UHGV virus genome: UHGV-0010228
Strand: one strand, 5' to 3'
Source of the DNA: a virus
Length of the DNA stretch: 64,000 nucleotides
In this document: in pieces, positions 1-64,000 of the stretch
How the letters are laid out: each line of letters starts with the position of its first letter
Numbering within the stretch: position 1 is the first letter of the stretch
Notes under the pieces: generated by a model
What the model saw: the letters and a program-made list of their open reading frames with translations, nothing else
What the model was told of the DNA's origin: nothing
The model's database searches: none
Made by a program: the position numbers and the translations under genes

Positions 1-663
1 CCCATTAGGATGTAGATTGTATTCAAAACAAATTCTTTTTATTTGATCTATTAATGGAATAGGAACTAATTTAAAATCTGAATAAGATCTATTCTGAGTA
101 GGTGGGGATAATAGAATATTATTATATCCACCCTGATTTAACACATATGTCAATGCATCTACGGGGGTACAACTAGAAAATATGGCATTAATAGTTTTAT
201 TTAAATTGAGATAATAAGTTTCATTTAATAGTAAAAGATCAATCATAGCATATTCGTTATACATATATCCTTTACCATATGTCTTATCAGCTTTTTCTAC
301 ATTGATCTGAATATCTTCATTGCCACTAATACTTGAATTTGGCATTAATACATAGTATTTACCGGTAATATCAGTATTCCATACAACTGTACTTGCAGAT
401 ACCTGCTCATCGAATAATCCATATTTCAATGTTAATGACATTCGGATATTTGTTGGATTTCGTTGCATATTCCGATACAACCAATTTGGTACGTTTAATG
501 TCACTTGGAAATATGGTAATACTGTATTATCATAATCCTTTTCAACATAAATATTACTTACCATTGGAGAAGCAACTTCAAACGGTGTTTCATTTCCTAC
601 ATATATAAATACGTTTTCAAGAAGATATCTAACTTTCTTAAAATAAGCATTCTTAAGATCCAT
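1..663 (-). CDS. hypothetical protein, 3'-truncated by the window edge (start codon at 661-663; about 220 aa visible)
   Basis: Open minus-strand frame from 663 to the window edge. RBS is the complement of tacctcct at 671-678. Not in the supplied ORF track because it is partial. Confidence 0.5.
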   Translation of the reverse strand, partial: MDLKNAYFKKVRYLLENVFIYVGNETPFEVASPMVSNIYVEKDYDNTVLPYFQVTLNVPNWLYRNMQRNPTNIRMSLTLKYGLFDEQVSASTVVWNTDITGKYYVLMPNSSISGNEDIQINVEKADKTYGKGYMYNEYAMIDLLLLNETYYLNLNKTINAIFSSCTPVDALTYVLNQGGYNNILLSPPTQNRSYSDFKLVPIPLIDQIKRICFEYNLHPNG

Positions 664-768
664 TATAATATACCTCCTATTATAATAAGATTATCGTAAA
701 GTTCTAATATCTATACAAAACAACGAGTTAAATCATTATTATACTACTATAAAAAGGAGGTTTTAATA

Positions 769-1968
769 ATGAATATAAACACTGATCAAATGAATTCACA
801 TTTGATAAATGAATTGGATCGATATCATGTATTTGATGATCCAAGATCAAGAGCAGTTCCATCTGGTTTCATTTATAAATATGCCCCTTATATGATAATG
901 AGTGATAACTTTAAATCAGTTAAAGATGTATTATCGAGATTTTATCAACCAGCTAATATCTTTTTAATAAATTCTAAGTTTTTTAAAACTAAAGGAACTT
1001 GTAAAGATGTGAAAGATTCTATTCGTAATATTGTAAAAGAATCATGCGATATTAAAGATCCATCTTTTAAAGATATTATATCTGAAAAAGCAAAAACACT
1101 AATAGATTATCTTAGAACTTATCAGAAAGATAACAATCTTATGGAAAGTGCTATGGTTAATATGTCTCCAATAGTACCTTATGATAGTGCAACTATAAAG
1201 AAAGCGCCATTTGATGAAGGTGCATCATTTAGAGAAACATCAGTTCCATCTCTATCATACATAAATAAGCTCAAGTCTGAATTGAAGGCTAATCCTAACA
1301 TTGAAGATAATATTCGTAGACATATGCATGGAGGCTTATATAGTATACTCCAAAATGCACCAATATTTACTTCAATCTTTAATAATAATTTAGAATTATT
1401 GAAAGATAGAGGAGAAGATATGTATGATGCAATTGCATATTATTTTATGGCAAATCTTCTTCATTTCAATATTCCAACTGAAAAAGCTTTATCATTTTTA
1501 GATTATGCAGCAAAATTATCAAGTGGTAATATCACTGCACAAGAAATGACTGAGCTAACTACTCTGATGGATCCAGATTCATATTATGATATTGATATGG
1601 CAACAGAATATTGGCAAAATATGACCACAACGGAATTAGATGGCGAAAAAATTGATGAGCTTATAAGTACATCATTATATAGTGAATCTAAACCATCATA
1701 TGATATTCAGATATTACTGTCATATATATATAATCATACATATATGATATGTGATGAATATACGAATAATACATTTATGGATATGATCGCTAATAAAGCA
1801 ACCGTAACAAATGTATCTTATTATGATAAAGATATAATGAGTTGTGAAATAAATGGAAAATATACCGTTATTCCTTATTTAGATCTATCTAAAGATTATA
1901 AGATGGGAATGCTATGTATGAATAAAGATGGTGAAGTTGAACTGAAAAATGATTTTAATTTTGAGTAG
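769..1968 (+). CDS. hypothetical protein (399 aa)
   Basis: Long ORF with aaaggagg RBS 8 nt upstream. No motif recognised. Confidence 0.6.
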   Translation: MNINTDQMNSHLINELDRYHVFDDPRSRAVPSGFIYKYAPYMIMSDNFKSVKDVLSRFYQPANIFLINSKFFKTKGTCKDVKDSIRNIVKESCDIKDPSFKDIISEKAKTLIDYLRTYQKDNNLMESAMVNMSPIVPYDSATIKKAPFDEGASFRETSVPSLSYINKLKSELKANPNIEDNIRRHMHGGLYSILQNAPIFTSIFNNNLELLKDRGEDMYDAIAYYFMANLLHFNIPTEKALSFLDYAAKLSSGNITAQEMTELTTLMDPDSYYDIDMATEYWQNMTTTELDGEKIDELISTSLYSESKPSYDIQILLSYIYNHTYMICDEYTNNTFMDMIANKATVTNVSYYDKDIMSCEINGKYTVIPYLDLSKDYKMGMLCMNKDGEVELKNDFNFE

Positions 1969-1994
1969 TAATGACCTATATTACAATATAGAAA

Positions 1995-2040
1995 TTTAAA
2001 TACCTGATAGCTTTTATTATAGCTATCAGGTATTTAAATA
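1995..2040 (+). terminator. rho-independent terminator hairpin
   Basis: Inverted repeat aaatacctgatagc / gctatcaggtattt directly after the stop of the 769-1968 gene. Confidence 0.5.
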
Positions 2041-2325
2041 TTATACTTTATGTGTAGAAATGAGAAGCAATAATGGGGTAATGATAGACCAAAAAAAAAA
2101 ACAAAGGATAACATGAAAGTAGGTTTGTCATACATAGCATACAGCAATGGAGTAGTTGAAACGTAGCTATTTTTAACACCGGATTAGTAAACCTTTAACG
2201 GGGAGTAAAAGGTTTTATTGTGAGACTTTTTTGTACTTTCTCTATTAGAATGATCTATCATTCCTTCCCATTATATTATGTGTTATATCTGGAATATAAA
2301 AACACACAGATAAATTTTTACTAGT

Positions 2326-4394
2326 TTGAAAGGAGGAGCTGAAATGATTGATATTAGTATGGAAGCGGTTATTAATCCTGAACCAGAAGATGGATCAGAA
2401 CCAATTCCTATGCAAATTGAATTAATAACTGATGCTATGATCACTAAAGCTAAATTAAAACCGGTTACTAATCCGATCTCATTTGTTCGTGGATCAGAAC
2501 CAACTCCTGATGGAATATTTTCAGAAGAAATATTTGGTAGTGATACCGCTAGTAGATCTAGACAGTTTGCATATATAGATCTACATCAGAAATTTTTCCA
2601 ACCATATGTATATGAAGTAATAAAAACCCTTGATCGTAAAATCGATAAGGTTGCATCTGGTAAAGGATATTGGCACATCAATGGTAGAGGTGAATTGATT
2701 GAGATTAAAGATCCGAAAGATTCACGATATGATGAGATGGCTACTGGATTAAATTGGGTTATTGAAAATTTTGATAAGATTAAATTTAAGACATCAGATG
2801 CAATAACTCGACAGGATAAACTTAGGTTCCTTAAGAATATTTCGGATGAAGAAAAGTTTGTATCTAAATGGATCGTTATACCAGTTACTTATAGAAATTT
2901 TATTGAAAAGAATGGTAGAATGGCAGTAACTGATATAGATGATATTTATACAAAATTAATATCCTATACCAATGGTATAGGTAATGATCCATTTGATTAC
3001 ATGAATAATCAATTATTATATAATATCCAGATGGAATTAGTAAAACTCCGTAAGTTAGGCGGAGATCTTATTAGAGGTAAGCATGGTTTTATGCATAAAG
3101 CTATGCTAGGTAAATCTACAGATTTAGGAGTCAGAGATGTTATATCTCAGATGTCTCTAAATCATTGTGAACGTCCGGAGGATAATCCTGTGGATATATT
3201 TCATAGTGGAGTACCATTAAGTAAATGCCTAGTATTAGGATATAACTTTATACTGAAATGGTGCTTAGATTTCTTCGAAAATAATTTCAAAGATAAAAAA
3301 GAACTTATAGTTTTTAAAGAAAAAGATGGTGTAAGAACTGAAAAACAAAAAATACCTATAAAGGATCAAACTATAATTTATACTAAATCGTTTTTAGATA
3401 AAAAGATTAAGCAATATCAGAACACACCAGCTATAAGATTCGATCCTATCGTGTTATATACAATAGATGGGAATGAACTCCCATTAACATTTGTAGGGTC
3501 ATTCGGTTCTATTAATAGTAGGGATATTGATGCAGCATCAATATCTAGAAGAAATATGACATGGACAGATTTGTTTTATATGGCTGCAATGGATACAATT
3601 TCGGATAAATATATATATTCAACTAGATTCCCAATAACGAGTTATAGTTCAATATTTCCGTCACTTTGTACTCCATTAACAACTATAAAAACGATACCTG
3701 CAATAATAAATAATCGAGTATATCCGAATTATCCATATGTAGAATTAGATATTGATAAAGGTGATATAGTTACTAGATTTATAGATACATTATGCATCAG
3801 TGATTTATTCCTTGATGCAATAGGCGGCGACTGGACTGCCATCATGGTCGCCTACAGTAGTAATACTGTACAAGAAAAGTCAGGTGAACTCCTAACCAGA
3901 GGTGTCTATCAGATGATAGGCTAACGGTCGAAGTTAGATAAGTATGTATACATATCCTAGCCAGATATGGTCCTGTTATATTATAACAGTATATAACGAA
4001 TACGCTTCTTAAGAGAGTCTAAGGTCCAGTTTATATTGGATAGCTTTGAGAATACCGTGCCAAGACTTGATATTATTCAAGTAAGGTGTAGAGACTAATA
4101 GTAGAATATGAGATGGAAAAGCTCATATACGAAGTGCCAGACCACCCCCACTATTTTATATAATAGAGGGTGAATGAGATAGTCCACATAGAGTTTTCTC
4201 TCGAGAATCCTCGAAAGTAATGACGGCGATACGATGAGTAGTAAGTTAGTTTTTTCATTAGAAGCTAATGAAGAAGCTAGGGCACTTGCTGAATCATTAT
4301 CTAATTTTGTATCAGCAGACGGATCGTTAATTAGGAATGTAAAAAATGAAGCTTTCTTATGTTTCTATAATATGACCAGAACTGATAGAGCATA
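2326..4394 (+). CDS. multisubunit RNA polymerase beta-prime-like subunit, N-terminal fragment, interrupted by a group I intron (exon 1 about 2326-3823, exon 2 about 4222-4394)
   Basis: Exon 1 contains GKHGFMHKAMLGKSTDLGVRDVIS, which matches the beta-prime signature [22 protein letters not shown]. It ends FLDAIGGD. After a stop-filled region of about 400 nt, an in-frame stretch with no start codon or RBS encodes DGDTMSSKLVFSLEANEEARALAESLSNFVSADGSLIRNVKNEAFLCFYNMTRTD. That aligns with E. coli beta-prime [59 protein letters not shown]. Confidence 0.7.
3824..4221 (+). other. group I self-splicing intron (about 400 nt, no internal ORF or homing endonuclease) in the beta-prime-like gene
   Basis: The region has higher GC and no ORF. 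It contains agAGACUAAUAG (4091-4102; R-like element with the P7 5' strand GACUA) and GAGAUAGUCC (4175-4185; S-like element with the P7 3' strand UAGUC, as in Tetrahymena AAGAUAUAGUCGG). A P9-like hairpin tctcgag-aatc-ctcgaaa lies near the 3' end, and a G at 4221/4222 precedes exon 2. Exon junctions are uncertain by a few nt because ggcggcgac and gacggcgat flank the two ends. Confidence 0.6.
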
Positions 4395-4404
4395 GGAGGT
4401 TAAT

Positions 4405-4824
4405 ATGCATAATGATATTGAAGCTATGGAAGGGCTTATTAAAAAATTTAAAGAAAATAAGCAAATCCTTAAAGAGGCAAGAAAATATTATCGCAATAAA
4501 AATGATAAAACGATAATAAAAATGTTTATAGATGCCAATGGTGGACCAGATAATTATAATAAAACTCCACAGAAAATAATAAAAGCCTCAATTAGAAATC
4601 AATATATTATTGGTGGGGCAATGATTGCTGTTGCTGGAGCTGGAACGATGTTTATTTCTGATGTTGACTTTATTGACGTGTCCGGAATACCTGTGGGTGT
4701 TTTTATCTATGCATCACAAAAATTCTATTATCTAGTTCCTATTCGTGAGGGTAAGCGCGATAAAGCTAGATCATATACTCGAGATTCTATGATTACTTTT
4801 TTATATAATCATATGAATAATTAA
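4405..4824 (+). CDS. hypothetical protein with N-terminal MHNDIEAMEG|LIKKF leader and a Gly/Ala-rich transmembrane-like segment
   Basis: aggagg RBS. Shares the IEAMEGLI motif with ORFs 12864-13454 and 34708-35415. Confidence 0.55.
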   Translation: MHNDIEAMEGLIKKFKENKQILKEARKYYRNKNDKTIIKMFIDANGGPDNYNKTPQKIIKASIRNQYIIGGAMIAVAGAGTMFISDVDFIDVSGIPVGVFIYASQKFYYLVPIREGKRDKARSYTRDSMITFLYNHMNN

Positions 4825-4876
4825 AATCATATTTATTTCTGAACTATATATTATTGATATGGAAAGGAAAAATAAA

Positions 4877-5242
4877 ATGGATCAGCCTAAATACAATAAA
4901 CAGCAGTTTGATGCATTTATTAGAAGTATGGGAGAATCATTATATAAAGAAGGATTAAGTTATAATGATATCCAGGGAAATTCTGATGCACAAAACTTTA
5001 TAAAGAATTATGTTGAAGATATATTATCTGCAGATAATATAGCTAAAGATGCTATATTAGGATATGTAAGAAAATTATCTATAATGAAAGTTGATGTTTC
5101 TAAGATAGATATAAGAGAATATCCTGTAATAAATAAGTATAAAGGTCATTATTTAGAAGACAGTACATATTTTAAGAAGACTGAAACTGGATATGAAGCT
5201 GTTGTACTTCCTGTTACAACATCAACTATAATATTACCTTAA
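4877..5242 (+). CDS. hypothetical protein (about 121 aa; the track ORF starts at 4859, but the likely start is the Met at 4877)
   Basis: ORF with aaaggaaaaa upstream of the internal ATG. Confidence 0.45.
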   Translation: MDQPKYNKQQFDAFIRSMGESLYKEGLSYNDIQGNSDAQNFIKNYVEDILSADNIAKDAILGYVRKLSIMKVDVSKIDIREYPVINKYKGHYLEDSTYFKKTETGYEAVVLPVTTSTIILP

Positions 5243-5255
5243 TACGAGTATATAA

Positions 5256-5296
5256 ACTCATTGTAGGAAATCACATCCTACAATGAGTTTATTTTA
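5256..5296 (+). terminator. rho-independent terminator
   Basis: Perfect hairpin taaactcattgtagga-aatcaca-tcctacaatgagttta followed by ttttaaa. Confidence 0.55.
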
Positions 5297-5409
5297 AATA
5301 GATTTTAATTTTATCAATCTGATATATGATTGTATTGTAGCCCATTATTCATATATCGGTTCACATAGATATTCGTTATTTCTACACTTACTAAAAGAGA
5401 GGTGCAAGA

Positions 5410-6237
5410 ATGAAAGAAATTATTACATTACTTAAATCAGCACGACGAACTGTGGTTTCTGCCATCGTAGTTAGTTGCATCATATTATCATCAGTTGGTA
5501 TCAGTTACAGTGCAGATACGGTTGATAATAATGAACAGACTAATCCTGAGATTAACACTATAGAGTGCAGCGGTATGGTGAATATTGCTAAGGCAATACA
5601 TTCAGCATCATCCTGTTATAGGGACATCTTAGTTTCAGCTAAGAATGACCTTAAAAAGCAGGCTATAGCTACTGATGAGCAGAAACAGGCAGAAAGGGGA
5701 CTGCCAGAGAGGACTGTAGTTATTCATGAGCTGGAAGCTGATGAATGTGATCTGGAACCTGCAGTTGAAGAAGAGCCAGCACCAGTTGTAGTTATTAATA
5801 CAACAGATATCACTAAACCTTCAGGTTTAACAGCTGACCAGTTAAATACTCTAATAAATAACGTTTTAACTAAGATGGGGAAGAAGAGTTCTCAGTTATA
5901 TAATCAGGGGCAAGCATTATATAATATGGAACAAAATCATGGCACTAATGCATTATTAGCATTAGCAGTTGCATCGTGGGAGTCAGGTTGGGGAACTTCC
6001 AAAGTTGCTTGGAATAAGAATAATCTATTCGGGATTTATGGCAAAGGAACCAGTAGATCGTTTAGTACAGTAGGGGAATGTATAGATTATTTTGGAAAAC
6101 TTATGGCAACTAAATACTTCCCAAAAGGACGTACATCAATTTCTTCTATAGGAAAGATATATTGTACTACTCCTACATGGGCAAGTAAAATACAATATAC
6201 TTATTCAGTATATAAAGATGCTGTTAATTATATATAA
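5410..6237 (+). CDS. secreted peptidoglycan hydrolase, N-acetylglucosaminidase family (FlgJ/LytD-like), with N-terminal signal peptide
   Basis: N-terminus has a positively charged start followed by a hydrophobic core and an ISYSA|DT cleavage-like site. The C-terminal domain has glucosaminidase motifs ALLALAVASWESGWGTS and NNLFGIYG. Confidence 0.65.
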   Translation: MKEIITLLKSARRTVVSAIVVSCIILSSVGISYSADTVDNNEQTNPEINTIECSGMVNIAKAIHSASSCYRDILVSAKNDLKKQAIATDEQKQAERGLPERTVVIHELEADECDLEPAVEEEPAPVVVINTTDITKPSGLTADQLNTLINNVLTKMGKKSSQLYNQGQALYNMEQNHGTNALLALAVASWESGWGTSKVAWNKNNLFGIYGKGTSRSFSTVGECIDYFGKLMATKYFPKGRTSISSIGKIYCTTPTWASKIQYTYSVYKDAVNYI

Positions 6238-6326
6238 ATCTAATATTTCGTAAAAAATAATATAATCAATATATTATTTTCGTGAAGTTATTACTCTAAT
6301 ATAAATCAAGAAAAAGGAGAATTAAA

Positions 6327-6971
6327 ATGTCAAACGAAAAGGATAACGGCGATATCTTAAAGGATATGGTAACACCAGTTACATTTAATATCTTAGGAAA
6401 ATCACCATCAATGGCGGTTTGGGAAGTGCCAACCGACATGTTAGAAAAGAAAATTCTGGAACTTTGTAAAGAAGAACTCCCAGAAGCACAGTTTGTATCT
6501 TTCTACATAGATAGAAAGGGTTATGTAACTTGTGCTGTTTGGATGTCTGGCTCATGCAGACATTTCATTAACAAGTCAACAGTTAATACAGTTCTTGGTC
6601 AGCCATTACGTGAGTATTCTAATGAATTAAAACAGTTTGTATCAAAATTTGGTGATAATAACGGTAATGGTAATAAGGCCACTATTGGTAATTGTATTGT
6701 ATATCCACGAGATGATAATAGAGATCTTGTAGGTATAAGAATCAGATCAATAAAGTTTATTGATTTATTATTTGATAGAAGCGGAGAGGGATATAATAAC
6801 GCTTTTAATGAAACTAGAAAGATCACTAAGATTATTGAAGCAATTCCTCATGCAAGATCATATAAGGATAATCCATATGACTCAATTGAATTCTTCGAAA
6901 TTCGAGTTCGTGAAAAGAGTCCAGGACGTGTAGGTAAAGCACCTAGAGCGATCAGAAATGGAAAGTTTTAA
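6327..6971 (+). CDS. hypothetical protein (214 aa)
   Basis: ORF with aaaaggag RBS. Confidence 0.5.
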   Translation: MSNEKDNGDILKDMVTPVTFNILGKSPSMAVWEVPTDMLEKKILELCKEELPEAQFVSFYIDRKGYVTCAVWMSGSCRHFINKSTVNTVLGQPLREYSNELKQFVSKFGDNNGNGNKATIGNCIVYPRDDNRDLVGIRIRSIKFIDLLFDRSGEGYNNAFNETRKITKIIEAIPHARSYKDNPYDSIEFFEIRVREKSPGRVGKAPRAIRNGKF

Positions 6972-7049
6972 GTTTAATTAATGTATTGAATGAGGAAATA
7001 GTACATCATTTCCTCATTCATCTTTTATTTTTATAGGAGGATCTATAAT

Positions 7050-7589
7050 ATGGACTTTACAAAAGGAAAATCAACAATAGTTGATGTTAAGGATATAAAA
7101 CATGCTAATTTGTGTGATGGATTTCCAAGAGTTATTAATTTACCAATGGATGAATTCTTGATATATAATAAAGATGCTAAAATAATCGGTGATCTATCAG
7201 ATGGTGATCATAGCTTCAGCGAATTATATCACCATAGAGCATTACTATTTTCAATAATATGTAAACTTATATCAATGATAGATGATAATATATGCTGGAA
7301 ATCTAAAAACCACTATGATGGGTCAATGTATGATGGATATTTCATTGTTGGTATTGGTGGGTTAGGAGATCCGATATTTGGAGATAAATATTTTTCATAT
7401 CATTATTCAATAGATGATTGGGATTCATTCCGAGTTAAAGAACTTAGAAATGCTCCGAAATATACTAAAGAAAATGATATAGATATTGATCATTTATCTG
7501 AATATATTAGTAAAGTTATATCTAATAATAATGGTATTGATAATGTAAAACGCCTCAAAGATTTTCCACTATCACCATTATTGAAATAG
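7050..7589 (+). CDS. hypothetical protein (179 aa)
   Basis: ORF with taggagg RBS. Confidence 0.5.
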   Translation: MDFTKGKSTIVDVKDIKHANLCDGFPRVINLPMDEFLIYNKDAKIIGDLSDGDHSFSELYHHRALLFSIICKLISMIDDNICWKSKNHYDGSMYDGYFIVGIGGLGDPIFGDKYFSYHYSIDDWDSFRVKELRNAPKYTKENDIDIDHLSEYISKVISNNNGIDNVKRLKDFPLSPLLK

Positions 7590-7605
7590 ATTGGAGAATT
7601 AAACT

Positions 7606-7878
7606 GTGATAAAATATTTTTCTCATTGGAGTACAATATTCAGTACATTTGTAATAATATGCATAGCACTATTAGCTTTCTGGGTATTATTTAAGATAAT
7701 AAGGGAGAGTTATAATAGATATGTATTATATAAGAAAGAATTTCCTTTAAAATTTGCACGAAAGCAATTATTTACATTAATACATGACATATTAATGTCT
7801 CTAGTAGCAATTATATGTTTATCATTCTTTACTGGAATGACTATTTATAATTGCTTAGTTGAGATATTTGGAGGATAA
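7606..7878 (+). CDS. small membrane protein with two predicted TM helices (holin-like candidate)
   Basis: Hydrophobic segments FSTFVIICIALLAFWVLF and LVAIICLSFFTGMTIY. It lies 1.4 kb downstream of the glucosaminidase gene. Confidence 0.4.
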   Translation: MIKYFSHWSTIFSTFVIICIALLAFWVLFKIIRESYNRYVLYKKEFPLKFARKQLFTLIHDILMSLVAIICLSFFTGMTIYNCLVEIFGG

Positions 7879-7883
7879 CATAT

Positions 7884-8087
7884 ATGATTTTTACATTCAT
7901 TTCAAAATTATTAATTTTCGCAATGATGTGTATATTGACGATGATTAGTGTCTATTATATGTTTATAATATATGCTGATTGGGATGAATATGAAGATTCA
8001 ATGATATTGATGTATATTAAAATTGTGGGAGTATTTTTAATAACGATTGCTATACAAGTCTTCCTAGGAAGATATCTATTATCATAA
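7884..8087 (+). CDS. small membrane protein with two TM helices (holin/antiholin-like candidate)
   Basis: LLIFAMMCILTMISVYYMFII and IVGVFLITIAIQVFLG. Adjacent to the previous small membrane-protein gene. Confidence 0.4.
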   Translation: MIFTFISKLLIFAMMCILTMISVYYMFIIYADWDEYEDSMILMYIKIVGVFLITIAIQVFLGRYLLS

Positions 8088-8097
8088 GAGGGAAAAT

Positions 8098-9171
8098 ATG
8101 GACATACATTTCAATGGATATAAAGTTAAATATCCTTTCTTAAATTATGGTATGCAGAGTATTCGGCAATCACAAAATATAAGGTCAATAAATATATTTA
8201 TTGACCTTGATGATTTATTCCACACTTTGCACAGACCATTAATTAATAACGAATTTCAAGTTGCTGGTAAGAATGCTAGTAAGCAGTTTGTATCTAATAT
8301 ATTTAATATTGCTGGTCACTATAGAAATTGGGCAATTAAAGAACATCTAATCCCAACAGTATGGCTATTTTATACATCATCTAAAAAGACATTTAAAAAT
8401 TCTCTATATGTACCATCATATAGAGAAAGATTTTTAGATATCAATTCGGATCTTAATACAAATACGTATTATATTAATGCTGCAATAAAAGAATCGTATA
8501 GTATAATGCATGTTATATCAAAATATATACCAGGAGTATATATTATAGACTCTAAATACTTAGAACCAAGTATAATCCCTAATGTAATAGTTAATTTAGG
8601 ACATAATAAAGATTGGAATCTTGTAGTATCCAGAGATATCTATATGCTACAATATTCATATATGGATAAAACAACTATGGTATCACCTAAGGGTGATAAT
8701 TCTATATTTATAAATAAAGGAAATTTATGGGATTATATAATTGGTAGAGAAAGAGTTTATAAAGATGATATTCCACATATATATTACAATCCAGAATTAT
8801 TTATATATGCAAAAGCTCTTATTGGAGATAAATATAGATCAATCCCAAGATTAAAGAAAATAGGATGGAAAACCTTATTTAATTATCTAAATAAAGCTAT
8901 AGAAGATTCTGAAATCCCTTTAGATCTACAAATAGAGAAACTTGTAGATTTATTAAACTCTAAGAAAGTAAATATAGAAGAATATAATTCAAATTTATAT
9001 TGCAGCAATGTTGAATTACAAACTGATAGTTTATTAGAATCAGATAAGAATATTATATTAGATCAGATTGAAGATATGGAGGATTATATCGCACTGAATA
9101 ATGTGAATAATTCTATATTTACAAGATTTCCAATTAATCTAAATTTCTTGTGTAATAAGGTGGTGATATAA
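8098..9171 (+). CDS. putative 5'-3' exonuclease / flap endonuclease (FEN, T4 RNase H / T5 D15 family)
   Basis: N-terminal INIFIDLDDLFH resembles the FEN LLLVDGSNLLYR block. The C-terminal ALIGDKYRSIPRLKKIGWKTLFNYL resembles the H3TH motif [25 protein letters not shown]. Confidence 0.45.
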   Translation: MDIHFNGYKVKYPFLNYGMQSIRQSQNIRSINIFIDLDDLFHTLHRPLINNEFQVAGKNASKQFVSNIFNIAGHYRNWAIKEHLIPTVWLFYTSSKKTFKNSLYVPSYRERFLDINSDLNTNTYYINAAIKESYSIMHVISKYIPGVYIIDSKYLEPSIIPNVIVNLGHNKDWNLVVSRDIYMLQYSYMDKTTMVSPKGDNSIFINKGNLWDYIIGRERVYKDDIPHIYYNPELFIYAKALIGDKYRSIPRLKKIGWKTLFNYLNKAIEDSEIPLDLQIEKLVDLLNSKKVNIEEYNSNLYCSNVELQTDSLLESDKNIILDQIEDMEDYIALNNVNNSIFTRFPINLNFLCNKVVI

Positions 9172-9173
9172 TT

Positions 9174-9248
9174 ATGGAAATAATATTTATTGGGATCGGA
9201 GTTTTATTTTGTATAGGTGTTATTATGCACGATTGGTTTAAGAAGTGA
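9174..9248 (+). CDS. possible 24-aa hydrophobic micropeptide (MEIIFIGIGVLFCIGVIMHDWFKK)
   Basis: Short ORF immediately after the exonuclease stop. Speculative. Confidence 0.2.
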   Translation: MEIIFIGIGVLFCIGVIMHDWFKK

Positions 9249-9690
9249 TGGGGGATGTAAAAGCGTGTTTGAAATTTTATTTACATTGGTCGCATTCATT
9301 ATATTATTCATGATTTATGTTATCATCTTTAACATATGTGATGATTATAAAAGCTATATAAAATTGCGAAATAATAAGATAAATCCAAAATCAACATCAT
9401 ATGATATACGTATCATTGATGAGAATATTGTAATAATGCAATATAAGTCTATTAAGTCAATTATTAATCAACATAAGAATATGATATATATTGATGATAA
9501 TTTTATAAGGGTTATAGATGAAAATAAACCACTTAAAGCATCATTTATTCTAATTCCTAAAAATTATCTGGGGTGGATACGGTATAATTGCTTTATACAT
9601 AAAAATAAACATGCATTAAATATAATTAATATACACAATATGCGAGATCTTAATAATATGCTTAATAAAATAAATAACGAAGAGCTTTAA
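9217..9690 (+). CDS. hypothetical membrane-anchored protein (the real start is possibly GTG near 9275, giving an FEILFTLVAFIILFMIYVIIF N-terminus)
   Basis: ORF with an N-terminal TM helix. Start codon uncertain. Confidence 0.4.
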   Translation: MLLCTIGLRSDGGCKSVFEILFTLVAFIILFMIYVIIFNICDDYKSYIKLRNNKINPKSTSYDIRIIDENIVIMQYKSIKSIINQHKNMIYIDDNFIRVIDENKPLKASFILIPKNYLGWIRYNCFIHKNKHALNIINIHNMRDLNNMLNKINNEEL

Positions 9691-10115
9691 AGCTCTTCGT
9701 TATTTTCAGTTTCTTTTTTAGATAATTCTTCCGCTTCTAATTCCGCATAGAATTCTCTTTCCTCATCAGTTAATCCATCATCTTCCTGAAGATTATTATA
9801 GATATCACTAGGGGTAGAATTTTCCACTGTTATTTCTACTCCGGGATCTTCTTCTGGAATTACAGGATTTTCAACCATATTTGCAATAATATCGTCATCA
9901 TCACCCCATCTATTCTTATCTGCTAAGGTATGAATATCAATAGGCATCGATCTTCCAGTGTATGGATCATATTCAACTAAATTTAATCCACGCATAAGCA
10001 TACTCATTGCCGTTTTATGGTGAACTTTTATAGGCTGATATACTGGGCCATCCATCACCAATTCAGGTATGTATGTTTTAGTATCAGTAGTTATCAATAC
10101 AAACTCGTGTTTCAT
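9687..10115 (-). CDS. hypothetical protein with strongly acidic C-terminal tail
   Basis: ORF with RBS (complement of cctcctt near 10128). The C-terminus is DDGLTDEEREFYAELEAEELSKKETENNEEL. Confidence 0.5.
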   Translation of the reverse strand: MKHEFVLITTDTKTYIPELVMDGPVYQPIKVHHKTAMSMLMRGLNLVEYDPYTGRSMPIDIHTLADKNRWGDDDDIIANMVENPVIPEEDPGVEITVENSTPSDIYNNLQEDDGLTDEEREFYAELEAEELSKKETENNEEL

Positions 10116-10159
10116 TTTTAATATACCTCCTTGAGGGAATAATTACACTGATGTTTTAT

Positions 10160-10242
10160 CGTAATTTCTTTTTTTTTTATTAGTATATTATTAAAGTGAA
10201 TAAATACAACTCATATAGTATATAATATAAGGAGGTAATACT
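10160..10242 (+). promoter_or_regulatory. repeated promoter/leader cassette, copy 1 (T-run, ttattagtatattattaaagtgaataaatacaactcatatagtata, RBS)
   Basis: About 75 nt nearly identical to 11565-11645. Contains TATAAT-like boxes and runs into the MRNIE start codon. Confidence 0.5.
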
Positions 10243-10533
10243 ATGAGAAACATCGAAGAGATAAATTATGATACTAAACGTTTATACAGAACAGGAAAAA
10301 ATGACGCTTCTGTTGATTTAACAGCTTTAAAAGCTGCTGCAAAAGATCCAGCTTTTGTATCAGTGCGCCATCAGATTAGGCGCACACTCTTAAAACTAAA
10401 GGATCCGAGAAAAAACGGATCCCGACCAGAAATGCTTCGAGATACAAAACTCATTAACGAATTTTGTGTAACTAGAGGATATGAACCTCTAGTTACAGAT
10501 ATAATGCTTTCTAGCATTATATATGCATATTAA
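10243..10533 (+). CDS. hypothetical small basic protein (96 aa, MRNIE N-terminus)
   Basis: ORF behind the repeated cassette. Confidence 0.5.
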   Translation: MRNIEEINYDTKRLYRTGKNDASVDLTALKAAAKDPAFVSVRHQIRRTLLKLKDPRKNGSRPEMLRDTKLINEFCVTRGYEPLVTDIMLSSIIYAY

Positions 10534-10634
10534 AAAATAAGAGATTTTAAATCTCTTATTTTTTTAATATTTTTTATAAAAATATATTATTATAGTGATA
10601 ATTTACTATAATCAATTCAAGGAGGAAAATACTA

Positions 10635-11125
10635 TGAAAAAAAATTTGGTATCATTCATTGAAATGATGCTAGAGTCTATAATTATGCATTATAGACACA
10701 GTCATCCAAATCCAGAATTAGAAATGGATCAGATAACGTATGATGAGTTGTCGGATATGTTAAAAGACATTCGTGATATGGTTGATGAGAAATATCCACA
10801 TATGTCTGAAAAGATCAGAATATATGCTGATTCGCCAGTTATTAAAGACTCAATAACCAAATGGATTCTTCATGAGATTGAAGAATCTGGAGTTGACATT
10901 GAGCCATCCATTAAGAATATTGCTTTCTTAATGGATATATTTGAATTCGGATTGCACAATGGTGCAGTTCCGATAATAGGATTTAATACATATCTTAATA
11001 TGACTGATGAAGATATCGAAGATATGATTGATGAGTTTAATAATAATATGAATTCATCATACAATTGTAAAGAATGCAAAGAGAATAAAGGTAAAGTAAT
11101 ACCTTTATTCCCAGATAAAGAATAG
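10635..11125 (+). CDS. hypothetical acidic protein (about 163 aa; the track ORF starts at 10595, but the likely start is the Met of MKKNLVSF preceded by aaggagg)
   Basis: ORF plus RBS spacing. Confidence 0.5.
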
Positions 11126-11138
11126 GAGGATAATTAAA

Positions 11139-11516
11139 ATGGAACTTAAGATGAATAAAGAAGAATTTAACTCGTTAGCTGGAATAATTAACGCAATTGG
11201 TGATAATGAAATTACTGATTGCTTCAATTCAATATTTGGTTCAGATCATATTCCAGAATGTGATCCACAGATAATAAAAGATGCTTCTGGAGAAAATATT
11301 GGTATGAACCTTGTTATTAAACCTGAAAATACGGTTAAATTATTTAAAACTATAGGTAGTCATGGTGATGATTTATCATCAATTGTTTCAATTATAAATA
11401 AACCAGAGGCTAAATCATCAATTAAATACCTAGGAGGTCTTGTGAGCCATGGACCTCAATTACTATCATCGTTTTCTAATATAGGTAAAGATATAAAAAA
11501 TCTTTTTAGAAAATAA
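11139..11516 (+). CDS. hypothetical protein (125 aa)
   Basis: ORF with aggagg RBS. Confidence 0.5.
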   Translation: MELKMNKEEFNSLAGIINAIGDNEITDCFNSIFGSDHIPECDPQIIKDASGENIGMNLVIKPENTVKLFKTIGSHGDDLSSIVSIINKPEAKSSIKYLGGLVSHGPQLLSSFSNIGKDIKNLFRK

Positions 11517-11532
11517 TAATTTCATTATATTA

Positions 11533-11585
11533 ATTACGGTATATTCTATATATAGAATATACCGTAATTTCTTTTTTTTTTTTTA
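11533..11585 (+). terminator. rho-independent terminator (hairpin plus T14 run)
   Basis: Hairpin attacggtatattctatatatagaatataccgtaat followed by a run of 14 T. Confidence 0.65.
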
Positions 11586-11645
11586 TTAGTATATTATTAA
11601 AGTGAATAAATACAACTCATATAGTATAATAAGGAGGAAAATACT
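11565..11645 (+). promoter_or_regulatory. repeated promoter/leader cassette, copy 2
   Basis: Near-identical to 10160-10242. Confidence 0.5.
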
Positions 11646-11843
11646 ATGAGAAATATTGAAGTCCCTAATAAAGAAAGAGCAACAATCTTAGTCAATATGA
11701 TAGATGCCATTGAATTTCAGGCATCAAATGGTTGGACAAAAGAAATGCTGACTGTTTATCTCGGATTGTGTGGAGAACTCCGTGTAATAATGGATGAATG
11801 GGAGCAAATCGAAAAAGATGAAGACTTAATTTTAATAAATTAA
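11646..11843 (+). CDS. hypothetical small protein (65 aa, MRNIE N-terminus)
   Basis: ORF behind cassette copy 2. Confidence 0.45.
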   Translation: MRNIEVPNKERATILVNMIDAIEFQASNGWTKEMLTVYLGLCGELRVIMDEWEQIEKDEDLILIN

Positions 11844-11852
11844 GTCTTCAAA

Positions 11853-11888
11853 AATAAACAGGATAATGTCCTGTTTATTTTTTTTTTC
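11853..11888 (+). terminator. rho-independent terminator
   Basis: Hairpin aataaacaggataatgtcctgtttatt followed by a T-run. Confidence 0.6.
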
Positions 11889-11935
11889 TAAACTCTTTTA
11901 TAAATAAAATACAATAGAAAGGAACATAATGTGAT

Positions 11936-12817
11936 ATGGGAATATTATCTGATTTTGAATATGAAGTATATGAAGCTGAGGAATCTTCAGTGGTAATATC
12001 TGGAATGAATGCTAAATTTGCTAATAAAATAGCTCATAGAATGCCAGAATTAACTAATGGGGATAAGCTTAAGAAAGAAGCTAAAAAGCTTTATAAAGAT
12101 GATCCAGAAGGTGCAATTGCTAAAATGGAAGAAGCACTTGGCTTGTATAGTAAATTATTAGCTAGAATTAATAAACACGATCAGGATCATCCTAATGCTG
12201 CTAAATCGTCATCAAAAGCATATATTGAATACTGTGTTGATTCATGTAGAGCATATTTAATTAAATGGAAAAATCATGATGAAAGAAAAATAAAAGCGAT
12301 CATTAATGATTTAAGAAATGAAAGAGAATCAATTGGTAAATCAACTGAAAGTTGGTACTCTGATTATGGCTATTTAGATACAGAAGCAACAGAAGGACTA
12401 AAAAATAAGATTCTTACAACGACAGATGATTTTAAGAATAAATTTGCGAAACGCCCATCAGGATTCCGTAGTGATGAAGATGCAGTATGGGCATTCTTAC
12501 TTAGTTCTATAGATCAGCATTCTGTTGATAGTAAAGATCTTCAAACAACATTAGATAGTCTTGATAGAGACATTAATTATTTTTGCTATAAAAAGCAGTT
12601 AACCTGTGCTATGAAAAGATATTCAAATTTAATCGACTCTTCAAATAAACCAACCGGTAAAGTTGTACCATATGCAATACTAAATAAGCATGAAAAACCA
12701 TATATGGTAGTATGTATGTGTAATGGTAAATCTGGCGGATTTGCAATATCATATGTATATTCAGTAATTAATGAGGAGCCTCGTAAATCTCAGCTGTTAA
12801 AATTTTTATATGAATAA
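11936..12817 (+). CDS. hypothetical protein, MGILSDFE-leader family (293 aa)
   Basis: N-terminus MGILSDFEYEVYEAEE is shared with the convergent gene 12864-13454. Confidence 0.5.
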   Translation: MGILSDFEYEVYEAEESSVVISGMNAKFANKIAHRMPELTNGDKLKKEAKKLYKDDPEGAIAKMEEALGLYSKLLARINKHDQDHPNAAKSSSKAYIEYCVDSCRAYLIKWKNHDERKIKAIINDLRNERESIGKSTESWYSDYGYLDTEATEGLKNKILTTTDDFKNKFAKRPSGFRSDEDAVWAFLLSSIDQHSVDSKDLQTTLDSLDRDINYFCYKKQLTCAMKRYSNLIDSSNKPTGKVVPYAILNKHEKPYMVVCMCNGKSGGFAISYVYSVINEEPRKSQLLKFLYE

Positions 12818-12819
12818 TT

Positions 12820-12866
12820 AATAATAAACGTGTAATAGGATTAATCCTATTACACGTTTATTATTA
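12820..12866. terminator. bidirectional terminator between convergent genes
   Basis: Perfect palindrome aataaacgtgtaataggattaatcctattacacgtttatt. Confidence 0.6.
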
Positions 12867-13454
12867 ATTAATTTCTGGTCGTTCATATTCTAATAAATAC
12901 TTAACTAATCCAGATTTATTATACCTGAGAACTCTAGGTTTTCCATATTCTTTCTTTGGTTTCAATACAAATAAATATTTTGTTTCATTCTCATACATAT
13001 CTGATGATGTTATAACCCCAACAAGTACATCATTTACTGTGATATAATTTAATTTAAATGATTTTCTATCAAGATCTCTATTTTTCTTCTTTTCTGGATC
13101 GTAATTTAATTTTTTATTTTCATCATCATATGATAAAGCAGCATTCATATCTGCGATTTTTTCATCTTTAATCAATCCACGAACATAATCTTCCATATAT
13201 TTTTTAGCATTTGGATAGAACCTGTCTACTCCTACACATTTAATGTATCTACTAATTATCTCCTCATTATCTAATTCATAAATTTCATCGAATTTGGCTC
13301 TTTTAGCAGCATTCATTTTACGGTGATTATTGATTTTTTCTTTAAATTTACTAATTAATCCTTCCATAGCATCAATTTCTGAATATTTATTATCATATGA
13401 TTCTTTAGCATCTTTGATCAATTCATTATTTTCAAAATCAGATAATATTCCCAT
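12864..13454 (-). CDS. hypothetical protein, MGILSDFE leader plus internal EIDAMEG|LISKF motif (196 aa)
   Basis: ORF with RBS. Shares motifs with other genes. Confidence 0.5.
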   Translation of the reverse strand: MGILSDFENNELIKDAKESYDNKYSEIDAMEGLISKFKEKINNHRKMNAAKRAKFDEIYELDNEEIISRYIKCVGVDRFYPNAKKYMEDYVRGLIKDEKIADMNAALSYDDENKKLNYDPEKKKNRDLDRKSFKLNYITVNDVLVGVITSSDMYENETKYLFVLKPKKEYGKPRVLRYNKSGLVKYLLEYERPEIN

Positions 13455-13469
13455 AAGTTAATTACCTCC

Positions 13470-14756
13470 TTATTTACGCTTTTCTAATTGGTTCATAATT
13501 CTAGCAACATTTCTGTCACTAATTTTTTTATCATAGTTTTTAAGACTAGAACCTTGATTCACTAAATATACATCTTTCATTTTCGTTAAGTCAACAGGTT
13601 TAGTCATTGCTGCACGATCATTAGTCCTTTGATGATCTGAATTCAATATCATCGCAATAAATTCAGAGCAGAAAAGTTTACCTTTAGATTCAGGATTCAT
13701 TCCCATAGCATATTTCACTAATCCTCTAAGATTATATTTTAATTCTTTATCGTTTTTCATGATATTATATAAATTCTTTTTCATTTTAAGATATTCATCA
13801 TGTGGTACAAAAACTGCATATAATGCGTACTTTATGTCTCGTTCCTTAAAGAAAGCGTCTCGAATATCTTCCCTAGTAAACCCATTTGCAAATGGCTTAT
13901 TAGAATATTTAGTACCAAATGAAAATAGTGAATTTAGTGATGTATCAAATGATAATGATGAGTGTGAATATTCATCTTTAGTATACTTCTGTATAGCATT
14001 ACTAAGAGGTGTACCAGTGTGCATAACCAAAACATATACAGGATATAATTTTTCTTTGTAAATTTCATTTTTCGAAGATTCTATAGAATCTTTCTTATAT
14101 GATTTAAGCTTATTTTCAAATTTATTAAGAGCATTATACATATCCCTATACCATGTTGATCTCCAATTTGATCTTGGCTGACCAACATCTTCGAAGAATC
14201 TTTTTAAGCGATTGCTTCCTTCACGAATATTTGCTCTCTTATTTGATGTATATTTAGAAGTCTCTTTAACTATAATAGGATAGTTCTTTACAATATCAAA
14301 TAGTGCAGGATTCATGAATATATCAATGCTTTCAATAACCATTCGCTGATGATTCGAATTTAAAATAAAATGCATAAATTCACGTATAGCAGCAGATCTT
14401 TTAAATATCACTGTATATCTATTAATATCTTTATTATATTTACAGTATTTTGATCCTGGGCCTTTTATCCATGCAACTAAATATTTCGCAATCGGATTCT
14501 TCTTTGATCCTTCATTATCTGTCTTATTTAAATATCTCATAATATCTTCAGCACTAAACCAATCTAAATTAATATGATCACATTTAAATTTATTAGCAAT
14601 TCTTGAAGCAGTTGTACTTTTACCTGATCCAGATAATCCAGTTATAATAAGAACTTTTGCTTCACCACTAACCCATCTATCGTAATCTACATACATATCA
14701 GTTTCAGAGAATAATTGTCGTACCTCTAACGCAGGATCGTAAATCTTATTTTCCAT
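13470..14756 (-). CDS. P-loop NTPase / nucleotide-kinase-like protein (428 aa)
   Basis: Walker A motif VLIITGLSGSGKSTTASRI near the N-terminus. The remainder is unrecognised. Confidence 0.45.
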   Translation of the reverse strand: MENKIYDPALEVRQLFSETDMYVDYDRWVSGEAKVLIITGLSGSGKSTTASRIANKFKCDHINLDWFSAEDIMRYLNKTDNEGSKKNPIAKYLVAWIKGPGSKYCKYNKDINRYTVIFKRSAAIREFMHFILNSNHQRMVIESIDIFMNPALFDIVKNYPIIVKETSKYTSNKRANIREGSNRLKRFFEDVGQPRSNWRSTWYRDMYNALNKFENKLKSYKKDSIESSKNEIYKEKLYPVYVLVMHTGTPLSNAIQKYTKDEYSHSSLSFDTSLNSLFSFGTKYSNKPFANGFTREDIRDAFFKERDIKYALYAVFVPHDEYLKMKKNLYNIMKNDKELKYNLRGLVKYAMGMNPESKGKLFCSEFIAMILNSDHQRTNDRAAMTKPVDLTKMKDVYLVNQGSSLKNYDKKISDRNVARIMNQLEKRK

Positions 14757-14840
14757 GAATTATACCTCCTCAATTAATAATAAGTTTAAACATTTGAGTA
14801 AAATATCAGATAATATCTCGAAGATAGGAGGTTAAAATAG

Positions 14841-16202
14841 ATGGAAGAAAAAATATTAGAAATGATGGATTCTGCATTTTTTGATTATAGTGTTGGAAAA
14901 TACTCACGTGATACTTTTGAAGAAAGGTTTGCTAAGATTATTTCATCACTACCATTAAAGAAAAAGAAGAATTTCACAGTTTCTATAATAAATGAAAAAA
15001 ATCGTGAACCATTTTTTGGTTTTAGAATATTTCCAATATCATCATCAATGGATGAAATTGCTAATATAATGGCAGATGAAAAGATTTCATTTAAAGAGTT
15101 ATATAAGCGATGGAGTAATATTGATTCATGGTATATGGAAATAGATGCTAACGTATTTAATCGAACTGTGTGTAATTTCACTCCTAAAGAATTAACAGCA
15201 ATGACTTTACACGAAATAGGTCATACTATATATTCAGATAAATTTTTAGTTACATTATATAATGCATTTAAAGAAGCTAGAGTAAGAATGAAGATTGCGG
15301 ATAAATCTTCATTAAAAGTTTTGTATTCATTATATATGGTACCATTATCTATAGGATGTATGCAGAGAGCATTTGTTAACTCTAAAAATGAAGTAGAGAT
15401 CGAATATTACGCGGATAAAGTATTATCAAAATATGGATATACTGATAGTTTATTATCTGCTTTAGATAAAGTAATTAAAGCATATGGATCTCAGAATCAG
15501 AGTAATGCATCAAAAATGAACGATATTATACAGTCAATTCAGTGGTGTGATCTTAATATAACAGATCTTAATAGACGTAAAGAAAAACTTAAGGATGAGT
15601 TATATTATCAATCTTTAAAGAATGAATCTCATTATTTTAAGGCAATATGCTTCCAAATCTTAAATAAGTTTGGAGTAAGATTGAGAGAAAGATACACAGG
15701 AACTGTAGTTGAGTGTACTTTAGATATTATGTATCCGGATTCTAGATATGGTAACGATAAAGTTCCATGTATGGAATATTATAAATTAATATTAGATCCT
15801 GTTGAAAATGGTAAAATACTTAAGGCGTGGGATTTAAATAGATCTCATTATGGAGTAAGCGAAGCTATCGAAGGTATATTTGGTAGTAGAAATAGAAAAA
15901 ATAAAAAGATCAAATTGCCTTCAACTAGACAATTTGATGAAATTGAAGTTCAGATAAATTACAATATAACTAATTATCATGATAAGTTATTCATATTAGA
16001 TCAGATATATGATTTATCTGATCAGATCGATCTTTATGAAGAAATTTATCAGAATGATCCAGTTGTTATGAAACGTGATAGTGGTAAGATATCTGAATAT
16101 CGAAAGAAATTAGCCAAATTAAGAGCTGCGGTATTACAACAGCCATTACCAGATAATGAATTGAAGTTATTTGTAAAATATCCTAAAGGATATGAAGGAT
16201 AG
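14841..16202 (+). CDS. putative zinc metallopeptidase (HExxH)
   Basis: TAMTLHEIGHTIY contains the HEIGH zincin motif. No other family signature recognised. Confidence 0.35.
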   Translation: MEEKILEMMDSAFFDYSVGKYSRDTFEERFAKIISSLPLKKKKNFTVSIINEKNREPFFGFRIFPISSSMDEIANIMADEKISFKELYKRWSNIDSWYMEIDANVFNRTVCNFTPKELTAMTLHEIGHTIYSDKFLVTLYNAFKEARVRMKIADKSSLKVLYSLYMVPLSIGCMQRAFVNSKNEVEIEYYADKVLSKYGYTDSLLSALDKVIKAYGSQNQSNASKMNDIIQSIQWCDLNITDLNRRKEKLKDELYYQSLKNESHYFKAICFQILNKFGVRLRERYTGTVVECTLDIMYPDSRYGNDKVPCMEYYKLILDPVENGKILKAWDLNRSHYGVSEAIEGIFGSRNRKNKKIKLPSTRQFDEIEVQINYNITNYHDKLFILDQIYDLSDQIDLYEEIYQNDPVVMKRDSGKISEYRKKLAKLRAAVLQQPLPDNELKLFVKYPKGYEG

Positions 16203-16227
16203 TCATTCATTTGTTTTTTTTTTGTTA

Positions 16228-16267
16228 TACATTATATTAATATTATATAATATAAGGAGGTATTATA
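16228..16267 (+). promoter_or_regulatory. conserved promoter plus RBS cassette (ttatacattatattaatattatataatataaggaggtattata) preceding MFDLY-family and MNDII-family genes
   Basis: The same cassette, with its T- or A-run, recurs at about 18294-18345 (minus), 22262-22326 (plus, variant) and 24033-24090 (minus). Confidence 0.5.
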
Positions 16268-17386
16268 ATGTTTGATTTATATAATACATTAGAATCATAT
16301 AATATAATAGATAATGATTATGCATATGAAGGTATTATAGATAAAGTAAAAAATGTAGGTAGTACTATATGGGGATGGTTAAAGAAAATATGGGAAACTA
16401 TAACGAATAAATTAGGAGAATTAGGTAAAAAGATAAAGAAAGCGTGGGAATCTGTTAAAAACTTTATTAAAAATAGAGGAAATAAATCAATAGAAGAAGA
16501 AGATGAAGAAGAACCATATCCAGAAGAAAATGATGAAGATAATTTATCTACTTCTACATCTAATAAATTTGCTAAAGGTAGAGGTAAGAATATAAATAGA
16601 AGAAGATTAAAAAGTGATGATAAAGAAGAAGATAAGTCAGTAGTTAAAAGTTTACCAGAGCCTGAAAAGACTAGTAGATATAAAAGTCCTAAATTAAAAG
16701 GCGGCAAAGTCACAGTAAATCCAGATCCAACCTCAGATGGAAATAAACCTAGAACTCGTATAGTGCGAGCTGGAAACGGTACAAATTATAATGCAATATT
16801 TCATCCAGATGGGAGTTTGAATAGAGAGTTAAATATAGCTATGAAGTTACTTTTAGAAGTGGCAACTCAGATTAATGTTAAATCTAAATGGTACAAAGAA
16901 TTATTATCAGTATATAGTGCTGAAGCAAAAATTGGTGATAAAGTTGGCGATGCAGAAGATCTTGAAGAAAAAACCAACAAAATGCTGCAAAATTCACCCA
17001 TAAATAATGAAGATATTGACGATTATTTAAATGATCTTGAAAATAAAATTTCAAATAAAGGTTATATTAGATTAACATCTAAAATTCCAGGAGTTGAAAA
17101 ATATTATCAAATGATATATACATCAATTTCGAAATTACAACAGTCAACTGGAGTTATATTGAATCAAATAAATAAAAAACTTGGTGAATTTAAAAGTAAA
17201 CATAGTAAATATGAATTTACGGCTAAGAATAGTAATGGCATAAATATGGAGTATATTCGCTTTAAAGGTAGTAAAAGTGGTTCTGATATTCATAAGAGTA
17301 TCCTTGATAATACTAAAAAACTTTCATCATTATATAGTCGTATCATAAGCATTACTTCTAAAATGATAATATCACCAAGCAAATAG
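16268..17386 (+). CDS. MFDLYNTLESYNII-leader family protein 1 (372 aa), putative packaged/internal virion protein with AYE|G processing motif
   Basis: The first 60 nt of the CDS are identical to the 17442-18293 gene and the first 41 nt to the 24128-24979 gene. Lys/Glu-rich middle region. Confidence 0.55.
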   Translation: MFDLYNTLESYNIIDNDYAYEGIIDKVKNVGSTIWGWLKKIWETITNKLGELGKKIKKAWESVKNFIKNRGNKSIEEEDEEEPYPEENDEDNLSTSTSNKFAKGRGKNINRRRLKSDDKEEDKSVVKSLPEPEKTSRYKSPKLKGGKVTVNPDPTSDGNKPRTRIVRAGNGTNYNAIFHPDGSLNRELNIAMKLLLEVATQINVKSKWYKELLSVYSAEAKIGDKVGDAEDLEEKTNKMLQNSPINNEDIDDYLNDLENKISNKGYIRLTSKIPGVEKYYQMIYTSISKLQQSTGVILNQINKKLGEFKSKHSKYEFTAKNSNGINMEYIRFKGSKSGSDIHKSILDNTKKLSSLYSRIISITSKMIISPSK

Positions 17387-17394
17387 ATTAATAA

Positions 17395-17440
17395 TATAAT
17401 AAATAGAATTACCTATATAGGTAATTCTATTTATTATATT
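17395..17440. terminator. bidirectional terminator
   Basis: Palindrome aataaatagaattacctatataggtaattctatttatt between convergent genes. Confidence 0.6.
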
Positions 17441-17441
17441 A

Positions 17442-18293
17442 TTAATCTACAACTTCAGCTTTGACATCAATTGGTTCATCACTAGTTACTTCTGCTCCAG
17501 ATAGATATTTTACAATATTAACAATTATCTGATAAGATTTTTTTAAATTATTTGAAATATTATTTATATGCTCAGTAGCATATTTATTGAATGCAGCATT
17601 GTAATCTTTAGAATTCTCAACTGTTTTATTGAAGTTAATTGATTGGACTACTTTCATATGAGCATCGCACACAGTATATTGATTGTGTAATACAGTACCA
17701 ATACTTTTTAAATTGTGTTCAGATAGCATATAATCATGTGGGGCCAATTTCAATTGCTCACTAACAACACTATACGCATGATCACATCTATCCTTATATT
17801 TACGAATATCTAACACAATATTTTTACTAGATGATTCACGAAGAGCATCCGATTCAACTTTATTGATAGGTACTTCCCCACCCGTGGATGGGTCTGATGT
17901 TTTTGTGATATATTTACAAATCCCTGCTAAATATTTATCTCCCCCAACTACAATTTTTAAATATTTAGCACTGAGATTAACCAATTTTATTATTTTCTTA
18001 CCAGCGTGAATCTTGTTCATCTGTGTACTAGCAATCTTTCTACCTATTTTAGTATTACTAAGTTTAGATTTTAGCGTGGTAATTCCAGTTTTTAATACAC
18101 TCATAATCTTTTTTATAATACCAGCAATAAAACCAACTGCTCTATCTATTATTTTAGCAATTTTTGATGATGCGATCTTAGTTAATTTACCACTTGCAGC
18201 TCTAGCATCGTTATCAATTTCTAAATACCTTTCATATGCATAATCATTATCTATTATATTATATGATTCTAATGTATTATATAAATCAAACAT
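17442..18293 (-). CDS. MFDLYNTLESYNII-leader family protein 2 (283 aa)
   Basis: The N-terminal 20 aa are identical at the nucleotide level to family member 1. The motif is AYE|R. Confidence 0.55.
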   Translation of the reverse strand: MFDLYNTLESYNIIDNDYAYERYLEIDNDARAASGKLTKIASSKIAKIIDRAVGFIAGIIKKIMSVLKTGITTLKSKLSNTKIGRKIASTQMNKIHAGKKIIKLVNLSAKYLKIVVGGDKYLAGICKYITKTSDPSTGGEVPINKVESDALRESSSKNIVLDIRKYKDRCDHAYSVVSEQLKLAPHDYMLSEHNLKSIGTVLHNQYTVCDAHMKVVQSINFNKTVENSKDYNAAFNKYATEHINNISNNLKKSYQIIVNIVKYLSGAEVTSDEPIDVKAEVVD

Positions 18294-18349
18294 TATAATA
18301 CCTCCTTATATTATATATAATATTAATATAATGTATAATAAAAAAAAAA

Positions 18350-18385
18350 CAAATGGTCTATTAATAGACCATTTGTTTAAATTTA
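18350..18385 (-). terminator. rho-independent terminator (hairpin caaatggtctattaatagaccatttg plus T10 on the minus strand)
   Basis: Hairpin followed by a T-run when read on the minus strand, downstream of gene 18388-19086. Confidence 0.6.
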
Positions 18386-18387
18386 CT

Positions 18388-19086
18388 CTAAGCTAATAAC
18401 CTAGAAGGATCCTTAGTACCACCAGTTATAATAACCATTGACTTACTAAGGAATGAAATTCCGGCAGTAATTGATTTTTTAATATATCCGATATATGCAG
18501 TTAAGTTATGACTATCATTTGACTCATTGTATGAACGCTTAGCCTGAACAGCTTTTGTTAAAGTACTTTCAATTGTAGAATCTAAGCTACTAAGAGTCTG
18601 GATACCACTTGAAATTGCAGCTGCAAACTTATCTAAACGTGCAGGTGAATATACATTATTAGCAGTTCTCTTACCAACTTTTTCTCCTAATTCATTCATT
18701 GAGGTTATGTAATTAGAAATTTTATCTCCATAATCTTTTGCATTATCCGCAAAATTCTTACCAGACTTTAATCTACCACTAACAGCCTTAATAGAACCAG
18801 AAATTAACTTTACACCTTTAAGTGACATCTCAACATACTTAATTGGTGCTTTATCATTAATCTTTTCCTGAATCTTAGTTCCGATCTTAGTACTCTTAAG
18901 CTTATTGCTTAATTTGCTAAATTTTTCCTTTAATCCGTTAATTCTGTCTCTGAACCATTTCATTACTGCGGCAACAACTTTATTACTTTTAATTGCAGAA
19001 CCTGCATTAGAAAGTTTATCTTTAATTCCTTCTTCTGCAAGATCGATCTTATAAGATTCTAAAGTTTCAATTACATCGAACATCAT
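18388..19086 (-). CDS. MMFDVIETLESY-leader family protein 3 (232 aa), diverged paralogue
   Basis: N-terminus MMFDVIETLESYKIDLAEE|G. The body has the same predicted helical character as the other members. Confidence 0.5.
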   Translation of the reverse strand: MMFDVIETLESYKIDLAEEGIKDKLSNAGSAIKSNKVVAAVMKWFRDRINGLKEKFSKLSNKLKSTKIGTKIQEKINDKAPIKYVEMSLKGVKLISGSIKAVSGRLKSGKNFADNAKDYGDKISNYITSMNELGEKVGKRTANNVYSPARLDKFAAAISSGIQTLSSLDSTIESTLTKAVQAKRSYNESNDSHNLTAYIGYIKKSITAGISFLSKSMVIITGGTKDPSRLLA

Positions 19087-19098
19087 AATACCTCCTTT

Positions 19099-19908
19099 CT
19101 ACCACTCAAAATCGTCATCGAAATCATCATACTCTTCAAATGCAGAATCGAAGTCGTCATCAAAATCAAACCATGACTCTTCAGCATCTTCATCATCGAG
19201 ATCTTCATCGTCGTCATCTTTCTTCTTTTTTCTACCAAAAAGCTTCTTTCTCTTTTTAGACTTCTTATTATCTTCATCATCCGATTCATCAGAATCTACA
19301 TCTTCATCGAGATCTTCATCTTCATCATCGCCCTTTTTCTTTTTCTTGAGCTTTTCCTTAGCCTTACTAATGATACCTTCCATTGCAAGAAGCATAACTT
19401 CTTCATCATCAAGACCTGTAGATTCACCAGCAGCATGAACTAAAGTTCCTGCCTTACCCCAACTGCCATCTCCAGGGAAATCAGTAAGTTCCTGATATCT
19501 TTCTTCAGCAAGAGTTTTACAACCAGCAAGAAGTTCTTTAATAGCAGCTAATTCTTCATACTCAATATCATCACTGTCGCTAACAACTCCAGCAGGCATA
19601 AGCTTAAGAGCTTTACACTGAGCCTTTAACTTAGCTGCACCATTTGATATGATAGCGTGAGCATCTTCCTTACTAATAAGGCCTGAATTACATTCTCCAT
19701 AAGCATTCTGAATTTCGGTGATTAATTCATTAAATTCAACAATCTCGTGAGATATATCATCTAAGAAATTCTTTGCCTGTTCAGGAGTTGTAAGACTAGA
19801 AGCAATATTACTTCTAATGATCTTTAACAGATCGCTAACTCTCGTTTCTGCATGACAGAAGAAACCTTCATCAGCGATATCAAAATCATTGAAATCGTCG
19901 TAATACAT
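19099..19908 (-). CDS. highly acidic protein (269 aa) with N-terminal ADE|G motif and C-terminal EESWFDFDDDFD motif
   Basis: Contains DEDEDLDEDVDSDESDDED, basic KKRKK patches, and an aromatic-acidic C-terminus shared with the 33806-34693 gene. Confidence 0.5.
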   Translation of the reverse strand: MYYDDFNDFDIADEGFFCHAETRVSDLLKIIRSNIASSLTTPEQAKNFLDDISHEIVEFNELITEIQNAYGECNSGLISKEDAHAIISNGAAKLKAQCKALKLMPAGVVSDSDDIEYEELAAIKELLAGCKTLAEERYQELTDFPGDGSWGKAGTLVHAAGESTGLDDEEVMLLAMEGIISKAKEKLKKKKKGDDEDEDLDEDVDSDESDDEDNKKSKKRKKLFGRKKKKDDDDEDLDDEDAEESWFDFDDDFDSAFEEYDDFDDDFEW

Positions 19909-20059
19909 TAATTTATTCCTCCTTTTTAATAGGATATTTAACTTTTAAAATTTATATTCTTTTAAATTTTTATTTATATGTTTTAGCATATAAAACCAAT
20001 TAATATTTAGTTCTAGAGTAATTCTTACATCTATAAATATGAGCAAATTATAAATCGTA

Positions 20060-20095
20060 CTATAAATAAATATATTTATATATTTATTTATAGCA
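20060..20095. promoter_or_regulatory. 34-bp perfect AT palindrome in a divergent promoter region
   Basis: ctataaataaatatatttatatatttatttatag lies between divergent genes 19099-19908 (minus) and 20132-22222 (plus). Confidence 0.35.
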
Positions 20096-20131
20096 ACTTA
20101 TTGTGTTGTCTATAGAAAGGAGATTTATAAT

Positions 20132-22222
20132 ATGGCTTTTTATAGATGTGATAGAGGATTAGGATTTGATACTAGTAATAGTACAGGAAATAGTAGTGAT
20201 GTATTGTATCCAATTAAATATAATGAATATTCAACGGGACAAATTCGCAATATAATCTTAACTACATTACAATCAAATTTCGCTTTTGAATCAACTTTCT
20301 GTTATAACTGTTATAATAAGAATGATTTTAATTTTAAATTAGATTGTAATGAAACCGACATTAGAAAAGATGTGAGCATATATGATATTGTAGGATCACG
20401 CAAATTTGTACCTAGAGTAAATTTTAAAGAATTTAGATCTAGTAAATATTCCGAAATATTTAACGGCATTAATGATACATGTGATATTATTAGTGATATA
20501 TATGAAGATTCTATATTTATATTTATAGCTCTAAATACAACAATAATTTTAGTGATTACTGATATGAATTTAAACATCATTTCAAGAGAAAAGTTTGATA
20601 TCTCAAATCTATTTATAAATTTGATATCTGAGAATTATAAAAATGAAATTGATAACATTTGGTCAGAAATTAAAAAATATATTAAAAATCCGATATCATA
20701 TGCTTTTAATGATTGTGATGATGCTGAAGTTCCAACATTAATCGAGTCTCTATTTAAAATAAAAAAATCGGATTGTTCTTATTTTAAATATCTGCCAATA
20801 ATTGACAAATTTGATATTGATCTTAATGATAAATTTTCTGATAGCTTTATACACTCAGATTTGGTCGATATGCGTATAGGTACAGGTCAAAACGAAATAA
20901 TTGACAATCTCATATTCATTGACGATAAGATTATATTTAAAGGATTTATCTACGTAATACTCCGCACTGAAGATGATATCCCTATAAAATTGGAATATAA
21001 GTTTAAAAATGCTGATCAGACATATTTAAATACATCTATTAAATATTCAAGGAGATCATCTAGTATTATATCATATACATATATCCTCGATGTACTATAT
21101 GAATATGATATAATATCAAAAAAAATAACTATCAAAAAACATAATCGTCTAAACCCAAATACAGATTCTATTAATGATATTTATGCTATGGAACCATATA
21201 TTACACAATATCAAACACTAAGATCATACGACCCTAACAGATTTTCTAAATATGTCAATTCAACGGGTAAATACATACAATCTTCTCAATTGTATTATTT
21301 TTATTCTCCAGACAAGTGTCAATTAATACAATATGACATTGCAAGCTGTTCTATAATTTCTACTACAAAAGATGATAAGGTAAGTAATCCAACATATGAT
21401 AGTTTTTATTATGATACGAAATCTAATATAATATATATCGTTGATACATATTATGATTCTTCGATACAGGTCAGCCGTTTCACGAATAATTTAGATAAGA
21501 TATCATCGTTTTCTGTATCAATGAACGGAATCGAGTTGGATTCTCCTTTTTTAAAAATAAACGACCCTAATTTGACAAACACGGCATATAGAAAAATATA
21601 TTTACGAAATGCCAGTACTAATAATACTGCTAAATCATATGGTATATTCGTAGAGAATGACATAATTAACTTTTTTGTAACTATAGATCGAGTATGTCAG
21701 AATCCTATTAAAATTGTTGGAAATTCATGTCATATTGCCAATCTTAGAATTTCGTGCGATACAGGCAATCTAATCGATATACAATCTCCAAATACTCAAC
21801 AGTTTAACTCGAACTTTAAAAATGTTCAATGTCTCAAGACATTGAACACCGAGATAATGTCAACTAATGACATTATTGATCATATATTTAGAGTATCGGT
21901 ATATCGTATTTCTAATGAATACGTAGGACGTTTACACTATCGATTAGGGAAGATGAGTGACACATATAAATTAAATATTGATTATATATTTACCGGTGTA
22001 TATAACACGATATGTCATATAATTATTCGAAATAATGGATTGTATTTCACATTACTAATAAAAAATCAATATTCGAATCTAACCGATTATGAAAATATCA
22101 ATTCTTATAATGTCATAATTAATCCATCTACTCTTTATCTTCTTAATGATTATGATACTAACTATAATGGTTATAATATAGATTCTTCTAATTCTAATTA
22201 TACAGATTACTATTTTAATTAA
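20132..22222 (+). CDS. large hypothetical protein (696 aa, Asn/Ile/Tyr-rich)
   Basis: Long ORF with aaaggag RBS. No motif recognised. Confidence 0.55.
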   Translation: MAFYRCDRGLGFDTSNSTGNSSDVLYPIKYNEYSTGQIRNIILTTLQSNFAFESTFCYNCYNKNDFNFKLDCNETDIRKDVSIYDIVGSRKFVPRVNFKEFRSSKYSEIFNGINDTCDIISDIYEDSIFIFIALNTTIILVITDMNLNIISREKFDISNLFINLISENYKNEIDNIWSEIKKYIKNPISYAFNDCDDAEVPTLIESLFKIKKSDCSYFKYLPIIDKFDIDLNDKFSDSFIHSDLVDMRIGTGQNEIIDNLIFIDDKIIFKGFIYVILRTEDDIPIKLEYKFKNADQTYLNTSIKYSRRSSSIISYTYILDVLYEYDIISKKITIKKHNRLNPNTDSINDIYAMEPYITQYQTLRSYDPNRFSKYVNSTGKYIQSSQLYYFYSPDKCQLIQYDIASCSIISTTKDDKVSNPTYDSFYYDTKSNIIYIVDTYYDSSIQVSRFTNNLDKISSFSVSMNGIELDSPFLKINDPNLTNTAYRKIYLRNASTNNTAKSYGIFVENDIINFFVTIDRVCQNPIKIVGNSCHIANLRISCDTGNLIDIQSPNTQQFNSNFKNVQCLKTLNTEIMSTNDIIDHIFRVSVYRISNEYVGRLHYRLGKMSDTYKLNIDYIFTGVYNTICHIIIRNNGLYFTLLIKNQYSNLTDYENINSYNVIINPSTLYLLNDYDTNYNGYNIDSSNSNYTDYYFN

Positions 22223-22229
22223 TAAAAAA

Positions 22230-22280
22230 TACATACTATCTATAATAGATAGTATGTATTTAGTTTAGTTTTTTTTTTCA
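22230..22280 (+). terminator. rho-independent terminator
   Basis: Hairpin aatacatactatctataatagatagtatgtatt followed by a T10 run. Confidence 0.6.
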
Positions 22281-22326
22281 TATACATTATATTAATTATA
22301 ATTTATAGAAAGGAGTATATTATATA

Positions 22327-22896
22327 ATGTTTGATCTATATAATACACTTGTTGCATATGAGGGATTATTAAAGAATGCATATAATAGTTATAAAACTAA
22401 TATAAACAATGCAAATCTTATGCGAAAAATCGAGAAAACTATTGAAAAGTCATCTGAGTTTTATTTGAAGTTTATTGGTGAGGGTGATGATAAAACTAAA
22501 GAGGAAGCTGCTAATTTTTTTGAAAAGTGGGCACAATTATGTTACTCCAATACGATTAAATTTAATAAATCAATATTTTTAAAAGGATATGTAAATAAAT
22601 ATGAGTATTTACTAAAGGGTGGATATGCTGAACGATATGGATTAACATCTGAAACCCAATTAAATCCGGATAATCCCATGATGCAAGATATATTAAATGA
22701 TGCTTATCTTGGAATTATTGAAAAGCTATCATATAAAGGTCAACTTGTATATCTCATGGGCACTCCAGATAACTATATTTATTACTTTACTGATGATAAA
22801 GGAAATTTTGTCATGAAATATAATGATGAAATGTTGGATGAAATTATAAAGTACTATCAGAATAATATTGATGAGTATAATGCAAAGTTCAAATAA
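22327..22896 (+). CDS. MFDLYNTL-leader family protein 4 (189 aa; MFDLYNTLVAYE|G)
   Basis: Shared N-terminal motif and a variant of the promoter cassette. Confidence 0.5.
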   Translation: MFDLYNTLVAYEGLLKNAYNSYKTNINNANLMRKIEKTIEKSSEFYLKFIGEGDDKTKEEAANFFEKWAQLCYSNTIKFNKSIFLKGYVNKYEYLLKGGYAERYGLTSETQLNPDNPMMQDILNDAYLGIIEKLSYKGQLVYLMGTPDNYIYYFTDDKGNFVMKYNDEMLDEIIKYYQNNIDEYNAKFK

Positions 22897-22910
22897 AGGA
22901 GGTATTATAT

Positions 22911-23405
22911 ATGAATGATATAATAGTAATGGAAGGATTAATTTCTAAAATGAGAAATCGTTTAAAATTGAAAAAGATTAAAAAGAATTCTGCACCTTAT
23001 AAAGAAATAACTCATGATGAATTTATAAAAAATTATTTAAATAAAATTAAAAAATGCCAAAATTTAATGTGGACAAATATGATGAAATTAAAATCGAAGT
23101 ATCCTATGATAACTAAAATGATTTCTAAGCGTAGTGATAATGAAATGATAGTTCCGGTAAATGATGTTCATATAAACACTTATGTGTATTTAATAGATTA
23201 TGATGGATCAAATGTTGAATCACATGAGAAGCAATATTCAAATTTTGATAGATCTGAATTAGAACCAGCTCTATCAGAAATTGCTAAGGAATGTGTTGAT
23301 AAAATATTTGGTAATGATTCAAATATTGGTTATGATGAAGGTGGAGATTATAAAGAAGTCTGCTATGGAATTGTATTTAGAGATACTTTTATACATGTAA
23401 ATTAA
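22911..23405 (+). CDS. MNDIIVMEG|LI-leader family protein A (164 aa)
   Basis: N-terminus shared with the convergent gene 23457-24032. Confidence 0.5.
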   Translation: MNDIIVMEGLISKMRNRLKLKKIKKNSAPYKEITHDEFIKNYLNKIKKCQNLMWTNMMKLKSKYPMITKMISKRSDNEMIVPVNDVHINTYVYLIDYDGSNVESHEKQYSNFDRSELEPALSEIAKECVDKIFGNDSNIGYDEGGDYKEVCYGIVFRDTFIHVN

Positions 23406-23410
23406 TAATA

Positions 23411-23456
23411 TATAACGTTTAGTGATATTTATCACTAAACGTTATATATTATTAAT
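23411..23456. terminator. bidirectional terminator
   Basis: Palindrome aatatataacgtttagtgatatttatcactaaacgttatatatt. Confidence 0.6.
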
Positions 23457-24032
23457 TTAGTTTCTTTTTCCATATAAGATCTCGGACAATTCATCTGAAC
23501 CCATATTCGGAATTTGAATCACAAGAGGGCCACCATCCCAATCTCCACCATATTCGTATTTCATATTATCGATACCATATTTATCAATTGCCGATTCAAT
23601 AATCATATCAATTGCTTTCCACGTCTGATTATATCTAGGATCATCGCCCCATTCTCGAACATTTATAGATTTATCATATTTTAGTATTTCATAAATGTCA
23701 TAATCTATAATGGTATATTCAATATTATTGTCATATGTTGATAATACATTTTCGTTTTCGACATATCCAACTAATTTAAATATATATTTAGCTTCTGGGT
23801 ATTTCTTTATAAGATTATTATATTCTCTTTTAACTTCATTATATATCTTAATAAATATAGGTTTATATTTAGATCTAAATTCATCTAAAGATATATTTTT
23901 AATATTATTAGATTTAGAATTATTATTAATATATCTAGATTTAGTCTGATTATTAGTAGCGTAAGCCTTATTTTTATTTATTTTATCTCTTAATCTCTTT
24001 ATTAATCCTTCCATTACTATTATATCATTCAT
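23457..24032 (-). CDS. MNDIIVMEG|LI-leader family protein B (191 aa)
   Basis: Preceded on the minus strand by the same promoter cassette as the MFDLY genes. Confidence 0.5.
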   Translation of the reverse strand: MNDIIVMEGLIKRLRDKINKNKAYATNNQTKSRYINNNSKSNNIKNISLDEFRSKYKPIFIKIYNEVKREYNNLIKKYPEAKYIFKLVGYVENENVLSTYDNNIEYTIIDYDIYEILKYDKSINVREWGDDPRYNQTWKAIDMIIESAIDKYGIDNMKYEYGGDWDGGPLVIQIPNMGSDELSEILYGKRN

Positions 24033-24067
24033 ATATAATACCTCCTTATATTATATATAATATTAAT

Positions 24068-24100
24068 ATAATGTATAATAAAAAAACAAGTGAATGACTA
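24068..24100 (-). terminator. rho-independent terminator (gtgaatgactaatattagtcattcac plus T7 on the minus strand)
   Basis: Hairpin followed by a T-run, downstream of gene 24128-24979. Confidence 0.55.
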
Positions 24101-24127
24101 ATATTAGTCATTCACTATTATTAACTA

Positions 24128-24979
24128 TTATATTGCCATCATCTTTGCAATTTCATCTGGGTTAAGAATTTTAATTTTAGTCATAGTCGTAAGTGTCCAT
24201 TTACATAAATTTGAAATTTGTGCGGTTATATTTTTTAGCGCTTTAGTATATTCATCCGTTAATTCATGAATATTCTCAAATTTAGTTACTCGATTTTCAA
24301 TCACTTTAAATTCATATACACATTTCATTATATTTGTATATACAGCTTTATACTCATCGAGTGAATCGACTAAATCCACCTCAAGAGTAAAAGTGTCAAC
24401 TTCATCAAGAGCATTATTAAGTCTGTTAATAATTACTGGAGCTGACTTTGTATCATAATGAATAAGATAGTCTCTTACATCAGCTTCAAACTTTCCAGTT
24501 TTATATAATTCATTGGGATTATCTAAAAATTTTACATAATTTCGGGTATATTGAAGAGTTTCTCTTAGCCATTTATTTGTCTGTTTAAGTTCATACTTTA
24601 TTTTATCAGTCAAAGTTTTAATTTTTTCTTTCTCTTCTTTTCGAGTTCTTTCCACTTCATCAACTATATTACGTCTCTTTCTGTTATTTACTCTTTTTTG
24701 TTCATTCGGTTTATTATCTTCATTACCTCTAGTTTCACTCTCATTCATTTTTTCATTCGTCTTACCTTTCATATTCTTTATCATTAAATATACTTTCTTT
24801 ATCTTTCTACCTAATAATATAAATCCATTCTTTATTCCTTCCCATATCTTCTTTATAACAGACCATATACCTTTACCTACATTCTTTACTTTATCTATGA
24901 TACCTTCATAAGAGGGTTCTAATTCTCCCCCCCCCCCAATTATATTATATGATTCTAATGTATTATATAAATCAAACAT
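24128..24979 (-). CDS. MFDLYNTLESYNII-leader family protein 5 (283 aa) with a GGGG insertion encoded by a G11 tract
   Basis: The first 41 nt are identical to family member 1. DNDYAY is replaced by GGGGELEPSY, followed by the shared EGIIDKVKNVG. The gene is probably co-transcribed with the protease gene upstream. Confidence 0.55.
   Translation of the reverse strand: MFDLYNTLESYNIIGGGGELEPSYEGIIDKVKNVGKGIWSVIKKIWEGIKNGFILLGRKIKKVYLMIKNMKGKTNEKMNESETRGNEDNKPNEQKRVNNRKRRNIVDEVERTRKEEKEKIKTLTDKIKYELKQTNKWLRETLQYTRNYVKFLDNPNELYKTGKFEADVRDYLIHYDTKSAPVIINRLNNALDEVDTFTLEVDLVDSLDEYKAVYTNIMKCVYEFKVIENRVTKFENIHELTDEYTKALKNITAQISNLCKWTLTTMTKIKILNPDEIAKMMAI
24927..24937. repeat. C11/G11 homopolymer inside coding sequence (candidate slipped-strand contingency site)
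   Basis: Eleven consecutive C on the plus strand in a genome that is about 30% GC. They encode GGGG in the leader of gene 24128-24979. Confidence 0.6.
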
Positions 24980-24991
24980 TATAATACCTCC

Positions 24992-25849
24992 TTAGAGATT
25001 CTTCATGAAGTCCATAATTTCACGATTATATTTTAATTCTGGCTTTACAAAGATTCTACCTTCATCAGTTCTCATTGTAATCATATTAGAAGATCTATCA
25101 TATGCAACAGATTCTAGAGCTGGATTCATCTCATCAATAACCCTATTAACTCTTTCAGACTTACTTAATACTATATCAGTAAATGATTCCATGACAGTTT
25201 CGAATTTATTTTTAGATACAATATTCTTAACTGGAATATCCATGTCCATATATGCATTAGAATGTGATGGTAAGTATACTCTATCGTAGCAAACCAATCT
25301 ACCAGGACCCATAACATCTATTGTGCCATCAGGGTTTTTTCTCTGAGGTACTAACGATCTAGCAGAAAATGCTCCTCTAATGCCTTGTAATATATTTCTC
25401 ATAAATTTATATCCAGGAGATCCAACACCTTCATCAAGCGTCTCTACAACACCATGGAGTTCTTTACCTCTCCACTCTAATGATTTAATAATATGAGAGC
25501 AATTATTAGGATCTATATTAGCAATTCTCTCCAATGAAACTTCACCAGTTGTTGGAATTGGATGTCCTGCTTCGCCTGGCCATCCACCTGCTTTAGTTAA
25601 GAATTCCTGTACGAATTCCTGAGCTAACATAGTTCTTACATGATCTGCATTCCAAAGTCTTCTATTTCTATTTCTTCCATAGAAATCCTGTAAGCAAGTT
25701 GAGAATCTTAAGTAATTAAGTCCATTTTCATTTTCAACATGTTTGAGTATTTCTATATTATCATTCTGTGGCATAGCAGCTTCCATTACCACATAATAAT
25801 CTAAATAACGTTCATCATTAGGATTAAATTTCGGCATAATGATAAACAC
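24992..25849 (-). CDS. putative prohead maturation protease (T4 gp21 / phiKZ gp175-like)
   Basis: GEAGHPIP and GIRGAFSARSL blocks are reminiscent of the His and Ser regions of the gp21 family. It sits immediately upstream of, and is co-oriented with, a leader-family gene. Confidence 0.4.
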   Translation of the reverse strand: MFIIMPKFNPNDERYLDYYVVMEAAMPQNDNIEILKHVENENGLNYLRFSTCLQDFYGRNRNRRLWNADHVRTMLAQEFVQEFLTKAGGWPGEAGHPIPTTGEVSLERIANIDPNNCSHIIKSLEWRGKELHGVVETLDEGVGSPGYKFMRNILQGIRGAFSARSLVPQRKNPDGTIDVMGPGRLVCYDRVYLPSHSNAYMDMDIPVKNIVSKNKFETVMESFTDIVLSKSERVNRVIDEMNPALESVAYDRSSNMITMRTDEGRIFVKPELKYNREIMDFMKNL

Positions 25850-25952
25850 CGTCCTTTCTTTTTTGAATTATAGCATTGTTAATCCATAAGAATATAGAGA
25901 TTTAAACCATTAAATAAATCTAAAATAATAAAGAAAGGTGGGATAAAATCGA

Positions 25953-27761
25953 ATGACACCTTATAATAAACAACCAGAATTTTCTCTGGATGATAGTGAT
26001 GTGTTAGATAAATTAATAGATTATTGTACGAAGGATACCTCTAACCTAAATTTAAAAAATGATTTCTTTAATAGGGTTTATGATATTCTTCTTAAAGCAA
26101 CGCCATCATATAATTCATCTATATGCTCTTCCAGAAATATAGATTTTATATTATGGCTATATCGATTTGAAAAGGTTGGTAATCCCAATAGTACTCCGAA
26201 TTTATTAAATTTATATTTTAATAAAATTTACGAATTTCATTTAGACTATGGATTACAAAAATCAGTAGATTTAATAAATTCATTTTGTAGACGTTCAATA
26301 GATGAAACATCTAATCTTAAAAGTGAAGAGATAAGATTTTATGCACTGCTTTTCATACTATATTATATATATTCATTATATGATGAGCAGGAAAATAATT
26401 TATACATAGAAACTTTAATAAAAACTTTTATGGATAATCCACATACGCAAGATGTTATGTTTATATATATTGAGGATATATATATCCCGAATGATCGCAT
26501 TATTAATTATACTAATTTAAATCAGTACTTATTCCATAATGGTATCATATTTAAATCAGTAGAGAATTTAACAATAGAAAATCTTATGAAAAACACATTA
26601 GACGGATCTATTAATAATATAGATCCAGAGTATAATAAAATATATACTTTATTATGTATGAAAATTTGTGATATATTTAATTCTCGAAATCATATTCTTA
26701 AATTCATTGATGATGCAATAGATAATTTTTTAATATATCGATCTAGGATTAAGATTAATAATGCTAAATATGAAAATTTTACAACATCTGATTATGCAAC
26801 TGGATATCTTGCAAGTACTATGGATGCTAGAATTGCCAGTTATTTGAAAACTGCAAATATGTATAATGATGATATCTATAAAAAATCTTCATTAGAAAGT
26901 TTCATATCAGATTTTCATTATAACATAATTCCAGAATTTAAATCATATATAAAAGATGATTATAAAGATAAGGAAAATTATATCATAACATCTTTCATAT
27001 ATGAAAATTTAAAAGCTTTTGATTTGAGAGATAATTCAGAAATTAAAGAATTTTTTGATGAATATCTGCCATCAATGGAGTGTACCATTCCATTACCAGC
27101 ATATGAAGCAACTAATGATGATATAGATCCAGAACCAAGTAGTGAGGCCCCGGTTGATGAAGATGATTTAGAAACTCCAACATCAAATGGTAATTATAGA
27201 AGAAAGAAATTTAAAAAGGATAAATTGAAAAAATCAGTTGCTAGTAAAACAATGGGTGCAGAAAAGAAAATATATAGTGCTTATCGTCAGTATAAAGAGA
27301 AAGAAACTGCTGTAGATAATCAGTTAGTGAAAATGACTAATGTTATGAAAGATAAGTTTAAGGGTAATGTTAGAGAAGAAATCATTGGTGGTAAAGTATG
27401 GACACCAATAACTATACTTAAAAAAGCTCTAGGAACTGCAGCGATATTTTCCTTTTCAAAGATAGGTGGTATATTAGCATTTATAGTTGGGCATTATACT
27501 AAGAGAAAAGTAAAGAATAAAGAACGAAAAAAGATAATTCTTGAATTGGAATTAGAAATTAAAATGTTAGAAGAAAAAATAGAAGATGCTAAAGGCGATG
27601 GAAACCGTCAGGCTAAATATGCAATGATGCGCACTAAAGCTGAATTGGAAAATGCTGTTGAAAAGATTAAATTTGGTCTAGAAGCTGATGATAAAGCTAT
27701 ACAGGCAGGAAAGAATGTAATAAAAGGTGGAGTAAATGCTGCACTTTCAAATTTAAAATAA
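25953..27761 (+). CDS. hypothetical protein (602 aa) with C-terminal hydrophobic segment and coiled-coil
   Basis: Long ORF with aaaggtggg RBS. Confidence 0.5.
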   Translation: MTPYNKQPEFSLDDSDVLDKLIDYCTKDTSNLNLKNDFFNRVYDILLKATPSYNSSICSSRNIDFILWLYRFEKVGNPNSTPNLLNLYFNKIYEFHLDYGLQKSVDLINSFCRRSIDETSNLKSEEIRFYALLFILYYIYSLYDEQENNLYIETLIKTFMDNPHTQDVMFIYIEDIYIPNDRIINYTNLNQYLFHNGIIFKSVENLTIENLMKNTLDGSINNIDPEYNKIYTLLCMKICDIFNSRNHILKFIDDAIDNFLIYRSRIKINNAKYENFTTSDYATGYLASTMDARIASYLKTANMYNDDIYKKSSLESFISDFHYNIIPEFKSYIKDDYKDKENYIITSFIYENLKAFDLRDNSEIKEFFDEYLPSMECTIPLPAYEATNDDIDPEPSSEAPVDEDDLETPTSNGNYRRKKFKKDKLKKSVASKTMGAEKKIYSAYRQYKEKETAVDNQLVKMTNVMKDKFKGNVREEIIGGKVWTPITILKKALGTAAIFSFSKIGGILAFIVGHYTKRKVKNKERKKIILELELEIKMLEEKIEDAKGDGNRQAKYAMMRTKAELENAVEKIKFGLEADDKAIQAGKNVIKGGVNAALSNLK

Positions 27762-27778
27762 GAAAGGAGAAAATATAA

Positions 27779-28495
27779 ATGGGTTTAGTTAATGATTTTC
27801 TCTTTACTTACGCATTAGAAGCTGATGATATTACAGGAGAAGCTCAGGCTGGTGCTAGACAAATTGCCGGTGGACCAAATCCTGCCGGTGGACCAGGTGC
27901 TAATGCAAATGTTGGAGATGAACCAGATGACATATCTAAAACAGATGATATATTTGGTACTGCAGGATCAGATGATGATCCAATAAATGGAAATACTAAT
28001 AATGCTCAGAATTTAAATCAGAATCCACAAAATAATATGAATAATAATGATCCATTTGGTAATGATTCTAATAATATGGGAAATAATGATCCCAATGATG
28101 GTGGATTTGGTGATACAAATAATTCTTCGATGGATGATGGATTTGGAGAAAATAATGAGCAGGATAAATCCGATCCTCCATATTATGATAAGAATAAGTT
28201 AAAAAATAATATGCTGTATTTATACAATTTAACAAATTCATCAAATGATGCTATTGTAGAATTAAGATCAAAATTGAACGATCCTAGTAGTATCAAAGTA
28301 TGTAATATGGTAAATTCTAATTTAACTGCTCTTAGCGATTGTATATATGAAACAATTACTGATAAAATAGCTAATGCTACATATCAAGATATGCTTAGAG
28401 AGTATATATCATTTAAACGTATATATGACCTATGTACGGAAATAATGAATAAACATTTTGATAATGCGATTAAAGATAAGAAAAAGAAAAAATAA
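27779..28495 (+). CDS. hypothetical low-complexity (Gly/Asn/Asp-rich) protein with helical C-terminus; possible scaffold-like protein
   Basis: Composition, and its position directly upstream of an abundant structural-protein gene. Confidence 0.3.
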   Translation: MGLVNDFLFTYALEADDITGEAQAGARQIAGGPNPAGGPGANANVGDEPDDISKTDDIFGTAGSDDDPINGNTNNAQNLNQNPQNNMNNNDPFGNDSNNMGNNDPNDGGFGDTNNSSMDDGFGENNEQDKSDPPYYDKNKLKNNMLYLYNLTNSSNDAIVELRSKLNDPSSIKVCNMVNSNLTALSDCIYETITDKIANATYQDMLREYISFKRIYDLCTEIMNKHFDNAIKDKKKKK

Positions 28496-28600
28496 CGCAT
28501 CGTTAATCCACGTTATTTTAAAACGTGGATTAATACTATTAACAATAAAATAAAATTATTTAGCAAATTAATAGTTAAAAATAAAAGGAGGAAACTCTCA

Positions 28601-30358
28601 ATGTTAGATAAGACAATTTATAATGACGTTGTAGGTAATGCTCAGTATGCAGATTCAGATGCTGGGTTTAAGTCAGAAGTTAGATCAATCTTCGAAGCAT
28701 ATGCTAATGAAGGTGTTAACCTGACTGACAATATCGGATCTGTAATTTCAGATGCACATCTTAGAGAAGACTTCATAGGTTCTATCTGCGAATCACTCGC
28801 AGCTTCACCTCTCTTCACTAATGCTGATGCTGCAAATGCACCTTTCTATAACAACTATGGTGCAAGAGTTGAGCAGTTACTTAGCAACACACTTAAGTCT
28901 GTAGCTGCAGAATCTGTAATGTATGGTTATGCTCCTATCGTTGCATACAACCCATTCTTCCTCAAGAAGCAGTGGATCGATTGTATCTTCAAGGATGTCC
29001 TCATGACAGAAATTCCTAAGACTCCAGTTATCAATCTCGGTTTCGAGAGAAGATATCTTAAGGATCTTGATGGTGAAAGATATCCACTTCCAGAAGCTCT
29101 CTATGATGATGAAATCGTAAAGAAGCTCATGGATGCATCAACTGGTCTTAACCTTACAGAAGAAGCAATTGATATTAATGATTGTAAGCAGCTTTATCTT
29201 ATAGATCAGAAGTATATCCCAGGCGTTAATGTAAATGATAAGTCAGTAGAAATCACTCCAAATATTTGTGTTTGGAAGGTTATGCTTGCTGGTGCAGATG
29301 GCGAAATCGAACTTCCGGTAAACATGACAGTTGATGTTACTACTCATAACTTCATTAATACTTCAATCAAGTTTGATGTAAAGGATGAAACTACTGGTGA
29401 AGTTAAGGAAACAATTGAAGATCAGCTCGTTGGTCATATGAACTTCAGAGATGCTAAGCTCACTCTTATGTCAACAACTGGTAAGGTTACAAAGGTATTC
29501 CTTAGAGGTAAAATTGCAAATAGATGGAACCAGAGATCACTGGATGTAGAAAGAACTGTAGAACACATTCAGAAGACAATGCCAGAATCTGGTCCAAGAC
29601 TGAACTCTTCAATCACTGTTGAAGATGCTGCAGATGCACTTGCTCTTCAGAATATTGACCAGATCTCAGATAACATCAATATCATGGGTGCTACTCTGGC
29701 TAACCTGGAAGATGCTGAAATTAATATGTTCCTTAAGAACTCATTTGAAGCTCAGAAGAAGGTTGCTGAAACAGGCGTTCTTTACAATGAACTTGGTGAT
29801 AATGTAATGATCGCTGAAGGTAACTTCAATACTCTTCCATATGAAACATTCAATGGTAGAATTTCTGAATGGCAGAAGGATGCAAGAGAATACTTCGAAA
29901 GAATGCTCTCTGCTCTTAAGATTAAGCTCCGTTCTCAGAATATGCTCTTCGTTGCAGTTTCACATCCAAATACTGTTAGATATCTCCAGGATGGTATCAA
30001 CTGGGTATTCTCAGATGACACTCAGATCGGCGGTGTAAGACTTAACTATAACTTTGGTATTTACACAACTGCACAGGATAGAGTTCATATCGTAACAACT
30101 CAGAGAATGGCTGAATCTGAAGGTATTAGATTCATTGGTATCCCTCTGACTCAGGAACTCATCACATTCAAGCACTATAAGTACAATGTAATTATTGATA
30201 GAGGATACAGAAACCCTCTGACTCCTCTCACTCCAAATATTATGGCTACTCAGAGAACTCTCACATTTGAAATATTCCCAGTTCAGGGTGTAATGACAAT
30301 TGAGGGTAGAGAACTCTTCTCACCTGATAGCCTTAAGAGAAAGACTGTTACGCCCTAA
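28601..30358 (+). CDS. abundant virion structural protein (585 aa), candidate major capsid protein; ends at the CCC_UAA +1 shift site
   Basis: Codon usage shifts to aag/ttc/atc/ctc codons, typical of highly expressed genes. Strong aaaaggagg RBS. Confidence 0.45.
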   Translation: MLDKTIYNDVVGNAQYADSDAGFKSEVRSIFEAYANEGVNLTDNIGSVISDAHLREDFIGSICESLAASPLFTNADAANAPFYNNYGARVEQLLSNTLKSVAAESVMYGYAPIVAYNPFFLKKQWIDCIFKDVLMTEIPKTPVINLGFERRYLKDLDGERYPLPEALYDDEIVKKLMDASTGLNLTEEAIDINDCKQLYLIDQKYIPGVNVNDKSVEITPNICVWKVMLAGADGEIELPVNMTVDVTTHNFINTSIKFDVKDETTGEVKETIEDQLVGHMNFRDAKLTLMSTTGKVTKVFLRGKIANRWNQRSLDVERTVEHIQKTMPESGPRLNSSITVEDAADALALQNIDQISDNINIMGATLANLEDAEINMFLKNSFEAQKKVAETGVLYNELGDNVMIAEGNFNTLPYETFNGRISEWQKDAREYFERMLSALKIKLRSQNMLFVAVSHPNTVRYLQDGINWVFSDDTQIGGVRLNYNFGIYTTAQDRVHIVTTQRMAESEGIRFIGIPLTQELITFKHYKYNVIIDRGYRNPLTPLTPNIMATQRTLTFEIFPVQGVMTIEGRELFSPDSLKRKTVTP

Positions 30359-30359
30359 C
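30353..30359 (+). promoter_or_regulatory. candidate programmed +1 translational frameshift site CCC_UAA_C
   Basis: The last sense codon CCC (Pro) sits before the UAA stop. The +1 frame continues directly as NPPVDPDPTPSNPDTSA, a Pro-rich linker, with no RBS or ATG. The topology matches the CCC_UGA +1 shifts in the Listeria phage PSA cps and tsh genes. Confidence 0.5.
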
Positions 30360-31448
30360 CCGCCAGTAGACCCAGATCCAACGCCAAGCAACCCAGATAC
30401 TTCTGCAATGGTTGATGGTACAGAATACGGTACTGTACAGGAGGCGTTAGATGCAGTGGAAGCTGGCAAACCAGTAACCGTAAAGCTCTTCAAGGATACT
30501 GAAACTCCAGTTACAGTAAAGAAGGGTACAAATGTAACACTTGATCTCAATGATACTCTTATGACTGGTACTACAGATGCTGCTATTACAGTAGAAGATG
30601 GTGCCGAATTAACAATTAAGGGTACAGGTATAATTGATGCTGGTACAGCACCTAAGAAAGCGGCAATTGTAAACAAGGGTACAATGTCTATTCTCGGTGG
30701 TACAATTACTAGATCAGAAGAAACTGGTACTGCTTCAAACGTATCAGGAAAGAATAGCTACTATGCTATATATAATACAGGTACTATCAAAGAAATTGGT
30801 AAGGATGCCGTAATCACAAATACTTCAGGTTATTCTTCACTCATTTGCTGTATAGGTACAGCAGATAAGCCTGCTAGAATTGATAAGATTACTGGCGGTA
30901 GATTTACTAATAACTTCGTAGTACTTAAGATGGATGATTATTCATCTCTCGGAGAAATTAGTGGCGGTACATTCATTAATAACCAGGATGACTTTAATAA
31001 GGGTCCATCTGCTACAATCTTAGCATATGGTCCAATTGATAAGATCAGTGGTGGTACATTTGAATGTAAGGCTGAAACACCTGTAAAGGTATTTGGTTAC
31101 TATGACACATCTGCAAAGGTTTGTCAGACAGGTGTAATTAAGGAAATAACTGGTGGTACATTCAAGACTGGTCTCATGGAAACATGTGGATCATTATCTG
31201 CATCAGTACATCCGGTTAGCATTAATGATATTGATAAGTTTACAGACTTACCATCTGTTAAATCAATTACTGGTGGTACATTCATTGGTAATGTATTTAC
31301 AGAAAACGGTGGTGTTATTGAAGGTATTGCTGGAGGTTCATTCACTCTTAGAGATGCTGAGTCTGAAAAGGCTATGGAAGCATTCTTAAAGGACGGATGT
31401 AAACTTTCAGGTGGTAACGACAATAAGTGGACTGTTGCTCTCGGATAA
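30357..31448 (+). CDS. C-terminal extension domain (about 364 aa), reached by +1 frameshift from the upstream gene or by internal initiation at 30408; beta-helix-like repeats (I[ST]GGTF)
   Basis: Repeated motifs KITGGRF, EISGGTF, KISGGTF, EITGGTF, SITGGTF and IAGGSF recur at intervals of about 20-25 residues. Confidence 0.5.
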   Translation, partial: NPPVDPDPTPSNPDTSAMVDGTEYGTVQEALDAVEAGKPVTVKLFKDTETPVTVKKGTNVTLDLNDTLMTGTTDAAITVEDGAELTIKGTGIIDAGTAPKKAAIVNKGTMSILGGTITRSEETGTASNVSGKNSYYAIYNTGTIKEIGKDAVITNTSGYSSLICCIGTADKPARIDKITGGRFTNNFVVLKMDDYSSLGEISGGTFINNQDDFNKGPSATILAYGPIDKISGGTFECKAETPVKVFGYYDTSAKVCQTGVIKEITGGTFKTGLMETCGSLSASVHPVSINDIDKFTDLPSVKSITGGTFIGNVFTENGGVIEGIAGGSFTLRDAESEKAMEAFLKDGCKLSGGNDNKWTVALG

Positions 31449-31454
31449 ATAAAA

Positions 31455-31495
31455 AATAAAGATAGAATGAGGAAATCCTCATTCTATCTTTTTAT
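31455..31495. terminator. bidirectional terminator
   Basis: Hairpin aagatagaatgaggaaatcctcattctatctt with flanking A and T runs. Confidence 0.6.
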
Positions 31496-31504
31496 CTTAT
31501 AGAT

Positions 31505-31723
31505 TTACAGCAAATAGCATATTCCTAATAATATACAAAATGCTGTACAGAAAATATACCATCCATTACAATAATACAATTTAGGATTATTAGCTATATT
31601 TTCTTTATCTACAAATTTTATAAGTATAATAGATGTTAACCATCTAAATGACTTATAAAATGATATAAATACGATCACTGCAATTATTAAATAGCAAGTT
31701 AATACTATTAATAGAGATGCCAT
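31505..31723 (-). CDS. small membrane protein (72 aa, 2 TM)
   Basis: Hydrophobic ORF. Confidence 0.4.
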   Translation of the reverse strand: MASLLIVLTCYLIIAVIVFISFYKSFRWLTSIILIKFVDKENIANNPKLYYCNGWYIFCTAFCILLGICYLL

Positions 31724-31989
31724 TACTCTTCCCCTCCATTGATCATTTCAGAAATAGCCTCAGCTAATTTATTTACCTCATGCATATATCTATCAGTTTC
31801 TCTAGGCATATGTATTGATGGTAATGACGAATCCAATGGTATTACAGAATAGTGATCATATTCTGCAACCACAGTAAAGAATTTACCACCAACACTAATG
31901 TTGAAGGTAGATCCTGGTGCGTTGGCAATACCAACCTTTAATGAACTAAGTGCTGCGCCGTACATTCCATCTTTAGATGACTTACTCAT
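31723..31989 (-). CDS. hypothetical protein (88 aa)
   Basis: ORF with ggaggaa RBS. Confidence 0.4.
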   Translation of the reverse strand: MSKSSKDGMYGAALSSLKVGIANAPGSTFNISVGGKFFTVVAEYDHYSVIPLDSSLPSIHMPRETDRYMHEVNKLAEAISEMINGGEE

Positions 31990-32368
31990 AATTTAATTCC
32001 TCCTTATGAGATTCTCTATATAAAGCATTAACTATTTCATGACATATTGCAATTATATCTGGAATTTTAGTACTTCTTCTAATAAAAGCTAATGGACCTT
32101 TGAATTTATATTTTCTTCCAGATCTAACTGCATATATATCGCTATAACTATAATAAATATTGATATGTGATCCAAATATTACAGCTTTTACTTCTTTAAT
32201 ATTTGGATCTAATATTCCTTTATTAGCATAAGGAAATGTTTCCTCATATAATAATCGCTTTTCAATATTACAATCTTCAGGATAGTATCGTAAAGCATTT
32301 TCATAAATAGTTTCTTTTTCAAACATCATAGTTTCTTCTCCTTTACTATTATAACTGTATTTATTCAT
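31982..32368 (-). CDS. hypothetical protein (128 aa)
   Basis: ORF. Confidence 0.4.
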   Translation of the reverse strand: MNKYSYNSKGEETMMFEKETIYENALRYYPEDCNIEKRLLYEETFPYANKGILDPNIKEVKAVIFGSHINIYYSYSDIYAVRSGRKYKFKGPLAFIRRSTKIPDIIAICHEIVNALYRESHKEELNYE

Positions 32369-32447
32369 AATAATAATATATCTACATAACTCATTTAGAT
32401 AATTGAACTTTATAATAAATTATTCCTAAGCAAAGGAGGTGAAATAT

Positions 32448-33779
32448 ATGGGACATATGATGAGTGTTGAAAAATCAAAATTTATCAATGATAATATTTC
32501 AATCTATACTAAAAATAAAATAGGTCAATATAGTAAATTCTTAGAAAAGAATCCTATATTTGTAACATATTATCATCTAAATCAAGCTATGACAAGGTCA
32601 GATGTTGGTACTGGTGGTATTGAGAAGGATATAGGAGATAGATCTCCATTAAGATTTAATAAGATCTTAGATTTTCCTTTATATAATATACCAGAATTAA
32701 AACCTGATTTAGTATATGATGAAACCGGATATGATATAGATTTAGATATGAGTGATATAGTTTTATTACCAAATACAATAAAACCATCACCATCTGATTA
32801 TGTATTAATAAAATTCCCAGGGATTAAAACTTATTTATTTAGAGTTAATTCAGTCGGATATAATACCGTTCAGTCTAATGATTTCTATACTATATCTATG
32901 GATGTTAGATATATTGGTACTGATGTTGATGTTGCTAATATTGATAAACAAGTTGTAGAAACTTATCAGACAATATTCGAGAATATTGGTACTCAGGATA
33001 AATGTTTTATCAAATCAACAGATATTGACATAGTCAATAGTATAGTAGATCTGTTTTATACAATGAGACAGTTTTATATGGATATGTTTTATAAACAGGA
33101 TTGTAATTCGTTTGTATATACATCTACACAAGGTACTCCATGTGGAGAAACTTTAACTATATATGACCCATATTTGGAAGCATTTATTAATAAATCAAAT
33201 ATTTTCTTTGATGAAAATTCTGAATATGCTCTCGTATTAACGCCTAATGATATATTAGATGTATGCTTTAATGATACCTTTAATCGTAGTGTGTATAATG
33301 CAGTATTAAAGCATTCCACATTACAATTATCAAGGTATCAATATTATTATACATCAGCAGTTCAAAAATCTGCGTCTCCATTTAATCTATTAGGATATAA
33401 AACAAATTCAGTAAAGGTATTTACTAGTAAAATTGATTTGCGTAAATATGGAAATGATGGTAATGAACCATTGTGGGTAGACCTAAATCCAATACCAGGA
33501 TGGAAAGATACATGGACAGCTGGTGCTGATAATGCATATTTCTCTCTTGATTTTTTAGGTTGGCTTAAGGATGGGGATTGTATGCCATCAGATTATTTCC
33601 AGAGATTTATATATAATTATATGTATGATATTAAATTCCCAATATCTAAACGTGAATTATATGAAGAATCTGATAAAGATTTACAAAGATCATATAAGTA
33701 TTTACCGATAATATTGTATATACTAACACAGTTATATAATGAATATTTTCATAATGGCAAAGCTCTCGACTTACCATAA
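32448..33779 (+). CDS. hypothetical protein (about 443 aa; the track start at 32439 falls inside the RBS, and ATG 32448 is more likely)
   Basis: ORF with aaaggaggtg RBS. Confidence 0.5.
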   Translation: MGHMMSVEKSKFINDNISIYTKNKIGQYSKFLEKNPIFVTYYHLNQAMTRSDVGTGGIEKDIGDRSPLRFNKILDFPLYNIPELKPDLVYDETGYDIDLDMSDIVLLPNTIKPSPSDYVLIKFPGIKTYLFRVNSVGYNTVQSNDFYTISMDVRYIGTDVDVANIDKQVVETYQTIFENIGTQDKCFIKSTDIDIVNSIVDLFYTMRQFYMDMFYKQDCNSFVYTSTQGTPCGETLTIYDPYLEAFINKSNIFFDENSEYALVLTPNDILDVCFNDTFNRSVYNAVLKHSTLQLSRYQYYYTSAVQKSASPFNLLGYKTNSVKVFTSKIDLRKYGNDGNEPLWVDLNPIPGWKDTWTAGADNAYFSLDFLGWLKDGDCMPSDYFQRFIYNYMYDIKFPISKRELYEESDKDLQRSYKYLPIILYILTQLYNEYFHNGKALDLP

Positions 33780-33805
33780 TACCTTTAAGAAGGGAGAAAT
33801 TAACA

Positions 33806-34693
33806 ATGTTAGAAAATTTAGATGAAGCTTTAAGAAATCCATTATATGAATCTCTGATCGAATTTGATGAACCAGAAGACGAAATGGATTATGCTGAAGA
33901 ATCAAAAAAGGTAGACATTAATTCATTAACACTGGATGATTCAGATATTGATGAGCTTTTAAATGACGATGATGACGATGACGATGAACCAGATTTAGAA
34001 TCTGCAGAAGTTATTGAGGACGAATTCGATGAAGCTTTAGAATCAGTATTATATGATGATTTATCATCAGGTGATGAAAGTACTGATGATATTGTAGACG
34101 CACTCGAATCTATCTATGAAGAAACTGAAGAAGAAATCGAATCGGCATTAGAAAGCCTGGAAGGGGAATTTGATGATGATTTAGATTCAGCATTAGAATT
34201 CCAAGATACTAAATCAGAACTTGCTCGTAAAGCACTGATAGCTGTCAACCCTACTACTATGCCGGGTTATGCTATTAATCGTGGATTCCGTGTTGCTCAT
34301 ATTCGAAAGAGATTGCCTATAATTAATAAAGCGGATGATGTGATGGATGAAGCAAAAAAAATAAGCAAATCAGACCCTCAGGGTGCAATTGAAAAGATGA
34401 AATCTGCACAAAAAATGTACGAAAGAGCTCTCCAACAGGCATTATCTGCAAGATGGTGTAATTCGACAGTTGAATCATATCTTAAAAATAAAATTGATAG
34501 ATGTAGAGCTTACATCTTAAAATTTGATGGCGATGGACGAAGCATCCTTGAAATAATGAAATCTTTTGCTAAAGAACGTAGAAAATCAGTCAAGGATGCT
34601 AGAAAAAGATTGAAGAGCGGTGAGGATTTAGGAGCTGAAGAATCCTGGGTTGATTTTGAAGATGACTTTGATTTTGATATTGACGAAATTTAA
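33806..34693 (+). CDS. highly acidic protein (295 aa) with C-terminal EESWVDFEDDFDFD motif
   Basis: Its aromatic-acidic C-terminus is shared with the 19099-19908 protein. Confidence 0.5.
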   Translation: MLENLDEALRNPLYESLIEFDEPEDEMDYAEESKKVDINSLTLDDSDIDELLNDDDDDDDEPDLESAEVIEDEFDEALESVLYDDLSSGDESTDDIVDALESIYEETEEEIESALESLEGEFDDDLDSALEFQDTKSELARKALIAVNPTTMPGYAINRGFRVAHIRKRLPIINKADDVMDEAKKISKSDPQGAIEKMKSAQKMYERALQQALSARWCNSTVESYLKNKIDRCRAYILKFDGDGRSILEIMKSFAKERRKSVKDARKRLKSGEDLGAEESWVDFEDDFDFDIDEI

Positions 34694-34707
34694 GGAGGAA
34701 TATAATT

Positions 34708-35415
34708 ATGGCTAACATATCATTATATGATGATTATGATTATGCTACTGAAGGTATTTTCAGACCTTCAAAGGCAAATCGTGAAAAAGTTTCTAAGATG
34801 GAACTTAAAGAAATGCTTAGCATTTATATTAGAAAGAAGCAGAAACATGACCCTGGCTTCTTTGACAAGAGTGCCTCAAAGTTAAAAGCTGCAGCTAAAG
34901 AGATGAATGAAAGATATAGTGATGAATCTGATAGTGAAGGTGAGTCAGTACAGTTCATTGCTGTAGATGGAATTCCATTTGCTGTAATACTTAAGGATAA
35001 TAATCCAACAAGCATTATGTTTATGAGAGCTGGTAGTGTATCTAGAGGTAAGCTCGCAAAGCTTTCAGTGAACTCACTCAAGTCTGTTACTAGAGGTGCT
35101 GCTAGACAGTTAGATAGTGAAGATAAAGCTGCAAAGAAAGCTGCTAAGAATGCACCTGCAGAAGGCGGTGAAGCACCTGCTGGTGAATCACTCACTGATT
35201 TTGACTTCGATGAAGAAGACATTGAAGCAATGGAAGGTGTTATTAAGTGGCTGAAGGAAAAGCGTGCTAATCGTAAGGCTAAGAAAGCCGCTAAAAAGGC
35301 TGCGAAGGATACTGAAGATGAAGGTGAAAGTGTTGATGATGTTGATGAGTGTGTAGAATCACTTGAAAATATCCTCCTTGAGTCATATATTGATGGTGAT
35401 ATAGACTTATTTTAA
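34708..35415 (+). CDS. hypothetical protein with ATE|G N-terminal motif and internal DFDFDEEDIEAMEG|VIKWLKEK motif
   Basis: Abundant-type codon usage. Lys/Ala-rich repeats. Confidence 0.5.
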   Translation: MANISLYDDYDYATEGIFRPSKANREKVSKMELKEMLSIYIRKKQKHDPGFFDKSASKLKAAAKEMNERYSDESDSEGESVQFIAVDGIPFAVILKDNNPTSIMFMRAGSVSRGKLAKLSVNSLKSVTRGAARQLDSEDKAAKKAAKNAPAEGGEAPAGESLTDFDFDEEDIEAMEGVIKWLKEKRANRKAKKAAKKAAKDTEDEGESVDDVDECVESLENILLESYIDGDIDLF

Positions 35416-35485
35416 ACTTTTTAATAAGAACTTTACCGTAAATGGTAAAGTTCTTATTATTTTATAATAAGGAGGTTTTTGAATC

Positions 35486-37807
35486 ATGGCAAGGATTACA
35501 AATTTAGATGAACAACCAAGAATATACGATGATTCTAAGGTTGATATTAATAATTTATACATAGATGATTCTACAATGCCTAAAGAATTTGAAGATAATA
35601 TAGTACAACTTCAAAATGCTGCAGCATCTTCATTAAAACAGCGAAAACCAATATACAATTTTAAGACTAAAAATAAATCATTTTTAAATCTTTATAATGA
35701 TTTATATAATATGGGTATTAAAAATAATAAATTCTTTTTAAAATTATATGATAAAGACTTATTAACCATAGACCCATATTCTCCAATATTACCTAAAGAC
35801 TTACAGTTGAAGATAATATTAGAATGCTTTATTAATCCATGGTATTATTTAAGAGAAATCGCAAGGATACCAGTAACAGGTTTGCCGATTGAACCTGGTG
35901 GTGGTGTACCGTTTAAAGCTGATAGAGGAAATATTGCATCATGGTATTTATTTCTGAACGGAATAGATCAGTACAATAGTAAGCCGAGACAGCAAGGTAA
36001 AACTCAGAATGCGCTATGTGAATTCTTATATGCATTTCAATTCGGTACTTTATCAACTCAAATGCTATTCTTTAATAAGGATCAACCACAGGCAGCCGAA
36101 AATTTAGCTAGAGCTAAGGATCAGAGAGATTTATTACCATCATGGATGCAAATGAGAACGTTTATTGATGAAAATGGTAAAGCTGATAATGGTAAAGATA
36201 ATGTTCGATCATGGAAGAGTCCAATTACAAATAACGAAATTAAGGTAATGGGTAAAGCAACTTCAATGATGGCTGCACAAAAGATGGGAAGAGGTGCAAC
36301 TGCCCCATTACAATTTTATGATGAAACTGACTTTACTCCATATCTTGATGAAATTTTAGGTTCAGCATCACTAGCATATTCGAAAGCAGCTGAAGTTGCA
36401 GCTAGTAATAAATCACTATATGGTAGATTATTCTGTTCTACACCTGGTGACTTGGATACTAAAGAAGGTGCTTGGGCATCTGAATGGATAGGTAGAATGT
36501 TTGTTTGGAAAGATGAATACTATGATAGACCAATAAATCAGATAAAGGCAACACTTTCAAGAACCGATAATAATGGTATCGTATTTGTAGAACATAATTG
36601 GAGGCAATTAAAATTAACGAATGCATGGTATGAAAAACAGTGTAAATTACTTGATTATAATGAACTTCGCATCATGCGTGAAATTGATCTTAAGCGCGTA
36701 CATGGATCAAATCAGTCACCATTCAAAAGATCCGATATTATATATCTGACTAAGCATCAAAAGAATCCTATAAAAACATTAGATCTACAAAAGAATTTCT
36801 TATACTTTAATATATATGAGAATTTTAAACCAAATATACCATATATATTAGTAGTTGACCCATCTGAAGGTCTTATGGAAGATAATAATGCAGTTACAAT
36901 CATTAATCCATATTCACAAAAACCAATATGTGAATTTAAATGTAATTATATTTCACAAAAGAAGATGTATGAGTTATTATGTGCATTAATGGATCAGTAT
37001 TGTCCTAGATCTATGATCGTTATAGAAAATAATAAGGGTCGAGAATTAATAAACTACTTCCTAGACTCAAGATATAAATATAATTTATATTATGATGATA
37101 GTAAGTTACTTAGTAATATAACTGAAAAAGTTGATAAATATGGTTCATTAGTACAAGAAGCAAATCAACGAAGAGCATATGGATTATCAACTACTAGATC
37201 TAATAGACCAAAATATTTTGCAATATTAGAAAATGTAGTTGAAGAGAGAAAAGAACTAATCTATACAGAATATTTAGTAGATGATGTTTGTGGATTGATT
37301 AGAAAGCCTAGTGGAAAGGTAGAAGCAGGACCAGGTAAGCATGATGATAATATAATGTCATATCTTATGGGATTATATATCTATTATAATGCCCCAGATG
37401 ATTTATTGGAACGCTATGGTATTATCAGAGGTGCATCTGATCCTAATATATATGATAATGATGGTAAAGAATTGACCGAGGAAGAGTCTGTCAGACAGTT
37501 AAAGATGTTAGCACAGACGCAGGCTTTACCACCTGAATTACAGCAGATTCTTAATGATACATTAACACAAAGAAATGAAGTTGATGATAGCTGGGATTAT
37601 TATAAACAAATAGAAGATGCAAAAAAGAATTATAATCAATTACCATCAGAAATGAATGCATATGATAGATTGGCATCACAGAATATAATTCAATCCGGAA
37701 GTCCATTAGATGACACATATTGGGCAAATTTTGATAATGATATAATTAAATCTAACTTTGAAAGATATGATCATTCGCAATTTGATATTAATGATTATAT
37801 CGATTAA
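35486..37807 (+). CDS. terL: terminase large subunit
   Basis: Walker A KPRQQGKTQ (compare T4 gp17 SRQLGKT). Walker B-like LQFYDETDF. Nuclease-domain start ILVVDPSEG. 773 aa. Confidence 0.7.
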   Translation: MARITNLDEQPRIYDDSKVDINNLYIDDSTMPKEFEDNIVQLQNAAASSLKQRKPIYNFKTKNKSFLNLYNDLYNMGIKNNKFFLKLYDKDLLTIDPYSPILPKDLQLKIILECFINPWYYLREIARIPVTGLPIEPGGGVPFKADRGNIASWYLFLNGIDQYNSKPRQQGKTQNALCEFLYAFQFGTLSTQMLFFNKDQPQAAENLARAKDQRDLLPSWMQMRTFIDENGKADNGKDNVRSWKSPITNNEIKVMGKATSMMAAQKMGRGATAPLQFYDETDFTPYLDEILGSASLAYSKAAEVAASNKSLYGRLFCSTPGDLDTKEGAWASEWIGRMFVWKDEYYDRPINQIKATLSRTDNNGIVFVEHNWRQLKLTNAWYEKQCKLLDYNELRIMREIDLKRVHGSNQSPFKRSDIIYLTKHQKNPIKTLDLQKNFLYFNIYENFKPNIPYILVVDPSEGLMEDNNAVTIINPYSQKPICEFKCNYISQKKMYELLCALMDQYCPRSMIVIENNKGRELINYFLDSRYKYNLYYDDSKLLSNITEKVDKYGSLVQEANQRRAYGLSTTRSNRPKYFAILENVVEERKELIYTEYLVDDVCGLIRKPSGKVEAGPGKHDDNIMSYLMGLYIYYNAPDDLLERYGIIRGASDPNIYDNDGKELTEEESVRQLKMLAQTQALPPELQQILNDTLTQRNEVDDSWDYYKQIEDAKKNYNQLPSEMNAYDRLASQNIIQSGSPLDDTYWANFDNDIIKSNFERYDHSQFDINDYID

Positions 37808-37907
37808 TAAATTTAATATACAGAAATATGCTATAAATGTATATTTCTGTATATTAACCATTACAATTCTTTAATATGAATTTTAATAGAAAGCGAGATT
37901 CATTGTT

Positions 37908-38684
37908 ATGAGCGTATATAAATTAGAAACGGTCGCCGAAATTATGCAGTCATTAGACGTCGGCGAAACAATTCAAATGATTAAATCTCAGATAGAAAAT
38001 CCTGACGATGATTATATCACTCCAGTTATTGATATCTTCCAACCAGTCTATAATAATTATAAAGATTTATTAGATATAACAGAAACTGAAGATCCTGAGG
38101 ATATTTCAATAGCAAAAGATAATTTCTTTATGATCTGTCGCAATATCATAGATGCTATATGTGAAAAGTATGATATGTCGATAGATGATGATTATTTAGA
38201 TGATAATAGAGAAAAGTTAGTTGGTATAACATTAGGGTTATACTCATTTATGATTAAGGATTTTTATGCTGTAACTTATGAAATTATTAAAAATTATTTT
38301 GTGGAAAATATGGTAGCATTATATGATGTATTCAAAGGAATATCCATGGGTAAAGATGCTGTATCATCTTCAAATATGAAAAGATATTCCTTAGCAATGG
38401 CAACTTTAATGACTAACATATATGATATTGCAGATTATATATTTACAATGATCGATCAGGTTAATGTATTTGATTATATAGATCCTGGTTATATACCATT
38501 GGTAATTATAAGGAATTTATATAATAAAGGTGTATTATCTGGTAATTTTGTAAGAGTATTTGCAGATATATTCAAAGATAATATTCCATTAAGATCTAAA
38601 ATTTGTTTCGAAATATTATACCAGATAAAGAATGAAACAATTGAAGATATATTTAAAAGACTTCCAGTTGATAAGGAGAATTAA
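37908..38684 (+). CDS. hypothetical protein (258 aa)
   Basis: ORF. Confidence 0.45.
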   Translation: MSVYKLETVAEIMQSLDVGETIQMIKSQIENPDDDYITPVIDIFQPVYNNYKDLLDITETEDPEDISIAKDNFFMICRNIIDAICEKYDMSIDDDYLDDNREKLVGITLGLYSFMIKDFYAVTYEIIKNYFVENMVALYDVFKGISMGKDAVSSSNMKRYSLAMATLMTNIYDIADYIFTMIDQVNVFDYIDPGYIPLVIIRNLYNKGVLSGNFVRVFADIFKDNIPLRSKICFEILYQIKNETIEDIFKRLPVDKEN

Positions 38685-38687
38685 ATC

Positions 38688-39590
38688 ATGGATGAAAAGA
38701 CTAAATTAAATGAACTCGATACAATTATAGGAGATACAAAAGAAATAAATGTCACTGAAGATTTAGATAAAGATCTTCAGGAATTGTTAGATTCTATTGA
38801 TAGTATGCCATATATTGAAATTGGTGGACTTAAACAGAGAACTGAAAATGATGTAATTCAATTACAGAATGTAAAGCAGTTTGTTGATACTGTAAAAGAA
38901 ATTGACGATCCGACAACAAGAAAGATTGCTGAAGCTAATATTCTTGATAACGTTAAGCTTCAGACAGAAATTAATGATTTCAATACATCGTATGAAGAAG
39001 ATATGAAGAAGTTTGGAATTATCATTGATAAGTGTACTGCTAAATTAAACGAGATTCCTGAAGAAGAAAGAAATAAGACATCATTCTTATCTAATTCAAT
39101 GGTGGAATCATTAAAGTATCGTATTGATAAAATTGATCCTAATAATCTCAATTATGATTATATAGTTAAGAAGTACAATGAAGTTATTCATGCGTTTGAA
39201 TACCGCATGGACCATACATATTTAATAGATAGAGCTAAATCATTTATGAGTAATAAGAAGAATCTCAAAATGATTAAGAAGTATTTATCTGATAACGGAT
39301 ATGCTAAGAAGGTAATGAAACCATTATCTGTAACAATTAGAATTGAAATTGTAAAAGATGCAATGGAAGAGTTATTGGATATAACAGGTAGTGAAAAAAG
39401 TACGATCTTATTCATTATATTCCTTTCTAAAATTATGGAGAAGGAAAAAAGAAGTGGCAAGGATTCATATGTAAAAGTAATGATCTTAAATCTTGCGGAT
39501 TTACATAATAAAGTATTTGATTTATCAGATCCTGATTACTATAGAGAGTACTTAAAGTCAACTCTTCTCCCAATATTTAAAATTGATTAA
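38688..39590 (+). CDS. hypothetical protein (300 aa)
   Basis: ORF with ggagaa RBS. Confidence 0.45.
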   Translation: MDEKTKLNELDTIIGDTKEINVTEDLDKDLQELLDSIDSMPYIEIGGLKQRTENDVIQLQNVKQFVDTVKEIDDPTTRKIAEANILDNVKLQTEINDFNTSYEEDMKKFGIIIDKCTAKLNEIPEEERNKTSFLSNSMVESLKYRIDKIDPNNLNYDYIVKKYNEVIHAFEYRMDHTYLIDRAKSFMSNKKNLKMIKKYLSDNGYAKKVMKPLSVTIRIEIVKDAMEELLDITGSEKSTILFIIFLSKIMEKEKRSGKDSYVKVMILNLADLHNKVFDLSDPDYYREYLKSTLLPIFKID

Positions 39591-39653
39591 AAATATATAT
39601 TATTTATATGAATCAAATATCACAATATATTTATAATAAAGGAGGAGAATAAA

Positions 39654-40133
39654 ATGAAATTTGATTTTGAAAATTACATCGTTATATCTAAGGGATCATC
39701 ACTTGATGATTATAAGACTAAAAATGGATATGAATACACTGTTGAAGGTGCAAAGATATATCCACTTGAAACTGCTCTTCCAATAATCATTCAGGGTTCT
39801 GGTTGTGTTGGTGTTGGTTGGATAACTAGATATATAGTTACAACAACATCTACTACAATTAGCTTTGATAAATTAATCTTCAATAAGCCTGAAGTTTTAG
39901 AAGCATACTATAATTTATATAAAGCAGTAGCATCTAATGATGAAAATTCAGAAGATGTTATAATTCCAGGACTTAAGAAGAAAAAGGAGCGCGCTCCAAA
40001 GAATAAGTTCAGAGTAGATAATGATAGTTATTCTAGATCTTCCAATAAGAAATTTATAGATTCACTTGATGATATTGATGATGATGATAGTGATGATGTT
40101 TCATCTTTCTTTAGAAATCTGAGAGACTTTTAA
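39654..40133 (+). CDS. hypothetical protein with acidic C-terminus (159 aa)
   Basis: ORF with aaggagga RBS. Ends DDIDDDDSDDVSSFF. Confidence 0.45.
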   Translation: MKFDFENYIVISKGSSLDDYKTKNGYEYTVEGAKIYPLETALPIIIQGSGCVGVGWITRYIVTTTSTTISFDKLIFNKPEVLEAYYNLYKAVASNDENSEDVIIPGLKKKKERAPKNKFRVDNDSYSRSSNKKFIDSLDDIDDDDSDDVSSFFRNLRDF

Positions 40134-40213
40134 AGAATTTCTTATTGAATAATAAAACAAATTCCCCTCAAGGCATATTAGCACCTTGAGGGGATTTAAT
40201 AAAGGAGAAAATA

Positions 40214-40654
40214 ATGATAGGTGATAATTATAATATTCAGTGGAATATTAAACAGCAAGAAGTTGAAAATTTCTTTAATTCAAAAATGATTGCTAGACCT
40301 AATACATATTCTTCATATGAAGAATATGAAAATGAATTAAATAAATTCAGGAAGATATTATCTACTTACGATAAGGAATATATAGATATTGGAGTAGATA
40401 AGAAAATTAATGGGTTAATTATATATCCCGATTTATCAAGACCTTCTAAGTGTCATAGAACATATATAGATATTGAGAACCCATTTAAAGTTGGTTCTCG
40501 TATTTCAGATAAGGTTGGAATAATAAGAATAATGACTTTAAATACACGGGACATGATAATCGGAAATGAATATTATGAAGAGAATTTATATTTATCTTAT
40601 AATTTAAATAAGAATGAAATATACACATCAATATATGCTGATATGAAATTATAA
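40214..40654 (+). CDS. hypothetical protein (146 aa)
   Basis: ORF with aaggaga RBS. Confidence 0.45.
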   Translation: MIGDNYNIQWNIKQQEVENFFNSKMIARPNTYSSYEEYENELNKFRKILSTYDKEYIDIGVDKKINGLIIYPDLSRPSKCHRTYIDIENPFKVGSRISDKVGIIRIMTLNTRDMIIGNEYYEENLYLSYNLNKNEIYTSIYADMKL

Positions 40655-40726
40655 ATAACTTTGGGTGATGGAATGATCACCCTTTATTTTTTTATTTTTT
40701 AACAGCTATGTAAAGGAGGTGAGGTC

Positions 40727-41461
40727 ATGAATTTTTTAATATCAGATGATAAGTATGTATATATAAATACAGAGAGAGCTGAAGCTTATATTCCTGAATC
40801 ATTATTTGGTAATATTGAAGAAAAACCATCTTCAATATGCTATGAATATGGTGAAGGATTTATGACTCTTGGTGTATTTTATATTGCATTCTTTGATGAG
40901 AGCGGAAAAAGAACCCTAAAAACTCTAACATATCCAAATGTATTTGAAACTCGACCATCTTCAAATAGATCTGCATCTTTAGAAATTGATGGAATAATAG
41001 ATAAATATAGAATTCTTGAATATGAAAAAGGTGATATGTTAATGCCATTACAGAATAAACGATCAGCTGATAATTGTGAAACTTTTATGAGATTGATAAC
41101 TAGTGGAAAAATACCATCAGCATTAGCATATGATGAAATATTTGAAGTGTGGCTTAGAAATTTCCAAATAAATGACTTAAGTCCTGATGTACCTTCTGTC
41201 ATATTACAGACAATTATATCAACAATGTGTAGATCTAAAAAAGATCCTAATATTGAATATAGACAGATCGCTGGAAGAAATCCAAATTATGATAAGCATG
41301 GATATAGATCGATGAATATGAATGCTATTTCTGCAAATTCATCTATAATGTCAGCATTATCTTTTGAAAGATTTGGTGAAAAATTAGCAACGTCGATCAA
41401 TATGACTAAAGAAGGAACAAAACAGAAAATTTCACCTGTTGAAAAAGTCCTTACTATGTAA
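40727..41461 (+). CDS. hypothetical protein (244 aa)
   Basis: ORF with aaggaggtgagg RBS. Confidence 0.45.
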   Translation: MNFLISDDKYVYINTERAEAYIPESLFGNIEEKPSSICYEYGEGFMTLGVFYIAFFDESGKRTLKTLTYPNVFETRPSSNRSASLEIDGIIDKYRILEYEKGDMLMPLQNKRSADNCETFMRLITSGKIPSALAYDEIFEVWLRNFQINDLSPDVPSVILQTIISTMCRSKKDPNIEYRQIAGRNPNYDKHGYRSMNMNAISANSSIMSALSFERFGEKLATSINMTKEGTKQKISPVEKVLTM

Positions 41462-41548
41462 TGTAAGGACGTTCTTGTGTGGAATAACAAGTAATTAAAT
41501 TAAAATAAAGCTTATATTTAATTTAAAATATAAAAGGAGGTATAAAAT

Positions 41549-43414
41549 ATGCCAGTAAGTTATCAGATAGTGCCGGAGCATATATACCCTCATCAGATGG
41601 TACAGATTAATGATAACTCAGAGGTTGTAGATAATACATATCAGACTAACTTTGATGTTAACTCTATTCTCTGTGTATTCTCATCTCCTAAAGGTAGAGA
41701 TGGAATGTATAGCATTACTTCTGGATCTCAGGGTTTTATCAATGAATATGGTGAAGGTTCCTTTGCGAACTATGGTCAGCCATATATGCAGGCCTTTGCA
41801 GCTGCAAGTTCTGGAGCTGCAACATTACAGTGCCTTAGAGTAACTGCTGATGATGCTACATATGCTGCATCATCACTTATGTGCAAGTACTCAGTAGAAG
41901 GTACTAAACTTAAGCTTGAATTTAGTGTTGGTGTTGATAACACTAATGCACTTACAGATCTTGATAATATTGAAGATGTAAATAAGACAACTACTACAGG
42001 TACAGTAAGACTCTTTACTGTAGCTTCAATTGGTAAGGGTGCTTATGGTAATAATATTAGATGGAGAATAAGAAATAATTCAGGTTCTGATAAGCAGAAT
42101 AATTATAAGAATTATATTTTTGATATTTATGAGCAGGAAAATGGCGGTCTTGTTCTTAGAGAATCATTTTCAGTATCATTCTCAGCAGATGCAATCTGGA
42201 ATGGCGAATCAATATTCTTTGATGAAGTTATTAATGATGTTGTAAGCGGTTCTAATAAGGTTAAGGTTGTTTCATTCCCAGAAGCTTTCCAGGAAATCTA
42301 TGACAAGTATAAGGAAGCTAATCCTGATACTGAATTCACAGTTGATACATTTGACTGTATTCTTGGTATTGATAAGTTTACTAGACAGGCTGAAAAGAAC
42401 GTTGAAATCGTTGCAGAATCAGTAGATGGTGCTGGAACTTCAGTTTCACCGTCTTCAACAGCAGGTCTTGCACTTGGTGCTGGTAGTGACGGTGCATTAG
42501 CACTCACTAACAATGCTGCAACACGTCAGGCTGCTCTTGATGCACTCTACACTAAAGCTTTCAACGGTGAAATTGACGAATATATCAAGTCAAAGAATAG
42601 ATATCCTGCATCACTTATAATTGATGCTAATTATCCAGTAGCTACCAAGCGTGCAATGGTTGCTCTTGCTACTAAGAGAACTGACTGTATGGTAATGCTT
42701 GACTGTGGTACTGGTATCACAACAAAGGCATCAGTACTTTCATACATCAACGAAAATCTGGATGATTTCACTCAGTCTAGAATTGTTACAATTGAAGCAT
42801 ACTGCATGAAGGTTCGTGATCCGATGACTAAGAAGTCAGTTGTTGTTACATCTGGTTATTGGTTATCAAGATACTATCCAGTTCATATTAAGAATTGGAA
42901 TGGTAAGCACAAGCCATTTGCTGGTAATAAGTATGGTATTATTGAAGGTGCAATTAGAAACTCAGTTTATCCAACATTTGATGAAGATCTTGATTCAGAA
43001 GTTATGGATGAACTTGCAGAAAAGCATATAAACTTTGCTAAGTATAATGCTAATAGAGATACTGTAAGAGCTATGCAGGATACTAGAAATCCTAAGCTCA
43101 CAAATCTTAGTGAACAGAATAACATGCTCGTTGTTCTTGATATTAAGAGAGATGCTGAGCAGATTTGTGCACAGTTCGAATTTGAATTTGCTGAAGCAGA
43201 AGATATCTCTAGATATAATACAATTCTTCAGGGACTTGTATCTAAGTATAATGAAGCTCAGGTTCGCTCAATTAGTGCAGTTATGTCTAAGAGTGATTGG
43301 GAATCTAAGCACAACATTATACACCTCGTTATTGCTCTTGTACATAAGGATCTCGTTAGAACTACAATTATTGAAATTGATGTTAATAGAGATTCAGATG
43401 TTACAGTTGGTTAA
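41549..43414 (+). CDS. abundant virion structural protein (621 aa), candidate tail sheath (alternatively capsid)
   Basis: High-expression codon usage. Followed by a 310-aa abundant protein, a sheath-then-tube-like arrangement. Confidence 0.3.
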   Translation: MPVSYQIVPEHIYPHQMVQINDNSEVVDNTYQTNFDVNSILCVFSSPKGRDGMYSITSGSQGFINEYGEGSFANYGQPYMQAFAAASSGAATLQCLRVTADDATYAASSLMCKYSVEGTKLKLEFSVGVDNTNALTDLDNIEDVNKTTTTGTVRLFTVASIGKGAYGNNIRWRIRNNSGSDKQNNYKNYIFDIYEQENGGLVLRESFSVSFSADAIWNGESIFFDEVINDVVSGSNKVKVVSFPEAFQEIYDKYKEANPDTEFTVDTFDCILGIDKFTRQAEKNVEIVAESVDGAGTSVSPSSTAGLALGAGSDGALALTNNAATRQAALDALYTKAFNGEIDEYIKSKNRYPASLIIDANYPVATKRAMVALATKRTDCMVMLDCGTGITTKASVLSYINENLDDFTQSRIVTIEAYCMKVRDPMTKKSVVVTSGYWLSRYYPVHIKNWNGKHKPFAGNKYGIIEGAIRNSVYPTFDEDLDSEVMDELAEKHINFAKYNANRDTVRAMQDTRNPKLTNLSEQNNMLVVLDIKRDAEQICAQFEFEFAEAEDISRYNTILQGLVSKYNEAQVRSISAVMSKSDWESKHNIIHLVIALVHKDLVRTTIIEIDVNRDSDVTVG

Positions 43415-43434
43415 TGGAAAGGAGGAGTTGAAGT

Positions 43435-44367
43435 ATGCCTGCAGAAGATTTAAAAACTATACAGTCTAGTAGTTATAAAGACTTAAACAATAAACCATTC
43501 ATGGCGAAGAATGAAAAGTCATTTGAAAACTTCTCATACTTCTTAGGTGGTATTGATGTAACTCATCAGAATCTTGATCAGTTTAACCCTTATATTCAGG
43601 GTGTATCAAGATTATTCATGCATAAACCACCACTGTATATGAATGTTGCATTCCCATCCGCAACACAGCATTTTAAAACATATCTCGAATCTGGTTACAC
43701 TAGAATCGATGGTATTTCCGATATTTCTGTTTCATTCGTAGACTTTGAAGGTGGCTTCGCTGGTCAGAGATTCTCTAATGTTTCTCTTGCACAGGATGAA
43801 ACCGATACGATCACTGTATCAGTATACGAACTTTCAGGTTCACCAGTAAGAGAATATCTCGACACTTGGATTTCGGGTGTAAGAGATCCAAGATCAGGTA
43901 TTGCACATTATCATGGTCTTATTGGTAGAGCTATTACTGATGGTGGTATGGAATATGCGGAAACTAATCATACTGCTGAATTTATATATGTAACATTAGA
44001 TCCAACAGGCCTTAAGCCAGAATATTGCTGCATGTTTGCACATGCATTCCCAACTAAGGTTCCTAAGTCACACCTTAACTATGAAAAGGGTGAAAGATCA
44101 AACGTTCAGATGGATATTGAATTTAAGGTTACTAAATATGAGTCACCTGCAATAAATGATATTGGTATTTGGTATATCAATAACTCTAAGGTTACTTACA
44201 ATTATCTTGACTTCGATCCACACGTTAATCTTGAAGGTAAGGGTTATAATGATTATTACACTTACTCTTATGATGGAACATCAGGATTAAATAATGGAGA
44301 ATCAACTCCGGCTAAGTTTGGTCCAAATGCAAGTACTAAGGTTCAGAAGGACATTTTAAATTCATAA
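43435..44367 (+). CDS. abundant virion structural protein (310 aa), candidate tail tube
   Basis: High-expression codon usage. Its position after the 621-aa protein. Confidence 0.3.
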   Translation: MPAEDLKTIQSSSYKDLNNKPFMAKNEKSFENFSYFLGGIDVTHQNLDQFNPYIQGVSRLFMHKPPLYMNVAFPSATQHFKTYLESGYTRIDGISDISVSFVDFEGGFAGQRFSNVSLAQDETDTITVSVYELSGSPVREYLDTWISGVRDPRSGIAHYHGLIGRAITDGGMEYAETNHTAEFIYVTLDPTGLKPEYCCMFAHAFPTKVPKSHLNYEKGERSNVQMDIEFKVTKYESPAINDIGIWYINNSKVTYNYLDFDPHVNLEGKGYNDYYTYSYDGTSGLNNGESTPAKFGPNASTKVQKDILNS

Positions 44368-44448
44368 TATTAAGAGAAGAATCCTATTAGGATTCTTCTC
44401 TTTTTTAATATGTAATTTAACACTATCTTAAAAAGGAGGTGTTTATTT

Positions 44449-46863
44449 TTGGCAAGACAGGACTCCAAAAAAACCGACCAGATCAAAGTTGATAAAGATG
44501 TTAGTGCTCTTGATGTAGTCGCTAAAAGGATATTATCAACTATTGATAATACATACGATGAAAAAATAATTCTTAATAATAAAGCATCTAAATTACACAA
44601 GATTATTAATGATGAACTCCAGTTAGCAAAAGGTGTTAGTCAGGGTAATATTGTAGATTTCGTATCTGCAGTTGCAGTAAATAAGGATCCTAATAATAGA
44701 GATCAGAAAGTCGATATAGATGAATTATTTACTCAGGATGTAGGAAATTTATTTGGATATTTCCAGGATACTTATAAGAATAAATATGTTGAATTAGCAG
44801 ATTTAAAGTTTATTACAAAATTTATACCTGCTATAGGGGAAGCAGTTAAGGTTACTCTCGATTCAATTGTTGGTGCGGATGATTTATCATCGATATTAAC
44901 TAGAGTTATCGAATTACCAAAAACATTAACTGAAGAAGAAGTATCTCAGGTAATTGAAGAAATTGAGAGAATTGAGAGAGAAGAAAAACTTCTCAGAAAA
45001 TTAAAAAATGTTGATTATAAAAAAGCCTTAGTATCAGGTGTGCATTATGTATATGCAGTTCCATATTCTGAATTATTTAATGAATATGAAAGACTTAAAG
45101 CTAAAGGTAAAATCAACAAGAATCCATTAGCTGCAAATCCTAATCTTAAACCGGGTGCTGGTAAAACCAGTGGATTTAATATTAAAGCTCAGGAATCTTA
45201 TGAAGATAGTACAGATTCATTTGCATATGAATCTATAAATTTATTTGATGATAGTGTAATCGAAAATCTTAATTCAAGTAATATGTTTAATAAAGAAGAC
45301 ATTGCAGAAATTAAGAAATCATTAAAGACTAATACATTACCTATACAGGTATCAGATTCTGAATATCCTATAGATGCACTTGAAAGTGTAGCTTCATATC
45401 AAGCAATACAGAATCACCTTGGAAGTTATATCAATAAATTTGAAACTGCAGAAGTTCAATATAAAGACTTTGCATCTTCAGGTACTTATGATATAAATAA
45501 AGCTAATGTTAAACCTAAGAAGTTTAATACTAAGGGTACATACATAAAACATATAGATGCAAAGTATATGTTAAAGATAAAGATCTTTGATGAAGTCATA
45601 GGTTATTTCTATGTAAGAGATACCCCTATTAGCAAAAAAGATGTATCTACTCAGTCTATCACAAATAATACATTATTCTCAATAGGCTCTAATCTTTTCA
45701 ATTCTACTAAACTAACTGAGAATAAAAGAAATGCTGCTATTAGATCTATTGTAGATACAATATCTGAAGGAATTATTGATAAATTTTCAAATAAGTTTGT
45801 TAATAAGAATTCTGAATTCAAAAGAATCATTGCGGATTGTATAATTCAGAATGGTTTAGTAAATAACCAATTCCAGATTCAGTTCATTCCGGCTAAACAT
45901 GTTATCCCATTTGTAATAAACGAGAATGAAGATGGTGATGGAGAATCTATACTTGCAGATGCATTATTCCCAGCTAAGCTATTACTTTCATTAGTAGTAA
46001 ATAAGTTATTAACTTATCTTAATAAGGGTGGCAATAAAACTATTGCTCATATTAAGAAAGGTCCTATTAACTTAGATGGTGGTAATCACATTCAGAGAGT
46101 AATTAGAATGCTTCAGGAATCACAGATAACATTTAGTGATTTATTATCAACAAACTTAACATTTGCCAAGTTTGCTAGAGATGGAAATTTATCTATTCCA
46201 TCAGCTAAGAATGGTGATAGACTCGTTGAATTTGAAGTTCAAGAAGGTCAGCAAGTTGATATGAAACCTGAAATGGAAGAGTGGCTAGAAAAAATGGCAA
46301 TAATGGGTACAGGTGTACCATCTGTCATAATGGAATATACTGATGCTGCCGATTATGCTAAATCAATTGTAACAGCAAATATCAAATTTGCAGGTAGAGT
46401 CGCATCACTTCAGGGAGATCTCGAAGATCCAACAACTGATTTATATAAGATATTACTGCTTAATTCTAATTTAGATGAAGAACTAAAGAATAAAGCCATA
46501 CAGGGACTCAAATTCGTATTGCCAAGACCAAAAGTCTTATCAAACCAGAACATATCAGAGTATTTGTCAACTATACAGCAGTCAGCTCAGATGCAAAGTG
46601 ACATCATATTTGGGACAAATGGAACTGATGATAATGATCCGAGTTTACCAAAAGTTAAGGACGAATTCATTAAGATGACTGTGGCTGAAAATTCACCATT
46701 TATTGATTGGGATGCTGCTGAAGAACGAAGAAGAAAAGCAGTATTATCAGTTAAGGAAAAAGAAAAGATCGCTGTACCGACGGGAGATGATAACTCCGAT
46801 AGTGGAGGCCTCTCAGATGACTTTGGAGGTACTGGTGACGAAGATAATGGTGATGAGTTTTAA
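44449..46863 (+). CDS. large virion protein (804 aa, TTG start) with acidic disordered C-terminus; portal protein candidate
   Basis: Size and the C-terminal DDNSDSGGLSDDFGGTGDEDNGDEF tail. The assignment is tentative. Confidence 0.3.
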   Translation: MARQDSKKTDQIKVDKDVSALDVVAKRILSTIDNTYDEKIILNNKASKLHKIINDELQLAKGVSQGNIVDFVSAVAVNKDPNNRDQKVDIDELFTQDVGNLFGYFQDTYKNKYVELADLKFITKFIPAIGEAVKVTLDSIVGADDLSSILTRVIELPKTLTEEEVSQVIEEIERIEREEKLLRKLKNVDYKKALVSGVHYVYAVPYSELFNEYERLKAKGKINKNPLAANPNLKPGAGKTSGFNIKAQESYEDSTDSFAYESINLFDDSVIENLNSSNMFNKEDIAEIKKSLKTNTLPIQVSDSEYPIDALESVASYQAIQNHLGSYINKFETAEVQYKDFASSGTYDINKANVKPKKFNTKGTYIKHIDAKYMLKIKIFDEVIGYFYVRDTPISKKDVSTQSITNNTLFSIGSNLFNSTKLTENKRNAAIRSIVDTISEGIIDKFSNKFVNKNSEFKRIIADCIIQNGLVNNQFQIQFIPAKHVIPFVINENEDGDGESILADALFPAKLLLSLVVNKLLTYLNKGGNKTIAHIKKGPINLDGGNHIQRVIRMLQESQITFSDLLSTNLTFAKFARDGNLSIPSAKNGDRLVEFEVQEGQQVDMKPEMEEWLEKMAIMGTGVPSVIMEYTDAADYAKSIVTANIKFAGRVASLQGDLEDPTTDLYKILLLNSNLDEELKNKAIQGLKFVLPRPKVLSNQNISEYLSTIQQSAQMQSDIIFGTNGTDDNDPSLPKVKDEFIKMTVAENSPFIDWDAAEERRRKAVLSVKEKEKIAVPTGDDNSDSGGLSDDFGGTGDEDNGDEF

Positions 46864-47009
46864 ATCCTAAATGCTTGGCTAATTTATGAGTAATATGTGT
46901 TAACATTTCCCTTATAGTAATAAAAAATGCATTTAGAAATTAAATATTTATTTCTTATAACTCAAGACAAGCAATGTTTTAAACACTCCAGATTAATTCA
47001 CGTTAAAAT

Positions 47010-47045
47010 AACTAGGATAGACATATGTCTATCCTAGTTATTTTT
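47010..47045. terminator. bidirectional terminator
   Basis: Palindrome aactaggatagacatatgtctatcctagtt followed by a T-run. Confidence 0.6.
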
Positions 47046-47665
47046 TAAAAATGAAGACCACTAGCAGATCCATCAAAACCTGTATCAACATATCTATTTG
47101 GATATAGCATTGAATCATAACACTTCATGAATTTTGTACTAATAGTAGATAATAAATTAATTATCTTGCCAATAGGCTGAATTAATTCCTCATCAATCTC
47201 AGCAACATTAAATGTTTCAATATTTTTTATAGTTTCTTTAAATGTTTTATCTAATGTATTAAACATATTTTTTGCATCATTCATGGGAGCGGTTCTCCAC
47301 CAATGATCATCCGCATTATTCATTAATATAAAATTCATCTGACGGGTCATCTCATCCCATAATTCATTTAATCCTTCAAGCTCACTAACCATTACTGGAT
47401 AATCAGATACTAAATCGTACTTTAAGAATGTCTTATCAAATACTTTCTTAGTTTCTCTGAATCCAACTTTAAACTGATCATACATCTTAATATGTACTAA
47501 CTTATCCAACTTATCAGATTTGGTAAGTTTATAGAACCACTGTTTTACTCTTGACCATATTGCTTTAAGCCAATCTACGAATTTGTTAAAAATTTCAGAT
47601 ACCGAAATTCCTTCTAATACATGCTCATAGTTATTGATTTCTTCTAAAGCTACAGTATAATTCAT
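47045..47665 (-). CDS. hypothetical protein (206 aa)
   Basis: ORF with RBS. Confidence 0.45.
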   Translation of the reverse strand: MNYTVALEEINNYEHVLEGISVSEIFNKFVDWLKAIWSRVKQWFYKLTKSDKLDKLVHIKMYDQFKVGFRETKKVFDKTFLKYDLVSDYPVMVSELEGLNELWDEMTRQMNFILMNNADDHWWRTAPMNDAKNMFNTLDKTFKETIKNIETFNVAEIDEELIQPIGKIINLLSTISTKFMKCYDSMLYPNRYVDTGFDGSASGLHF

Positions 47666-47716
47666 TATTACACCAACCTTTCTTAATAATAAAAAATAAG
47701 GAGTAGATTATATAAT

Positions 47717-47953
47717 CTACTCCTTATTATGTTCAATGTCGAATACCATTTCGTCATTTTCAAGTGTACAAGAAACTCTTACAACAGTTGGATCATCTAT
47801 AACCTCATTACAGAGTTTGATGAAATCCTCATAATGATTTCCTAACACAGCTTCGAAAATATCATCATTTATTATATCTGTGACTTTATCAACTGTAATA
47901 TGTCGAAATAATATTAACTGATCACTGAACACTGGAGTTGTATCAGTATTCAA
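47717..47953 (-). CDS. hypothetical protein (78 aa)
   Basis: ORF. Confidence 0.35.
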   Translation of the reverse strand: MNTDTTPVFSDQLILFRHITVDKVTDIINDDIFEAVLGNHYEDFIKLCNEVIDDPTVVRVSCTLENDEMVFDIEHNKE

Positions 47954-47986
47954 AATTAGTCACCATTTATCCTTCCATTGCAAGAT

Positions 47987-49743
47987 TTAATATGCTGCTT
48001 CACTTATTGCATCTACAATAGTAGCATTCTTTGCTTTTTCTCGATAAATTAATTCTCGGTGTTTTCGTAAATATCCAAGTTCTTTAAATGACATATGTAA
48101 TATATCATTATATGAAAGCTGTCCTTTAAATTCGTATAACACAGTATCAACAAAAGCCATTAAGCTTTCAATTAACGAATCTCCGTGATCGAACCGAGGA
48201 CCCGCCAAAAAACCAGTGATTCAATATTAAGATCATGAGTCATTTCTTTACCACAATGTGGGCATTTTGAATGAAGTGTGAACTTAATCTTGAAATCATA
48301 TTCATCATTAATTCTATTCTGAAGCATTCTATGATCTTCTTCAGTAATAGATACTAATGTATCGAGCATAATCTCTGGTTCATTTTCAGTTACCTGAATA
48401 TAGCTGCCAGTCTTTTCATTATATATGTATACTTCCTGTAAGAAACATGCAATTGCTGCTGCTGAGCTTATTACTATATCTTTCTGATCAATTAATCTAT
48501 AGATAGTAGCAGCTCTAGCTACTGATGGATATGAAACTACATAAATATTATTTGTAAATGGAGACTGATACATAGTACCCTTAGCCCAATCATCATGCAT
48601 AGCACGTAATTCTGCAGGCTTAGATTTATTTCCAATTATTTTATCTATACGTTCCTTATATCTATCTGGCATGTCACTTGTATCTAATATAGATCTAATC
48701 TTATACTTAAATGGATAATTAGACTTGCATTCATCACATGTAATTTCTGTTTCAGTTTCTTCCATAGATGAGGCAACTAAAATGCCATATAATGCAAGAT
48801 CAAGATCGTGAAGTGGGAATTTATTTGCAAATTCATCGTATTCTAATACAATTCTACCCTTTTCATCAAACTTCTTTAATATACCACCTGATAATATCTT
48901 ATCATATACTAAAGAAGCCTTCTTATCTATAGCTTCTTCTATAGCATCATCTGGGTATGATATTGATGAATATAACTGGATTAACTGAGATCCCTTAAAT
49001 GTTACGAAATCGCCATAATATGGCAGTGGTACACTATATCTTGAAAGAGCGCCTTCAATTGACTTAACGTAATCTGCTTTATGATCGGAATCGATACGCT
49101 CAACCTTAATATTCTTAAGAGCTTCATCTTCAACTAATACTAAATTAATAGCCTTAGTTGTTCTAAGCTTAGCATGTTCTTCTTCAGTAAGACCAAGATC
49201 TTCAACTGGCTGTTTTGTCTTATCAAGATATATCATACCTACAGTTGTATCTGGTGTTTCATCTTCTAAAAGTTCTTCTTTTAAATCATTTAATGATACA
49301 CCATCACCAGTTGTAGGTTCACCAATACCATAATCCTTCTTAATCTTATTAGCAACTGCAATGGATGCTTCTTTAGGAGAGAATCCATCCATGATTAATT
49401 TCTTTTTATATTCTTCATACTTGATTCTATCTTCTGGTGGAATTGAATCAAGTGGGTTTTCCATATCTGCTGGTGCGGTAGAATCTTCAAATATTGAAGG
49501 ATCTAACTTAACTGGAGCATCTGGAATATTTATAGGTTCTGATTTTTCTAATGGAACATGGTTGCCAATAATGACAGTATCATCTTCTTCAAGTTCAACA
49601 TCTGGTTCAGGTTCAATAGTTTTCTCAACATCTGAATGATCTCCGAAGCTTACAATTTCAGTTGTATCTGAATCAAGTGAGCCATTTAAAACGTTATTAG
49701 AAGCTGCCTGTGCAAGTTCTTTTAAATTGATTTCATTTCCCAT
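47987..49743 (-). CDS. zinc-ribbon-containing protein (523 aa ORF 48172-49743 plus 73-aa ORF 47987-48208, which overlap at a T6 run and may be one gene joined by a frameshift); possible baseplate/tail component
   Basis: Cys pairs CDECKSNY...CPHCGKEM. The downstream ORF has only a TTG start inside a T6 run (ctggttttttggcggg). Confidence 0.35.
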
Positions 49744-49770
49744 ATGATATCTTCCTTTCCATATATTGAT

Positions 49771-50187
49771 TTAACCCCATGATATTTCAAAATCTAAAAA
49801 CTTTTTACCAACTTCAGAAGCGACTGCAGAAGCATCGACCACTCCATTATCGGTAAATTCAAATACCAAAATCATCCATGTTTGACCATTATCACTTACT
49901 ATCTTATTAGCACTAACATTTGTCAATGGAACATCTGGTAAATATATTTCAACCTGATTCTGTATTATTGATGGTAAATCATTAATAACATCATCCATGT
50001 ATTCATAATCGTAAGATTTGATTCCAATACCCATTTCAGGCATTGATGGATAAGTACCAGGCTCTAGAAATAAAAGATTTAATATTAATTGAGACCATGC
50101 ATTTTTACCAATCAATTCTGCTGGTTTATTGAATACATCGATCCCTAATAATAATTCTTTTTTACTAGCTTCGGTGTATGTAGTCAT
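49771..50187 (-). CDS. baseplate wedge protein, gp25/GPW-like
   Basis: 138 aa. LEPGTYPSMPEMGIGI resembles the gp25 T.PGER...P.FG block. The size is typical. Confidence 0.35.
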   Translation of the reverse strand: MTTYTEASKKELLLGIDVFNKPAELIGKNAWSQLILNLLFLEPGTYPSMPEMGIGIKSYDYEYMDDVINDLPSIIQNQVEIYLPDVPLTNVSANKIVSDNGQTWMILVFEFTDNGVVDASAVASEVGKKFLDFEISWG

Positions 50188-50267
50188 CTATCGTCACCTC
50201 TTAGTAAATTTTATTAAATATTTGTGCTCGCATATAAAAAAATATAAGTAAAAAGAAATAGCTGATA

Positions 50268-51884
50268 TCAGCTATTTCTTTTTAATGATTCATATAATTC
50301 AATCATCTCACATTTTGCATTTGGTTCACTAATTTCCATTACAGTTTCCAAACGCTTATCGAGATTTCGAATTAATAGATCAGTAGACCCTATATAAATA
50401 GAGCAATGATCATTAGGACCAAACATGTATATTCGTTCATGCTCTAAATAAGGACCATTAATAGTTATAACTTTTATTCCTATAGGATTTAATCCTATAG
50501 AAGTTCTACAGATAACTTCAACATCAACCCCACAATTAGCAGCTCGTTGAAGATCTTTGATTATAGATCTATCCATTAGGTGATTTACCTTAATACGGAT
50601 TTTACCTTCAGAACCTTTCCTCATCTGCTCTCTAATTCTTAGTCGTATTAAAGCTCTGGCATTATTTTTGACATTACCATATCCACTATTAGTGAATCTT
50701 TGAGCTATAATATCAGATATAATGCCATATGCAGTTCTTATAACTGCACTATCTGAAGATATATAATGCAGATCTATATATTGACCAGATGTATCTGCAT
50801 TATAATTACCAGTACTTACATGTGCAAATGCTTTTTTATCGGTACATGCTAAGAATATCTTACCATGTATTTTATAATTAAAGAATTTAGATCTAATAAC
50901 TATATTAGGATATTCTTTTCGAAGTTCTAGTAATTGTCTGATATATTCTTCATTAGGTTCTTCATTACCTCTAGCCATAACTTCTATATAGATAAATACT
51001 CGTTTACCTAATTTTGCAGCCTTGTAAACGGATTCGATAATTTTAGAATTATCTTCAAATCTATACAAAGTTAAGAAGATATATTTTATTTTTTGATGGA
51101 TACACATCTGGTCTATAAAGTTTTGAACATTATCAAAACTATCCAATGGTGTTCTATAAATATATCCTTTACCAGTAGATAACTCTTTAAAATAATCAAT
51201 ATTGTTAAATGAAGTTTCTAGATCATTCTCAAATAATTCAGGATGTTTTTCCTTAGTTAATTTGAATTTATTACATGCCTGAAGGACTCTAATATCAAAT
51301 ACGAACGGTACATCGATTTTATAGTTTTTAATGACGTTCATTATTTGTCTAGAATCATTCTCGATATCAGCATAAATTATAGCAATACGATAATCCTCAA
51401 GTGTTTTAGTTTTTGGATGTAAGTATTGTCTATCCGAAAGTATCCTAATTATCATAGAATGTCTTAGATGAGCATAATCTTTTTCTTTATCAACTTCTAT
51501 GAAAAAATTACGATAGATCCTAGGAACCAAATATAATTTATCAGGTTCAAGTTTACGAACCGTTTTATGATTACCCCATTCCGCTTTGAGGTCTATTATA
51601 TCTGGTTTTTCTTCCTTGAATCTATCGCTCATCATTATCATTCCAATATTGATCTTTCTAACTAACTTATATAGAGTCAATATTTGTTCTGATAATAGAT
51701 ATGCATTGTAAGTTCTCATTCTAATATCAATATGCTCTAAGATATTAGATCTTACAATATTAAAATATTTAAGAGAGGATAATATCGGAGTATTTGGATT
51801 TATACCCTTCATTAATATCCTCTCTTGAAATTCTAATGATATCCATTCAGGCACATGATCCATTGGAGGAACATATTTTAGCAT
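50268..51884 (-). CDS. ppk: polyphosphate kinase 1 (PPK1)-like protein, truncated relative to bacterial PPK1 (538 aa)
   Basis: NYKIHGKIFLACTDKKAFAHVSTGNYNADTSGQYIDLHYISSDSAVIRTAYGI matches E. coli PPK [52 protein letters not shown]. This block includes the autophosphorylated His. YLEHERIYMFGPNDHCSIYIGSTDLLIRNLDKRLET matches [36 protein letters not shown]. Confidence 0.65.
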   Translation of the reverse strand: MLKYVPPMDHVPEWISLEFQERILMKGINPNTPILSSLKYFNIVRSNILEHIDIRMRTYNAYLLSEQILTLYKLVRKINIGMIMMSDRFKEEKPDIIDLKAEWGNHKTVRKLEPDKLYLVPRIYRNFFIEVDKEKDYAHLRHSMIIRILSDRQYLHPKTKTLEDYRIAIIYADIENDSRQIMNVIKNYKIDVPFVFDIRVLQACNKFKLTKEKHPELFENDLETSFNNIDYFKELSTGKGYIYRTPLDSFDNVQNFIDQMCIHQKIKYIFLTLYRFEDNSKIIESVYKAAKLGKRVFIYIEVMARGNEEPNEEYIRQLLELRKEYPNIVIRSKFFNYKIHGKIFLACTDKKAFAHVSTGNYNADTSGQYIDLHYISSDSAVIRTAYGIISDIIAQRFTNSGYGNVKNNARALIRLRIREQMRKGSEGKIRIKVNHLMDRSIIKDLQRAANCGVDVEVICRTSIGLNPIGIKVITINGPYLEHERIYMFGPNDHCSIYIGSTDLLIRNLDKRLETVMEISEPNAKCEMIELYESLKRNS

Positions 51885-52048
51885 ACTGCGAAGGCTGCTA
51901 ATTTATCTCCGAATTTGAATATCTTACTAACAAGCTTGGTATTACCAAGAGCACTAGCCAATTTACCTACATGTGCTGTGGCAAAAGCTGCTACTGCAGC
52001 TCCAAACTTTGCAATTACCCTTACGGTTGATTTTATATTTTTAAACAT
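51878..52048 (-). CDS. small hydrophobic/amphipathic protein (56 aa; MFKNIKSTVRVIAKFGAAVAAFATAHVGKLASALG...)
   Basis: aaggagaaaaaag RBS before the internal Met. First gene of the small-membrane-protein cluster. Confidence 0.4.
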   Translation of the reverse strand: MFKNIKSTVRVIAKFGAAVAAFATAHVGKLASALGNTKLVSKIFKFGDKLAAFAVC

Positions 52049-52244
52049 CTTTTTTCTCCTTCTTTTTAGTTTTGTTAGAATCCATAGATTCTGCCTCATT
52101 AGCATTCTTTCCATATTTATTGTCCATAGCGTCAGTAAATCCTTTTGTTGTAGTAGGATCATAACTTTGATATAATCCCAACGCACCACCGATAATCACG
52201 AAAAGTTCAGCCCAATTAAGCGTTGTTATTTTATTGCGATGCAT
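52041..52244 (-). CDS. small membrane protein (about 67 aa; MHRNKITTLNWAELFVIIGGALGLY...)
   Basis: One TM helix plus a Lys-rich tail. Start uncertain. Confidence 0.35.
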   Translation of the reverse strand: MHRNKITTLNWAELFVIIGGALGLYQSYDPTTTKGFTDAMDNKYGKNANEAESMDSNKTKKKEKKDV

Positions 52245-52411
52245 AAGAAACTTATAAGAGCAAATCCAATAATCGCAAGGCAAACAATTGCTCCTGGAAA
52301 TGACGGTGATCGAACTGCACATTTAGCCAGTTCGCCTGCAACTTCGCCTGTATTGCTAGCAACATTTACTGCGGTATCTCCCGCGTTTTTAACTATTTTA
52401 GATACACTCAT
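52226..52411 (-). CDS. small membrane protein (61 aa; amphipathic N-terminus AVNVASNTGEVAGELAK plus C-terminal TM)
   Basis: aaggaag RBS. Resembles the 52663-53079 N-terminus. Confidence 0.4.
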   Translation of the reverse strand: MSVSKIVKNAGDTAVNVASNTGEVAGELAKCAVRSPSFPGAIVCLAIIGFALISFLCIAIK

Positions 52412-52413
52412 AT

Positions 52414-52644
52414 TTATAACTTCCTTACACTTTCTATCTGAGCCATAACTTCAGGCCCAAATAATATATCTATAGATATATTGATTAACTGAAGAATGAT
52501 ATTTCCTAATGCGCACGACACCTTATAGATACATATACCGAATCCGGTAATGATACCCATTCTTGGTAAATATGTTATCAAATATGCAAAGATAAATAAT
52601 ATTCGCTTACCAATATTGGTAAAGAAATTTTTACACATTTCCAT
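52414..52644 (-). CDS. small membrane protein (76 aa, 2-3 TM)
   Basis: aaaggagaaaa RBS. Hydrophobic. Confidence 0.4.
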   Translation of the reverse strand: MEMCKNFFTNIGKRILFIFAYLITYLPRMGIITGFGICIYKVSCALGNIILQLINISIDILFGPEVMAQIESVRKL

Positions 52645-52662
52645 GTATTTTCTCCTTTCTGA

Positions 52663-53079
52663 TTAGAGACAGAATGCAGCACCTGTTGTGGTATTTTCTT
52701 CTTCCTCATCATCTATATTTATACAGATATCTTCCTCAAATATCTCAATCGTTTCATCTTCATCGTTCTTTTTCTTATTTGTCTTTATAGAATCAGATAT
52801 ATATGAATAGCAAGTGCCAAATACAGATCCTATAATTCTGAGCAAGAATGAAATTGATAATAATGGTAATGAAACTATCTTCGTTGCAACCGTAGCAGCT
52901 TTCTGACCAACAGACTGTTTAGATTTAGGTGTTGATGCGGCTTTCTGCATAACCTTAGTTTTCTTAATAATATTTACAGGAGCCTCTACAATATTAGCTA
53001 CAGTATTTACAACTGCTTCTGCAATAGCACATATTGATGATACTATCGCTTTACCTATATTCAGAATAGACTTTAACAT
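52663..53079 (-). CDS. membrane protein (138 aa): amphipathic N-terminus, TM helix, acidic C-terminus
   Basis: aaaggaggtg RBS. AIAEAVVNTVANIVEAPVN repeats. SLPLLSISFLLRIIGSVFG TM helix. Confidence 0.45.
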   Translation of the reverse strand: MLKSILNIGKAIVSSICAIAEAVVNTVANIVEAPVNIIKKTKVMQKAASTPKSKQSVGQKAATVATKIVSLPLLSISFLLRIIGSVFGTCYSYISDSIKTNKKKNDEDETIEIFEEDICINIDDEEEENTTTGAAFCL

Positions 53080-53154
53080 AATTCACCTCCTTTCCGGTTG
53101 AGGGGATATAACGATTGATTTATTGATTTAGAAGGGAATCATAACCCTTCTCTC

Positions 53155-53183
53155 GTGTTACATTGCATTATAATAATATATTT
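53155..53183 (-). promoter_or_regulatory. conserved 29-nt upstream element, copy 1 (cgtgttacattgcattataataatatatt)
   Basis: Near-identical to 53771-53798. Each copy lies about 70-90 nt upstream of a minus-strand small-membrane-protein gene. Confidence 0.45.
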
Positions 53184-53247
53184 TCATAAAATTTATAAAA
53201 AATAAAGATATTGCTAAAATTAAGCAATATCTTTATTATATGTACAA

Positions 53248-53499
53248 TTATTTAGAATCATCTTTAGACGCATCTTCTTCAACTTCAGTCTCTTTGGCGA
53301 AATCGTCGAATACATTTTTTGAATCATCCCAGTCGTCGTAGAAAAGATACATTAGAGGTATCATTGCACCAGTAATACAGAGCTTATTTGTCGAAGGCTT
53401 TTTATTCTGGAATATTAGTGTTAGGACGACAAATAGAACGGCCAATACAAGACATCCAATTTTCTGTCCAGTTGGATTATCTATTACAGATTTTTGCAA
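53248..53499 (-). CDS. small membrane protein (83 aa) with acidic C-terminus
   Basis: TM helix IGCLVLAVLFVVLTLIF. C-terminus DDWDDSKNVFDDFAKETEVEEDASKDDSK. Confidence 0.4.
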   Translation of the reverse strand: MQKSVIDNPTGQKIGCLVLAVLFVVLTLIFQNKKPSTNKLCITGAMIPLMYLFYDDWDDSKNVFDDFAKETEVEEDASKDDSK

Positions 53500-53524
53500 T
53501 TTTAGTGTCTATCATGATTAAATC

Positions 53525-53707
53525 TCACTTTCGTTTAAAACTGCAAATATTTGCTGATTTGGTTATTACTGATTTTATAACACCGATTATAGTACGAACA
53601 GCAAACTTTGCTTCAATAATAATTGTAAATGCAGCACCTATTCCCATGATTGTGTATATTATTATCATTATAAATTCGCCTAAGCTACCCTGAGTATTAT
53701 TTTTCAT
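53525..53707 (-). CDS. small membrane protein (about 60 aa; MKNNTQGSLGEFIMIIIYTIMGIGAAFTIII...)
   Basis: aaaggaggaaaa RBS before the internal Met. The track ORF extends to 53785. Confidence 0.4.
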   Translation of the reverse strand: MKNNTQGSLGEFIMIIIYTIMGIGAAFTIIIEAKFAVRTIIGVIKSVITKSANICSFKRK

Positions 53708-53770
53708 TACAATTTTCCTCCTTTCTTTTTTAACTAAATTAAGATATTTTTTTAACATGAGCATGAGTTT

Positions 53771-53798
53771 CGTGTTGCATTGCACTATAATAATATAT
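53771..53798 (-). promoter_or_regulatory. conserved 29-nt upstream element, copy 2 (cgtgttgcattgcactataataatatat)
   Basis: See copy 1. Confidence 0.45.
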
Positions 53799-53880
53799 CA
53801 TTATTTTTTGTCAATTTTTATAGTCATATAAATAAGGGTATCAACAAAATCTTAATCTTAATAAGGAAGGAAGTGATAAA

Positions 53881-55752
53881 ATGAATGGTGTTATCACAAT
53901 GGCTTCCTCTTCGGCTAGTAGTTTATTTGGTAATGTAGGGTGTGGAATTAGAGAATTAATATTGTCTAAATTTCCACCAAATTATTTCAAATATACTAAT
54001 GTATCTACTGAATTAGCATTTAGAAATTTTAGTAGAGTCTTAGGGAGAAATTCATTAAACGAAATTCGTAAAAGAGTAAAGCCTTATATTGTAATACAAC
54101 CAGTATATCAAGTTCCTGAACAAGATTCTTTTCTACAGGGAATAAATCTTACTAAAAATATCGATGATTTAGAATATGGTATTAGTGGTAAAGAATTATT
54201 TACTGTACTTAAAGATGATAAATATGATTATAATTTAAAATTCAAATTAAATCGTGATAAAATAGAGTATGAAGTAAGAATAGCTGTTGAATCATTGCAT
54301 CAACAGTTAGATCTTTATAAGGCATTGCAGAATCATATTGTATGGGAGCGTAGTTATTTTCATCCTATGGCATTAGAATCCGTGATACCTAAGAATGTAA
54401 TATATTATATAAGTCATTTATGTCGTATGGATGTTGATGAACACCCTGAAATGATACCAGTATTCTTAAAGCATATGAATGCTGTTAGTGCAGGATATCC
54501 TATCACATATAAGATGAGGAATGCTAGTGCTACAGATGAATATTTTATGTATTATATGCATAATGTTGTAGTTACTTTCTATGACTTTAATTTAGATAGT
54601 GTAGAGAAACGTAATATGGTAGATGATCATTACGAATTATCATTTAGGGTATCTGCAGAATTTAATTTACCAGGATTATATATCATAGATGGTAATGTTG
54701 ATCATGCATATCAGATTAAGAGTTGGATTGAAAGTAAACCAGATATAAATAGTATATCAGATGCAGATACTGATTATATACCACTATTTACATATTCTAA
54801 TTTATGGAATAGATATCCTAGAGAGAAGAATGGTATGCAGTTGTATGGTACTACTATATTTACCACTGATAATAAAAATAGTAGATATCATTATGATAAT
54901 ATTGATATTGGTTCCGTATTCGACTTGGACCATACAAGAGTTATCAATTATTATGCATCATATAATAGCCTAGATACTATTATGCAAGTATATGTACTTA
55001 AGAATCAACATGAATTAGAAAGAGGAACGGAATTCTATTTTGATTGGAGTGCTATGGATGTAGTTATTATTAATCCTGATAATAAAGCAACTTATAGACT
55101 TATAATTTACATAGATTCTGCTAGATTTAATGAAATAATAAGAGATAAAATTGAAGAAACTTATATATCTGATAAATCTAAACTTAAAGAAAATAAGATC
55201 GATTGGATGCATATGTTTGATTCATATAAAATTCCAACTTTCTTATTGGATAAGGACTGTTTTGATGATCATGATGAGTTCTACATAAAGATTGATGATG
55301 AAGAACAGTCTGTTGGTATCAGTAATGTACATGATAAAGAATTTACAAATATTGAAGAAGCCAATAATAAACCATTCGGTATGGAATCTATATTTATTCT
55401 TTCAGTATGGGAATATATCTTCGGAGTTGATAGGGCTAAATTATTATTAAAGACTCAGAAGTTTGATGAATATAGTTATGGATACTATATGTACGATGAT
55501 GATAATGAAAAATGTTATATCACTAACTTTATTACATATAATCCAGAAGAAAAATCAGACTATTATGTTCAAATAATGTTTAGTTGGAAAAATATCTTAG
55601 GCGATAATTGCTTCGAATTATATGGATCTGATATATCTGATGATAATAAATCTGAAACGTTTATGATAATAGATGGAAAGAGATATTCTATAACGAACTT
55701 TGTTGATAACTATAAGACATCTCGTCCATCAGATGATATAATTCGCATATGA
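53881..55752 (+). CDS. hypothetical protein (623 aa)
   Basis: Long ORF with aaggaaggaag RBS. Confidence 0.5.
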   Translation: MNGVITMASSSASSLFGNVGCGIRELILSKFPPNYFKYTNVSTELAFRNFSRVLGRNSLNEIRKRVKPYIVIQPVYQVPEQDSFLQGINLTKNIDDLEYGISGKELFTVLKDDKYDYNLKFKLNRDKIEYEVRIAVESLHQQLDLYKALQNHIVWERSYFHPMALESVIPKNVIYYISHLCRMDVDEHPEMIPVFLKHMNAVSAGYPITYKMRNASATDEYFMYYMHNVVVTFYDFNLDSVEKRNMVDDHYELSFRVSAEFNLPGLYIIDGNVDHAYQIKSWIESKPDINSISDADTDYIPLFTYSNLWNRYPREKNGMQLYGTTIFTTDNKNSRYHYDNIDIGSVFDLDHTRVINYYASYNSLDTIMQVYVLKNQHELERGTEFYFDWSAMDVVIINPDNKATYRLIIYIDSARFNEIIRDKIEETYISDKSKLKENKIDWMHMFDSYKIPTFLLDKDCFDDHDEFYIKIDDEEQSVGISNVHDKEFTNIEEANNKPFGMESIFILSVWEYIFGVDRAKLLLKTQKFDEYSYGYYMYDDDNEKCYITNFITYNPEEKSDYYVQIMFSWKNILGDNCFELYGSDISDDNKSETFMIIDGKRYSITNFVDNYKTSRPSDDIIRI

Positions 55753-55837
55753 TAATAATCAAACAAATGCATAAAGCTTAATTAATATATTTTGGTATTA
55801 ATTAATCCTTTGAGATTTTAATAAAGGAGGTTATAAT

Positions 55838-57043
55838 ATGCCACACGATATATTATATGATACAACATATATATCAAAAGATGGTGAACGGAATGGATAT
55901 CCATATCCAAATCCTAACGGATATCCACCTCCACCACCATATCCACCGTACCCGTACCCACCATATCCTGGGCAGCCTGTACCTCCTCCACCAAAGCCAC
56001 CAACAACGAGTGATATTAATAAACCGTACTATGCAACTCATGGTACGCCTACTAAAATCACTCCGATGTTTAGGACTATTAATGGAGTAGAATATCAGGT
56101 ATTACCAGAAACGGTTACAGATGCGGTATATGATCGTGATGGACTTAATCTTACAGCAATTCTTGAATCACTTGCAAGAACTGAAGATCTTAAACCATTT
56201 ACAAATCGTCTTGAGCAGCTCAAGATGGCTGTTACAATTAAAGGCATTCTTGTAAATGATGAGGTAAGTAACGCAATAGATAAGCTTTATGGTATGACAT
56301 CTATGTCCATAGGTGATTTATACTTAGTAGAATCAAGGAATTTTGGTAGTGAAGTAAGTTATGATCAGTATTTATATGTAGGAATTGAACATGGATGGAT
56401 GTATTGTGGTACATCAGTACAAGCACAGAATGTAACTGCATATATACATACACATGTAAATAAAGATGTACTTGATGCTATACCAGAATTAGTTGCTGAT
56501 AAAGAAATAGTTCCACCTGGATCTGTATTAATGACAGCTGGTGATGGAACATCATTAATGTGGGCCGACGGAGTTATAACAGAAGTAACTTTAAAAGAAC
56601 ACAATGATGATCAAAAAGCTCATCCATATTTAAGATTCTTAATAAATGAAAAAGCTGATAAAGCTATTGGATATAATGATGTGCTTAAGGTTGATAATTG
56701 GACAGAATCTGCAGATGGACAGAATTTTGTGTATGAATATATTAGCAAATATATTCCTGATAATGCATATGTTTCAATTCTTCCTATAGAAGATTCAGCG
56801 GGAAAGATTGCTGATGCTATTTCTAAAGCTGAAATTCAGTCAAGTTTTGAAATTAGTAGTCCTATATCAGGAATTACCAGAGCGGTTATTCGTGCAACAT
56901 ATAGACCTACTATAGATATTCCAATCTTTGTAAAGGTCGATCACGATTTAGTAATGCAGGATAATGAAATCCCAGATAAGTGCCAGAATTGTAAGTGCTT
57001 TGATGGGGAACATTGTTGCATGAGCACATGCATTCATTACTAA
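55838..57043 (+). CDS. Pro/Tyr-rich (PPII/collagen-like) N-terminal protein with Cys-rich C-terminus (401 aa); probable fibre/adhesin component
   Basis: YPYPNPNGYPPPPPYPPYPYPPYPGQPVPPPPKPP. C-terminus CQNCKCFDGEHCCMSTC. aaaggagg RBS. Confidence 0.45.
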   Translation: MPHDILYDTTYISKDGERNGYPYPNPNGYPPPPPYPPYPYPPYPGQPVPPPPKPPTTSDINKPYYATHGTPTKITPMFRTINGVEYQVLPETVTDAVYDRDGLNLTAILESLARTEDLKPFTNRLEQLKMAVTIKGILVNDEVSNAIDKLYGMTSMSIGDLYLVESRNFGSEVSYDQYLYVGIEHGWMYCGTSVQAQNVTAYIHTHVNKDVLDAIPELVADKEIVPPGSVLMTAGDGTSLMWADGVITEVTLKEHNDDQKAHPYLRFLINEKADKAIGYNDVLKVDNWTESADGQNFVYEYISKYIPDNAYVSILPIEDSAGKIADAISKAEIQSSFEISSPISGITRAVIRATYRPTIDIPIFVKVDHDLVMQDNEIPDKCQNCKCFDGEHCCMSTCIHY

Positions 57044-57128
57044 ACATTTATATTAATAATATGAATCATTTTTTGATTCGTTTTATTCTCATATTTTATA
57101 AATAATTTATAAAAGGAGGAAATTTCAC

Positions 57129-58307
57129 ATGAGTGGAAAAGTAATTGGTTCATTTAATCTGCCAACACCGAAGCCACATACAACTAACGTAATTTCTAAG
57201 GTTAGAGGCGAAGGTCAGACTGATGCAGCTATAATTGCTGAAGTTATTGCAGATGGATCATATGTTCTTGCTGCTGGCGATATGCTCACTATTCTTGATA
57301 TGAAGGATGAGTCTATCGTTGGTGAGGTTGCATATGCCTATGATGGTACAGAATTTAAGCCATTAAATTATGCATTAGATGCATCTAAGGTATACTTTAC
57401 ATCAGACATTACATGTGCAGGTCAGTATACTGCAGTTGGTAATGTTACTAAGTCTACTACAGGTACAACTACAATTGCATCTTCAGGTAAGACAGTAATG
57501 GATGTATTCCAGACTATCTTTACTAAGAAGCTTCAGCCAACTATCACTAAGCAGCCATCAGTAACGGGTTTTGCTCTTACTGGTGCTGGTAAGGTGGAAG
57601 CTGGTACTAAGGTTGCTTCTGCAGTATTTGGTACTGCTAAGCTTGATCCAGGTGCTTATACTTATGGTCCAGCAACTGGTATTGAAGCTGCTGCATTCTC
57701 TGTAGATAGAGTTGCACTCCCTGCAGACTCTAGTGCAACAGGTGTTGTAGCTGCAGCTAGTGGTACTGATGATAATGGTGGTGCTGGTTTCATAATTGGT
57801 GACCAGGGTGGTGATGGAGTTGTTTCTTCACTCGCTTATAAGTGTACAGTAACTTACCCAGAAGGTGCAGTTGCTAACGATAACCTTGGTGGTGCATCTG
57901 ATCCAGTTGTTAAGATTGCCGCTGGTTCTAAGACTCTTACTACAACAGCTTATACACCATTCAGAAAGTATTTCTATGGTTGCAAGACTTCTCAGGTAGA
58001 TGAAGTTAATTCTGCATTTGTAAGAGGCCTCACTAACTCTACCGGTGCTGCCGCTAAGGGTACTAAGATCACAATCTCAGTTCCTGGTGGTGCAACTAGA
58101 GTTGTAATTGCTTATCCTGCTACACTCGGTGATCTCACTGCAGTTGAGGATAAGAATGCTTTTGGTACAGATATCAAGGGCTCATTCGTTAAATCTGTAG
58201 TAGCAGTTGAAGGTGCGAATGGTTATACTGCAATCGATTACAAAGTATATGTAATGGATTCAGGTATTGCTCTTGCCGCTAATACTCTTACTGCTACAAT
58301 CGGTTAA
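57129..58307 (+). CDS. abundant structural protein (392 aa, Gly/Thr/Ala-rich beta-type), fibre or decoration protein
   Basis: High-expression codon usage. aaaaggagg RBS. Confidence 0.45.
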   Translation: MSGKVIGSFNLPTPKPHTTNVISKVRGEGQTDAAIIAEVIADGSYVLAAGDMLTILDMKDESIVGEVAYAYDGTEFKPLNYALDASKVYFTSDITCAGQYTAVGNVTKSTTGTTTIASSGKTVMDVFQTIFTKKLQPTITKQPSVTGFALTGAGKVEAGTKVASAVFGTAKLDPGAYTYGPATGIEAAAFSVDRVALPADSSATGVVAAASGTDDNGGAGFIIGDQGGDGVVSSLAYKCTVTYPEGAVANDNLGGASDPVVKIAAGSKTLTTTAYTPFRKYFYGCKTSQVDEVNSAFVRGLTNSTGAAAKGTKITISVPGGATRVVIAYPATLGDLTAVEDKNAFGTDIKGSFVKSVVAVEGANGYTAIDYKVYVMDSGIALAANTLTATIG

Positions 58308-58326
58308 TAGAAGGGAGGATAAATAA

Positions 58327-61300
58327 ATGGCTAATTTTGAATTTAATGGAGCAACATTAGACTGGGCGTTAGCGTTTAAGCGTACTGGTGCGTTCCCAGT
58401 TGATCTCTCTTCAATGTTCACTTCTTATGCTGATGCTGTAAAGTATGCAGCAGGAGACGGTTCTGATGCTAGAGGACTTGGAAAGACATCATATATTGGT
58501 CAGCCAATCGTAGTATCAGAAAATGATGAAGTTCATATGTATATCATTAAGAGTGATAGAACTCTTGGTGAAGTTGGTGCAGCATTCAATGGTGATAACG
58601 TTTCTCTGGTAGTTACTGACAATGAGGATGGTTCTAAGACACTTGCAGTCGCTGGTGTTAAGGATGCTACAGTTGGTCAGACTCCAGTTATTTATAATGC
58701 AGGTACTGAAGAATCACCTGTAATGGGTATTAAGTGGATAACTCCAGACACTTCTACTGTAGAAGGACTTACAACAACAGTTGGAAATCTTAAGACTACA
58801 GTTGAAGAGCATACTACTACACTTGGTACACATGGTACAGATATTGAAGATCTCAAGACAGGTAAGGCTGATAAGGCTACTACACTCGCTGGTTATGGTA
58901 TCGAAGATGCTTATACTAAGAGCGAAATTGATGGTAAGCTTACTGGTGCTCTTCATTATAAGGGTACAAAGGAAACATTTGAAGCTCTTACAACAGATAC
59001 TGAATATACGCCTACAATTGGTGATACATGGAACATTACAACAGCTGGTGGTACTGATGCTAGTGGTACTGCTATTAAGGCTGGAGATAATGTTATTTAT
59101 AATGGTACTGGTTGGGATGCTTCGTCAGGTACAACTGATCTTTCTGCATACTATACTAAGAATGAAGTAAATACTACAGTTAGTGGTATTAATGATAAGA
59201 TCACTGCTATAAATGAAAAACTCGATACTGTTTCATCAGATGCAACTAAGGCTGAAAAGTCAGATGTTAATGGTAACATCAAGATTGATGGTGTTGAAAC
59301 TAAGGTTTATACTCTTCCAACTGCAGGTGAAGATCTTGGTGGTATTAAGTCTGCTACTGGCGATAATAAGGTTGTAGTTGATACTGAATCTGGAGAAGCA
59401 AGCGTTGCTTCTATTGCGGCGTCTACAATCAATGGCCAGACTACAGCAGATAAGCTTTACATCAACGAAGCTGCTGTTGCTGTTGCTGATATATTTGAAA
59501 CAACTGGTGCTGCTAAGTCTGCTTCTAAGGTTAATAAGACTCTCAAGATTGGTGAGAAGGAATTTGATGGTTCCGCTGCAGTCGAAATTACATCTGCTGA
59601 TGTTCCATTACCTGCAGACGTTGCTAAAACAGCAGATATTACTAAGCTTCAGGAACAGATTACTGCAAATGGTACAGCTATAGAAGGCCTTAAGACTGAT
59701 AAGGCTGATGTAGCAACTACACTTGCCGGTTATGGTATTGCTGATGCTTATACTAAGTCTGAAGTTGATACTGAACTTGCTAAGAAGCTCGAAGCTGCAG
59801 CTCTCGATAATTATGTAGAATATACTGACTATGCTACTGCTGAAAAGGGTGGTACAGTTAAGTCTTCTGAAGCTAAGGATGAAATCCTTGTTAAGTCAAC
59901 TGGTATTATGAGCCTTAATACAGTATCTGCTGATAAGGTTGATGGTACAGTTGCTTCTGCTGCTGATGTAACTTCTACTATAAATGGTAAGGCAATTAGC
60001 ACTATCTTTGAAGAAGATGGTGTAACAGCTAAGGCTGCTTCTAAGCTCGCTGCTGCTAGAACTATTTCTGTTGCTGGTGCTGCTACTGGTAGTGCAACAT
60101 TTGATGGTTCAGGTGATGCTGAAATTACTGTTGCGCTTAAGGATTCTGGTGTAACTGCAGGTACTTACACAAAGGTAACTGTAGATGCTAAGGGTCTTGT
60201 AACTGAAGGTGCTGCACTTGCTGCTGCTGATATTCCTGATCTTACACTTGCTAAGATTACAGATGCTAAGGCACTTGCTGCTAAAGATAAGGTAGCTAGA
60301 ACTGATATCACTGAAGAATTTGAAGCTGAAATTGCTGCACTTGAAGGTGCTAATCATACACATGATAACAAGTCAGTTCTTGATGGTATTTCATCTGCAA
60401 AGGTAACTGCATGGGATAAGGCTGTTGAAGATGTTGCTAAGAAGGCAGATTCTGCAACAACTCTTGCTGGTTATGGTATTGAAGATGCTTATACTAAGGC
60501 TGAAGTAAATGGTATGGTTGCTGGTGCATTCCACTATAAGGGTACAAAGGAAACTCTTGCTGCTCTTACTGGTGATACTGAATATACGCCTGCAACTGGT
60601 GATACATGGAACATTACAACAGCTGGTGGTACTGATGCTAATGGTACTGCTATTAAGGCTGGAGATAATGTTTGCTATAATGGTGAAGGATGGGATGTAC
60701 TTGCTGGTACAACTGATCTTTCTGCATACTACAACAGAACTGAAGTCAATGACGCATTAGCTAAGAAGGCTGACAAGGATGCATTCGATACAGTATCTGG
60801 TAAGGTAGATACACTTGTAACTGAAGTTGAAGATGCTGAAACTGGTCTCATTAAGAAGGTTACTGATGTTGTAGCTGAGTCTGCTCAGAATAAGAAGGAC
60901 ATCACAACTATTAATGAAACTACAATTCCAGCTCTTGATACTAGAGTTAAGAGTGCAGAAGAATCACTCGCTGCACTTACAGGTGATGGTGAAGATTCTG
61001 TTGCTGCAAAGGTTAAGGCTGTTGACGATAAGGTTACAGAATTAACTACAACAGTTACTGATAATAAGACAGCATTTGATGATCATCTTACAGCTGAAAC
61101 TGCTCATAAGGCTCTCTTTGATAAGAAGGCTGATAAGCCATTCAGTGCTACAGTAACATTTACTAGAGCTGCTAATGCTACAGCTCTTACTGGAACTATG
61201 ACTAATGCTGCATTTGCTGAAGATATTGATTACATTATCAATCTTAATGCTGCTACTGCAGCTGCAGAGAATGTAATTCGTGAACTCGAATGCTCTACAG

Positions 61301-61428
61301 TTCCAACTATTACAATTAGTGCTGGTAAGGCAGAAATTTCTATCGAATGTGCTGCTAAAACTAGCGAAACTGAGTCTACTGCTGAGATTACAGTTCAGGT
61401 ATTTCCAGCAGGTACTACAGTAGCGTAA
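58327..61428 (+). CDS. large fibre protein (1033 aa) with internal repeats of about 100 aa
   Basis: The repeat unit ATTLAGYGIEDAYTK...HYKGTKET..AALTxDTEYTP..GDTWNITTAGGTDAxGTAIKAGDNV.YNG.GWD occurs at about residues 180-280 and 700-800, with a third partial copy near residue 465. aagggagg RBS. Confidence 0.6.
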   Translation: MANFEFNGATLDWALAFKRTGAFPVDLSSMFTSYADAVKYAAGDGSDARGLGKTSYIGQPIVVSENDEVHMYIIKSDRTLGEVGAAFNGDNVSLVVTDNEDGSKTLAVAGVKDATVGQTPVIYNAGTEESPVMGIKWITPDTSTVEGLTTTVGNLKTTVEEHTTTLGTHGTDIEDLKTGKADKATTLAGYGIEDAYTKSEIDGKLTGALHYKGTKETFEALTTDTEYTPTIGDTWNITTAGGTDASGTAIKAGDNVIYNGTGWDASSGTTDLSAYYTKNEVNTTVSGINDKITAINEKLDTVSSDATKAEKSDVNGNIKIDGVETKVYTLPTAGEDLGGIKSATGDNKVVVDTESGEASVASIAASTINGQTTADKLYINEAAVAVADIFETTGAAKSASKVNKTLKIGEKEFDGSAAVEITSADVPLPADVAKTADITKLQEQITANGTAIEGLKTDKADVATTLAGYGIADAYTKSEVDTELAKKLEAAALDNYVEYTDYATAEKGGTVKSSEAKDEILVKSTGIMSLNTVSADKVDGTVASAADVTSTINGKAISTIFEEDGVTAKAASKLAAARTISVAGAATGSATFDGSGDAEITVALKDSGVTAGTYTKVTVDAKGLVTEGAALAAADIPDLTLAKITDAKALAAKDKVARTDITEEFEAEIAALEGANHTHDNKSVLDGISSAKVTAWDKAVEDVAKKADSATTLAGYGIEDAYTKAEVNGMVAGAFHYKGTKETLAALTGDTEYTPATGDTWNITTAGGTDANGTAIKAGDNVCYNGEGWDVLAGTTDLSAYYNRTEVNDALAKKADKDAFDTVSGKVDTLVTEVEDAETGLIKKVTDVVAESAQNKKDITTINETTIPALDTRVKSAEESLAALTGDGEDSVAAKVKAVDDKVTELTTTVTDNKTAFDDHLTAETAHKALFDKKADKPFSATVTFTRAANATALTGTMTNAAFAEDIDYIINLNAATAAAENVIRELECSTVPTITISAGKAEISIECAAKTSETESTAEITVQVFPAGTTVA
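58925..59165 (+). repeat. intragenic direct repeat, copy 1 (about 240 bp, roughly 90% identical to 60500-60745)
   Basis: Near-identical amino-acid blocks, and the artefactual off-frame ORFs 58781-59170 and 60509-60760 share IRVQRK..LNIRLQLVIHGTLQQLVVLML. Confidence 0.55.
60500..60745 (+). repeat. intragenic direct repeat, copy 2
   Basis: See copy 1. Confidence 0.55.
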
Positions 61429-61458
61429 TATAAATAACCTCACTATTTAATAATTAAT

Positions 61459-61500
61459 TTAAATAGGGGGGGGGGTAAAATTACCCCCCCCCTATTTAAT
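61459..61500. terminator. perfect G10-loop-C10 hairpin (ttaaata G10 taaaatta C10 tatttaa); likely terminator and homopolymer hotspot
   Basis: Read directly from the sequence. Lies between the fibre gene and the next gene. Confidence 0.5.
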
Positions 61501-61560
61501 GCATATATTTAGCACTCAACTCACGCATTATTTCATCATACTTTAGGAGGGTTAGAAACC

Positions 61561-61761
61561 ATGGCAAAAACAATTCGCGGAACACTTATTGTTCCACCAA
61601 AAATAAGTGAATCCCTCAAACAAGAAATACAGGATGAAATCAAAAATGCGTCAGTTGACTATAGTCAACTGACTAATATTCCCGTTTTAAAAATTGGAGA
61701 TTACGTTTTTGATGGATCATCCAGTTTAACTATTCCAGTATATAATGGCTCAATAAAATGA
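61561..61761 (+). CDS. hypothetical small protein (66 aa)
   Basis: ORF with taggaggg RBS. Confidence 0.4.
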   Translation: MAKTIRGTLIVPPKISESLKQEIQDEIKNASVDYSQLTNIPVLKIGDYVFDGSSSLTIPVYNGSIK

Positions 61762-61783
61762 TACTATATTCTGGAGGTAAATT

Positions 61784-62242
61784 ATGAATCTAATTGTAAA
61801 TGAAAAAAATAATTGGGAATTGAATGGAGTATTAAGTACGAATGAGTACAATACAACATTAACAACTGCAGGATCATTTGTTGACAGAAATATTGAACTT
61901 CATATTAGAACGCCTGAAGGAAAAGCTACAATATCGAATGTAACATTAACAGTTGATCCTGAAATAAATTACAATTCGGAAAAAGATAATTATAAAATTA
62001 CAGTTTCAAATACAGTTCAATTATCTCCAGACGTAACACCAGGTTGGATCGAACAAGGAACTAGTGGTAATGTTACGATTACTGGAGGTATAGAACTTAA
62101 TAAGAGTGCGATGACTTCTTCTTTGATAACTGATGAATCAACAAATTCTGGATATAGATATTATAGAACATCTGCATCTGCAGGATATAATGATAATAAT
62201 TTAAATTCAGATATTGAAGTATATCAAGGAGAATTTAAATAA
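61784..62242 (+). CDS. hypothetical protein (152 aa), possibly fibre-associated
   Basis: ORF with ctggaggt RBS. Located between two fibre-like genes. Confidence 0.4.
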   Translation: MNLIVNEKNNWELNGVLSTNEYNTTLTTAGSFVDRNIELHIRTPEGKATISNVTLTVDPEINYNSEKDNYKITVSNTVQLSPDVTPGWIEQGTSGNVTITGGIELNKSAMTSSLITDESTNSGYRYYRTSASAGYNDNNLNSDIEVYQGEFK

Positions 62243-62262
62243 ATTGAGGGAGGAATTTGAAT

Positions 62263-64000
62263 ATGGCGGATACAATTAATAGTAAACAATTGGTCCATGA
62301 TGATACTTCGTGGTCGTATAAAACTAAGAATCAAAATGGCACATATACTGCAGCAAATGTACCACTTGAATCACAGACAAAAACATTTACATTCGCTACT
62401 GCTGGAAAATATGTTGATAAAGACATTGCATTTTCAGTCAAAGCTAAAGATGGATCTGGATCAATATCTGGTGGTGGCTTAACGATAGACGATATTAGTA
62501 TAAGTGCAGGTAGTTCATATCTGACTAGCACCAATACAGGTTTAGCAATTACTGTTGGCAATAAAGCAACTAGAGCAGCTGCTAGTTATTCTGTTGGAAC
62601 GGCAGGATGGGTGGATGCAGTGGGCGACGTTACTGGTTTATCATCAACCAGTGCTAGTAAATCATTAACAAAATATATTATAAAAGGTGCTGCTAGTGTT
62701 TCTGCAAGTCAATCAATTGGTGTAAGTGGTTCAATTAAACATGATGGATCCGGAAATCTCTCAATTTCAATGAGTGGTTCAAAATCAATTACTGGTTCAG
62801 TTAGTACAGCTGGTTGGATAACATCTGTATCCGCAGCTAATGTAAGTGCTAGTGGTTCAGCATCTGCAAAGGCTTCTGATCTTGATTCAAACCTTAAAGC
62901 TGAGAATATTCTCACTGGTGTTAAAATCTTTGGTGTAACTGGTAAACTTCCAGAAGCTTCATTCTTAAATGCAGTAAAAACTGGTGAAAGCGCCGATGAT
63001 TATACTGATATTTCTGATGCTGAATCAACTCCCGTGCTTATCTCTGGAGACTATTTATATATAACTAAAGGCTATGTGAATGGAAATAAGAGAATTTCAC
63101 TTGCTAAATTAGTTCCAGATAAAGCATCACTTGTCACTGCAGGTGCTTCAAATATGCGTTCTGGAACTACAGCATATGATAACGATGGTAAGCTTGTGTC
63201 AGGTACAATGCCTAATGCGGTTATTACATCAGGTGCAGCAACATTAAAATCATCATCTGTAGGTGCATTAGCAAATAGTAAGTATCCATTAACGGTTACG
63301 GTTACTGCTGCAGCTCCTACGGTTGGTACAACTGGTTATATTTCATCGTCTGAGGGTACTAAGAACGCTAAAGATTCTTCGGTTACGGTTCAACTTACAC
63401 CTGCAACTTGCACCGTTTCTGGTGGTGGGTTAACTGCTGGATCAGGGTCTTCATCAATTAATGTAAATGGCTATTATGATGGCACTAATGTATCTTCAAC
63501 TGATAAGGTTACGCTTACAACAACTGCAGCTTCAGGTTATTATAAAATAGGCACAACTGGTAAGGGTACAGTTAATAGAGCGGCTATTACTGATACTCAT
63601 ACTGCTGGTTGGTTACCTGCTAAGTCGGCTTCTACTATTAGTGCCGCAACTTCACTTTCTTCTAATAGTGGTACAAGCACATATTATATTAAGAAGTCAA
63701 CACTTACAAAGGCTAGTACTGACCCAACTACTCCTACACAGAGTATTACACCATCAACTTCTAAGCAGACATATATTATTTCTGAGGGTTACTATCCATC
63801 AGACAGAACAGTTACGGTTGCTGCTATGACAAATGGTGCTATCAGTGCAGCAGATTCAACATCAATTACAGTTACACCTAAATTAGGTACTGCTGTAGAA
63901 GATGTTACTAATCTGAAGTACAATGTGCCAATTACTGTATCTGCTTCTGCTACGGCATATGCTAAAGTTACTACTTCTGGTTATGTCACTAATGCTAATA
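62263..64000 (+). CDS. large Ser/Thr/Gly/Ala-rich fibre/adhesin-like protein, 3'-truncated by the window (at least 579 aa)
   Basis: Open frame from ATG 62263 (gagggagg RBS) to the window end. Repetitive beta-rich composition. Not in the ORF track because no stop codon lies inside the window. Confidence 0.55.
   Translation, partial: MADTINSKQLVHDDTSWSYKTKNQNGTYTAANVPLESQTKTFTFATAGKYVDKDIAFSVKAKDGSGSISGGGLTIDDISISAGSSYLTSTNTGLAITVGNKATRAAASYSVGTAGWVDAVGDVTGLSSTSASKSLTKYIIKGAASVSASQSIGVSGSIKHDGSGNLSISMSGSKSITGSVSTAGWITSVSAANVSASGSASAKASDLDSNLKAENILTGVKIFGVTGKLPEASFLNAVKTGESADDYTDISDAESTPVLISGDYLYITKGYVNGNKRISLAKLVPDKASLVTAGASNMRSGTTAYDNDGKLVSGTMPNAVITSGAATLKSSSVGALANSKYPLTVTVTAAAPTVGTTGYISSSEGTKNAKDSSVTVQLTPATCTVSGGGLTAGSGSSSINVNGYYDGTNVSSTDKVTLTTTAASGYYKIGTTGKGTVNRAAITDTHTAGWLPAKSASTISAATSLSSNSGTSTYYIKKSTLTKASTDPTTPTQSITPSTSKQTYIISEGYYPSDRTVTVAAMTNGAISAADSTSITVTPKLGTAVEDVTNLKYNVPITVSASATAYAKVTTSGYVTNAN

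What the first reader, a model, noticed from the sequence alone, without database searches (positions are those of the whole stretch)
3824..4221. Group I intron splitting the RNA polymerase beta-prime-like gene near its catalytic DxDGD motif
Exon 1 ends ...FLDAI(GGD), and exon 2 (no ATG, no RBS, same frame) starts (D)GDTMSSKLVFSLEANEEARALAESL.... Together they recreate the beta-prime [29 protein letters not shown] block. The intervening region of about 400 nt has no ORF. It carries R-like (agAGACUAAUAG) and S-like (GAGAUAGUCC) elements that form a GACUA/UAGUC P7 pairing. It also has a P9-like hairpin and a terminal G. Multisubunit-RNAP genes are a hallmark of phiKZ/AR9-type jumbo phages. An intron at the active site would couple RNAP production to splicing. 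The beta-prime fragment stops about 57 aa after the motif, consistent with the split subunits of these phages.
Basis: partly seen in the sequence, partly recalled or inferred. Interest (0 to 1): 0.8.

Follow-up and report, generated by a model that had tools for sequence, protein, structure and literature searches.

The report
Group I intron in phage RNA-polymerase gene
A 387-base self-splicing (group I) intron interrupts the catalytic Asp motif of a jumbo phage's virion RNA polymerase beta-prime gene, a known arrangement in AR9-like phages, but this copy ends in A instead of the G that all such introns are thought to need.

Summary
The finding is real. Window 2344-3832 and 4220-4395 are two exons of the N-terminal beta-prime subunit of an AR9-type jumbo-phage RNA polymerase. 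The best match is AR9 g145, the virion enzyme. Uninterrupted homologues read LDAIGGD-Y/F-DGDT.S.K, so the junction is GAC U|AU GAC GGC GAU and the intron is 3833-4219 (387 nt, no ORF).

It folds as a group I intron: P1 with a U.G pair at the splice site, P2-P9, the P3/P7 pseudoknot, a canonical G-binding pair and a strong P10. Twelve related introns back this fold: 90% of cells pair, against 33-41% in slid controls, and 32 pairs carry compensatory changes.

Rfam finds nothing in the window, but that is a false negative. Rfam scores four family members at 60-72 bits.

The same ribozyme family sits at the same nucleotide in at least four diverged beta-prime gene lineages. AR9 g145 is already annotated with an intron in the same DYDGD motif. 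This is therefore a new member of a known kind.

One anomaly remains. The frame-restoring junction leaves A4219 as the last intron base, while all seven family members at this site end in G. Three independent assemblies agree on the A.

The parts
2344..3832 (+). Exon 1 of the N-terminal beta-prime gene (virion RNA polymerase type). It ends ...GGC GGC GAC U, that is ...LDAIGGD plus the first base of the Tyr codon.
   Evidence: PHROG 2986 profile positions 6-484. P0001 has the same ORF at 98% identity starting at this ATG. AR9 g145 exons 1-2 align to it.
3826..3852 (+). P1: exon GGCGACU (3826-3832) pairs with the guide sequence GGUCGCC (3846-3852). U3832.G3846 is the wobble pair at the 5' splice site. 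The loop is 3833-3845.
   Evidence: Read from the sequence. The U.G pair is present in 12 of 12 related introns, and 3 of the 7 P1 pairs show compensatory changes.
3833..4219 (+). Group I intron, 387 nt, with no ORF.
   Evidence: Boundaries come from uninterrupted homologues (GGD-Y-DGD) and from close relatives with the junction U|AU GAU. Fold and covariation. ORF scan.
3838..3845 (+). 5' part of the internal guide sequence, which forms P10 with exon 2 bases 4220-4227.
   Evidence: 8 of 9 pairs form in this register, against 5 of 10 and 1 of 10 for the registers of G4222 and G4217. P10 of 7-9 bp is conserved in 8 relatives. G3838 and C4227 change together relative to L090.
3853..3870 (+). P2 hairpin: UACAGUA / UACUGUA with a GUAA loop.
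   Evidence: 100% of cells pair and 5 of 7 pairs have compensatory changes.
3879..3884 (+). P3 5' strand (GUCAGG). It pairs with 4137-4142 (CCAGAC) and is pseudoknotted with P7.
   Evidence: 4 of 6 pairs have compensatory changes. The A3882.A4139 mismatch is in the window and its close relative L090.
3889..3921 (+). Two small hairpins inserted between P3 and P4: 3889-91/3899-3901 and 3904-09/3916-21.
   Evidence: Both pair in 100% of cells, with 2 of 3 and 4 of 6 pairs compensatory. Minimal family members such as L147 lack them and go straight from P3 to UGAAA-P4.
3924..4058 (+). P4 (3924-28 / 4054-58) encloses P5 (3930-33 / 4005-08) and a variable P5 extension that includes hairpin 4025-30/4035-40.
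   Evidence: P4 is invariant. P5 has 2 compensatory pairs and the 4025-30/4035-40 hairpin has 5. The minimum-free-energy fold recovers P4 and the 4025-30/4035-40 hairpin.
4059..4087 (+). P6 (4059-61 / 4085-87) and P6a (4065-70 / 4077-82).
   Evidence: C4061-G4085 changes to U-A in 5 sequences and to G-C in 1. P6a G4069-C4078 changes to A-U in L090.
4091..4097 (+). P7 5' strand: G4091, bulged A4092, then GACUA. G4093-C4184 is the guanosine-binding pair.
   Evidence: Invariant in all 12 sequences. The layout matches Tetrahymena C262/A263/G264:C311 (from my own knowledge).
4106..4128 (+). Hairpin between P7 and the P3 3' strand. It corresponds to P7.2; P7.1 is absent here.
   Evidence: 4 pairs are compensatory. 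Most family members have two hairpins separated by GUAG(G).
4137..4142 (+). P3 3' strand (CCAGAC).
4143..4172 (+). P8: 4143-47/4168-72 and 4151-55/4162-66.
   Evidence: Minimum-free-energy fold. A4144-U4171 changes to G-C in L090. The multi-sequence alignment of this helix is poor, with only 52% of cells paired.
4180..4185 (+). P7 3' strand (UAGUCC).
   Evidence: Invariant.
4190..4213 (+). P9 (4190-93/4198-4201) and P9.1 (4202-05/4210-13) hairpins. This 3' tail is unrelated to the tail of the 90%-identical relatives.
   Evidence: Read from the sequence. The similarity with L090 ends at about 4196.
4219..4219 (+). Last intron nucleotide, the omega position. It is A, not G.
   Evidence: Identical in the window, L088 and L089. 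It is G in L090-L099, L006, L171, L183, L200, L214 and L229.
4220..4395 (+). Exon 2: AU GAC GGC GAU ACG..., that is (Y)DGDTMSSKLVF...TDRA, with the stop at 4393-4395.
   Evidence: PHROG 2986 profile positions 486-535. P0121 is 98% identical. AR9 g145 exon 3 aligns to it.

Best explanation
Window 3833-4219 is an ORF-less group I intron. It belongs to a widespread phage ribozyme family that resembles subgroup IA2. It is inserted after the first base of the Tyr codon in the GGD-Y-DGD catalytic loop of the N-terminal beta-prime subunit of an AR9-type jumbo-phage RNA polymerase. The best AR9 match is g145, annotated as the virion enzyme.

Inferred mechanism: the primary transcript folds. The guide sequence 3846-3852 pairs with exon 1 to form P1. 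A free guanosine bound at G4093-C4184 attacks after U3832. The neighbouring guide bases 3838-3845 then pair with exon 2 (P10), and U3832 is joined to A4220. This gives GAC UAU GAC GGC GAU, the DYDGD motif.

Shown here: the exon homology, the junction, the fold and its covariation, and the family relationships. Inferred: the chemistry. In this allele it is also an inference that the second step works at all, because the 3'-terminal base is A4219 rather than the usual G.
For: 1. Exons. Consecutive hits to one PHROG profile. The joined protein hits AR9 N-terminal beta-prime and the bacterial beta-prime NADFDGD region. More than 60 uninterrupted homologues read GGD[YF]DGD.
2. Junction. Close relatives L090-L099 carry the same intron (92% identity over 364 nt) and end ...CAUAG|AUGAUGGAGAU.
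3. Fold. 65 pairs in 12 helices were tested on 12 sequences. 90.0% of cells pair, against 33-41% when the partner is slid. 32 pairs change on both sides, against 6-17. The covariation score is 0.395 against at most 0.109. None of 500 shuffles reaches the observed values.
4. Window against L090: none of the 37 differing alignment columns disrupts a helix, and several are compensatory.
5. Family. The core motif GUGUAGAGACUA-N25-55-CGAAGYGC occurs in more than 120 IMG/VR contigs. Rfam RF00028 scores members L191 (71.9 bits), L147 and L175 (62.3 bits each) and L165 (60.6 bits), all above its 50-bit threshold. The window intron has blastn similarity to introns in Machias nrdE, Enterococcus EF1 DNA polymerase III and Carnobacterium cd2 terminase.
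6. The same ribozyme sits at the same phosphodiester in other beta-prime lineages..GMGAD| (L183, L200, L214)..GLGGD| (L171) and ..PMNAD|F-DGD (L229).
7. P10 of 7-9 bp is in register in all of these, and 8 of 9 pairs form in the window.
8. The joined ORF is under purifying selection: 107 synonymous against 10 non-synonymous codon differences versus L091.
Against: - There is no Rfam hit in the window, even at E<=10.
- The terminal nucleotide in the required register is A4219, while the G-binding pair is the canonical G-C. From established ribozyme biochemistry (Tetrahymena G414A; Michel 1989; Been and Perrotta 1991; my own knowledge), such a combination should be strongly impaired in exon ligation.
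- No spliced transcript or intron-less close allele was found in the protein collection.
- Only one hairpin lies between P7 and P3', where IA2 introns have two.
Confidence: 0.9

Rival explanations
1. It is a group I intron, but this allele is defective in the second step. With A at the terminal position and a canonical G-binding site, exon ligation either fails or uses a nearby G. G4222 would give GGD-Y-GD, with one catalytic Asp deleted. G4217 would give a 2-nt insertion, a frameshift and a stop. The virion beta-prime subunit of this lineage would then be inactive or made only in traces.
For: - The terminal G is described as universally conserved (PMC9223047).
- All 7 family members at this site, and 14 of the 15 distinct interrupted viral-contig loci, end in G.
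- The G-binding pair is unchanged.
- The 3' tail of the window intron is unrelated to that of its 90%-identical relatives. It looks like the product of a deletion or replacement that could have damaged the end.
Against: - The A allele is identical in three independent assemblies that differ by 0.2-0.3% elsewhere. The lineage-specific neighbouring gene is on 14 contigs, four of them 0.2-1 Mb. So the lineage circulates.
- The guide base G3838 and exon base C4227 changed together, keeping P10 in the A4220 register.
- The exon 2 differences next to the junction are all synonymous in the DGD frame.
- The whole gene shows 107 synonymous against 10 non-synonymous differences.
- The gene's AR9 counterpart is annotated as a virion RNA polymerase subunit, an enzyme expected to be essential (my own knowledge).
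Confidence: 0.4
2. The gene is not spliced. It is a 'gene in pieces': the two halves are translated separately and assemble, as with the Aeh1 nrdA gene split by a homing endonuclease.
For: - Many homologous ORFs stop right after GGD.
- In L100/L101 the downstream piece is preceded by GGUGAU plus AUG and a reverse-strand GIY-YIG gene.
Against: - In the window, the exon 2 frame is open only from 4192 and has no ATG, GTG or TTG before the DGD codons. The first ATG, at 4234, lies after DGDT.
- A split would separate the first catalytic Asp from the other two.
- The intervening RNA has a fully conserved, covarying ribozyme fold.
Confidence: 0.02
3. The insert is another kind of element: an intein, a group II intron or an insertion sequence.
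For: None specific.
Against: - It has no ORF and stop codons lie in the exon frame, which rules out an intein.
- At 387 nt it has group I P/Q/R/S-type core sequences and no group II domains.
- Rfam shows nothing else.
Confidence: 0.01

Closest known systems
Bacillus phage AR9 g145 (virion RNA polymerase beta-prime, N-terminal part), second group I intron, carrying the Hef-like homing endonuclease g146 (GenBank KU878088 annotation; Lavysh et al. 2016)
   Same: The gene is orthologous (31.6% identity, E 7e-48) and the interrupted motif is the same. AR9 reads GGDYD|...|GDTVSLRG, with a U before the 5' splice site and a terminal G.
   Different: The AR9 intron sits 5 nt further downstream, after the second Asp codon. 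It is about 1.9 kb, encodes an endonuclease, and has the other core type (CAACGACUAUCG / GAUAUAGUCU). The window intron is 387 nt, has no ORF and ends in A.
Phage group I introns resembling subgroup IA2: Staphylococcus phage Machias nrdE, Enterococcus phage EF1 DNA polymerase III alpha, Carnobacterium cd2 terminase. Twort orf142-I2 and T4 td are the textbook IA2 examples (from my own knowledge).
   Same: They share core sequence: 78-85% identity over 44-70 nt covering the P5 3' strand to P7 5' strand part of the core, window 3996-4101. They sit in split essential genes. One or two hairpins lie between P7 and P3'.
   Different: The host genes differ. The window family also has two hairpins inserted between P3 and P4 and a large P5 extension. 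P7.1 is missing in the window copy.
PhiPA3 gp210 intron in an RNA polymerase beta-subunit gene (Birkholz et al., Science 2024, PMC11620839)
   Same: It is a putative group I intron placed at conserved catalytic-region residues of a jumbo-phage multisubunit RNA polymerase gene.
   Different: It lies in the beta subunit, not beta-prime, in a Pseudomonas nucleus-forming phage, and carries an HNH endonuclease with a shown role in phage competition. The window intron has no endonuclease.
Tetrahymena intron with terminal G414A, alone or combined with G264A:C311U (Michel et al. 1989; Been and Perrotta 1991; from my own knowledge)
   Same: It is the only experimental analogue of an intron with a terminal A.
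   Different: In that system the terminal A works only when the binding pair is changed to A-U. Here the pair is still G-C.

Membership tests
Group I intron | P1 helix between the 5' exon end and an internal guide sequence, with a U.G wobble at the splice site | tested here: met
   3826-3832 pairs with 3846-3852, with U3832.G3846. The U.G pair is present in 12 of 12 relatives, and P1 has 3 compensatory pairs.
Group I intron | Conserved core: P3-P8 and P4-P6 domains with the P3/P7 pseudoknot, supported by covariation | tested here: met
   90% of cells pair against 33-41% in slid controls. 32 pairs change on both sides, and 0 of 500 shuffles reach the observed values.
Group I intron | Guanosine-binding site in P7: a bulged base followed by a G-C pair | tested here: met
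   G4091, bulged A4092, then G4093-C4184. P7 is invariant in the family.
Group I intron | 3'-terminal guanosine immediately before exon 2 | tested here: not met
   The frame-restoring and P10-defined junction leaves A4219 as the last base. Relatives have G.
Group I intron | P10 pairing between the guide sequence and the start of exon 2 | tested here: met
   4220-4228 pairs with 3837-3845 at 8 of 9 positions. P10 is conserved in 8 relatives and follows their codon choice.
Group I intron | Match to the Rfam Intron_gpI covariance model (RF00028) | tested here: not met
   No hit at the gathering threshold or at E<=10. Family members L191, L147, L175 and L165 score 60-72 bits. The model also misses the annotated Machias and EF1 introns.
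Group I intron | GTP-dependent self-splicing | not testable with these tools
   Needs in vitro transcription and splicing, or RNA from infected cells.
Subgroup IA2 | P7.1 and P7.2 hairpins between P7 and the P3 3' strand | tested here: inconclusive
   The window has one hairpin (4106-4128). L010 and most of the 120 family loci have two, separated by GUAG(G). The definition of the subgroup is from memory.
Mobile intron with homing endonuclease | An endonuclease ORF inside the intron | tested here: not met
   The largest internal ORF is 38 aa. Relatives carry a GIY-YIG-type gene: an ORF in P6 of L010 (read from the sequence), an ORF on the reverse strand after the core of L214 (read from the sequence), and reverse-strand ORFs with Pfam GIY-YIG hits in L232, L235 and L100.
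Jumbo-phage multisubunit RNA polymerase, N-terminal beta-prime subunit (AR9 g145 type) | Double-psi beta-barrel region with the DxDGD metal-binding motif, and homology to AR9 and bacterial beta-prime | tested here: met
   Only after joining the exons: DYDGD. PDB 7S00/7S01 chain d, E 3.5e-10. E. coli beta-prime residues 452-515. PHROG 2986, E 1.6e-66. tblastn to AR9 g145.
Intein | An in-frame protein-coding insert with splicing motifs | tested here: not met
   The exon frame hits a stop at 3922-3924 and there is no ORF.

The most novel reading that the evidence does not exclude
This is a natural group I intron that completes exon ligation with a 3'-terminal adenosine while keeping a canonical G-C guanosine-binding pair. 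Correct ligation would rely on its unusually long P10, either at full efficiency or as a built-in throttle on a low-copy virion enzyme. Two further apparent cases support this reading. L072 reads GAC UUU|...UCCGAA|GAU GGG. L100/L101 read ..GGGGAA|AUGAUGGGG. All three show G-N-A directly before exon 2. The terminal-G rule would then not be absolute.
Probability: 0.35. Interest if true: 0.75.

Novelty: new member of a known kind. Interest (0 to 1): 0.42.

Why it matters
- **Annotation.** The beta-prime gene of this gut jumbo phage and of many metagenomic relatives is mis-called as a truncated ORF plus a 53-aa orphan. Rfam-based intron screens will miss it.
- **Phage biology.** The 27 nt that encode GGD(Y/F)DGD are a crowded landing site. 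At least nine different insertion points, two ribozyme types and several endonuclease arrangements are seen across jumbo-phage beta-prime genes. This makes a good natural system for studying homing-site competition.
- **Ribozyme chemistry.** If the terminal-A allele splices correctly, it would be a natural exception to a rule treated as universal.

Tried and rejected
- **Rfam.** Gathering threshold on the whole window and E<=10 on 3700-4350: only noise.
- **blastn of the gene against GenBank phages.** No match.
- **The search for related loci with the single protein.** Nothing. The alignment-based query worked.
- **Metagenome scan for the window's 3' junction with N at the terminal position.** Ten hits, all unrelated GC-rich genes.
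- **Exact look-up of the 53-aa exon 2 ORF.** Not on record.
- **Junction-spanning protein query, to catch spliced transcripts or intron-less close alleles.** None found.
- **An alternative P3 (GGC 3919-21 with GCC 4136-38).** Rejected because those bases are in a hairpin with compensatory changes, and the 3879-84/4137-42 pairing covaries.
- **All in-frame combinations of a U-ending 5' site with a G-ending 3' site.** Enumerated by hand. None yields DxDGD.
- **Other ideas considered and dismissed for lack of any support.** Shifted boundaries, recoding, RNA editing, modified bases and a second gene copy. tblastn finds one copy in the window.
- **Literature search for natural terminal-A introns.** Nothing found.
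Full report
**What is in the sequence.** ORF 2326..3924 reads ...CISDLFLDAIGGD and then runs on for 30 codons to a stop. A second frame, open only from 4192, reads ...ESNDGDTMSSKLVFSLEANEEARALAESL... and stops at 4393-4395. Its first start codon (ATG 4234) lies after the DGDT codons. Between the two there is no ORF longer than 38 aa apart from the exon 1 read-through. G+C rises from about 0.25-0.30 in the flanks to 0.35-0.46 across 3800-4250.

**What the gene is.**
- The two pieces match one phage protein family back to back: PHROG 2986, profile positions 6-484 and 486-535 of 539.
- The joined protein matches the N-terminal beta-prime subunit of the AR9 non-virion RNA polymerase (PDB 7S00/7S01 chain d, E 3.5e-10). 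Around the junction it also matches bacterial beta-prime, at E. coli residues 452-515, the NADFDGD region.
- By tblastn the closest cultured relatives are Listeria phage LPJP1, Bacillus phages Goe21, BpSp, AR9 and PBS1, and the Staphylococcus jumbo phages, at 32-35% identity. The AR9 match is g145, annotated as the virion RNA polymerase beta-prime N-terminus.
- The rest of the window carries a major head protein, a large terminase and a tail sheath.
- Homologous contigs are 200-290 kb long.
- A near-identical contig comes from a Hadza gut metagenome.

**Where the junction is.** More than 60 uninterrupted homologues read LDAIGGD-(Y/F)-DGD(T/Q/M).S.K. The only way to obtain D-x-DGD from the window is GAC U (ending at 3832) plus AU GAC GGC GAU (from 4220). 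The intron is therefore 3833-4219, 387 nt. Ten contigs of a 90%-identical phage (L090-L099) carry the same intron, 92% identical over its first 364 nt. They end ...CAUAG|AUGAUGGAGAU, which confirms the U|AU junction.

**Anatomy of the intron (window coordinates).**
- P1: 3826-32 with 3846-52, with the U3832.G3846 wobble pair.
- P2: 3853-59 with 3864-70, GUAA loop.
- P3: 3879-84 with 4137-42.
- Two extra hairpins between P3 and P4: 3889-91/3899-3901 and 3904-09/3916-21.
- P4: 3924-28 with 4054-58.
- P5: 3930-33 with 4005-08, plus a long extension.
- P6 and P6a: 4059-61/4085-87 and 4065-70/4077-82.
- P7: G4091, bulged A4092, then 4093-97 with 4180-85. G4093-C4184 is the guanosine-binding pair.
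- One hairpin between P7 and the P3 3' strand: 4106-12/4122-28.
- P8: 4143-72.
- P9 and P9.1: 4190-4201 and 4202-4213.
- P10: 4220-4227 with 3838-3845.

An unconstrained energy fold recovers most of the nested helices, with a z-score of -2.7.

**Comparative test.** I aligned twelve related introns (A4) and counted the named structure of 65 pairs, pseudoknot included.
- 90.0% of cells form standard pairs, against 33-41% when the 3' partner is slid by 1-3 columns.
- 32 pairs change on both sides, against 6-17 in the slid controls.
- The covariation score is 0.395, against at most 0.109.
- No shuffle out of 500 reaches any observed value.
- P4 and P7 are invariant, as expected for the catalytic core. 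The splice-site U.G pair is present in all twelve sequences.
- The window and L090 differ at 37 alignment columns in the intron. None breaks a helix, and several are compensatory, for example G4069-C4078 to A-U and A4144-U4171 to G-C.

**The ribozyme family.**
- Most members have two hairpins between P7 and P3', separated by GUAG(G). I recall this as the subgroup IA2 hallmark. The window copy has only the second hairpin.
- Rfam's Intron_gpI model does not see the window intron. It also misses the annotated introns of Machias nrdE and EF1 DNA polymerase.
- The same model scores family members L191 (71.9 bits), L147 and L175 (62.3 bits each) and L165 (60.6 bits), all above its 50-bit threshold. 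L191 has the same two hairpins between P3 and P4 as the window.
- The Rfam negative is therefore a sensitivity failure, not evidence against the intron.
- The window intron also shows direct blastn similarity to introns that split Machias nrdE, EF1 DNA polymerase III alpha and Carnobacterium cd2 terminase.

**Site specificity and the hotspot.**
- The same ribozyme type sits after the same nucleotide (GAY U|) in other, diverged beta-prime lineages..HLDGMGAD| (L183, L200, L214)..GLGGD| (L171) and ..PMNAD|F-DGDL (L229). In each it has 7-9 bp of P10 that follows the local codon choice.
- Across 80 viral contigs and other loci, the 27 nt encoding GGD(Y/F)DGD carry introns at nine or more different phosphodiesters and of two ribozyme types.
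- Endonucleases vary. L010 has a GIY-YIG gene in P6. L214, L232, L235, L237 and L100 have a 288-311 aa ORF on the opposite strand between the core and the 3' splice site, confirmed as GIY-YIG by Pfam in L232, L235 (weak hit) and L100. The window, L090, L006 and L229 have none.

**What was already known.**
- GenBank annotates AR9 g145 as a three-exon gene with two group I introns. I located its second intron inside the same motif: GGDYD|...|GDTVSLRG, with U at the 5' site and a terminal G.
- Machias is annotated likewise.
- PhiPA3 carries a putative endonuclease-bearing group I intron in an RNA polymerase beta-subunit gene.

**The anomaly.**
- In the junction register, the last intron base is A4219 (...CUCGAAAGUA|AUGACGGCGAU). 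The sequence is identical in the window, L088 (ERR7738187) and L089 (Hadza). These differ from each other by 0.2-0.3% elsewhere.
- All seven other family members at this phosphodiester end in G. So do L232, L235, L237 and AR9.
- P10 singles out 4219|4220. Eight of 9 pairs form there, against 5 of 10 for the register of G4222 and 1 of 10 for G4217.
- Guide base G3838 (A in L090) pairs with C4227 (A in L090), a compensatory change.
- Using G4222 would give GGDYGD, which lacks a catalytic Asp. Using G4217 adds two bases and runs into a stop. No combination of a U-ending 5' site and a G-ending 3' site yields DxDGD.
- The G-binding pair is the ordinary G-C, the same as in the relatives that end in G.
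- The gene is under strong purifying selection: 107 synonymous against 10 non-synonymous codon differences versus L091.
- The lineage is found on at least 14 contigs.
- The 3' tail of the window intron (from about 4197) is unrelated to that of L090 and appears to have been replaced or created by a deletion.
- Two more apparent terminal-A cases turned up. L072 reads GAC UUU|...UCCGAA|GAU GGG GAC, with 6 bp of P10 in register. L100/L101 read ..GGGGAA|AUGAUGGGG. All three read G-N-A before exon 2.
- I found no explanation and no literature precedent.

**Mechanism and rivals.** The best-supported account is ordinary group I self-splicing that restores DYDGD. I put confidence in the intron identity at about 0.9. 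Whether this allele ligates correctly is open. I give about 0.35-0.45 to functional ligation with a terminal A, which may be inefficient but sufficient for a low-copy virion enzyme. I give about 0.4 to a second-step-defective or mis-splicing allele. Separate translation of the two halves, an intein and other elements are effectively excluded.

**Verdict.** This is a correctly spotted, well-supported group I intron in a host gene and motif where such introns are already annotated. It is a new member of a known kind and of moderate interest. The terminal-A junction and the density of independent insertions in the catalytic-loop codons raise that interest somewhat.

Noticed in passing
Loci L008-L087, L232-L237, L241 (AR9); window 3823-3832 and 4220-4230: The 27 nt that encode GGD(Y/F)DGD in jumbo-phage N-terminal beta-prime genes carry introns at nine or more different phosphodiesters. 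Two unrelated ribozyme core types are involved (GUGUAGAGACUA... and CAACGACUAUCG...). It is an unusually dense homing hotspot.
   Followed up: partly
L072:3929-5294 and L100:607-741 (also L101): Two further beta-prime introns seem to end in A rather than G when the junction is set by reading frame and P10: L072 ..UCCGAA|GAUGGGG and L100 ..GGGGAA|AUGAUGGGG. Together with the window, all three read G-N-A before exon 2.
   Followed up: partly
L214:4190-5056(-), L232:4449-5318(-), L235:4446-5321(-), L237:4426-5361(-), L100:1-606(-): Relatives of the window intron carry a 288-311 aa ORF on the strand opposite to the host gene, between the ribozyme core and the 3' splice site. Pfam confirms it as a GIY-YIG endonuclease in L232, L235 (weak hit) and L100. 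This is an unusual orientation for an intron-borne endonuclease.
   Followed up: partly
window 4405-4824: This 139-aa ORF has no family match. It lies between exon 2 and the next conserved gene and is absent from the 90%-identical relatives L090-L099, where exon 2 is followed directly by the 121-aa gene. It looks like a lineage-specific insertion right next to the intron.
   Followed up: no
L100:694-741: A degenerate copy of the start of exon 2 (AAUGAAUGGUGAUAC) lies about 35 nt upstream of the real exon 2 start (AAUGAUGGGGAUAC). It may be a remnant of a homing or repair event.
   Followed up: no
window 3889-3921; also L191, L136, L207, L215: Many members of this ribozyme family have two small covarying hairpins inserted between P3 and P4 (GGUGAAC-hairpin-GGUGU-hairpin-GCUAACGG). 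Minimal members such as L147 lack them. I could not place this feature in a named subgroup.
   Followed up: partly
P0005, P0010, P0012 and other homologues of 940-980 aa; L232:5563-, L214:5197-: In some relatives the N-terminal beta-prime part is fused to, or immediately followed by, a further ~410-460 aa beta-prime segment. In the window the gene ends 57 codons after the start of the DGD codons. The position of the subunit split therefore varies within this phage group.
   Followed up: no
L207:7552-7785(-) and about 7943-8200(-); L147 and L175 (two Rfam hits each): Several viral contigs carry two group I introns within a few hundred bases of each other, sometimes of different core types.
   Followed up: no

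Follow-up and report, generated by a model that had tools for sequence, protein, structure and literature searches.

Leader-bearing genes around the prohead protease gene of a phiKZ/AR9-like gut jumbo phage: a recombining family of candidate internal head proteins

Results

Two leaders shared by seven genes of a head module

Seven genes at 16.2-25 kb of UHGV-0010228, a 64,000-nt stretch of viral DNA analysed here as a whole (the window), bear one of two leaders, MFDLYNTL… or MNDIIVME, and genes carrying such leaders surround those for a T4 gp21-type prohead protease, a scaffold-like protein and the major capsid protein (MCP). Within each leader type, exact DNA identity spans the ribosome-binding site (RBS) to 32-63 nt inside the coding sequence, and near-identical metagenome genomes show that these tags were copied between genes very recently. 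The reading that we favour, with fair though not full confidence, is that their products are internal head proteins, of the core or ejection type, made by a phiKZ/AR9-like jumbo phage with a cleavable targeting leader. The original prediction, which interpreted the genes in this way from the window alone, is partly supported.

The window belongs to an uncultivated phiKZ/AR9-like jumbo phage of gut-metagenome origin and encodes an RNA polymerase beta subunit, terminase, tail sheath and MCP. The MCP (28601..30358, +; PHROG 20655, E 5e-39) is about 24% identical to its counterparts in AR9/PBS1 and in Staphylococcus and Listeria jumbo phages, and has a conserved A/V-x-E↓S near residue 103, ahead of the conserved core, as a candidate maturation site (arrows mark proposed cuts). 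The gene at 24992..25849 (-), predicted to be prohead-protease-like, encodes a maturation protease of the T4 gp21/phiKZ gp175 type according to profile and tblastn matches (PHROG 3014, E 1e-10; Pfam S77, E 9e-5; Pfam S80, E 0.011; PDB 5JBL, E 4.7e-4; AR9-group proteases, tblastn E 1e-17). An acidic, scaffold-like protein of 238 residues (27779..28495, +) occupies the position of AR9 g116, and comparison of its relatives reveals a conserved N-terminal ALE↓ADDIT site. The order protease (-), virion protein (+), acidic scaffold-like protein (+), MCP (+) is that of AR9 g114-g117. The late-promoter motif AACA-N6-TA is enriched 5' of window genes (11 of 52, 3.2 expected); it lies at -30 of the protease gene and upstream of 19099..19908 (-), whose acidic, 269-residue product has IADE↓G at residue 14 as well as LLAME↓GIISKAKEK at an internal position and is a candidate core or scaffold-type protease substrate.

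The leader-bearing proteins

All seven predicted reading frames exist with the N-termini ascribed to them, and are named here by their first coordinate. Gene 16268 (16268..17386, +) encodes a basic protein of 372 residues with the leader MFDLYNTLESYNIIDNDYAYE↓G (16268-16330), followed by the amphipathic helix GIIDKVKNVGSTIWGWLKKIWE. Its basic paralogs are 17442 (17442..18293, -; 283 residues), whose leader equals that of 16268 over 63 nt; 18388 (18388..19086, -; 232 residues; leader MMFDVIETLESYKIDLAEE↓G), which is probably co-transcribed with 19099 and has no homolog among 1.84 billion representative proteins; and 24128 (24128..24979, -; 283 residues; leader MFDLYNTLESYNIIGGGGELEPSYE↓G), directly downstream of the protease gene. 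The four are related past the leader (42% over 135 residues; 34% over 127 residues, E 8e-6) and their mature bodies are basic (pI 9.4-10). Genes 22911 (22911..23405, +; 164 residues; downstream of 22327) and 23457 (23457..24032, -; 191 residues) begin MNDIIVME↓GLI and are paralogs of each other (28% over 170 residues); the model of 23457 comprises an N-terminal helix, a disordered linker and an alpha/beta domain. Only 22327 (22327..22896, +), an acidic protein of 189 residues with the short leader MFDLYNTLVAYE↓G, has nothing but the leader in common with the rest; its single-sequence structure model is of poor quality. The bodies had been described as unrelated or only distantly related; that of 22327 is indeed unrelated to the others, but the two sets of paralogs are not unrelated among themselves. 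The picture of variable, unrelated cargo behind a constant leader is overstated: judged by sequence comparison, most members belong to a single, fast-evolving family of paralogs in which an N-terminal module is conserved and the C-terminal part varies.

Nor are such leaders and sites confined to 16200-25000, where the family had been placed. A third DNA-identical leader, MGILSDFE, is found on 11936..12817 (+; 293 residues; leader MGILSDFEYEVYEAEE↓S) and 12864..13454 (-; 196 residues; MGILSDFE…EIDAME↓GLISKFKEK), with 25 nt exactly common to both. An x-E↓G-I/L site also lies close to the N-terminus of the products of 4405..4824 (+; 139 residues; MHNDIEAME↓GLIKKFKE, the same site as in the MNDII leader), 34708..35415 (+; 235 residues; YATE↓GIF at residue 15 and an internal DIEAME↓GVIKWLKEK) and 47045..47665 (-; 206 residues; MNYTVALEEINNYEHVLE↓GISVSEIFNKFVDWLKAIW, with the leader-plus-helix layout of 16268).

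Cassettes and terminators

A common promoter cassette had been predicted before most of the genes, which is an overstatement. A private terminator/T-run/CATTATATTAAT cassette precedes only four of the seven, namely 16268 (16208..16267, +; T-run, CATTATATTAAT element and AAGGAGGT RBS), 17442 (18294..18378, -; RBS, cassette, T-run and terminator hairpin at 18378-18347), 23457 (24033..24116, -; the same elements, hairpin at 24116-24089) and, as a variant, 22327 (22227..22326, +; hairpin at 22227-22261, T-run, cassette and RBS). The other three, 18388, 22911 and 24128, have an RBS and leader only, and the upstream gene ends 12-14 nt away. The 25-nt core TTATACATTATATTAATATTATATA occurs in exactly three copies, at 16225 (+), 18314 (-) and 24054 (-), and in none of 100 shuffles. 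The cassette, a putative promoter, has no clear match to either AR9 promoter class, and its ACA is not kept in the related genome L010. Terminators are enriched (15 found, 3.4 expected); a perfect palindrome between the convergent genes 16268 and 17442 (17395..17438) and a palindrome whose arms contain the stop codons of 22911 and 23457 (23405..23452) are predicted to act bidirectionally. A half-copy of the 24116-24089 terminator stem (tagtcattca) is located directly upstream of the cassette of 16268.

Gene conversion, gene gain and gene loss

The predicted identity of the 5' ends was confirmed. Around the ATG, the exact ungapped match comprises 24 nt upstream and 63 nt of coding sequence between 16268 and 17442, 15 and 41 nt between either of these and 24128, and 15 and 32 nt between 22911 and 23457. 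Paralog identity stops abruptly about 41, 63, 145 and 450 nt from the cassette, and 16268 is a mosaic with the paralogs P0018 and P0021. The gene conversion or cassette shuffling suggested from the window is visible between near-identical genomes. Between L012 and the window, identity reaches 99.91% across 20,624 nt, and the differing columns all fall in a 43-nt patch (16309-16351) in the leader of 16268. L008 is 99% identical on both flanks, yet lacks 22327, 22911 and 24128. In L010, where the family sits at a different locus, two MNDII paralogs have lineage-specific leader codons in common (34 of 36 positions mutually identical, 31 of 36 identical to the window). The identical leader, RBS and four-gene cassette are maintained by frequent homologous recombination and gene conversion among the copies. 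The same repeats act as crossover points for the gain or loss of entire genes and for the exchange of C-terminal parts; the locus is therefore a hypervariable accessory region in a head module that is otherwise stable.

An unstable poly-G tract that separates leader and body stands out as the most unusual feature. The G11 homopolymer in the leader of 24128 (24927..24937, -; coding-strand reading) is in frame here; in L008, L009 and L012, the ortholog of 16268 contains the same patch, with G9 or G11, out of frame. It had been claimed that every leader ends in x-E↓G; 17442 is an exception, with Arg in place of Gly (AYE↓R) because of a compensated 1-nt insertion and deletion.

Repeats of this kind could be collapsed or chimeric products of metagenome assembly, and since contig L014 begins exactly within the cassette, they do break assemblies. 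We nevertheless consider an artefact extremely improbable: gene order and leaders recur in the independent assemblies L012, L008 and L009, which come from different samples and, by contig naming, different assemblers, so the arrangement is not one that assembly created. Furthermore, the variant patch of L008 and L012 copies no other leader in the genome (AGA is missing and the G count differs), and the putative donor gene is absent from L008.

Probable selection on the leader peptide

It could be argued that the identical 5' ends are a mere by-product of recombination at regulatory cassettes, akin to the shuffling mediated by promoter-early stem-loops (PeSLs), and that the peptide has no role in targeting or cleavage. 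PeSLs are a precedent (PMC2839356), the terminators insulate the modules, and an unrelated terminator/T-run/early-promoter-like/RBS cassette, at 10157-10258 and 11560-11661, drags along the identical first codons MRNIE, so that recombination alone can yield 5' identity. This explanation is nonetheless rather unlikely. In three members the leader stands without the promoter cassette; 18388 and 22327, whose leaders have diverged, retain MFD..TL..Y..E-G through synonymous codon changes; and the MNDII leader is invariant in five proteins that are otherwise 33-74% identical, even where the bodies share only 33%. The x-E↓G-I/L site, moreover, recurs internally and behind unrelated leaders, and is enriched at N-termini as described below.

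Selection might instead act on the nucleic acid, the conserved DNA being an expression element such as an unstructured translation-initiation region, a 'downstream box' or a regulatory RNA. The 100-nt RNA comprising 5'UTR and leader has slightly less structure than its shuffled controls (z +0.88), and is therefore compatible with an open initiation region. However, neither an Rfam family nor a stable structure was found in it, diverged copies keep amino acids and not nucleotides, and identity tracts end variably, from 41 to about 450 nt, the usual pattern for conversion but not for a fixed element. We regard this alternative as very unlikely.

A candidate cleavage site closes the leader

The leaders end in A/S/V-x-E, mostly followed by G-I/L. 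Among 56 window proteins, the motif [ASV]xEG[IL] has 10 occurrences within the first 35 residues and 5 in the remaining 16,093 positions, a 16-fold N-terminal enrichment, and three of the five internal sites fall in genes of the same cluster (19099, 14841 and 11936). Proteases of the phiKZ type cleave at S/A/G-x-E or A-x-E, and the maturation site of SPN3US gp53 is AAQE↓GWKETLK (PMC5694885, PMC7411985). Val at P3 falls outside the published S/A/G or L/I rules, and the MNDII leader, if cut at the proposed site, would be just 8 residues long.

PF12699 (phiKZ_IP) matches 18388 (E 2.7e-4), 24128 (E 0.02) and AR9 g096 (E 0.002), all below the Pfam cut-off; all three matches start at profile positions 88-92, with the first residue past the predicted cut. 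With hhalign, TLESYN…SYE↓G is aligned to ALENYD…ISLE↓D of phiKZ, at a profile-profile probability of 1.7%. S154 and E156 are invariant across five phiKZ internal head proteins, and the leader motif aligns with that S-x-E.

An unlikely alternative is that the leader directs the proteins to another destination (possibly membrane or secretion, the phage replication compartment or an assembly chaperone), or binds scaffold or core and is not removed. The non-consensus P1' residue of 17442 would fit, as would the model of an MNDII protein, in which residues 3-19 form one helix across the proposed cut. On the other hand, the leader is acidic/aromatic without signal-peptide features, a protease-type motif always closes it, it aligns in register with the invariant S-x-E of phiKZ internal head proteins, and the genes are interleaved with those for protease, scaffold-like protein and MCP, some being co-transcribed with the protease gene.

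A cleavable capsid-targeting leader is supported indirectly, by motif enrichment, synonymous conservation, the starts of the PF12699 matches, the basic bodies and the head-module location. Each protein would be synthesized behind a short, acidic/aromatic N-terminal leader, 8-25 residues long, that carries it into the assembling prohead core, where the neighbouring gp21-type protease would remove the leader by cutting after the Glu of A/S/V-x-E, usually before Gly-Ile/Leu. The mature product would be mostly basic and start with an amphipathic helix. Prohead targeting, cleavage and ejection are what we infer from these features.

Comparison with known systems

Among known systems, the T4 internal-protein loci and SPN3US gp53/gp54 come closest. 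T4 internal proteins are described as dissimilar, non-essential and mostly basic proteins with a common short N-terminal leader (10-20 residues), the capsid-targeting sequence, which is cut off after Glu by the gp21-type prohead protease (PMC2839356, PMC12373910, PMC5694885). Their genes in T-even phages are reported, in secondary accounts of Repoila 1994, to form small hyperpolymorphic loci between conserved promoter and stem-loop elements that were proposed to mediate shuffling, with gene sets differing among closely related phages (PMC2839356, PMC12373910). The short common leader, the mostly basic products, the gp21-type protease with its predicted cut after Glu, the flanking promoter-like and stem-loop elements and the variable gene sets are alike, as read here from the genes alone. 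The T4 proteins, in contrast, have no sequence similarity to the window proteins, the window lineage is phiKZ/AR9-like, and its motif is A/S/V-x-E↓G and not L/I-x-E. The window furthermore has at least three coexisting leader types, most of its members are paralogs with a conserved N-terminal helix, and its cassette is not a T4-type promoter. T4 Ip1-3 are inhibitors of GmrSD enzymes.

The PF12699 proteins (phiKZ gp93-95, 162 and 163; SPN3US gp53/gp54) are multi-copy, fast-diverging head-internal paralogs whose number varies by phage and which are processed by the gp175/gp245 protease at S/A/G-x-E or A-x-E. In SPN3US, gp53 and gp54 are identical in their N-terminal 15 residues and 34% identical overall, which their authors liken to the T4 capsid-targeting sequence, and mature gp53 begins with Gly followed by an amphipathic helix (PMC5694885, PMC7411985). 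The window proteins score below the threshold for membership of this family, and their leaders are of T4 length (8-25 residues), whereas SPN3US propeptides have about 125. We know of no description of DNA-level identity, a dedicated cassette or between-strain conversion for PF12699 proteins.

The head module of AR9/PBS1 (g096, g112-g117) has the protease and MCP surroundings in the same order as the window, and AR9 uses the AACA-N6-TA late-promoter motif that is likewise enriched here. The AR9 protein g096, which carries a virion-protein annotation, contains …LLNE↓GLSNGLKKIIKKL and likewise has a weak PF12699 match. MCP identity is just about 24%, and no repeated leader cassettes were found in the AR9 stretch examined.

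PeSLs of T4-like phages are composite repeats of terminator stem-loop, promoter and RBS that flank variable reading frames, insulate them transcriptionally and offer homology for insertion, deletion and replacement among near-identical genomes (PMC2839356, PMC4122927). They are early elements of a sigma-70-like type and can precede any kind of ORFan, whereas the window cassette is restricted to leader-bearing head genes and reaches into the coding sequence.

Two leader types on seven genes

The seven genes of the original prediction are all present as described. Five encode proteins with the MFD leader, here named by start coordinate: 16268–17386 (+), 17442–18293 (−), 22327–22896 (+) and 24128–24979 (−), which begin MFDLYNTL…, and 18388–19086 (−), the start of which reads MMFDVIETLESY. 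Two begin MNDIIVMEGLI (the MNDII leader; 22911–23405, +, and 23457–24032, −). Up to the predicted cut, the two leader peptides are MFDLYNTLESYNIIDNDYAYE and MNDIIVME, followed by G except in 17442, where R follows. The predicted identity of these genes at the DNA level, across the ribosome-binding site (RBS) and N-terminal coding sequence, is borne out. Exact ungapped identity around the start codon covers 24 nt upstream and 63 nt of coding sequence for 16268 and 17442, 15 nt and 41 nt for either of these and 24128, and 15 nt and 32 nt for 22911 and 23457.

The 25-nt core of the cassette preceding some of these genes, TTATACATTATATTAATATTATATA, has exactly three copies in the window, before 16268, 17442 and 23457, and none in 100 shuffles; 22327 is preceded by a variant. 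Across about 200 kb of related sequence, the core CATTATATTAAT precedes leader genes and nothing else, apart from one orphan copy at window position 11523. Three leader genes lack a cassette; what stays constant is the RBS together with the leader, to which the promoter-like element is added in some cases. Because a terminator hairpin and then a T-run lie upstream of each cassette, and perfect palindromic terminators close the convergent gene pairs (15 terminator-like sites against 3.4 expected), the cluster resolves into six transcription units: cassette-16268, 19099-18388, cassette-17442, variant cassette-22327-22911, protease-24128 and cassette-23457.

A third nucleotide-identical leader, MGILSDFE, is found on 11936–12817 (+) and 12864–13454 (−), with 25 nt exact including the ATG and differing upstream regions; after MGILSDFE, the 12864 protein runs on to …EIDAME↓GLISKFKEK (arrow, predicted cleavage point). 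Three leader types are thereby carried by nine genes.

Head module of a phiKZ/AR9-like jumbo phage

The window comes from a phiKZ/AR9-like jumbo phage and encodes a multisubunit RNA polymerase β, terminase, tail sheath and major capsid protein (MCP). The MCP is only ~24% identical to those of AR9/PBS1, Staphylococcus S6/PALS_2, Listeria LPJP1 and Yersinia phiR1-37. A megablast of the 10-kb region against phage genomes returned no match, and an exact leader search in IMG/VR returned none; close relatives are present among human gut metagenome assemblies of 223–256 kb. The gene at 24992–25849 encodes a gp21-type prohead protease (PHROG 3014, E = 1e-10; T4 gp21 structure 5JBL, E = 4.7e-4; AR9-group proteases, E about 1e-17), with a score against Pfam S77 of 22.4 bits, under the cut-off of 27. 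The gene order protease (−), 602-residue protein (+), acidic scaffold-like protein (+), MCP (+) mirrors AR9 g114–g117.

The 453-residue protein of 14841–16202 combines a HEIGH zincin-type motif with the internal site AIE↓GIFGSRNRKNKK, and may be a packaged, processed metalloprotease; in AR9, the 'zincin protease' g118 adjoins the MCP. The acidic proteins of 19099–19908 and 34708–35415, with Lys/Asp/Glu-rich tails, an internal DIEAME↓G(V/I)I motif and a leader-like site at their own N-terminus, may be scaffold or core proteins processed at more than one site.

Leaders as candidate protease substrates

Several independent observations agree in pointing to the leaders as putative substrates of the prohead protease. 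The motif [ASV]-x-E-G-[IL] occurs 10 times in the first 35 residues of the 56 window proteins and 5 times in the other 16,093 positions, a 16-fold enrichment. Outside the range of the original prediction, the N-terminal matches include those in 4405–4824 (MHNDIEAME↓GLIKK), 12864–13454 (…EIDAME↓GLISK), 34708–35415 (YATE↓GIF) and 47045–47665 (HVLE↓GISVSEIFNKFVDWLKAIW), and three of the five internal matches fall in the same cluster, in 19099 (LLAME↓GIISK), 14841 (AIE↓GIFGSR) and 11936 (ATE↓GLKNK). Directly before the conserved MCP core, A/V-x-E↓S is kept in the window and six relatives, with LQE↓S in AR9. Another MCP candidate, ANE↓G near residue 37, was discarded, as relatives do not share it.

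The leaders appear to be maintained as peptides. Relative to 16268, synonymous codon differences are present in the leader of 18388 at F, T, S and I and in that of 22327 at L, L, E and G, and the MNDII leader varies only at position 6 (V/A) among five proteins whose remaining sequence is 33–74% identical. The predicted mature parts of 16268, 17442, 18388 and 24128 have a pI of 9.4–10. Proteases of the phiKZ type cleave at S/A/G-x-E or A-x-E, and the SPN3US PF12699 protein gp53 matures at AAQE↓GWKETLK, where Gly is followed by an amphipathic helix (PMC5694885, PMC7411985); AYE↓GIIDKVKNVGSTIWGWLKKIWE is the equivalent here. The more distant relative L005 (MCP 56% identical) carries a shared leader of its own, …(F/S)(I)(S/N)YCDDMMIAEE↓(A/G), on 13978–14334 and 21072–21626, the end of which recalls the T4 capsid targeting sequence (CTS) end IAE↓A. 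What the clade conserves is the use of a leader, not its sequence.

Relatedness of the bodies

The original reading of these genes as candidate internal head proteins, with putative packaging and putative cleavage of a portable leader, is largely right, but it overstated the diversity of the cargo. Unrelated or distantly related bodies were expected; this holds for 22327, which has only the 12-residue leader in common with the other MFD proteins, and less so for the remaining four (16268 and 24128, 42% identity over 135 residues; 17442 and 18388, 34% over 127 residues, E = 8e-6) and for the MNDII pair (28% over 170 residues). Judged by these body identities, four of the five MFD proteins form one fast-diverging paralog family, with a common N-terminal module of leader and helix and variable C-terminal parts. 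The leader gene family is nearly orphan: a HMMER search of 1.84 billion representative proteins with the 18388 protein recovered only itself, a concatenated-leader query against a 5.8-billion protein set recovered only one truncated allele and was of little use for cataloguing cargo, and the MNDII family has five homologs. The single-sequence structure model of 22327 was too poor to use (pLDDT 53).

Membership of PF12699 (phiKZ_IP) was defined as a family HMM match at or above the gathering score of 27 bits. Both 18388 (20.7 bits, E = 2.7e-4) and 24128 (14.5 bits, E = 0.02) score below it, and 16268, 17442 and 22327 gave no match to the HMM. The sub-threshold matches of 18388, 24128 and the AR9 virion protein g096 (E = 0.002) all start at profile positions 88–92, i.e., at the residue after the predicted cut. 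Alignment of the family to phiKZ gp92–96 with hhalign was non-significant (probability 1.7%, E = 0.029), and it serves as a register argument only, placing TLESYN…SYE↓G on phiKZ ALENYD…ISLE↓D. The S/A/G-x-E-type leader ends AYE, SYE and AEE are thereby placed on phiKZ S154-x-E156, and only five columns are invariant in an alignment of five phiKZ internal head proteins, S154 and E156 being two of them.

Putative promoter class of the cassette

The late promoter motif of AR9 is AACA-N6-T(A/G) (PMC5312081). It is present at −80 to −16 of 11 of the 52 window genes, including those for the protease, MCP, sheath and 19099, compared with 3.2 ± 1.7 in shuffles, and because of this enrichment the phage probably uses AR9-like late promoters. 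The cassette contains TACA-N6-TA, one mismatch from the late motif; the ACA of the cassette is not conserved in L010, a related metagenome genome. The cassette also contains the TATATTA core of the AR9 early consensus and does not fit the full consensus. Sigma-70-like matches are not enriched in the AT-rich window (125 against 117 ± 9), which makes that scan uninformative, and RNA structure analysis and Rfam found nothing in the leader region. We infer that the cassette is a putative promoter dedicated to the leader gene family, its class being assigned to neither AR9 early nor AR9 late.

Early-like AAATATATTAT-N6-G sites are present at 10580, 53183 (−), 39593 and 6267; together with the late-motif enrichment, they suggest AR9-like two-polymerase transcription in a gut phage, and possibly uracil-containing DNA. 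A second, unrelated repeated cassette of ~95 nt (10157–10258 and 11560–11661), which runs from a T-run through an early-promoter-like GTATATTATTAAAGTG and an RBS to the first codons MRNIE, precedes the small genes 10243–10533 and 11646–11843. Regulatory cassettes of modular build thus seem common in this genome. At 9948–10000 of L010, a divergent MNDII (−)/MFD (+) pair is separated by 53 nt that hold both RBSs and one AT-rich near-palindromic TTATATTAATTATATATATT, and this interval may be a bidirectional promoter.

Gene conversion, gain and loss

The proposal of ongoing gene conversion or cassette shuffling is directly visible in comparisons with five relatives (L008–L012) and in paralog breakpoints. 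L012, a 235-kb contig, is 99.91% identical to window 6771–27386, and all differing columns lie within 16309–16351, in the distal leader of 16268. Here, L012 has a 24128-type patch (poly-G plus ATTAGAACCCTCT, together with the G at 16351) and the window the 17442-type AGATAATGATTATGCA. The process can thus be observed as it happens: two 20.6-kb stretches differ by nothing but one 43-nt conversion tract. L008 and L009, with flanks 99% identical, carry the same patch as L012. None of 22327, 22911 and 24128 is present in either, and the 23457 ortholog of both reaches only 82% identity; the indel endpoints between the window and L008 coincide with gene and cassette borders. A 189-residue L008 gene considered as an inverted copy of 22327 was rejected as such, BLAST identifying it as the 23457 ortholog.

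In L010 and L011 (about 90% identical), an MNDII/MFD/MNDII trio lies elsewhere in the genome, beside tail-fibre genes. Their two MNDII paralogs share the lineage-specific leader codons GCT and GGT and are closer to each other (34 of 36 identical) than to the window copies (31 of 36), a case of concerted evolution. The source genome (256,540 bp) has at least two further MFD-leader genes outside the window, P0018 and P0021. The 16268 DNA is about 99% identical to the P0003/P0018 gene for about 450 nt and then about 55%; with the P0005/P0021 gene, identity is 100% over about 145 nt and then at random level. Such breakpoints, at ~41, 63, 145 and 450 nt, would be expected if conversion tracts had started repeatedly within the shared 5' cassette.

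The poly-G tract

Only three G/C runs of 7 or more are present in the window. Two pair as a G10/C9 hairpin (61466–61492) and the third is the G11 of 24128 (24927–24937), which is in frame and lies between leader and body. The 16268 orthologs have G9 in L008 (10003–10011) and L009, and G11 after AT in L012 (9539–9549). All three are out of frame by one base, leaving peptides of 22 residues in L008/L009 and 17 in L012, and the gene-caller products of poly-G orthologs are truncated or TTG-start in at least five assemblies. Among the assemblies examined, none had a poly-G allele of this gene in frame; the window's 16268 is restored in frame by the 17442-type patch.

These alleles could reflect homopolymer error, pseudogenisation or hypermutable switching. 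The same G9 in two independent samples argues against pure homopolymer error. That the G9–G11 tract of the 16268/24128-type genes is a hypermutable, slippage-prone switch coupling and uncoupling cargo and capsid-targeting leader strikes us as improbable. Under such switching, an in-frame tract would lead to packaging of the cargo protein, one G more or fewer would leave only the 17–22-residue leader peptide, and the population would produce virions with differing internal-protein loads; a gene could be fixed in the ON state through conversion by a sister leader, the window's 16268 being an example. What varies in phase would then be the contents of the virion and not the receptor-binding proteins.

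Further truncated alleles arise from shifts at short G/A runs (P0017/P0019, P0023). The G10-N8-C9 hairpin at 61466–61492 directly follows a 1033-residue fibre-like gene and resembles the polyG/polyC stem-loops of the T4-like promoter/stem-loop cassettes (PeSLs); just downstream, 61.9–63.8 kb is replaced in L010 by the leader-gene trio region.

Comparison with known systems

By analogy, the closest functional paradigm is the T-even internal protein (IP) loci, with a shared short CTS, removal by gp21, promoter/stem-loop repeats, shuffling between relatives and anti-restriction cargo (PMC2839356, PMC12373910, PMC5694885). The likeness comprises a short shared N-terminal leader on otherwise dissimilar proteins, an encoded gp21-family protease, and polymorphic loci with flanking regulatory repeats and variable gene content (window versus L008, L010 and L012). 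The T4 rule L/I-x-E, however, does not apply, since A, S or V occupies P3, which is nearer to the phiKZ/SPN3US rule, and no PHROG or Pfam match to T4 IP families was found. As in PeSLs, a repeated composite of stem-loop terminator, promoter-like element and RBS flanks variable ORFs. PeSLs contain a sigma-70-like early promoter; the cassette here resembles the AR9 late (TACA-N6-TA) and early (TATATTA core) motifs without fitting either.

The closest phylogenetic relatives would be the PF12699 paralogs of phiKZ-like phages, to which the matches here are sub-threshold. In SPN3US, gp53 and gp54 share an identical N-terminal 15 residues on 34%-identical proteins (PMC5694885, PMC7411985). The present locus differs from these systems in that a phiKZ/AR9-like phage has leaders of T4 length, of at least three types and identical at the DNA level, with a cassette dedicated to them; conversion is evident between strains, and a poly-G tract is present. 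To our knowledge, the propeptides so far described in phiKZ-like phages are mostly long. The 8–25-residue leaders with their predictable cleavage site could tag foreign proteins for loading into jumbo-phage capsids, and fast-turnover, candidate injected proteins are prime anti-defence suspects, as T4 Ip1–3 proved. By this analogy, the 'leader plus protease' capsid-loading logic of T4, with recombination-prone cassettes, would recur in an uncultivated phiKZ/AR9-like lineage of the human gut.

Follow-up and report, generated by a model that had tools for sequence, protein, structure and literature searches.

A long guanine tract in the leader of a probable head-cargo gene of a human-gut jumbo phage, a candidate phase-variable switch

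The gene and its surroundings

The DNA analysed here, referred to as the window, is a stretch of 64,000 nucleotides of the viral genome UHGV-0010228, with a GC content of 31.0%. Its major capsid protein is encoded at 28601-30358, matches phrog_20655 and is 22-25% identical to the corresponding proteins of the jumbo phages AR9, PBS1, Staphylococcus S6-like and phiR1-37. All close relatives of the window that were found come from metagenome assemblies of the human gut (Hadza, MERR22 and Logan runs), where their contigs measure 223-256 kb, and the source is a human-gut jumbo phage of roughly 235-256 kb. There are no tRNA genes in the window, and hence tRNAs give no clue to the host.

The gene considered here occupies 24128-24979 on the minus strand and is named the G11 gene after the run of eleven G near its start. 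It belongs to a family of genes that share a leader, and in the window it is in frame, that is in the ON state, and encodes 283 residues beginning with MFDLYNTLESYNIIGGGGELEPSYEGIIDK (also given as MFDLYNTLESYNIIGGGGELEPSYEGIIDKVKNVG). Behind the leader, the protein starts with a basic and amphipathic segment, continues with a charged linker and ends in a helical part; a single-sequence AlphaFold2 model consists entirely of helices, with low confidence (pLDDT 46, pTM 0.33). Pfam and PHROG searches with the G11 protein gave no family above threshold, no similarity to tail fibres or receptor-binding proteins and no match to PF12699 (phiKZ_IP), of which it is thus not a member; otherwise, these searches gave only sub-threshold or coiled-coil-type matches. 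An exhaustive phmmer search of 1.84 billion representative sequences returned only seven proteins, all of them close relatives or leader-only matches, and detected no distant homologue of the protein body. Among the phages of INPHARED, neither megablast with positions 23400-26000 nor tblastn with the G11 protein and its paralogue at 18388-19086 found a match, and the leader family has no homologue in these isolated phages by tblastn. A TTG start inside the tract, which the gene caller had chosen ("MGGGLEPSYEG"), was rejected, as no Shine-Dalgarno sequence lies upstream of it and the conserved leader would be lost.

The gene directly upstream, at 24992-25837 on the minus strand, encodes a prohead maturation protease (phrog_3014 at 1e-10; Peptidase_S77 with 22.5 bits, where the cut-off is 27). 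The G11 gene starts 12 nt downstream of the protease, and the protease stop codon overlaps the strong Shine-Dalgarno sequence of the G11 gene within TAAGGAGGTATTATA (24980-24994, minus strand). The unit is closed by a terminator-like hairpin, AGTGAATGACTAATATTAGTCATTCACT, followed by a T run (24080-24116, minus strand). No separate promoter motif is present for the G11 gene, from which we infer that it is co-transcribed with the prohead protease.

The ribosome-binding site and the gene form a cassette of 859 bp (24133-24991, minus strand) that fills precisely the space from the protease stop codon to the terminator. This cassette is present in the window and in contig L022 of the independent assembly ERZ27286939, and missing from contig L001, whose sequence on either side agrees with that of the window to about 99%. 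In L001 the protease stop directly adjoins the same terminator hairpin, which makes 24133-24991 a presence/absence cassette between strains. A second block, 22327-23405, is likewise missing from L001.

Leader family and predicted propeptide

The first 25 codons of the G11 gene (24905-24979, minus strand) encode the leader MFDLYNTLESYNII-GGGG-ELEPSYE, which ends at a putative cleavage site, S-Y-E|G. A leader of these 25 residues is common to at least four paralogues of the gene. The ribosome-binding site and the first 14 codons are identical in DNA sequence in the genes starting at 16268 (plus strand), 18293 (minus strand) and 24979 (minus strand), related leaders are found on the genes starting at 19086 (minus strand) and 22327 (plus strand), and the protein bodies that follow are divergent or unrelated. 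The paralogue at 16268-17386 (plus strand, 372 residues) has a tract-free DNDYAY leader and is ON in the window. At 17442-18293 (minus strand, 283 residues) the leader start is identical (MFDLYNTLESYNIIDNDYAYE), at 18388-19086 (minus strand, 232 residues) the leader is MMFDVIETLESYKIDLAEE|G, and at 22327-22896 (plus strand, 189 residues), within the second block that L001 lacks, it is MFDLYNTLVAYE|G. The protein of 232 residues weakly matches the phiKZ internal head proteins (PF12699, E=2.7e-4), its 20.7 bits falling short of the cut-off of 27.

Two versions of this leader occur, ...NII-DNDYAY-E|G and ...NII-G(n)-ELEPSY-E|G. The first-pass annotation of this DNA had placed the tract in the propeptide of a leader-family gene and had proposed that GGGG replaces the DNDYAY of paralogues. 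The tract does lie in an N-terminal leader that several genes share, and its gene adjoins that of the prohead protease. Such paralogues exist in the genes starting at 16268 and 18293 and the replacement is real, but it extends further than had been thought, as the exchanged segment is GGGGELEPSY against DNDYAY. In-frame leaders with GG (P0006, P0007) are found as well as those with GGGG. A second leader, MNDIIxMEGLI, is present on the genes at 4405, 12864 (internal), 22911 and 24032. Since homologous bodies carry either leader family (P0006 compared with P0027 and P0028), the leaders are exchangeable modules.

Every leader of both families ends in A/S/V-x-E followed by G. Of the 54 ORFs, 16, among them that of the major capsid protein, have the motif [AS]xE[GSA] in their first 45 residues, and it is found in 25 of 306 internal windows of 45 residues (8%), which corresponds to a 3.6-fold N-terminal enrichment (Fisher p=5e-5). 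The prohead protease of phiKZ follows the cleavage rule S/A/G-X-E. That of SPN3US cuts after A-X-E (PMC10052503). The ends S-Y-E|G and A-Y-E|G seen here fit these specificities, which are those of other phages' proteases. The presence of one short N-terminal leader on several unrelated bodies is also what is looked for in capsid targeting. Judged from this sequence pattern, the first 25 residues of the G11 protein would be a targeting propeptide that is cut after S-Y-E, and the protein itself is probably a cargo packaged into the head.

The exact leader DNA has no match in IMG/VR or in the GTDB genomes and a single chance match in the JGI metagenomes, where it lies in an unrelated gene (L010), and a 48-residue leader query returned one candidate only. 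The sole relative in IMG/VR, contig L011, was found via its protease (58% identity); it has different leaders and, in its 20.8 kb, no G/C run of six or more.

The G tract and its alleles in sibling genomes

Read directly in the window, the plus strand has eleven consecutive C at 24927-24937. The minus strand accordingly reads ATT GGG GGG GGG GGA GAA over codons 14-19 of the G11 gene, and the tract, a candidate slippage site, falls into codons 15-18 (GGG GGG GGG GGA) and encodes GGGG, as the first-pass annotation had stated. It had also called the tract highly non-random, and this is borne out by the run lengths. With G and C pooled, the window has 35 runs of length 4, four of length 5 and none of lengths 6-8, the count dropping about eight-fold per extra base between lengths 4 and 5, and then three outliers, one run each of 9, 10 and 11, which are a G10 and a C9 within 61466-61492 and the C11 at 24927-24937. 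An order-0 calculation predicts 2e-4 runs of eleven or more per window.

The G10 and the C9 are the only other G/C runs of six or more in the window, and both belong to a perfect hairpin, TTAAATA-G10-TAAAATTA-C9-TATTTAA (61459-61499, plus strand), located after the gene at 58327-61428. The hairpin had been described at first as G10/C10 at 61466-61493 and as the only other site with a long run; the site was correctly named, but the arms are G10 (61466-61475) and C9 (61484-61492). Its RNA folds with -32.1 kcal/mol (z=-3.6). In nine related contigs that span the locus, the G10 arm is constant, the C arm has a length of 9, 10 or 11, and the loop is found in both orientations among the relatives. 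Contig L021 breaks at this hairpin.

Glycine coding does not account for the G11 tract. In the other 48 genes of the window, only 33 of 888 glycine codons (3.7%) are GGG, and three consecutive GGG have a probability of about 5e-5 from this codon usage. The tract is therefore a feature at the level of the DNA and not a by-product of glycine coding. It has to be considered here that selection might act on the protein only, namely for a flexible poly-glycine linker in the propeptide, with a DNA run that is stable in practice. The existence of in-frame GG and GGGG leaders and the identical tract in the window and L022 agree with this view, but GGT or GGA would then be expected in place of three GGG, and a sister tract in the family varies in length and breaks the frame, so that we think that this explanation is very improbable.

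An uninterrupted homopolymer of about 8 nt or more within an ORF or promoter and far beyond chance is a mark of contingency loci, and the G11 tract is such a run. A further mark is that a change in length toggles translation between ON and OFF. When lengths were simulated, G8, G11 and G14 gave the full-length protein, whereas G10 ended after 19 residues and G12 after 24, and natural OFF alleles of the orthologue of the 16268 gene end after 18-22 residues. The truncation by slippage of one G that the first-pass annotation had predicted is thus confirmed, but not its position after about 15 residues.

The 283-residue protein is on record on three contigs, in two of which (the window and L022) the DNA of the tract was read. 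Both have the same G11 and an identical 283-residue product, and since L022 is an independent assembly, an assembly artefact, which had been raised as a possibility, is practically ruled out for this G11. No variant of this product with a tract in an OFF length (G10 or G12) is found among the protein-database entries. As the window and L022 are essentially one strain, the constancy of the tract at 24128-24979 is a weak test of its stability.

More can be learned from homologous tracts in sibling genomes, where alleles were compared over the segment that runs from the shared leader start (…TATAATAT[A/T]) to TTA[G/A]AACCC. An unexpanded form, ATA-GGGGG-TGAA, is in frame in a gene of 226 residues in L003-L006, which come from four samples, and ATT-G11-AGAA is in frame in the 283-residue gene of the window and L022. 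The orthologues of the 372-residue gene at 16268, from genomes that are 95-100% identical to the window, have three further alleles: ATT-G9-A, which is in register +1 and ends after 22 residues (L001 and L002), AT-G11-A, which is in register +2 and ends after 18 (L022 and L025), and ATT-G12-AA, also in register +2, which ends after 19 (L023 and L024). All three of these are OFF, as read directly in at least six contigs and in more by protein counts. L025 and L001 are 99.9% identical over 6.4 kb and still differ in their tract alleles, and L023, whose identity to the window is no more than about 95%, retains a long uninterrupted run. In the alignment of about 20 kb between the window and L001, there are about 150 substitutions, a few indels in intergenic A/T runs and three in-frame indels, and the sole frame-breaking difference is the G tract. 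Repeat number thus varies among close genomes in the tract of this paralogue (G9, G11, G12) and in the C run of the hairpin (9-11), whereas the tract at 24128-24979 is G11 in both genomes of its one strain. Length variation of the kind that the initially suggested phase variation of the G11 gene would need is in this sense seen at the sister tract, with out-of-frame G9, G11 and G12, but not at the gene's own tract.

Could these alleles be sequencing or assembly errors, such as poly-G tails of reads or a collapsed repeat? The leader repeats do break assemblies, as contig L009, which was found via its protease, ends inside a leader, and the break of L021 at the G/C hairpin points in the same direction. 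However, the reading frame is kept through the run, both flanks match the leader family, and identical alleles were obtained from different samples and by different assemblers (the window and L022, L001 and L002, L022 and L025, L023 and L024). This recurrence in independent samples and assemblers makes sequencing error unlikely, and we regard an artefact as hardly credible.

The comparison of the window with L022 reveals a second kind of change. Over 20,624 nt the two are identical except for a leader patch at 16309-16351 (plus strand), where the window has AGATAATGATTATGCA and L022 has G11-ATTAGAACCCTCT, plus AAA>AAG at 16351, and which swaps the tract-free ON leader of the 16268 gene for a G11 OFF leader. 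The G11 gene of the same genome was considered as the donor of this patch and rejected, because the leaders differ (AT-G11-A against ATT-G11-AGAA, and ATT against ATC downstream).

The bodies behind the OFF tracts are of particular relevance for the question whether the tract is a switch or a lesion. The strongest rival of a switch is neutral decay, in which the leader genes are redundant and dispensable, a G run has by accident expanded beyond a threshold, and the OFF alleles are pseudogenes without any selected switching. In line with such a decay, the tract-bearing paralogue has a dN/dS of 0.46-0.91 across pairs, and of 0.8-0.9 in the closest ones, compared with 0.02 for the flanking genes and 0.12 for the paralogue at 17442; every tract allele of the 372-residue gene is OFF; whole cassettes are gained or lost between 99%-identical genomes; the family has frameshifts at another, short run (G4 to G5 in L007, L008, P0019 and P0021) that are unrelated to the tract; and a truncated homologue, P0029, is present in the genome of the window as well. 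On the other hand, the ORF of the body continues without a stop over 320-350 codons behind every out-of-frame tract, even in the lineage with 95% identity, the three indels in the body relative to L001 (27, 6 and 12 nt) are all multiples of 3, and the long run is kept in three lineages without interrupting point mutations. One comparison, that of the window with L023, gives a dN/dS of 0.46 for the body that is significantly below 1 (binomial p=0.015 against neutrality). The constraint on the body of the tract-bearing 372-residue paralogue is therefore weak yet probably not absent, which fits an intermittently expressed gene and equally a gene that is drifting out. We consider decay unlikely on balance, and the tract would be physically unstable between ON and OFF with or without selection for it.

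Intact bodies behind mostly out-of-frame alleles could also mean that the frame is restored during expression, by transcriptional slippage or by ribosomal frameshifting on rare GGG codons, so that OFF alleles would yield a fraction of the product and the tract would tune its dosage. GGG is the rarest glycine codon in the window, which would favour pausing, and the length of the run agrees with that of known slippage substrates, which are runs of nine or more as in the G insertion of the paramyxovirus P gene and in bacterial A/T runs. A programmed event, however, normally fixes one frame relation that is conserved across relatives, and here the registers 0, +1 and +2 all occur; in addition, no stimulatory structure was seen downstream. 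This kind of recoding thus appears quite improbable to us.

Possible switching of cargo and its analogues

We think it fairly likely that the slippage-prone tract gives a heritable ON/OFF expression of a dispensable and probably capsid-packaged cargo. The leader (MFDLYNTLESYNII...S/A-Y-E|G) would act as a modular address tag on at least five unrelated or divergent bodies and probably directs them to the prohead core, where the protease encoded next to the G11 gene would remove it. Slipped-strand mispairing during replication may alter the length of the run, as suggested by the variation between genomes at the sister tract. Going by translation, G8, G11 and G14 would be ON, and a change by ±1 G would stop translation after 19 or 24 codons and turn the gene OFF. 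A change by ±3 G would be silent in the mature protein, because the glycines belong to the segment that would be cut away. Recombination of patches from one leader copy to another could serve as a second toggle, and it is by such a patch alone that the window and L022 differ. The outcome would be a phage population with virions that differ in the cargo proteins they carry.

A more far-reaching proposal, which we make tentatively, is that the phage maintains a stock of interchangeable leader cassettes, and that the hypermutable G run in the cleaved propeptide and patch-wise gene conversion between leaders together set stochastically which internal or ejected proteins enter the capsids of a phage lineage. 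Such a phase-variable cargo might be a form of bet-hedging in the face of host defences, where single injected proteins may either block a defence or trigger it. In the literature that was searched, homopolymer switches in phages are described only for the receptor-binding proteins of Campylobacter phages. If the proposal is true, switching would act on the proteins that a virion injects, which is a different layer from the cells that it binds, and the tract would be without precedent as a contingency locus, both in acting on proteins that a phage injects and in belonging to a phage other than those of Campylobacter. The anti-restriction factor IPI* of T4 belongs to the internal, ejected proteins, and if a jumbo phage of an abundant gut type can switch its cargo, this would for that reason bear directly on the arms race between phages and host defence in the human gut. 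It would also offer a testable handle, as tract length could be related to the virion proteome and to host range.

Among known systems, bacterial contingency loci show phase variation of simple sequence repeats by slipped-strand mispairing, for example in the polyG genes of C. jejuni (PMC5808241, PMC10877375). The tract described here resembles them in being a homopolymer of at least nine nucleotides in the 5' coding region with ON/OFF switching by frameshift, and in having a repeat number that differs between near-identical genomes, here in the sister tract. It differs in that it is found in a phage genome of lytic type and in a segment that is predicted to be removed from the protein.

With respect to architecture, the closest analogues are the capsid-targeting sequences (CTS) and internal proteins of T4 and the propeptides of phiKZ and SPN3US. 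We know of no homopolymer switch in T4 leaders or in the phiKZ/SPN3US propeptide system. The internal proteins of T4 have capsid-targeting propeptides of 10-19 residues that are removed by gp21, and they are dispensable and poorly conserved; IPI, IPII and IPIII are a cargo that is ejected into the host, where IPI* blocks a type IV restriction enzyme (PMC9026906). As in T4, a short N-terminal propeptide, here recognized by its pattern, appears on otherwise unrelated and dispensable proteins, although there is no sequence homology to the T4 CTS. As in phiKZ and SPN3US, the head module includes paralogous head proteins and the putative propeptides end in A/S-x-E, a motif that the major capsid protein carries as well (PMC10052503, PMC9026906). 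The tie to phiKZ is limited to the PF12699 match of the paralogue at 18388-19086, with 20.7 bits against a cut-off of 27, and does not include the G11 protein. We regard the G11 feature as a member of neither the T4 internal-protein family nor the phiKZ internal-head protein family.

With respect to function, the closest analogue is the set of hypermutable polyG tracts in receptor-binding protein genes of Campylobacter phages (Sorensen et al. 2021, Cell Rep 35:109214, as cited in PMC12823448, PMC10877375 and PMC10579305). The present tract is found in an uncultured human-gut jumbo phage without sequence relation to these genes, and length variation is known between genomes at its sister tract. 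In those accounts, the Campylobacter-phage tracts alter host recognition via receptor-binding proteins, whereas here the tract belongs to a gene of the head module that follows the one for the prohead protease, and within it to the head-type leader of a putative internal head protein, and not to a gene for receptor binding or host recognition. To the extent of the same accounts, both systems have in common a long G run in a structural gene of a phage with an AT-rich genome, a reading frame that shifts with the length of the run, and length changes that would give phenotypically mixed virions.

Leader exchange and cassette turnover

L022 is an independent assembly (ERZ27286939) of essentially the same strain as the window, and the two are identical over 20,624 nt apart from a single patch of about 43 nt (window 16309-16351, L022 9537-9575), at which the leader version of gene 16268, a paralogue of the G11 gene, is swapped. 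At this patch the window encodes DNDYAY in frame, whereas L022 carries G11-ATTAGAACCCTCT out of frame. The exchange looks like a short-patch gene conversion, for which another leader copy or a co-infecting strain would have served as donor.

A second leader family, xDIIxMEGLI, terminates in A/V-M-E before G and is found in the window at 4405, 12864 (minus strand), 22911 and 24032 (minus strand), and also in the database proteins P0027/P0028. The latter are homologues of the P0006 body in which xDIIxMEGLI replaces MFDLYNTL, and leaders are therefore interchangeable among homologous bodies. Two gene cassettes present in the window and in L022 are missing from the 99%-identical genome L001, namely the one encoding proteins of 189 and 164 aa (22327-23405) and the G11 gene itself (24133-24991). 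The stretch that separates the protease gene from the 696-aa gene is a cassette hot spot.

Frameshifts and unstable repeats

A second frameshift recurs some 60 nt 3' of the tract site (L007 5610-5640, L008 100-130; P0019, P0021), where TGGGGA, within the codons of ...IWG, becomes TGGGGGA. The longer form splits the G11 gene's orthologue, which is 95% identical, into 54 aa and 218 aa, and it also splits a paralogue, as seen in P0019 and P0021 from separate contigs.

Intergenic A/T runs differ in length between the window and L001 by +2, +6 and -3 (window 10559, 11136 and 11572), and the T run after the terminator behind the G11 gene is T7 in the window (24080-24086) and T12 in L001 (16561-16572). 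These comparisons indicate that unstable homopolymers are a general trait of this phage lineage.

The perfect hairpin TTAAATA-G10-loop-C9-TATTTAA (61459-61499) lies 3' of the 1033-aa gene. Its G10 arm is invariant in the related contigs L012-L020, and the C arm has a length of 9, 10 or 11. The 8-nt loop occurs in two forms, TAAAATTA or its reverse complement TAATTTTA, which amounts to a loop flip. Another contig, L021, ends exactly at this hairpin.

Probable promoter and proposed processing in the head module

About 25 nt 5' of leader-family start codons, a conserved AT-rich motif, TATACATTATATTAATA, is present (16226-16242, 18321-18337 (minus), 22281-22297, 24061-24077 (minus)). Allowing up to two mismatches, it has seven matches against 0.5 expected, and it is probably a promoter common to leader-family genes. 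The G11 gene lacks this motif and is located instead behind the protease gene.

Across the window, 16 of the 54 ORFs have [AS]xE[GSA] among their first 45 residues, compared with 8% of internal 45-residue segments; examples start at 11936, 19908 (minus), 27779, 28601 and 34708. The N-terminal motif of the major capsid protein is ...EAYANE before G. This pattern suggests that many head-module proteins, the major capsid protein among them, are substrates of the prohead protease. Several paralogues, including P0003, P0004 and P0011, have in common the inferred mature N-terminus GIIDKVKNVG..IW..(L/I)KKIWE.I (window 24830-24904 (minus) and 16331-16400 (plus)), which looks like a cationic amphipathic helix and is possibly membrane- or DNA-active. 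Elsewhere, the ORF at 55838-57043 has a proline/tyrosine-rich, low-complexity N-terminal stretch (...GYPYPNPNGYPPPPPYPPYPYPPYPG).

Relation to known jumbo phages

For the major capsid protein (28601-30358), every match in the phage database has 20-25% identity and comes from jumbo phages, namely AR9, PBS1, Staphylococcus S6-like, Listeria LPJP1 and Yersinia phiR1-37, a group in which some members have uracil-containing DNA.
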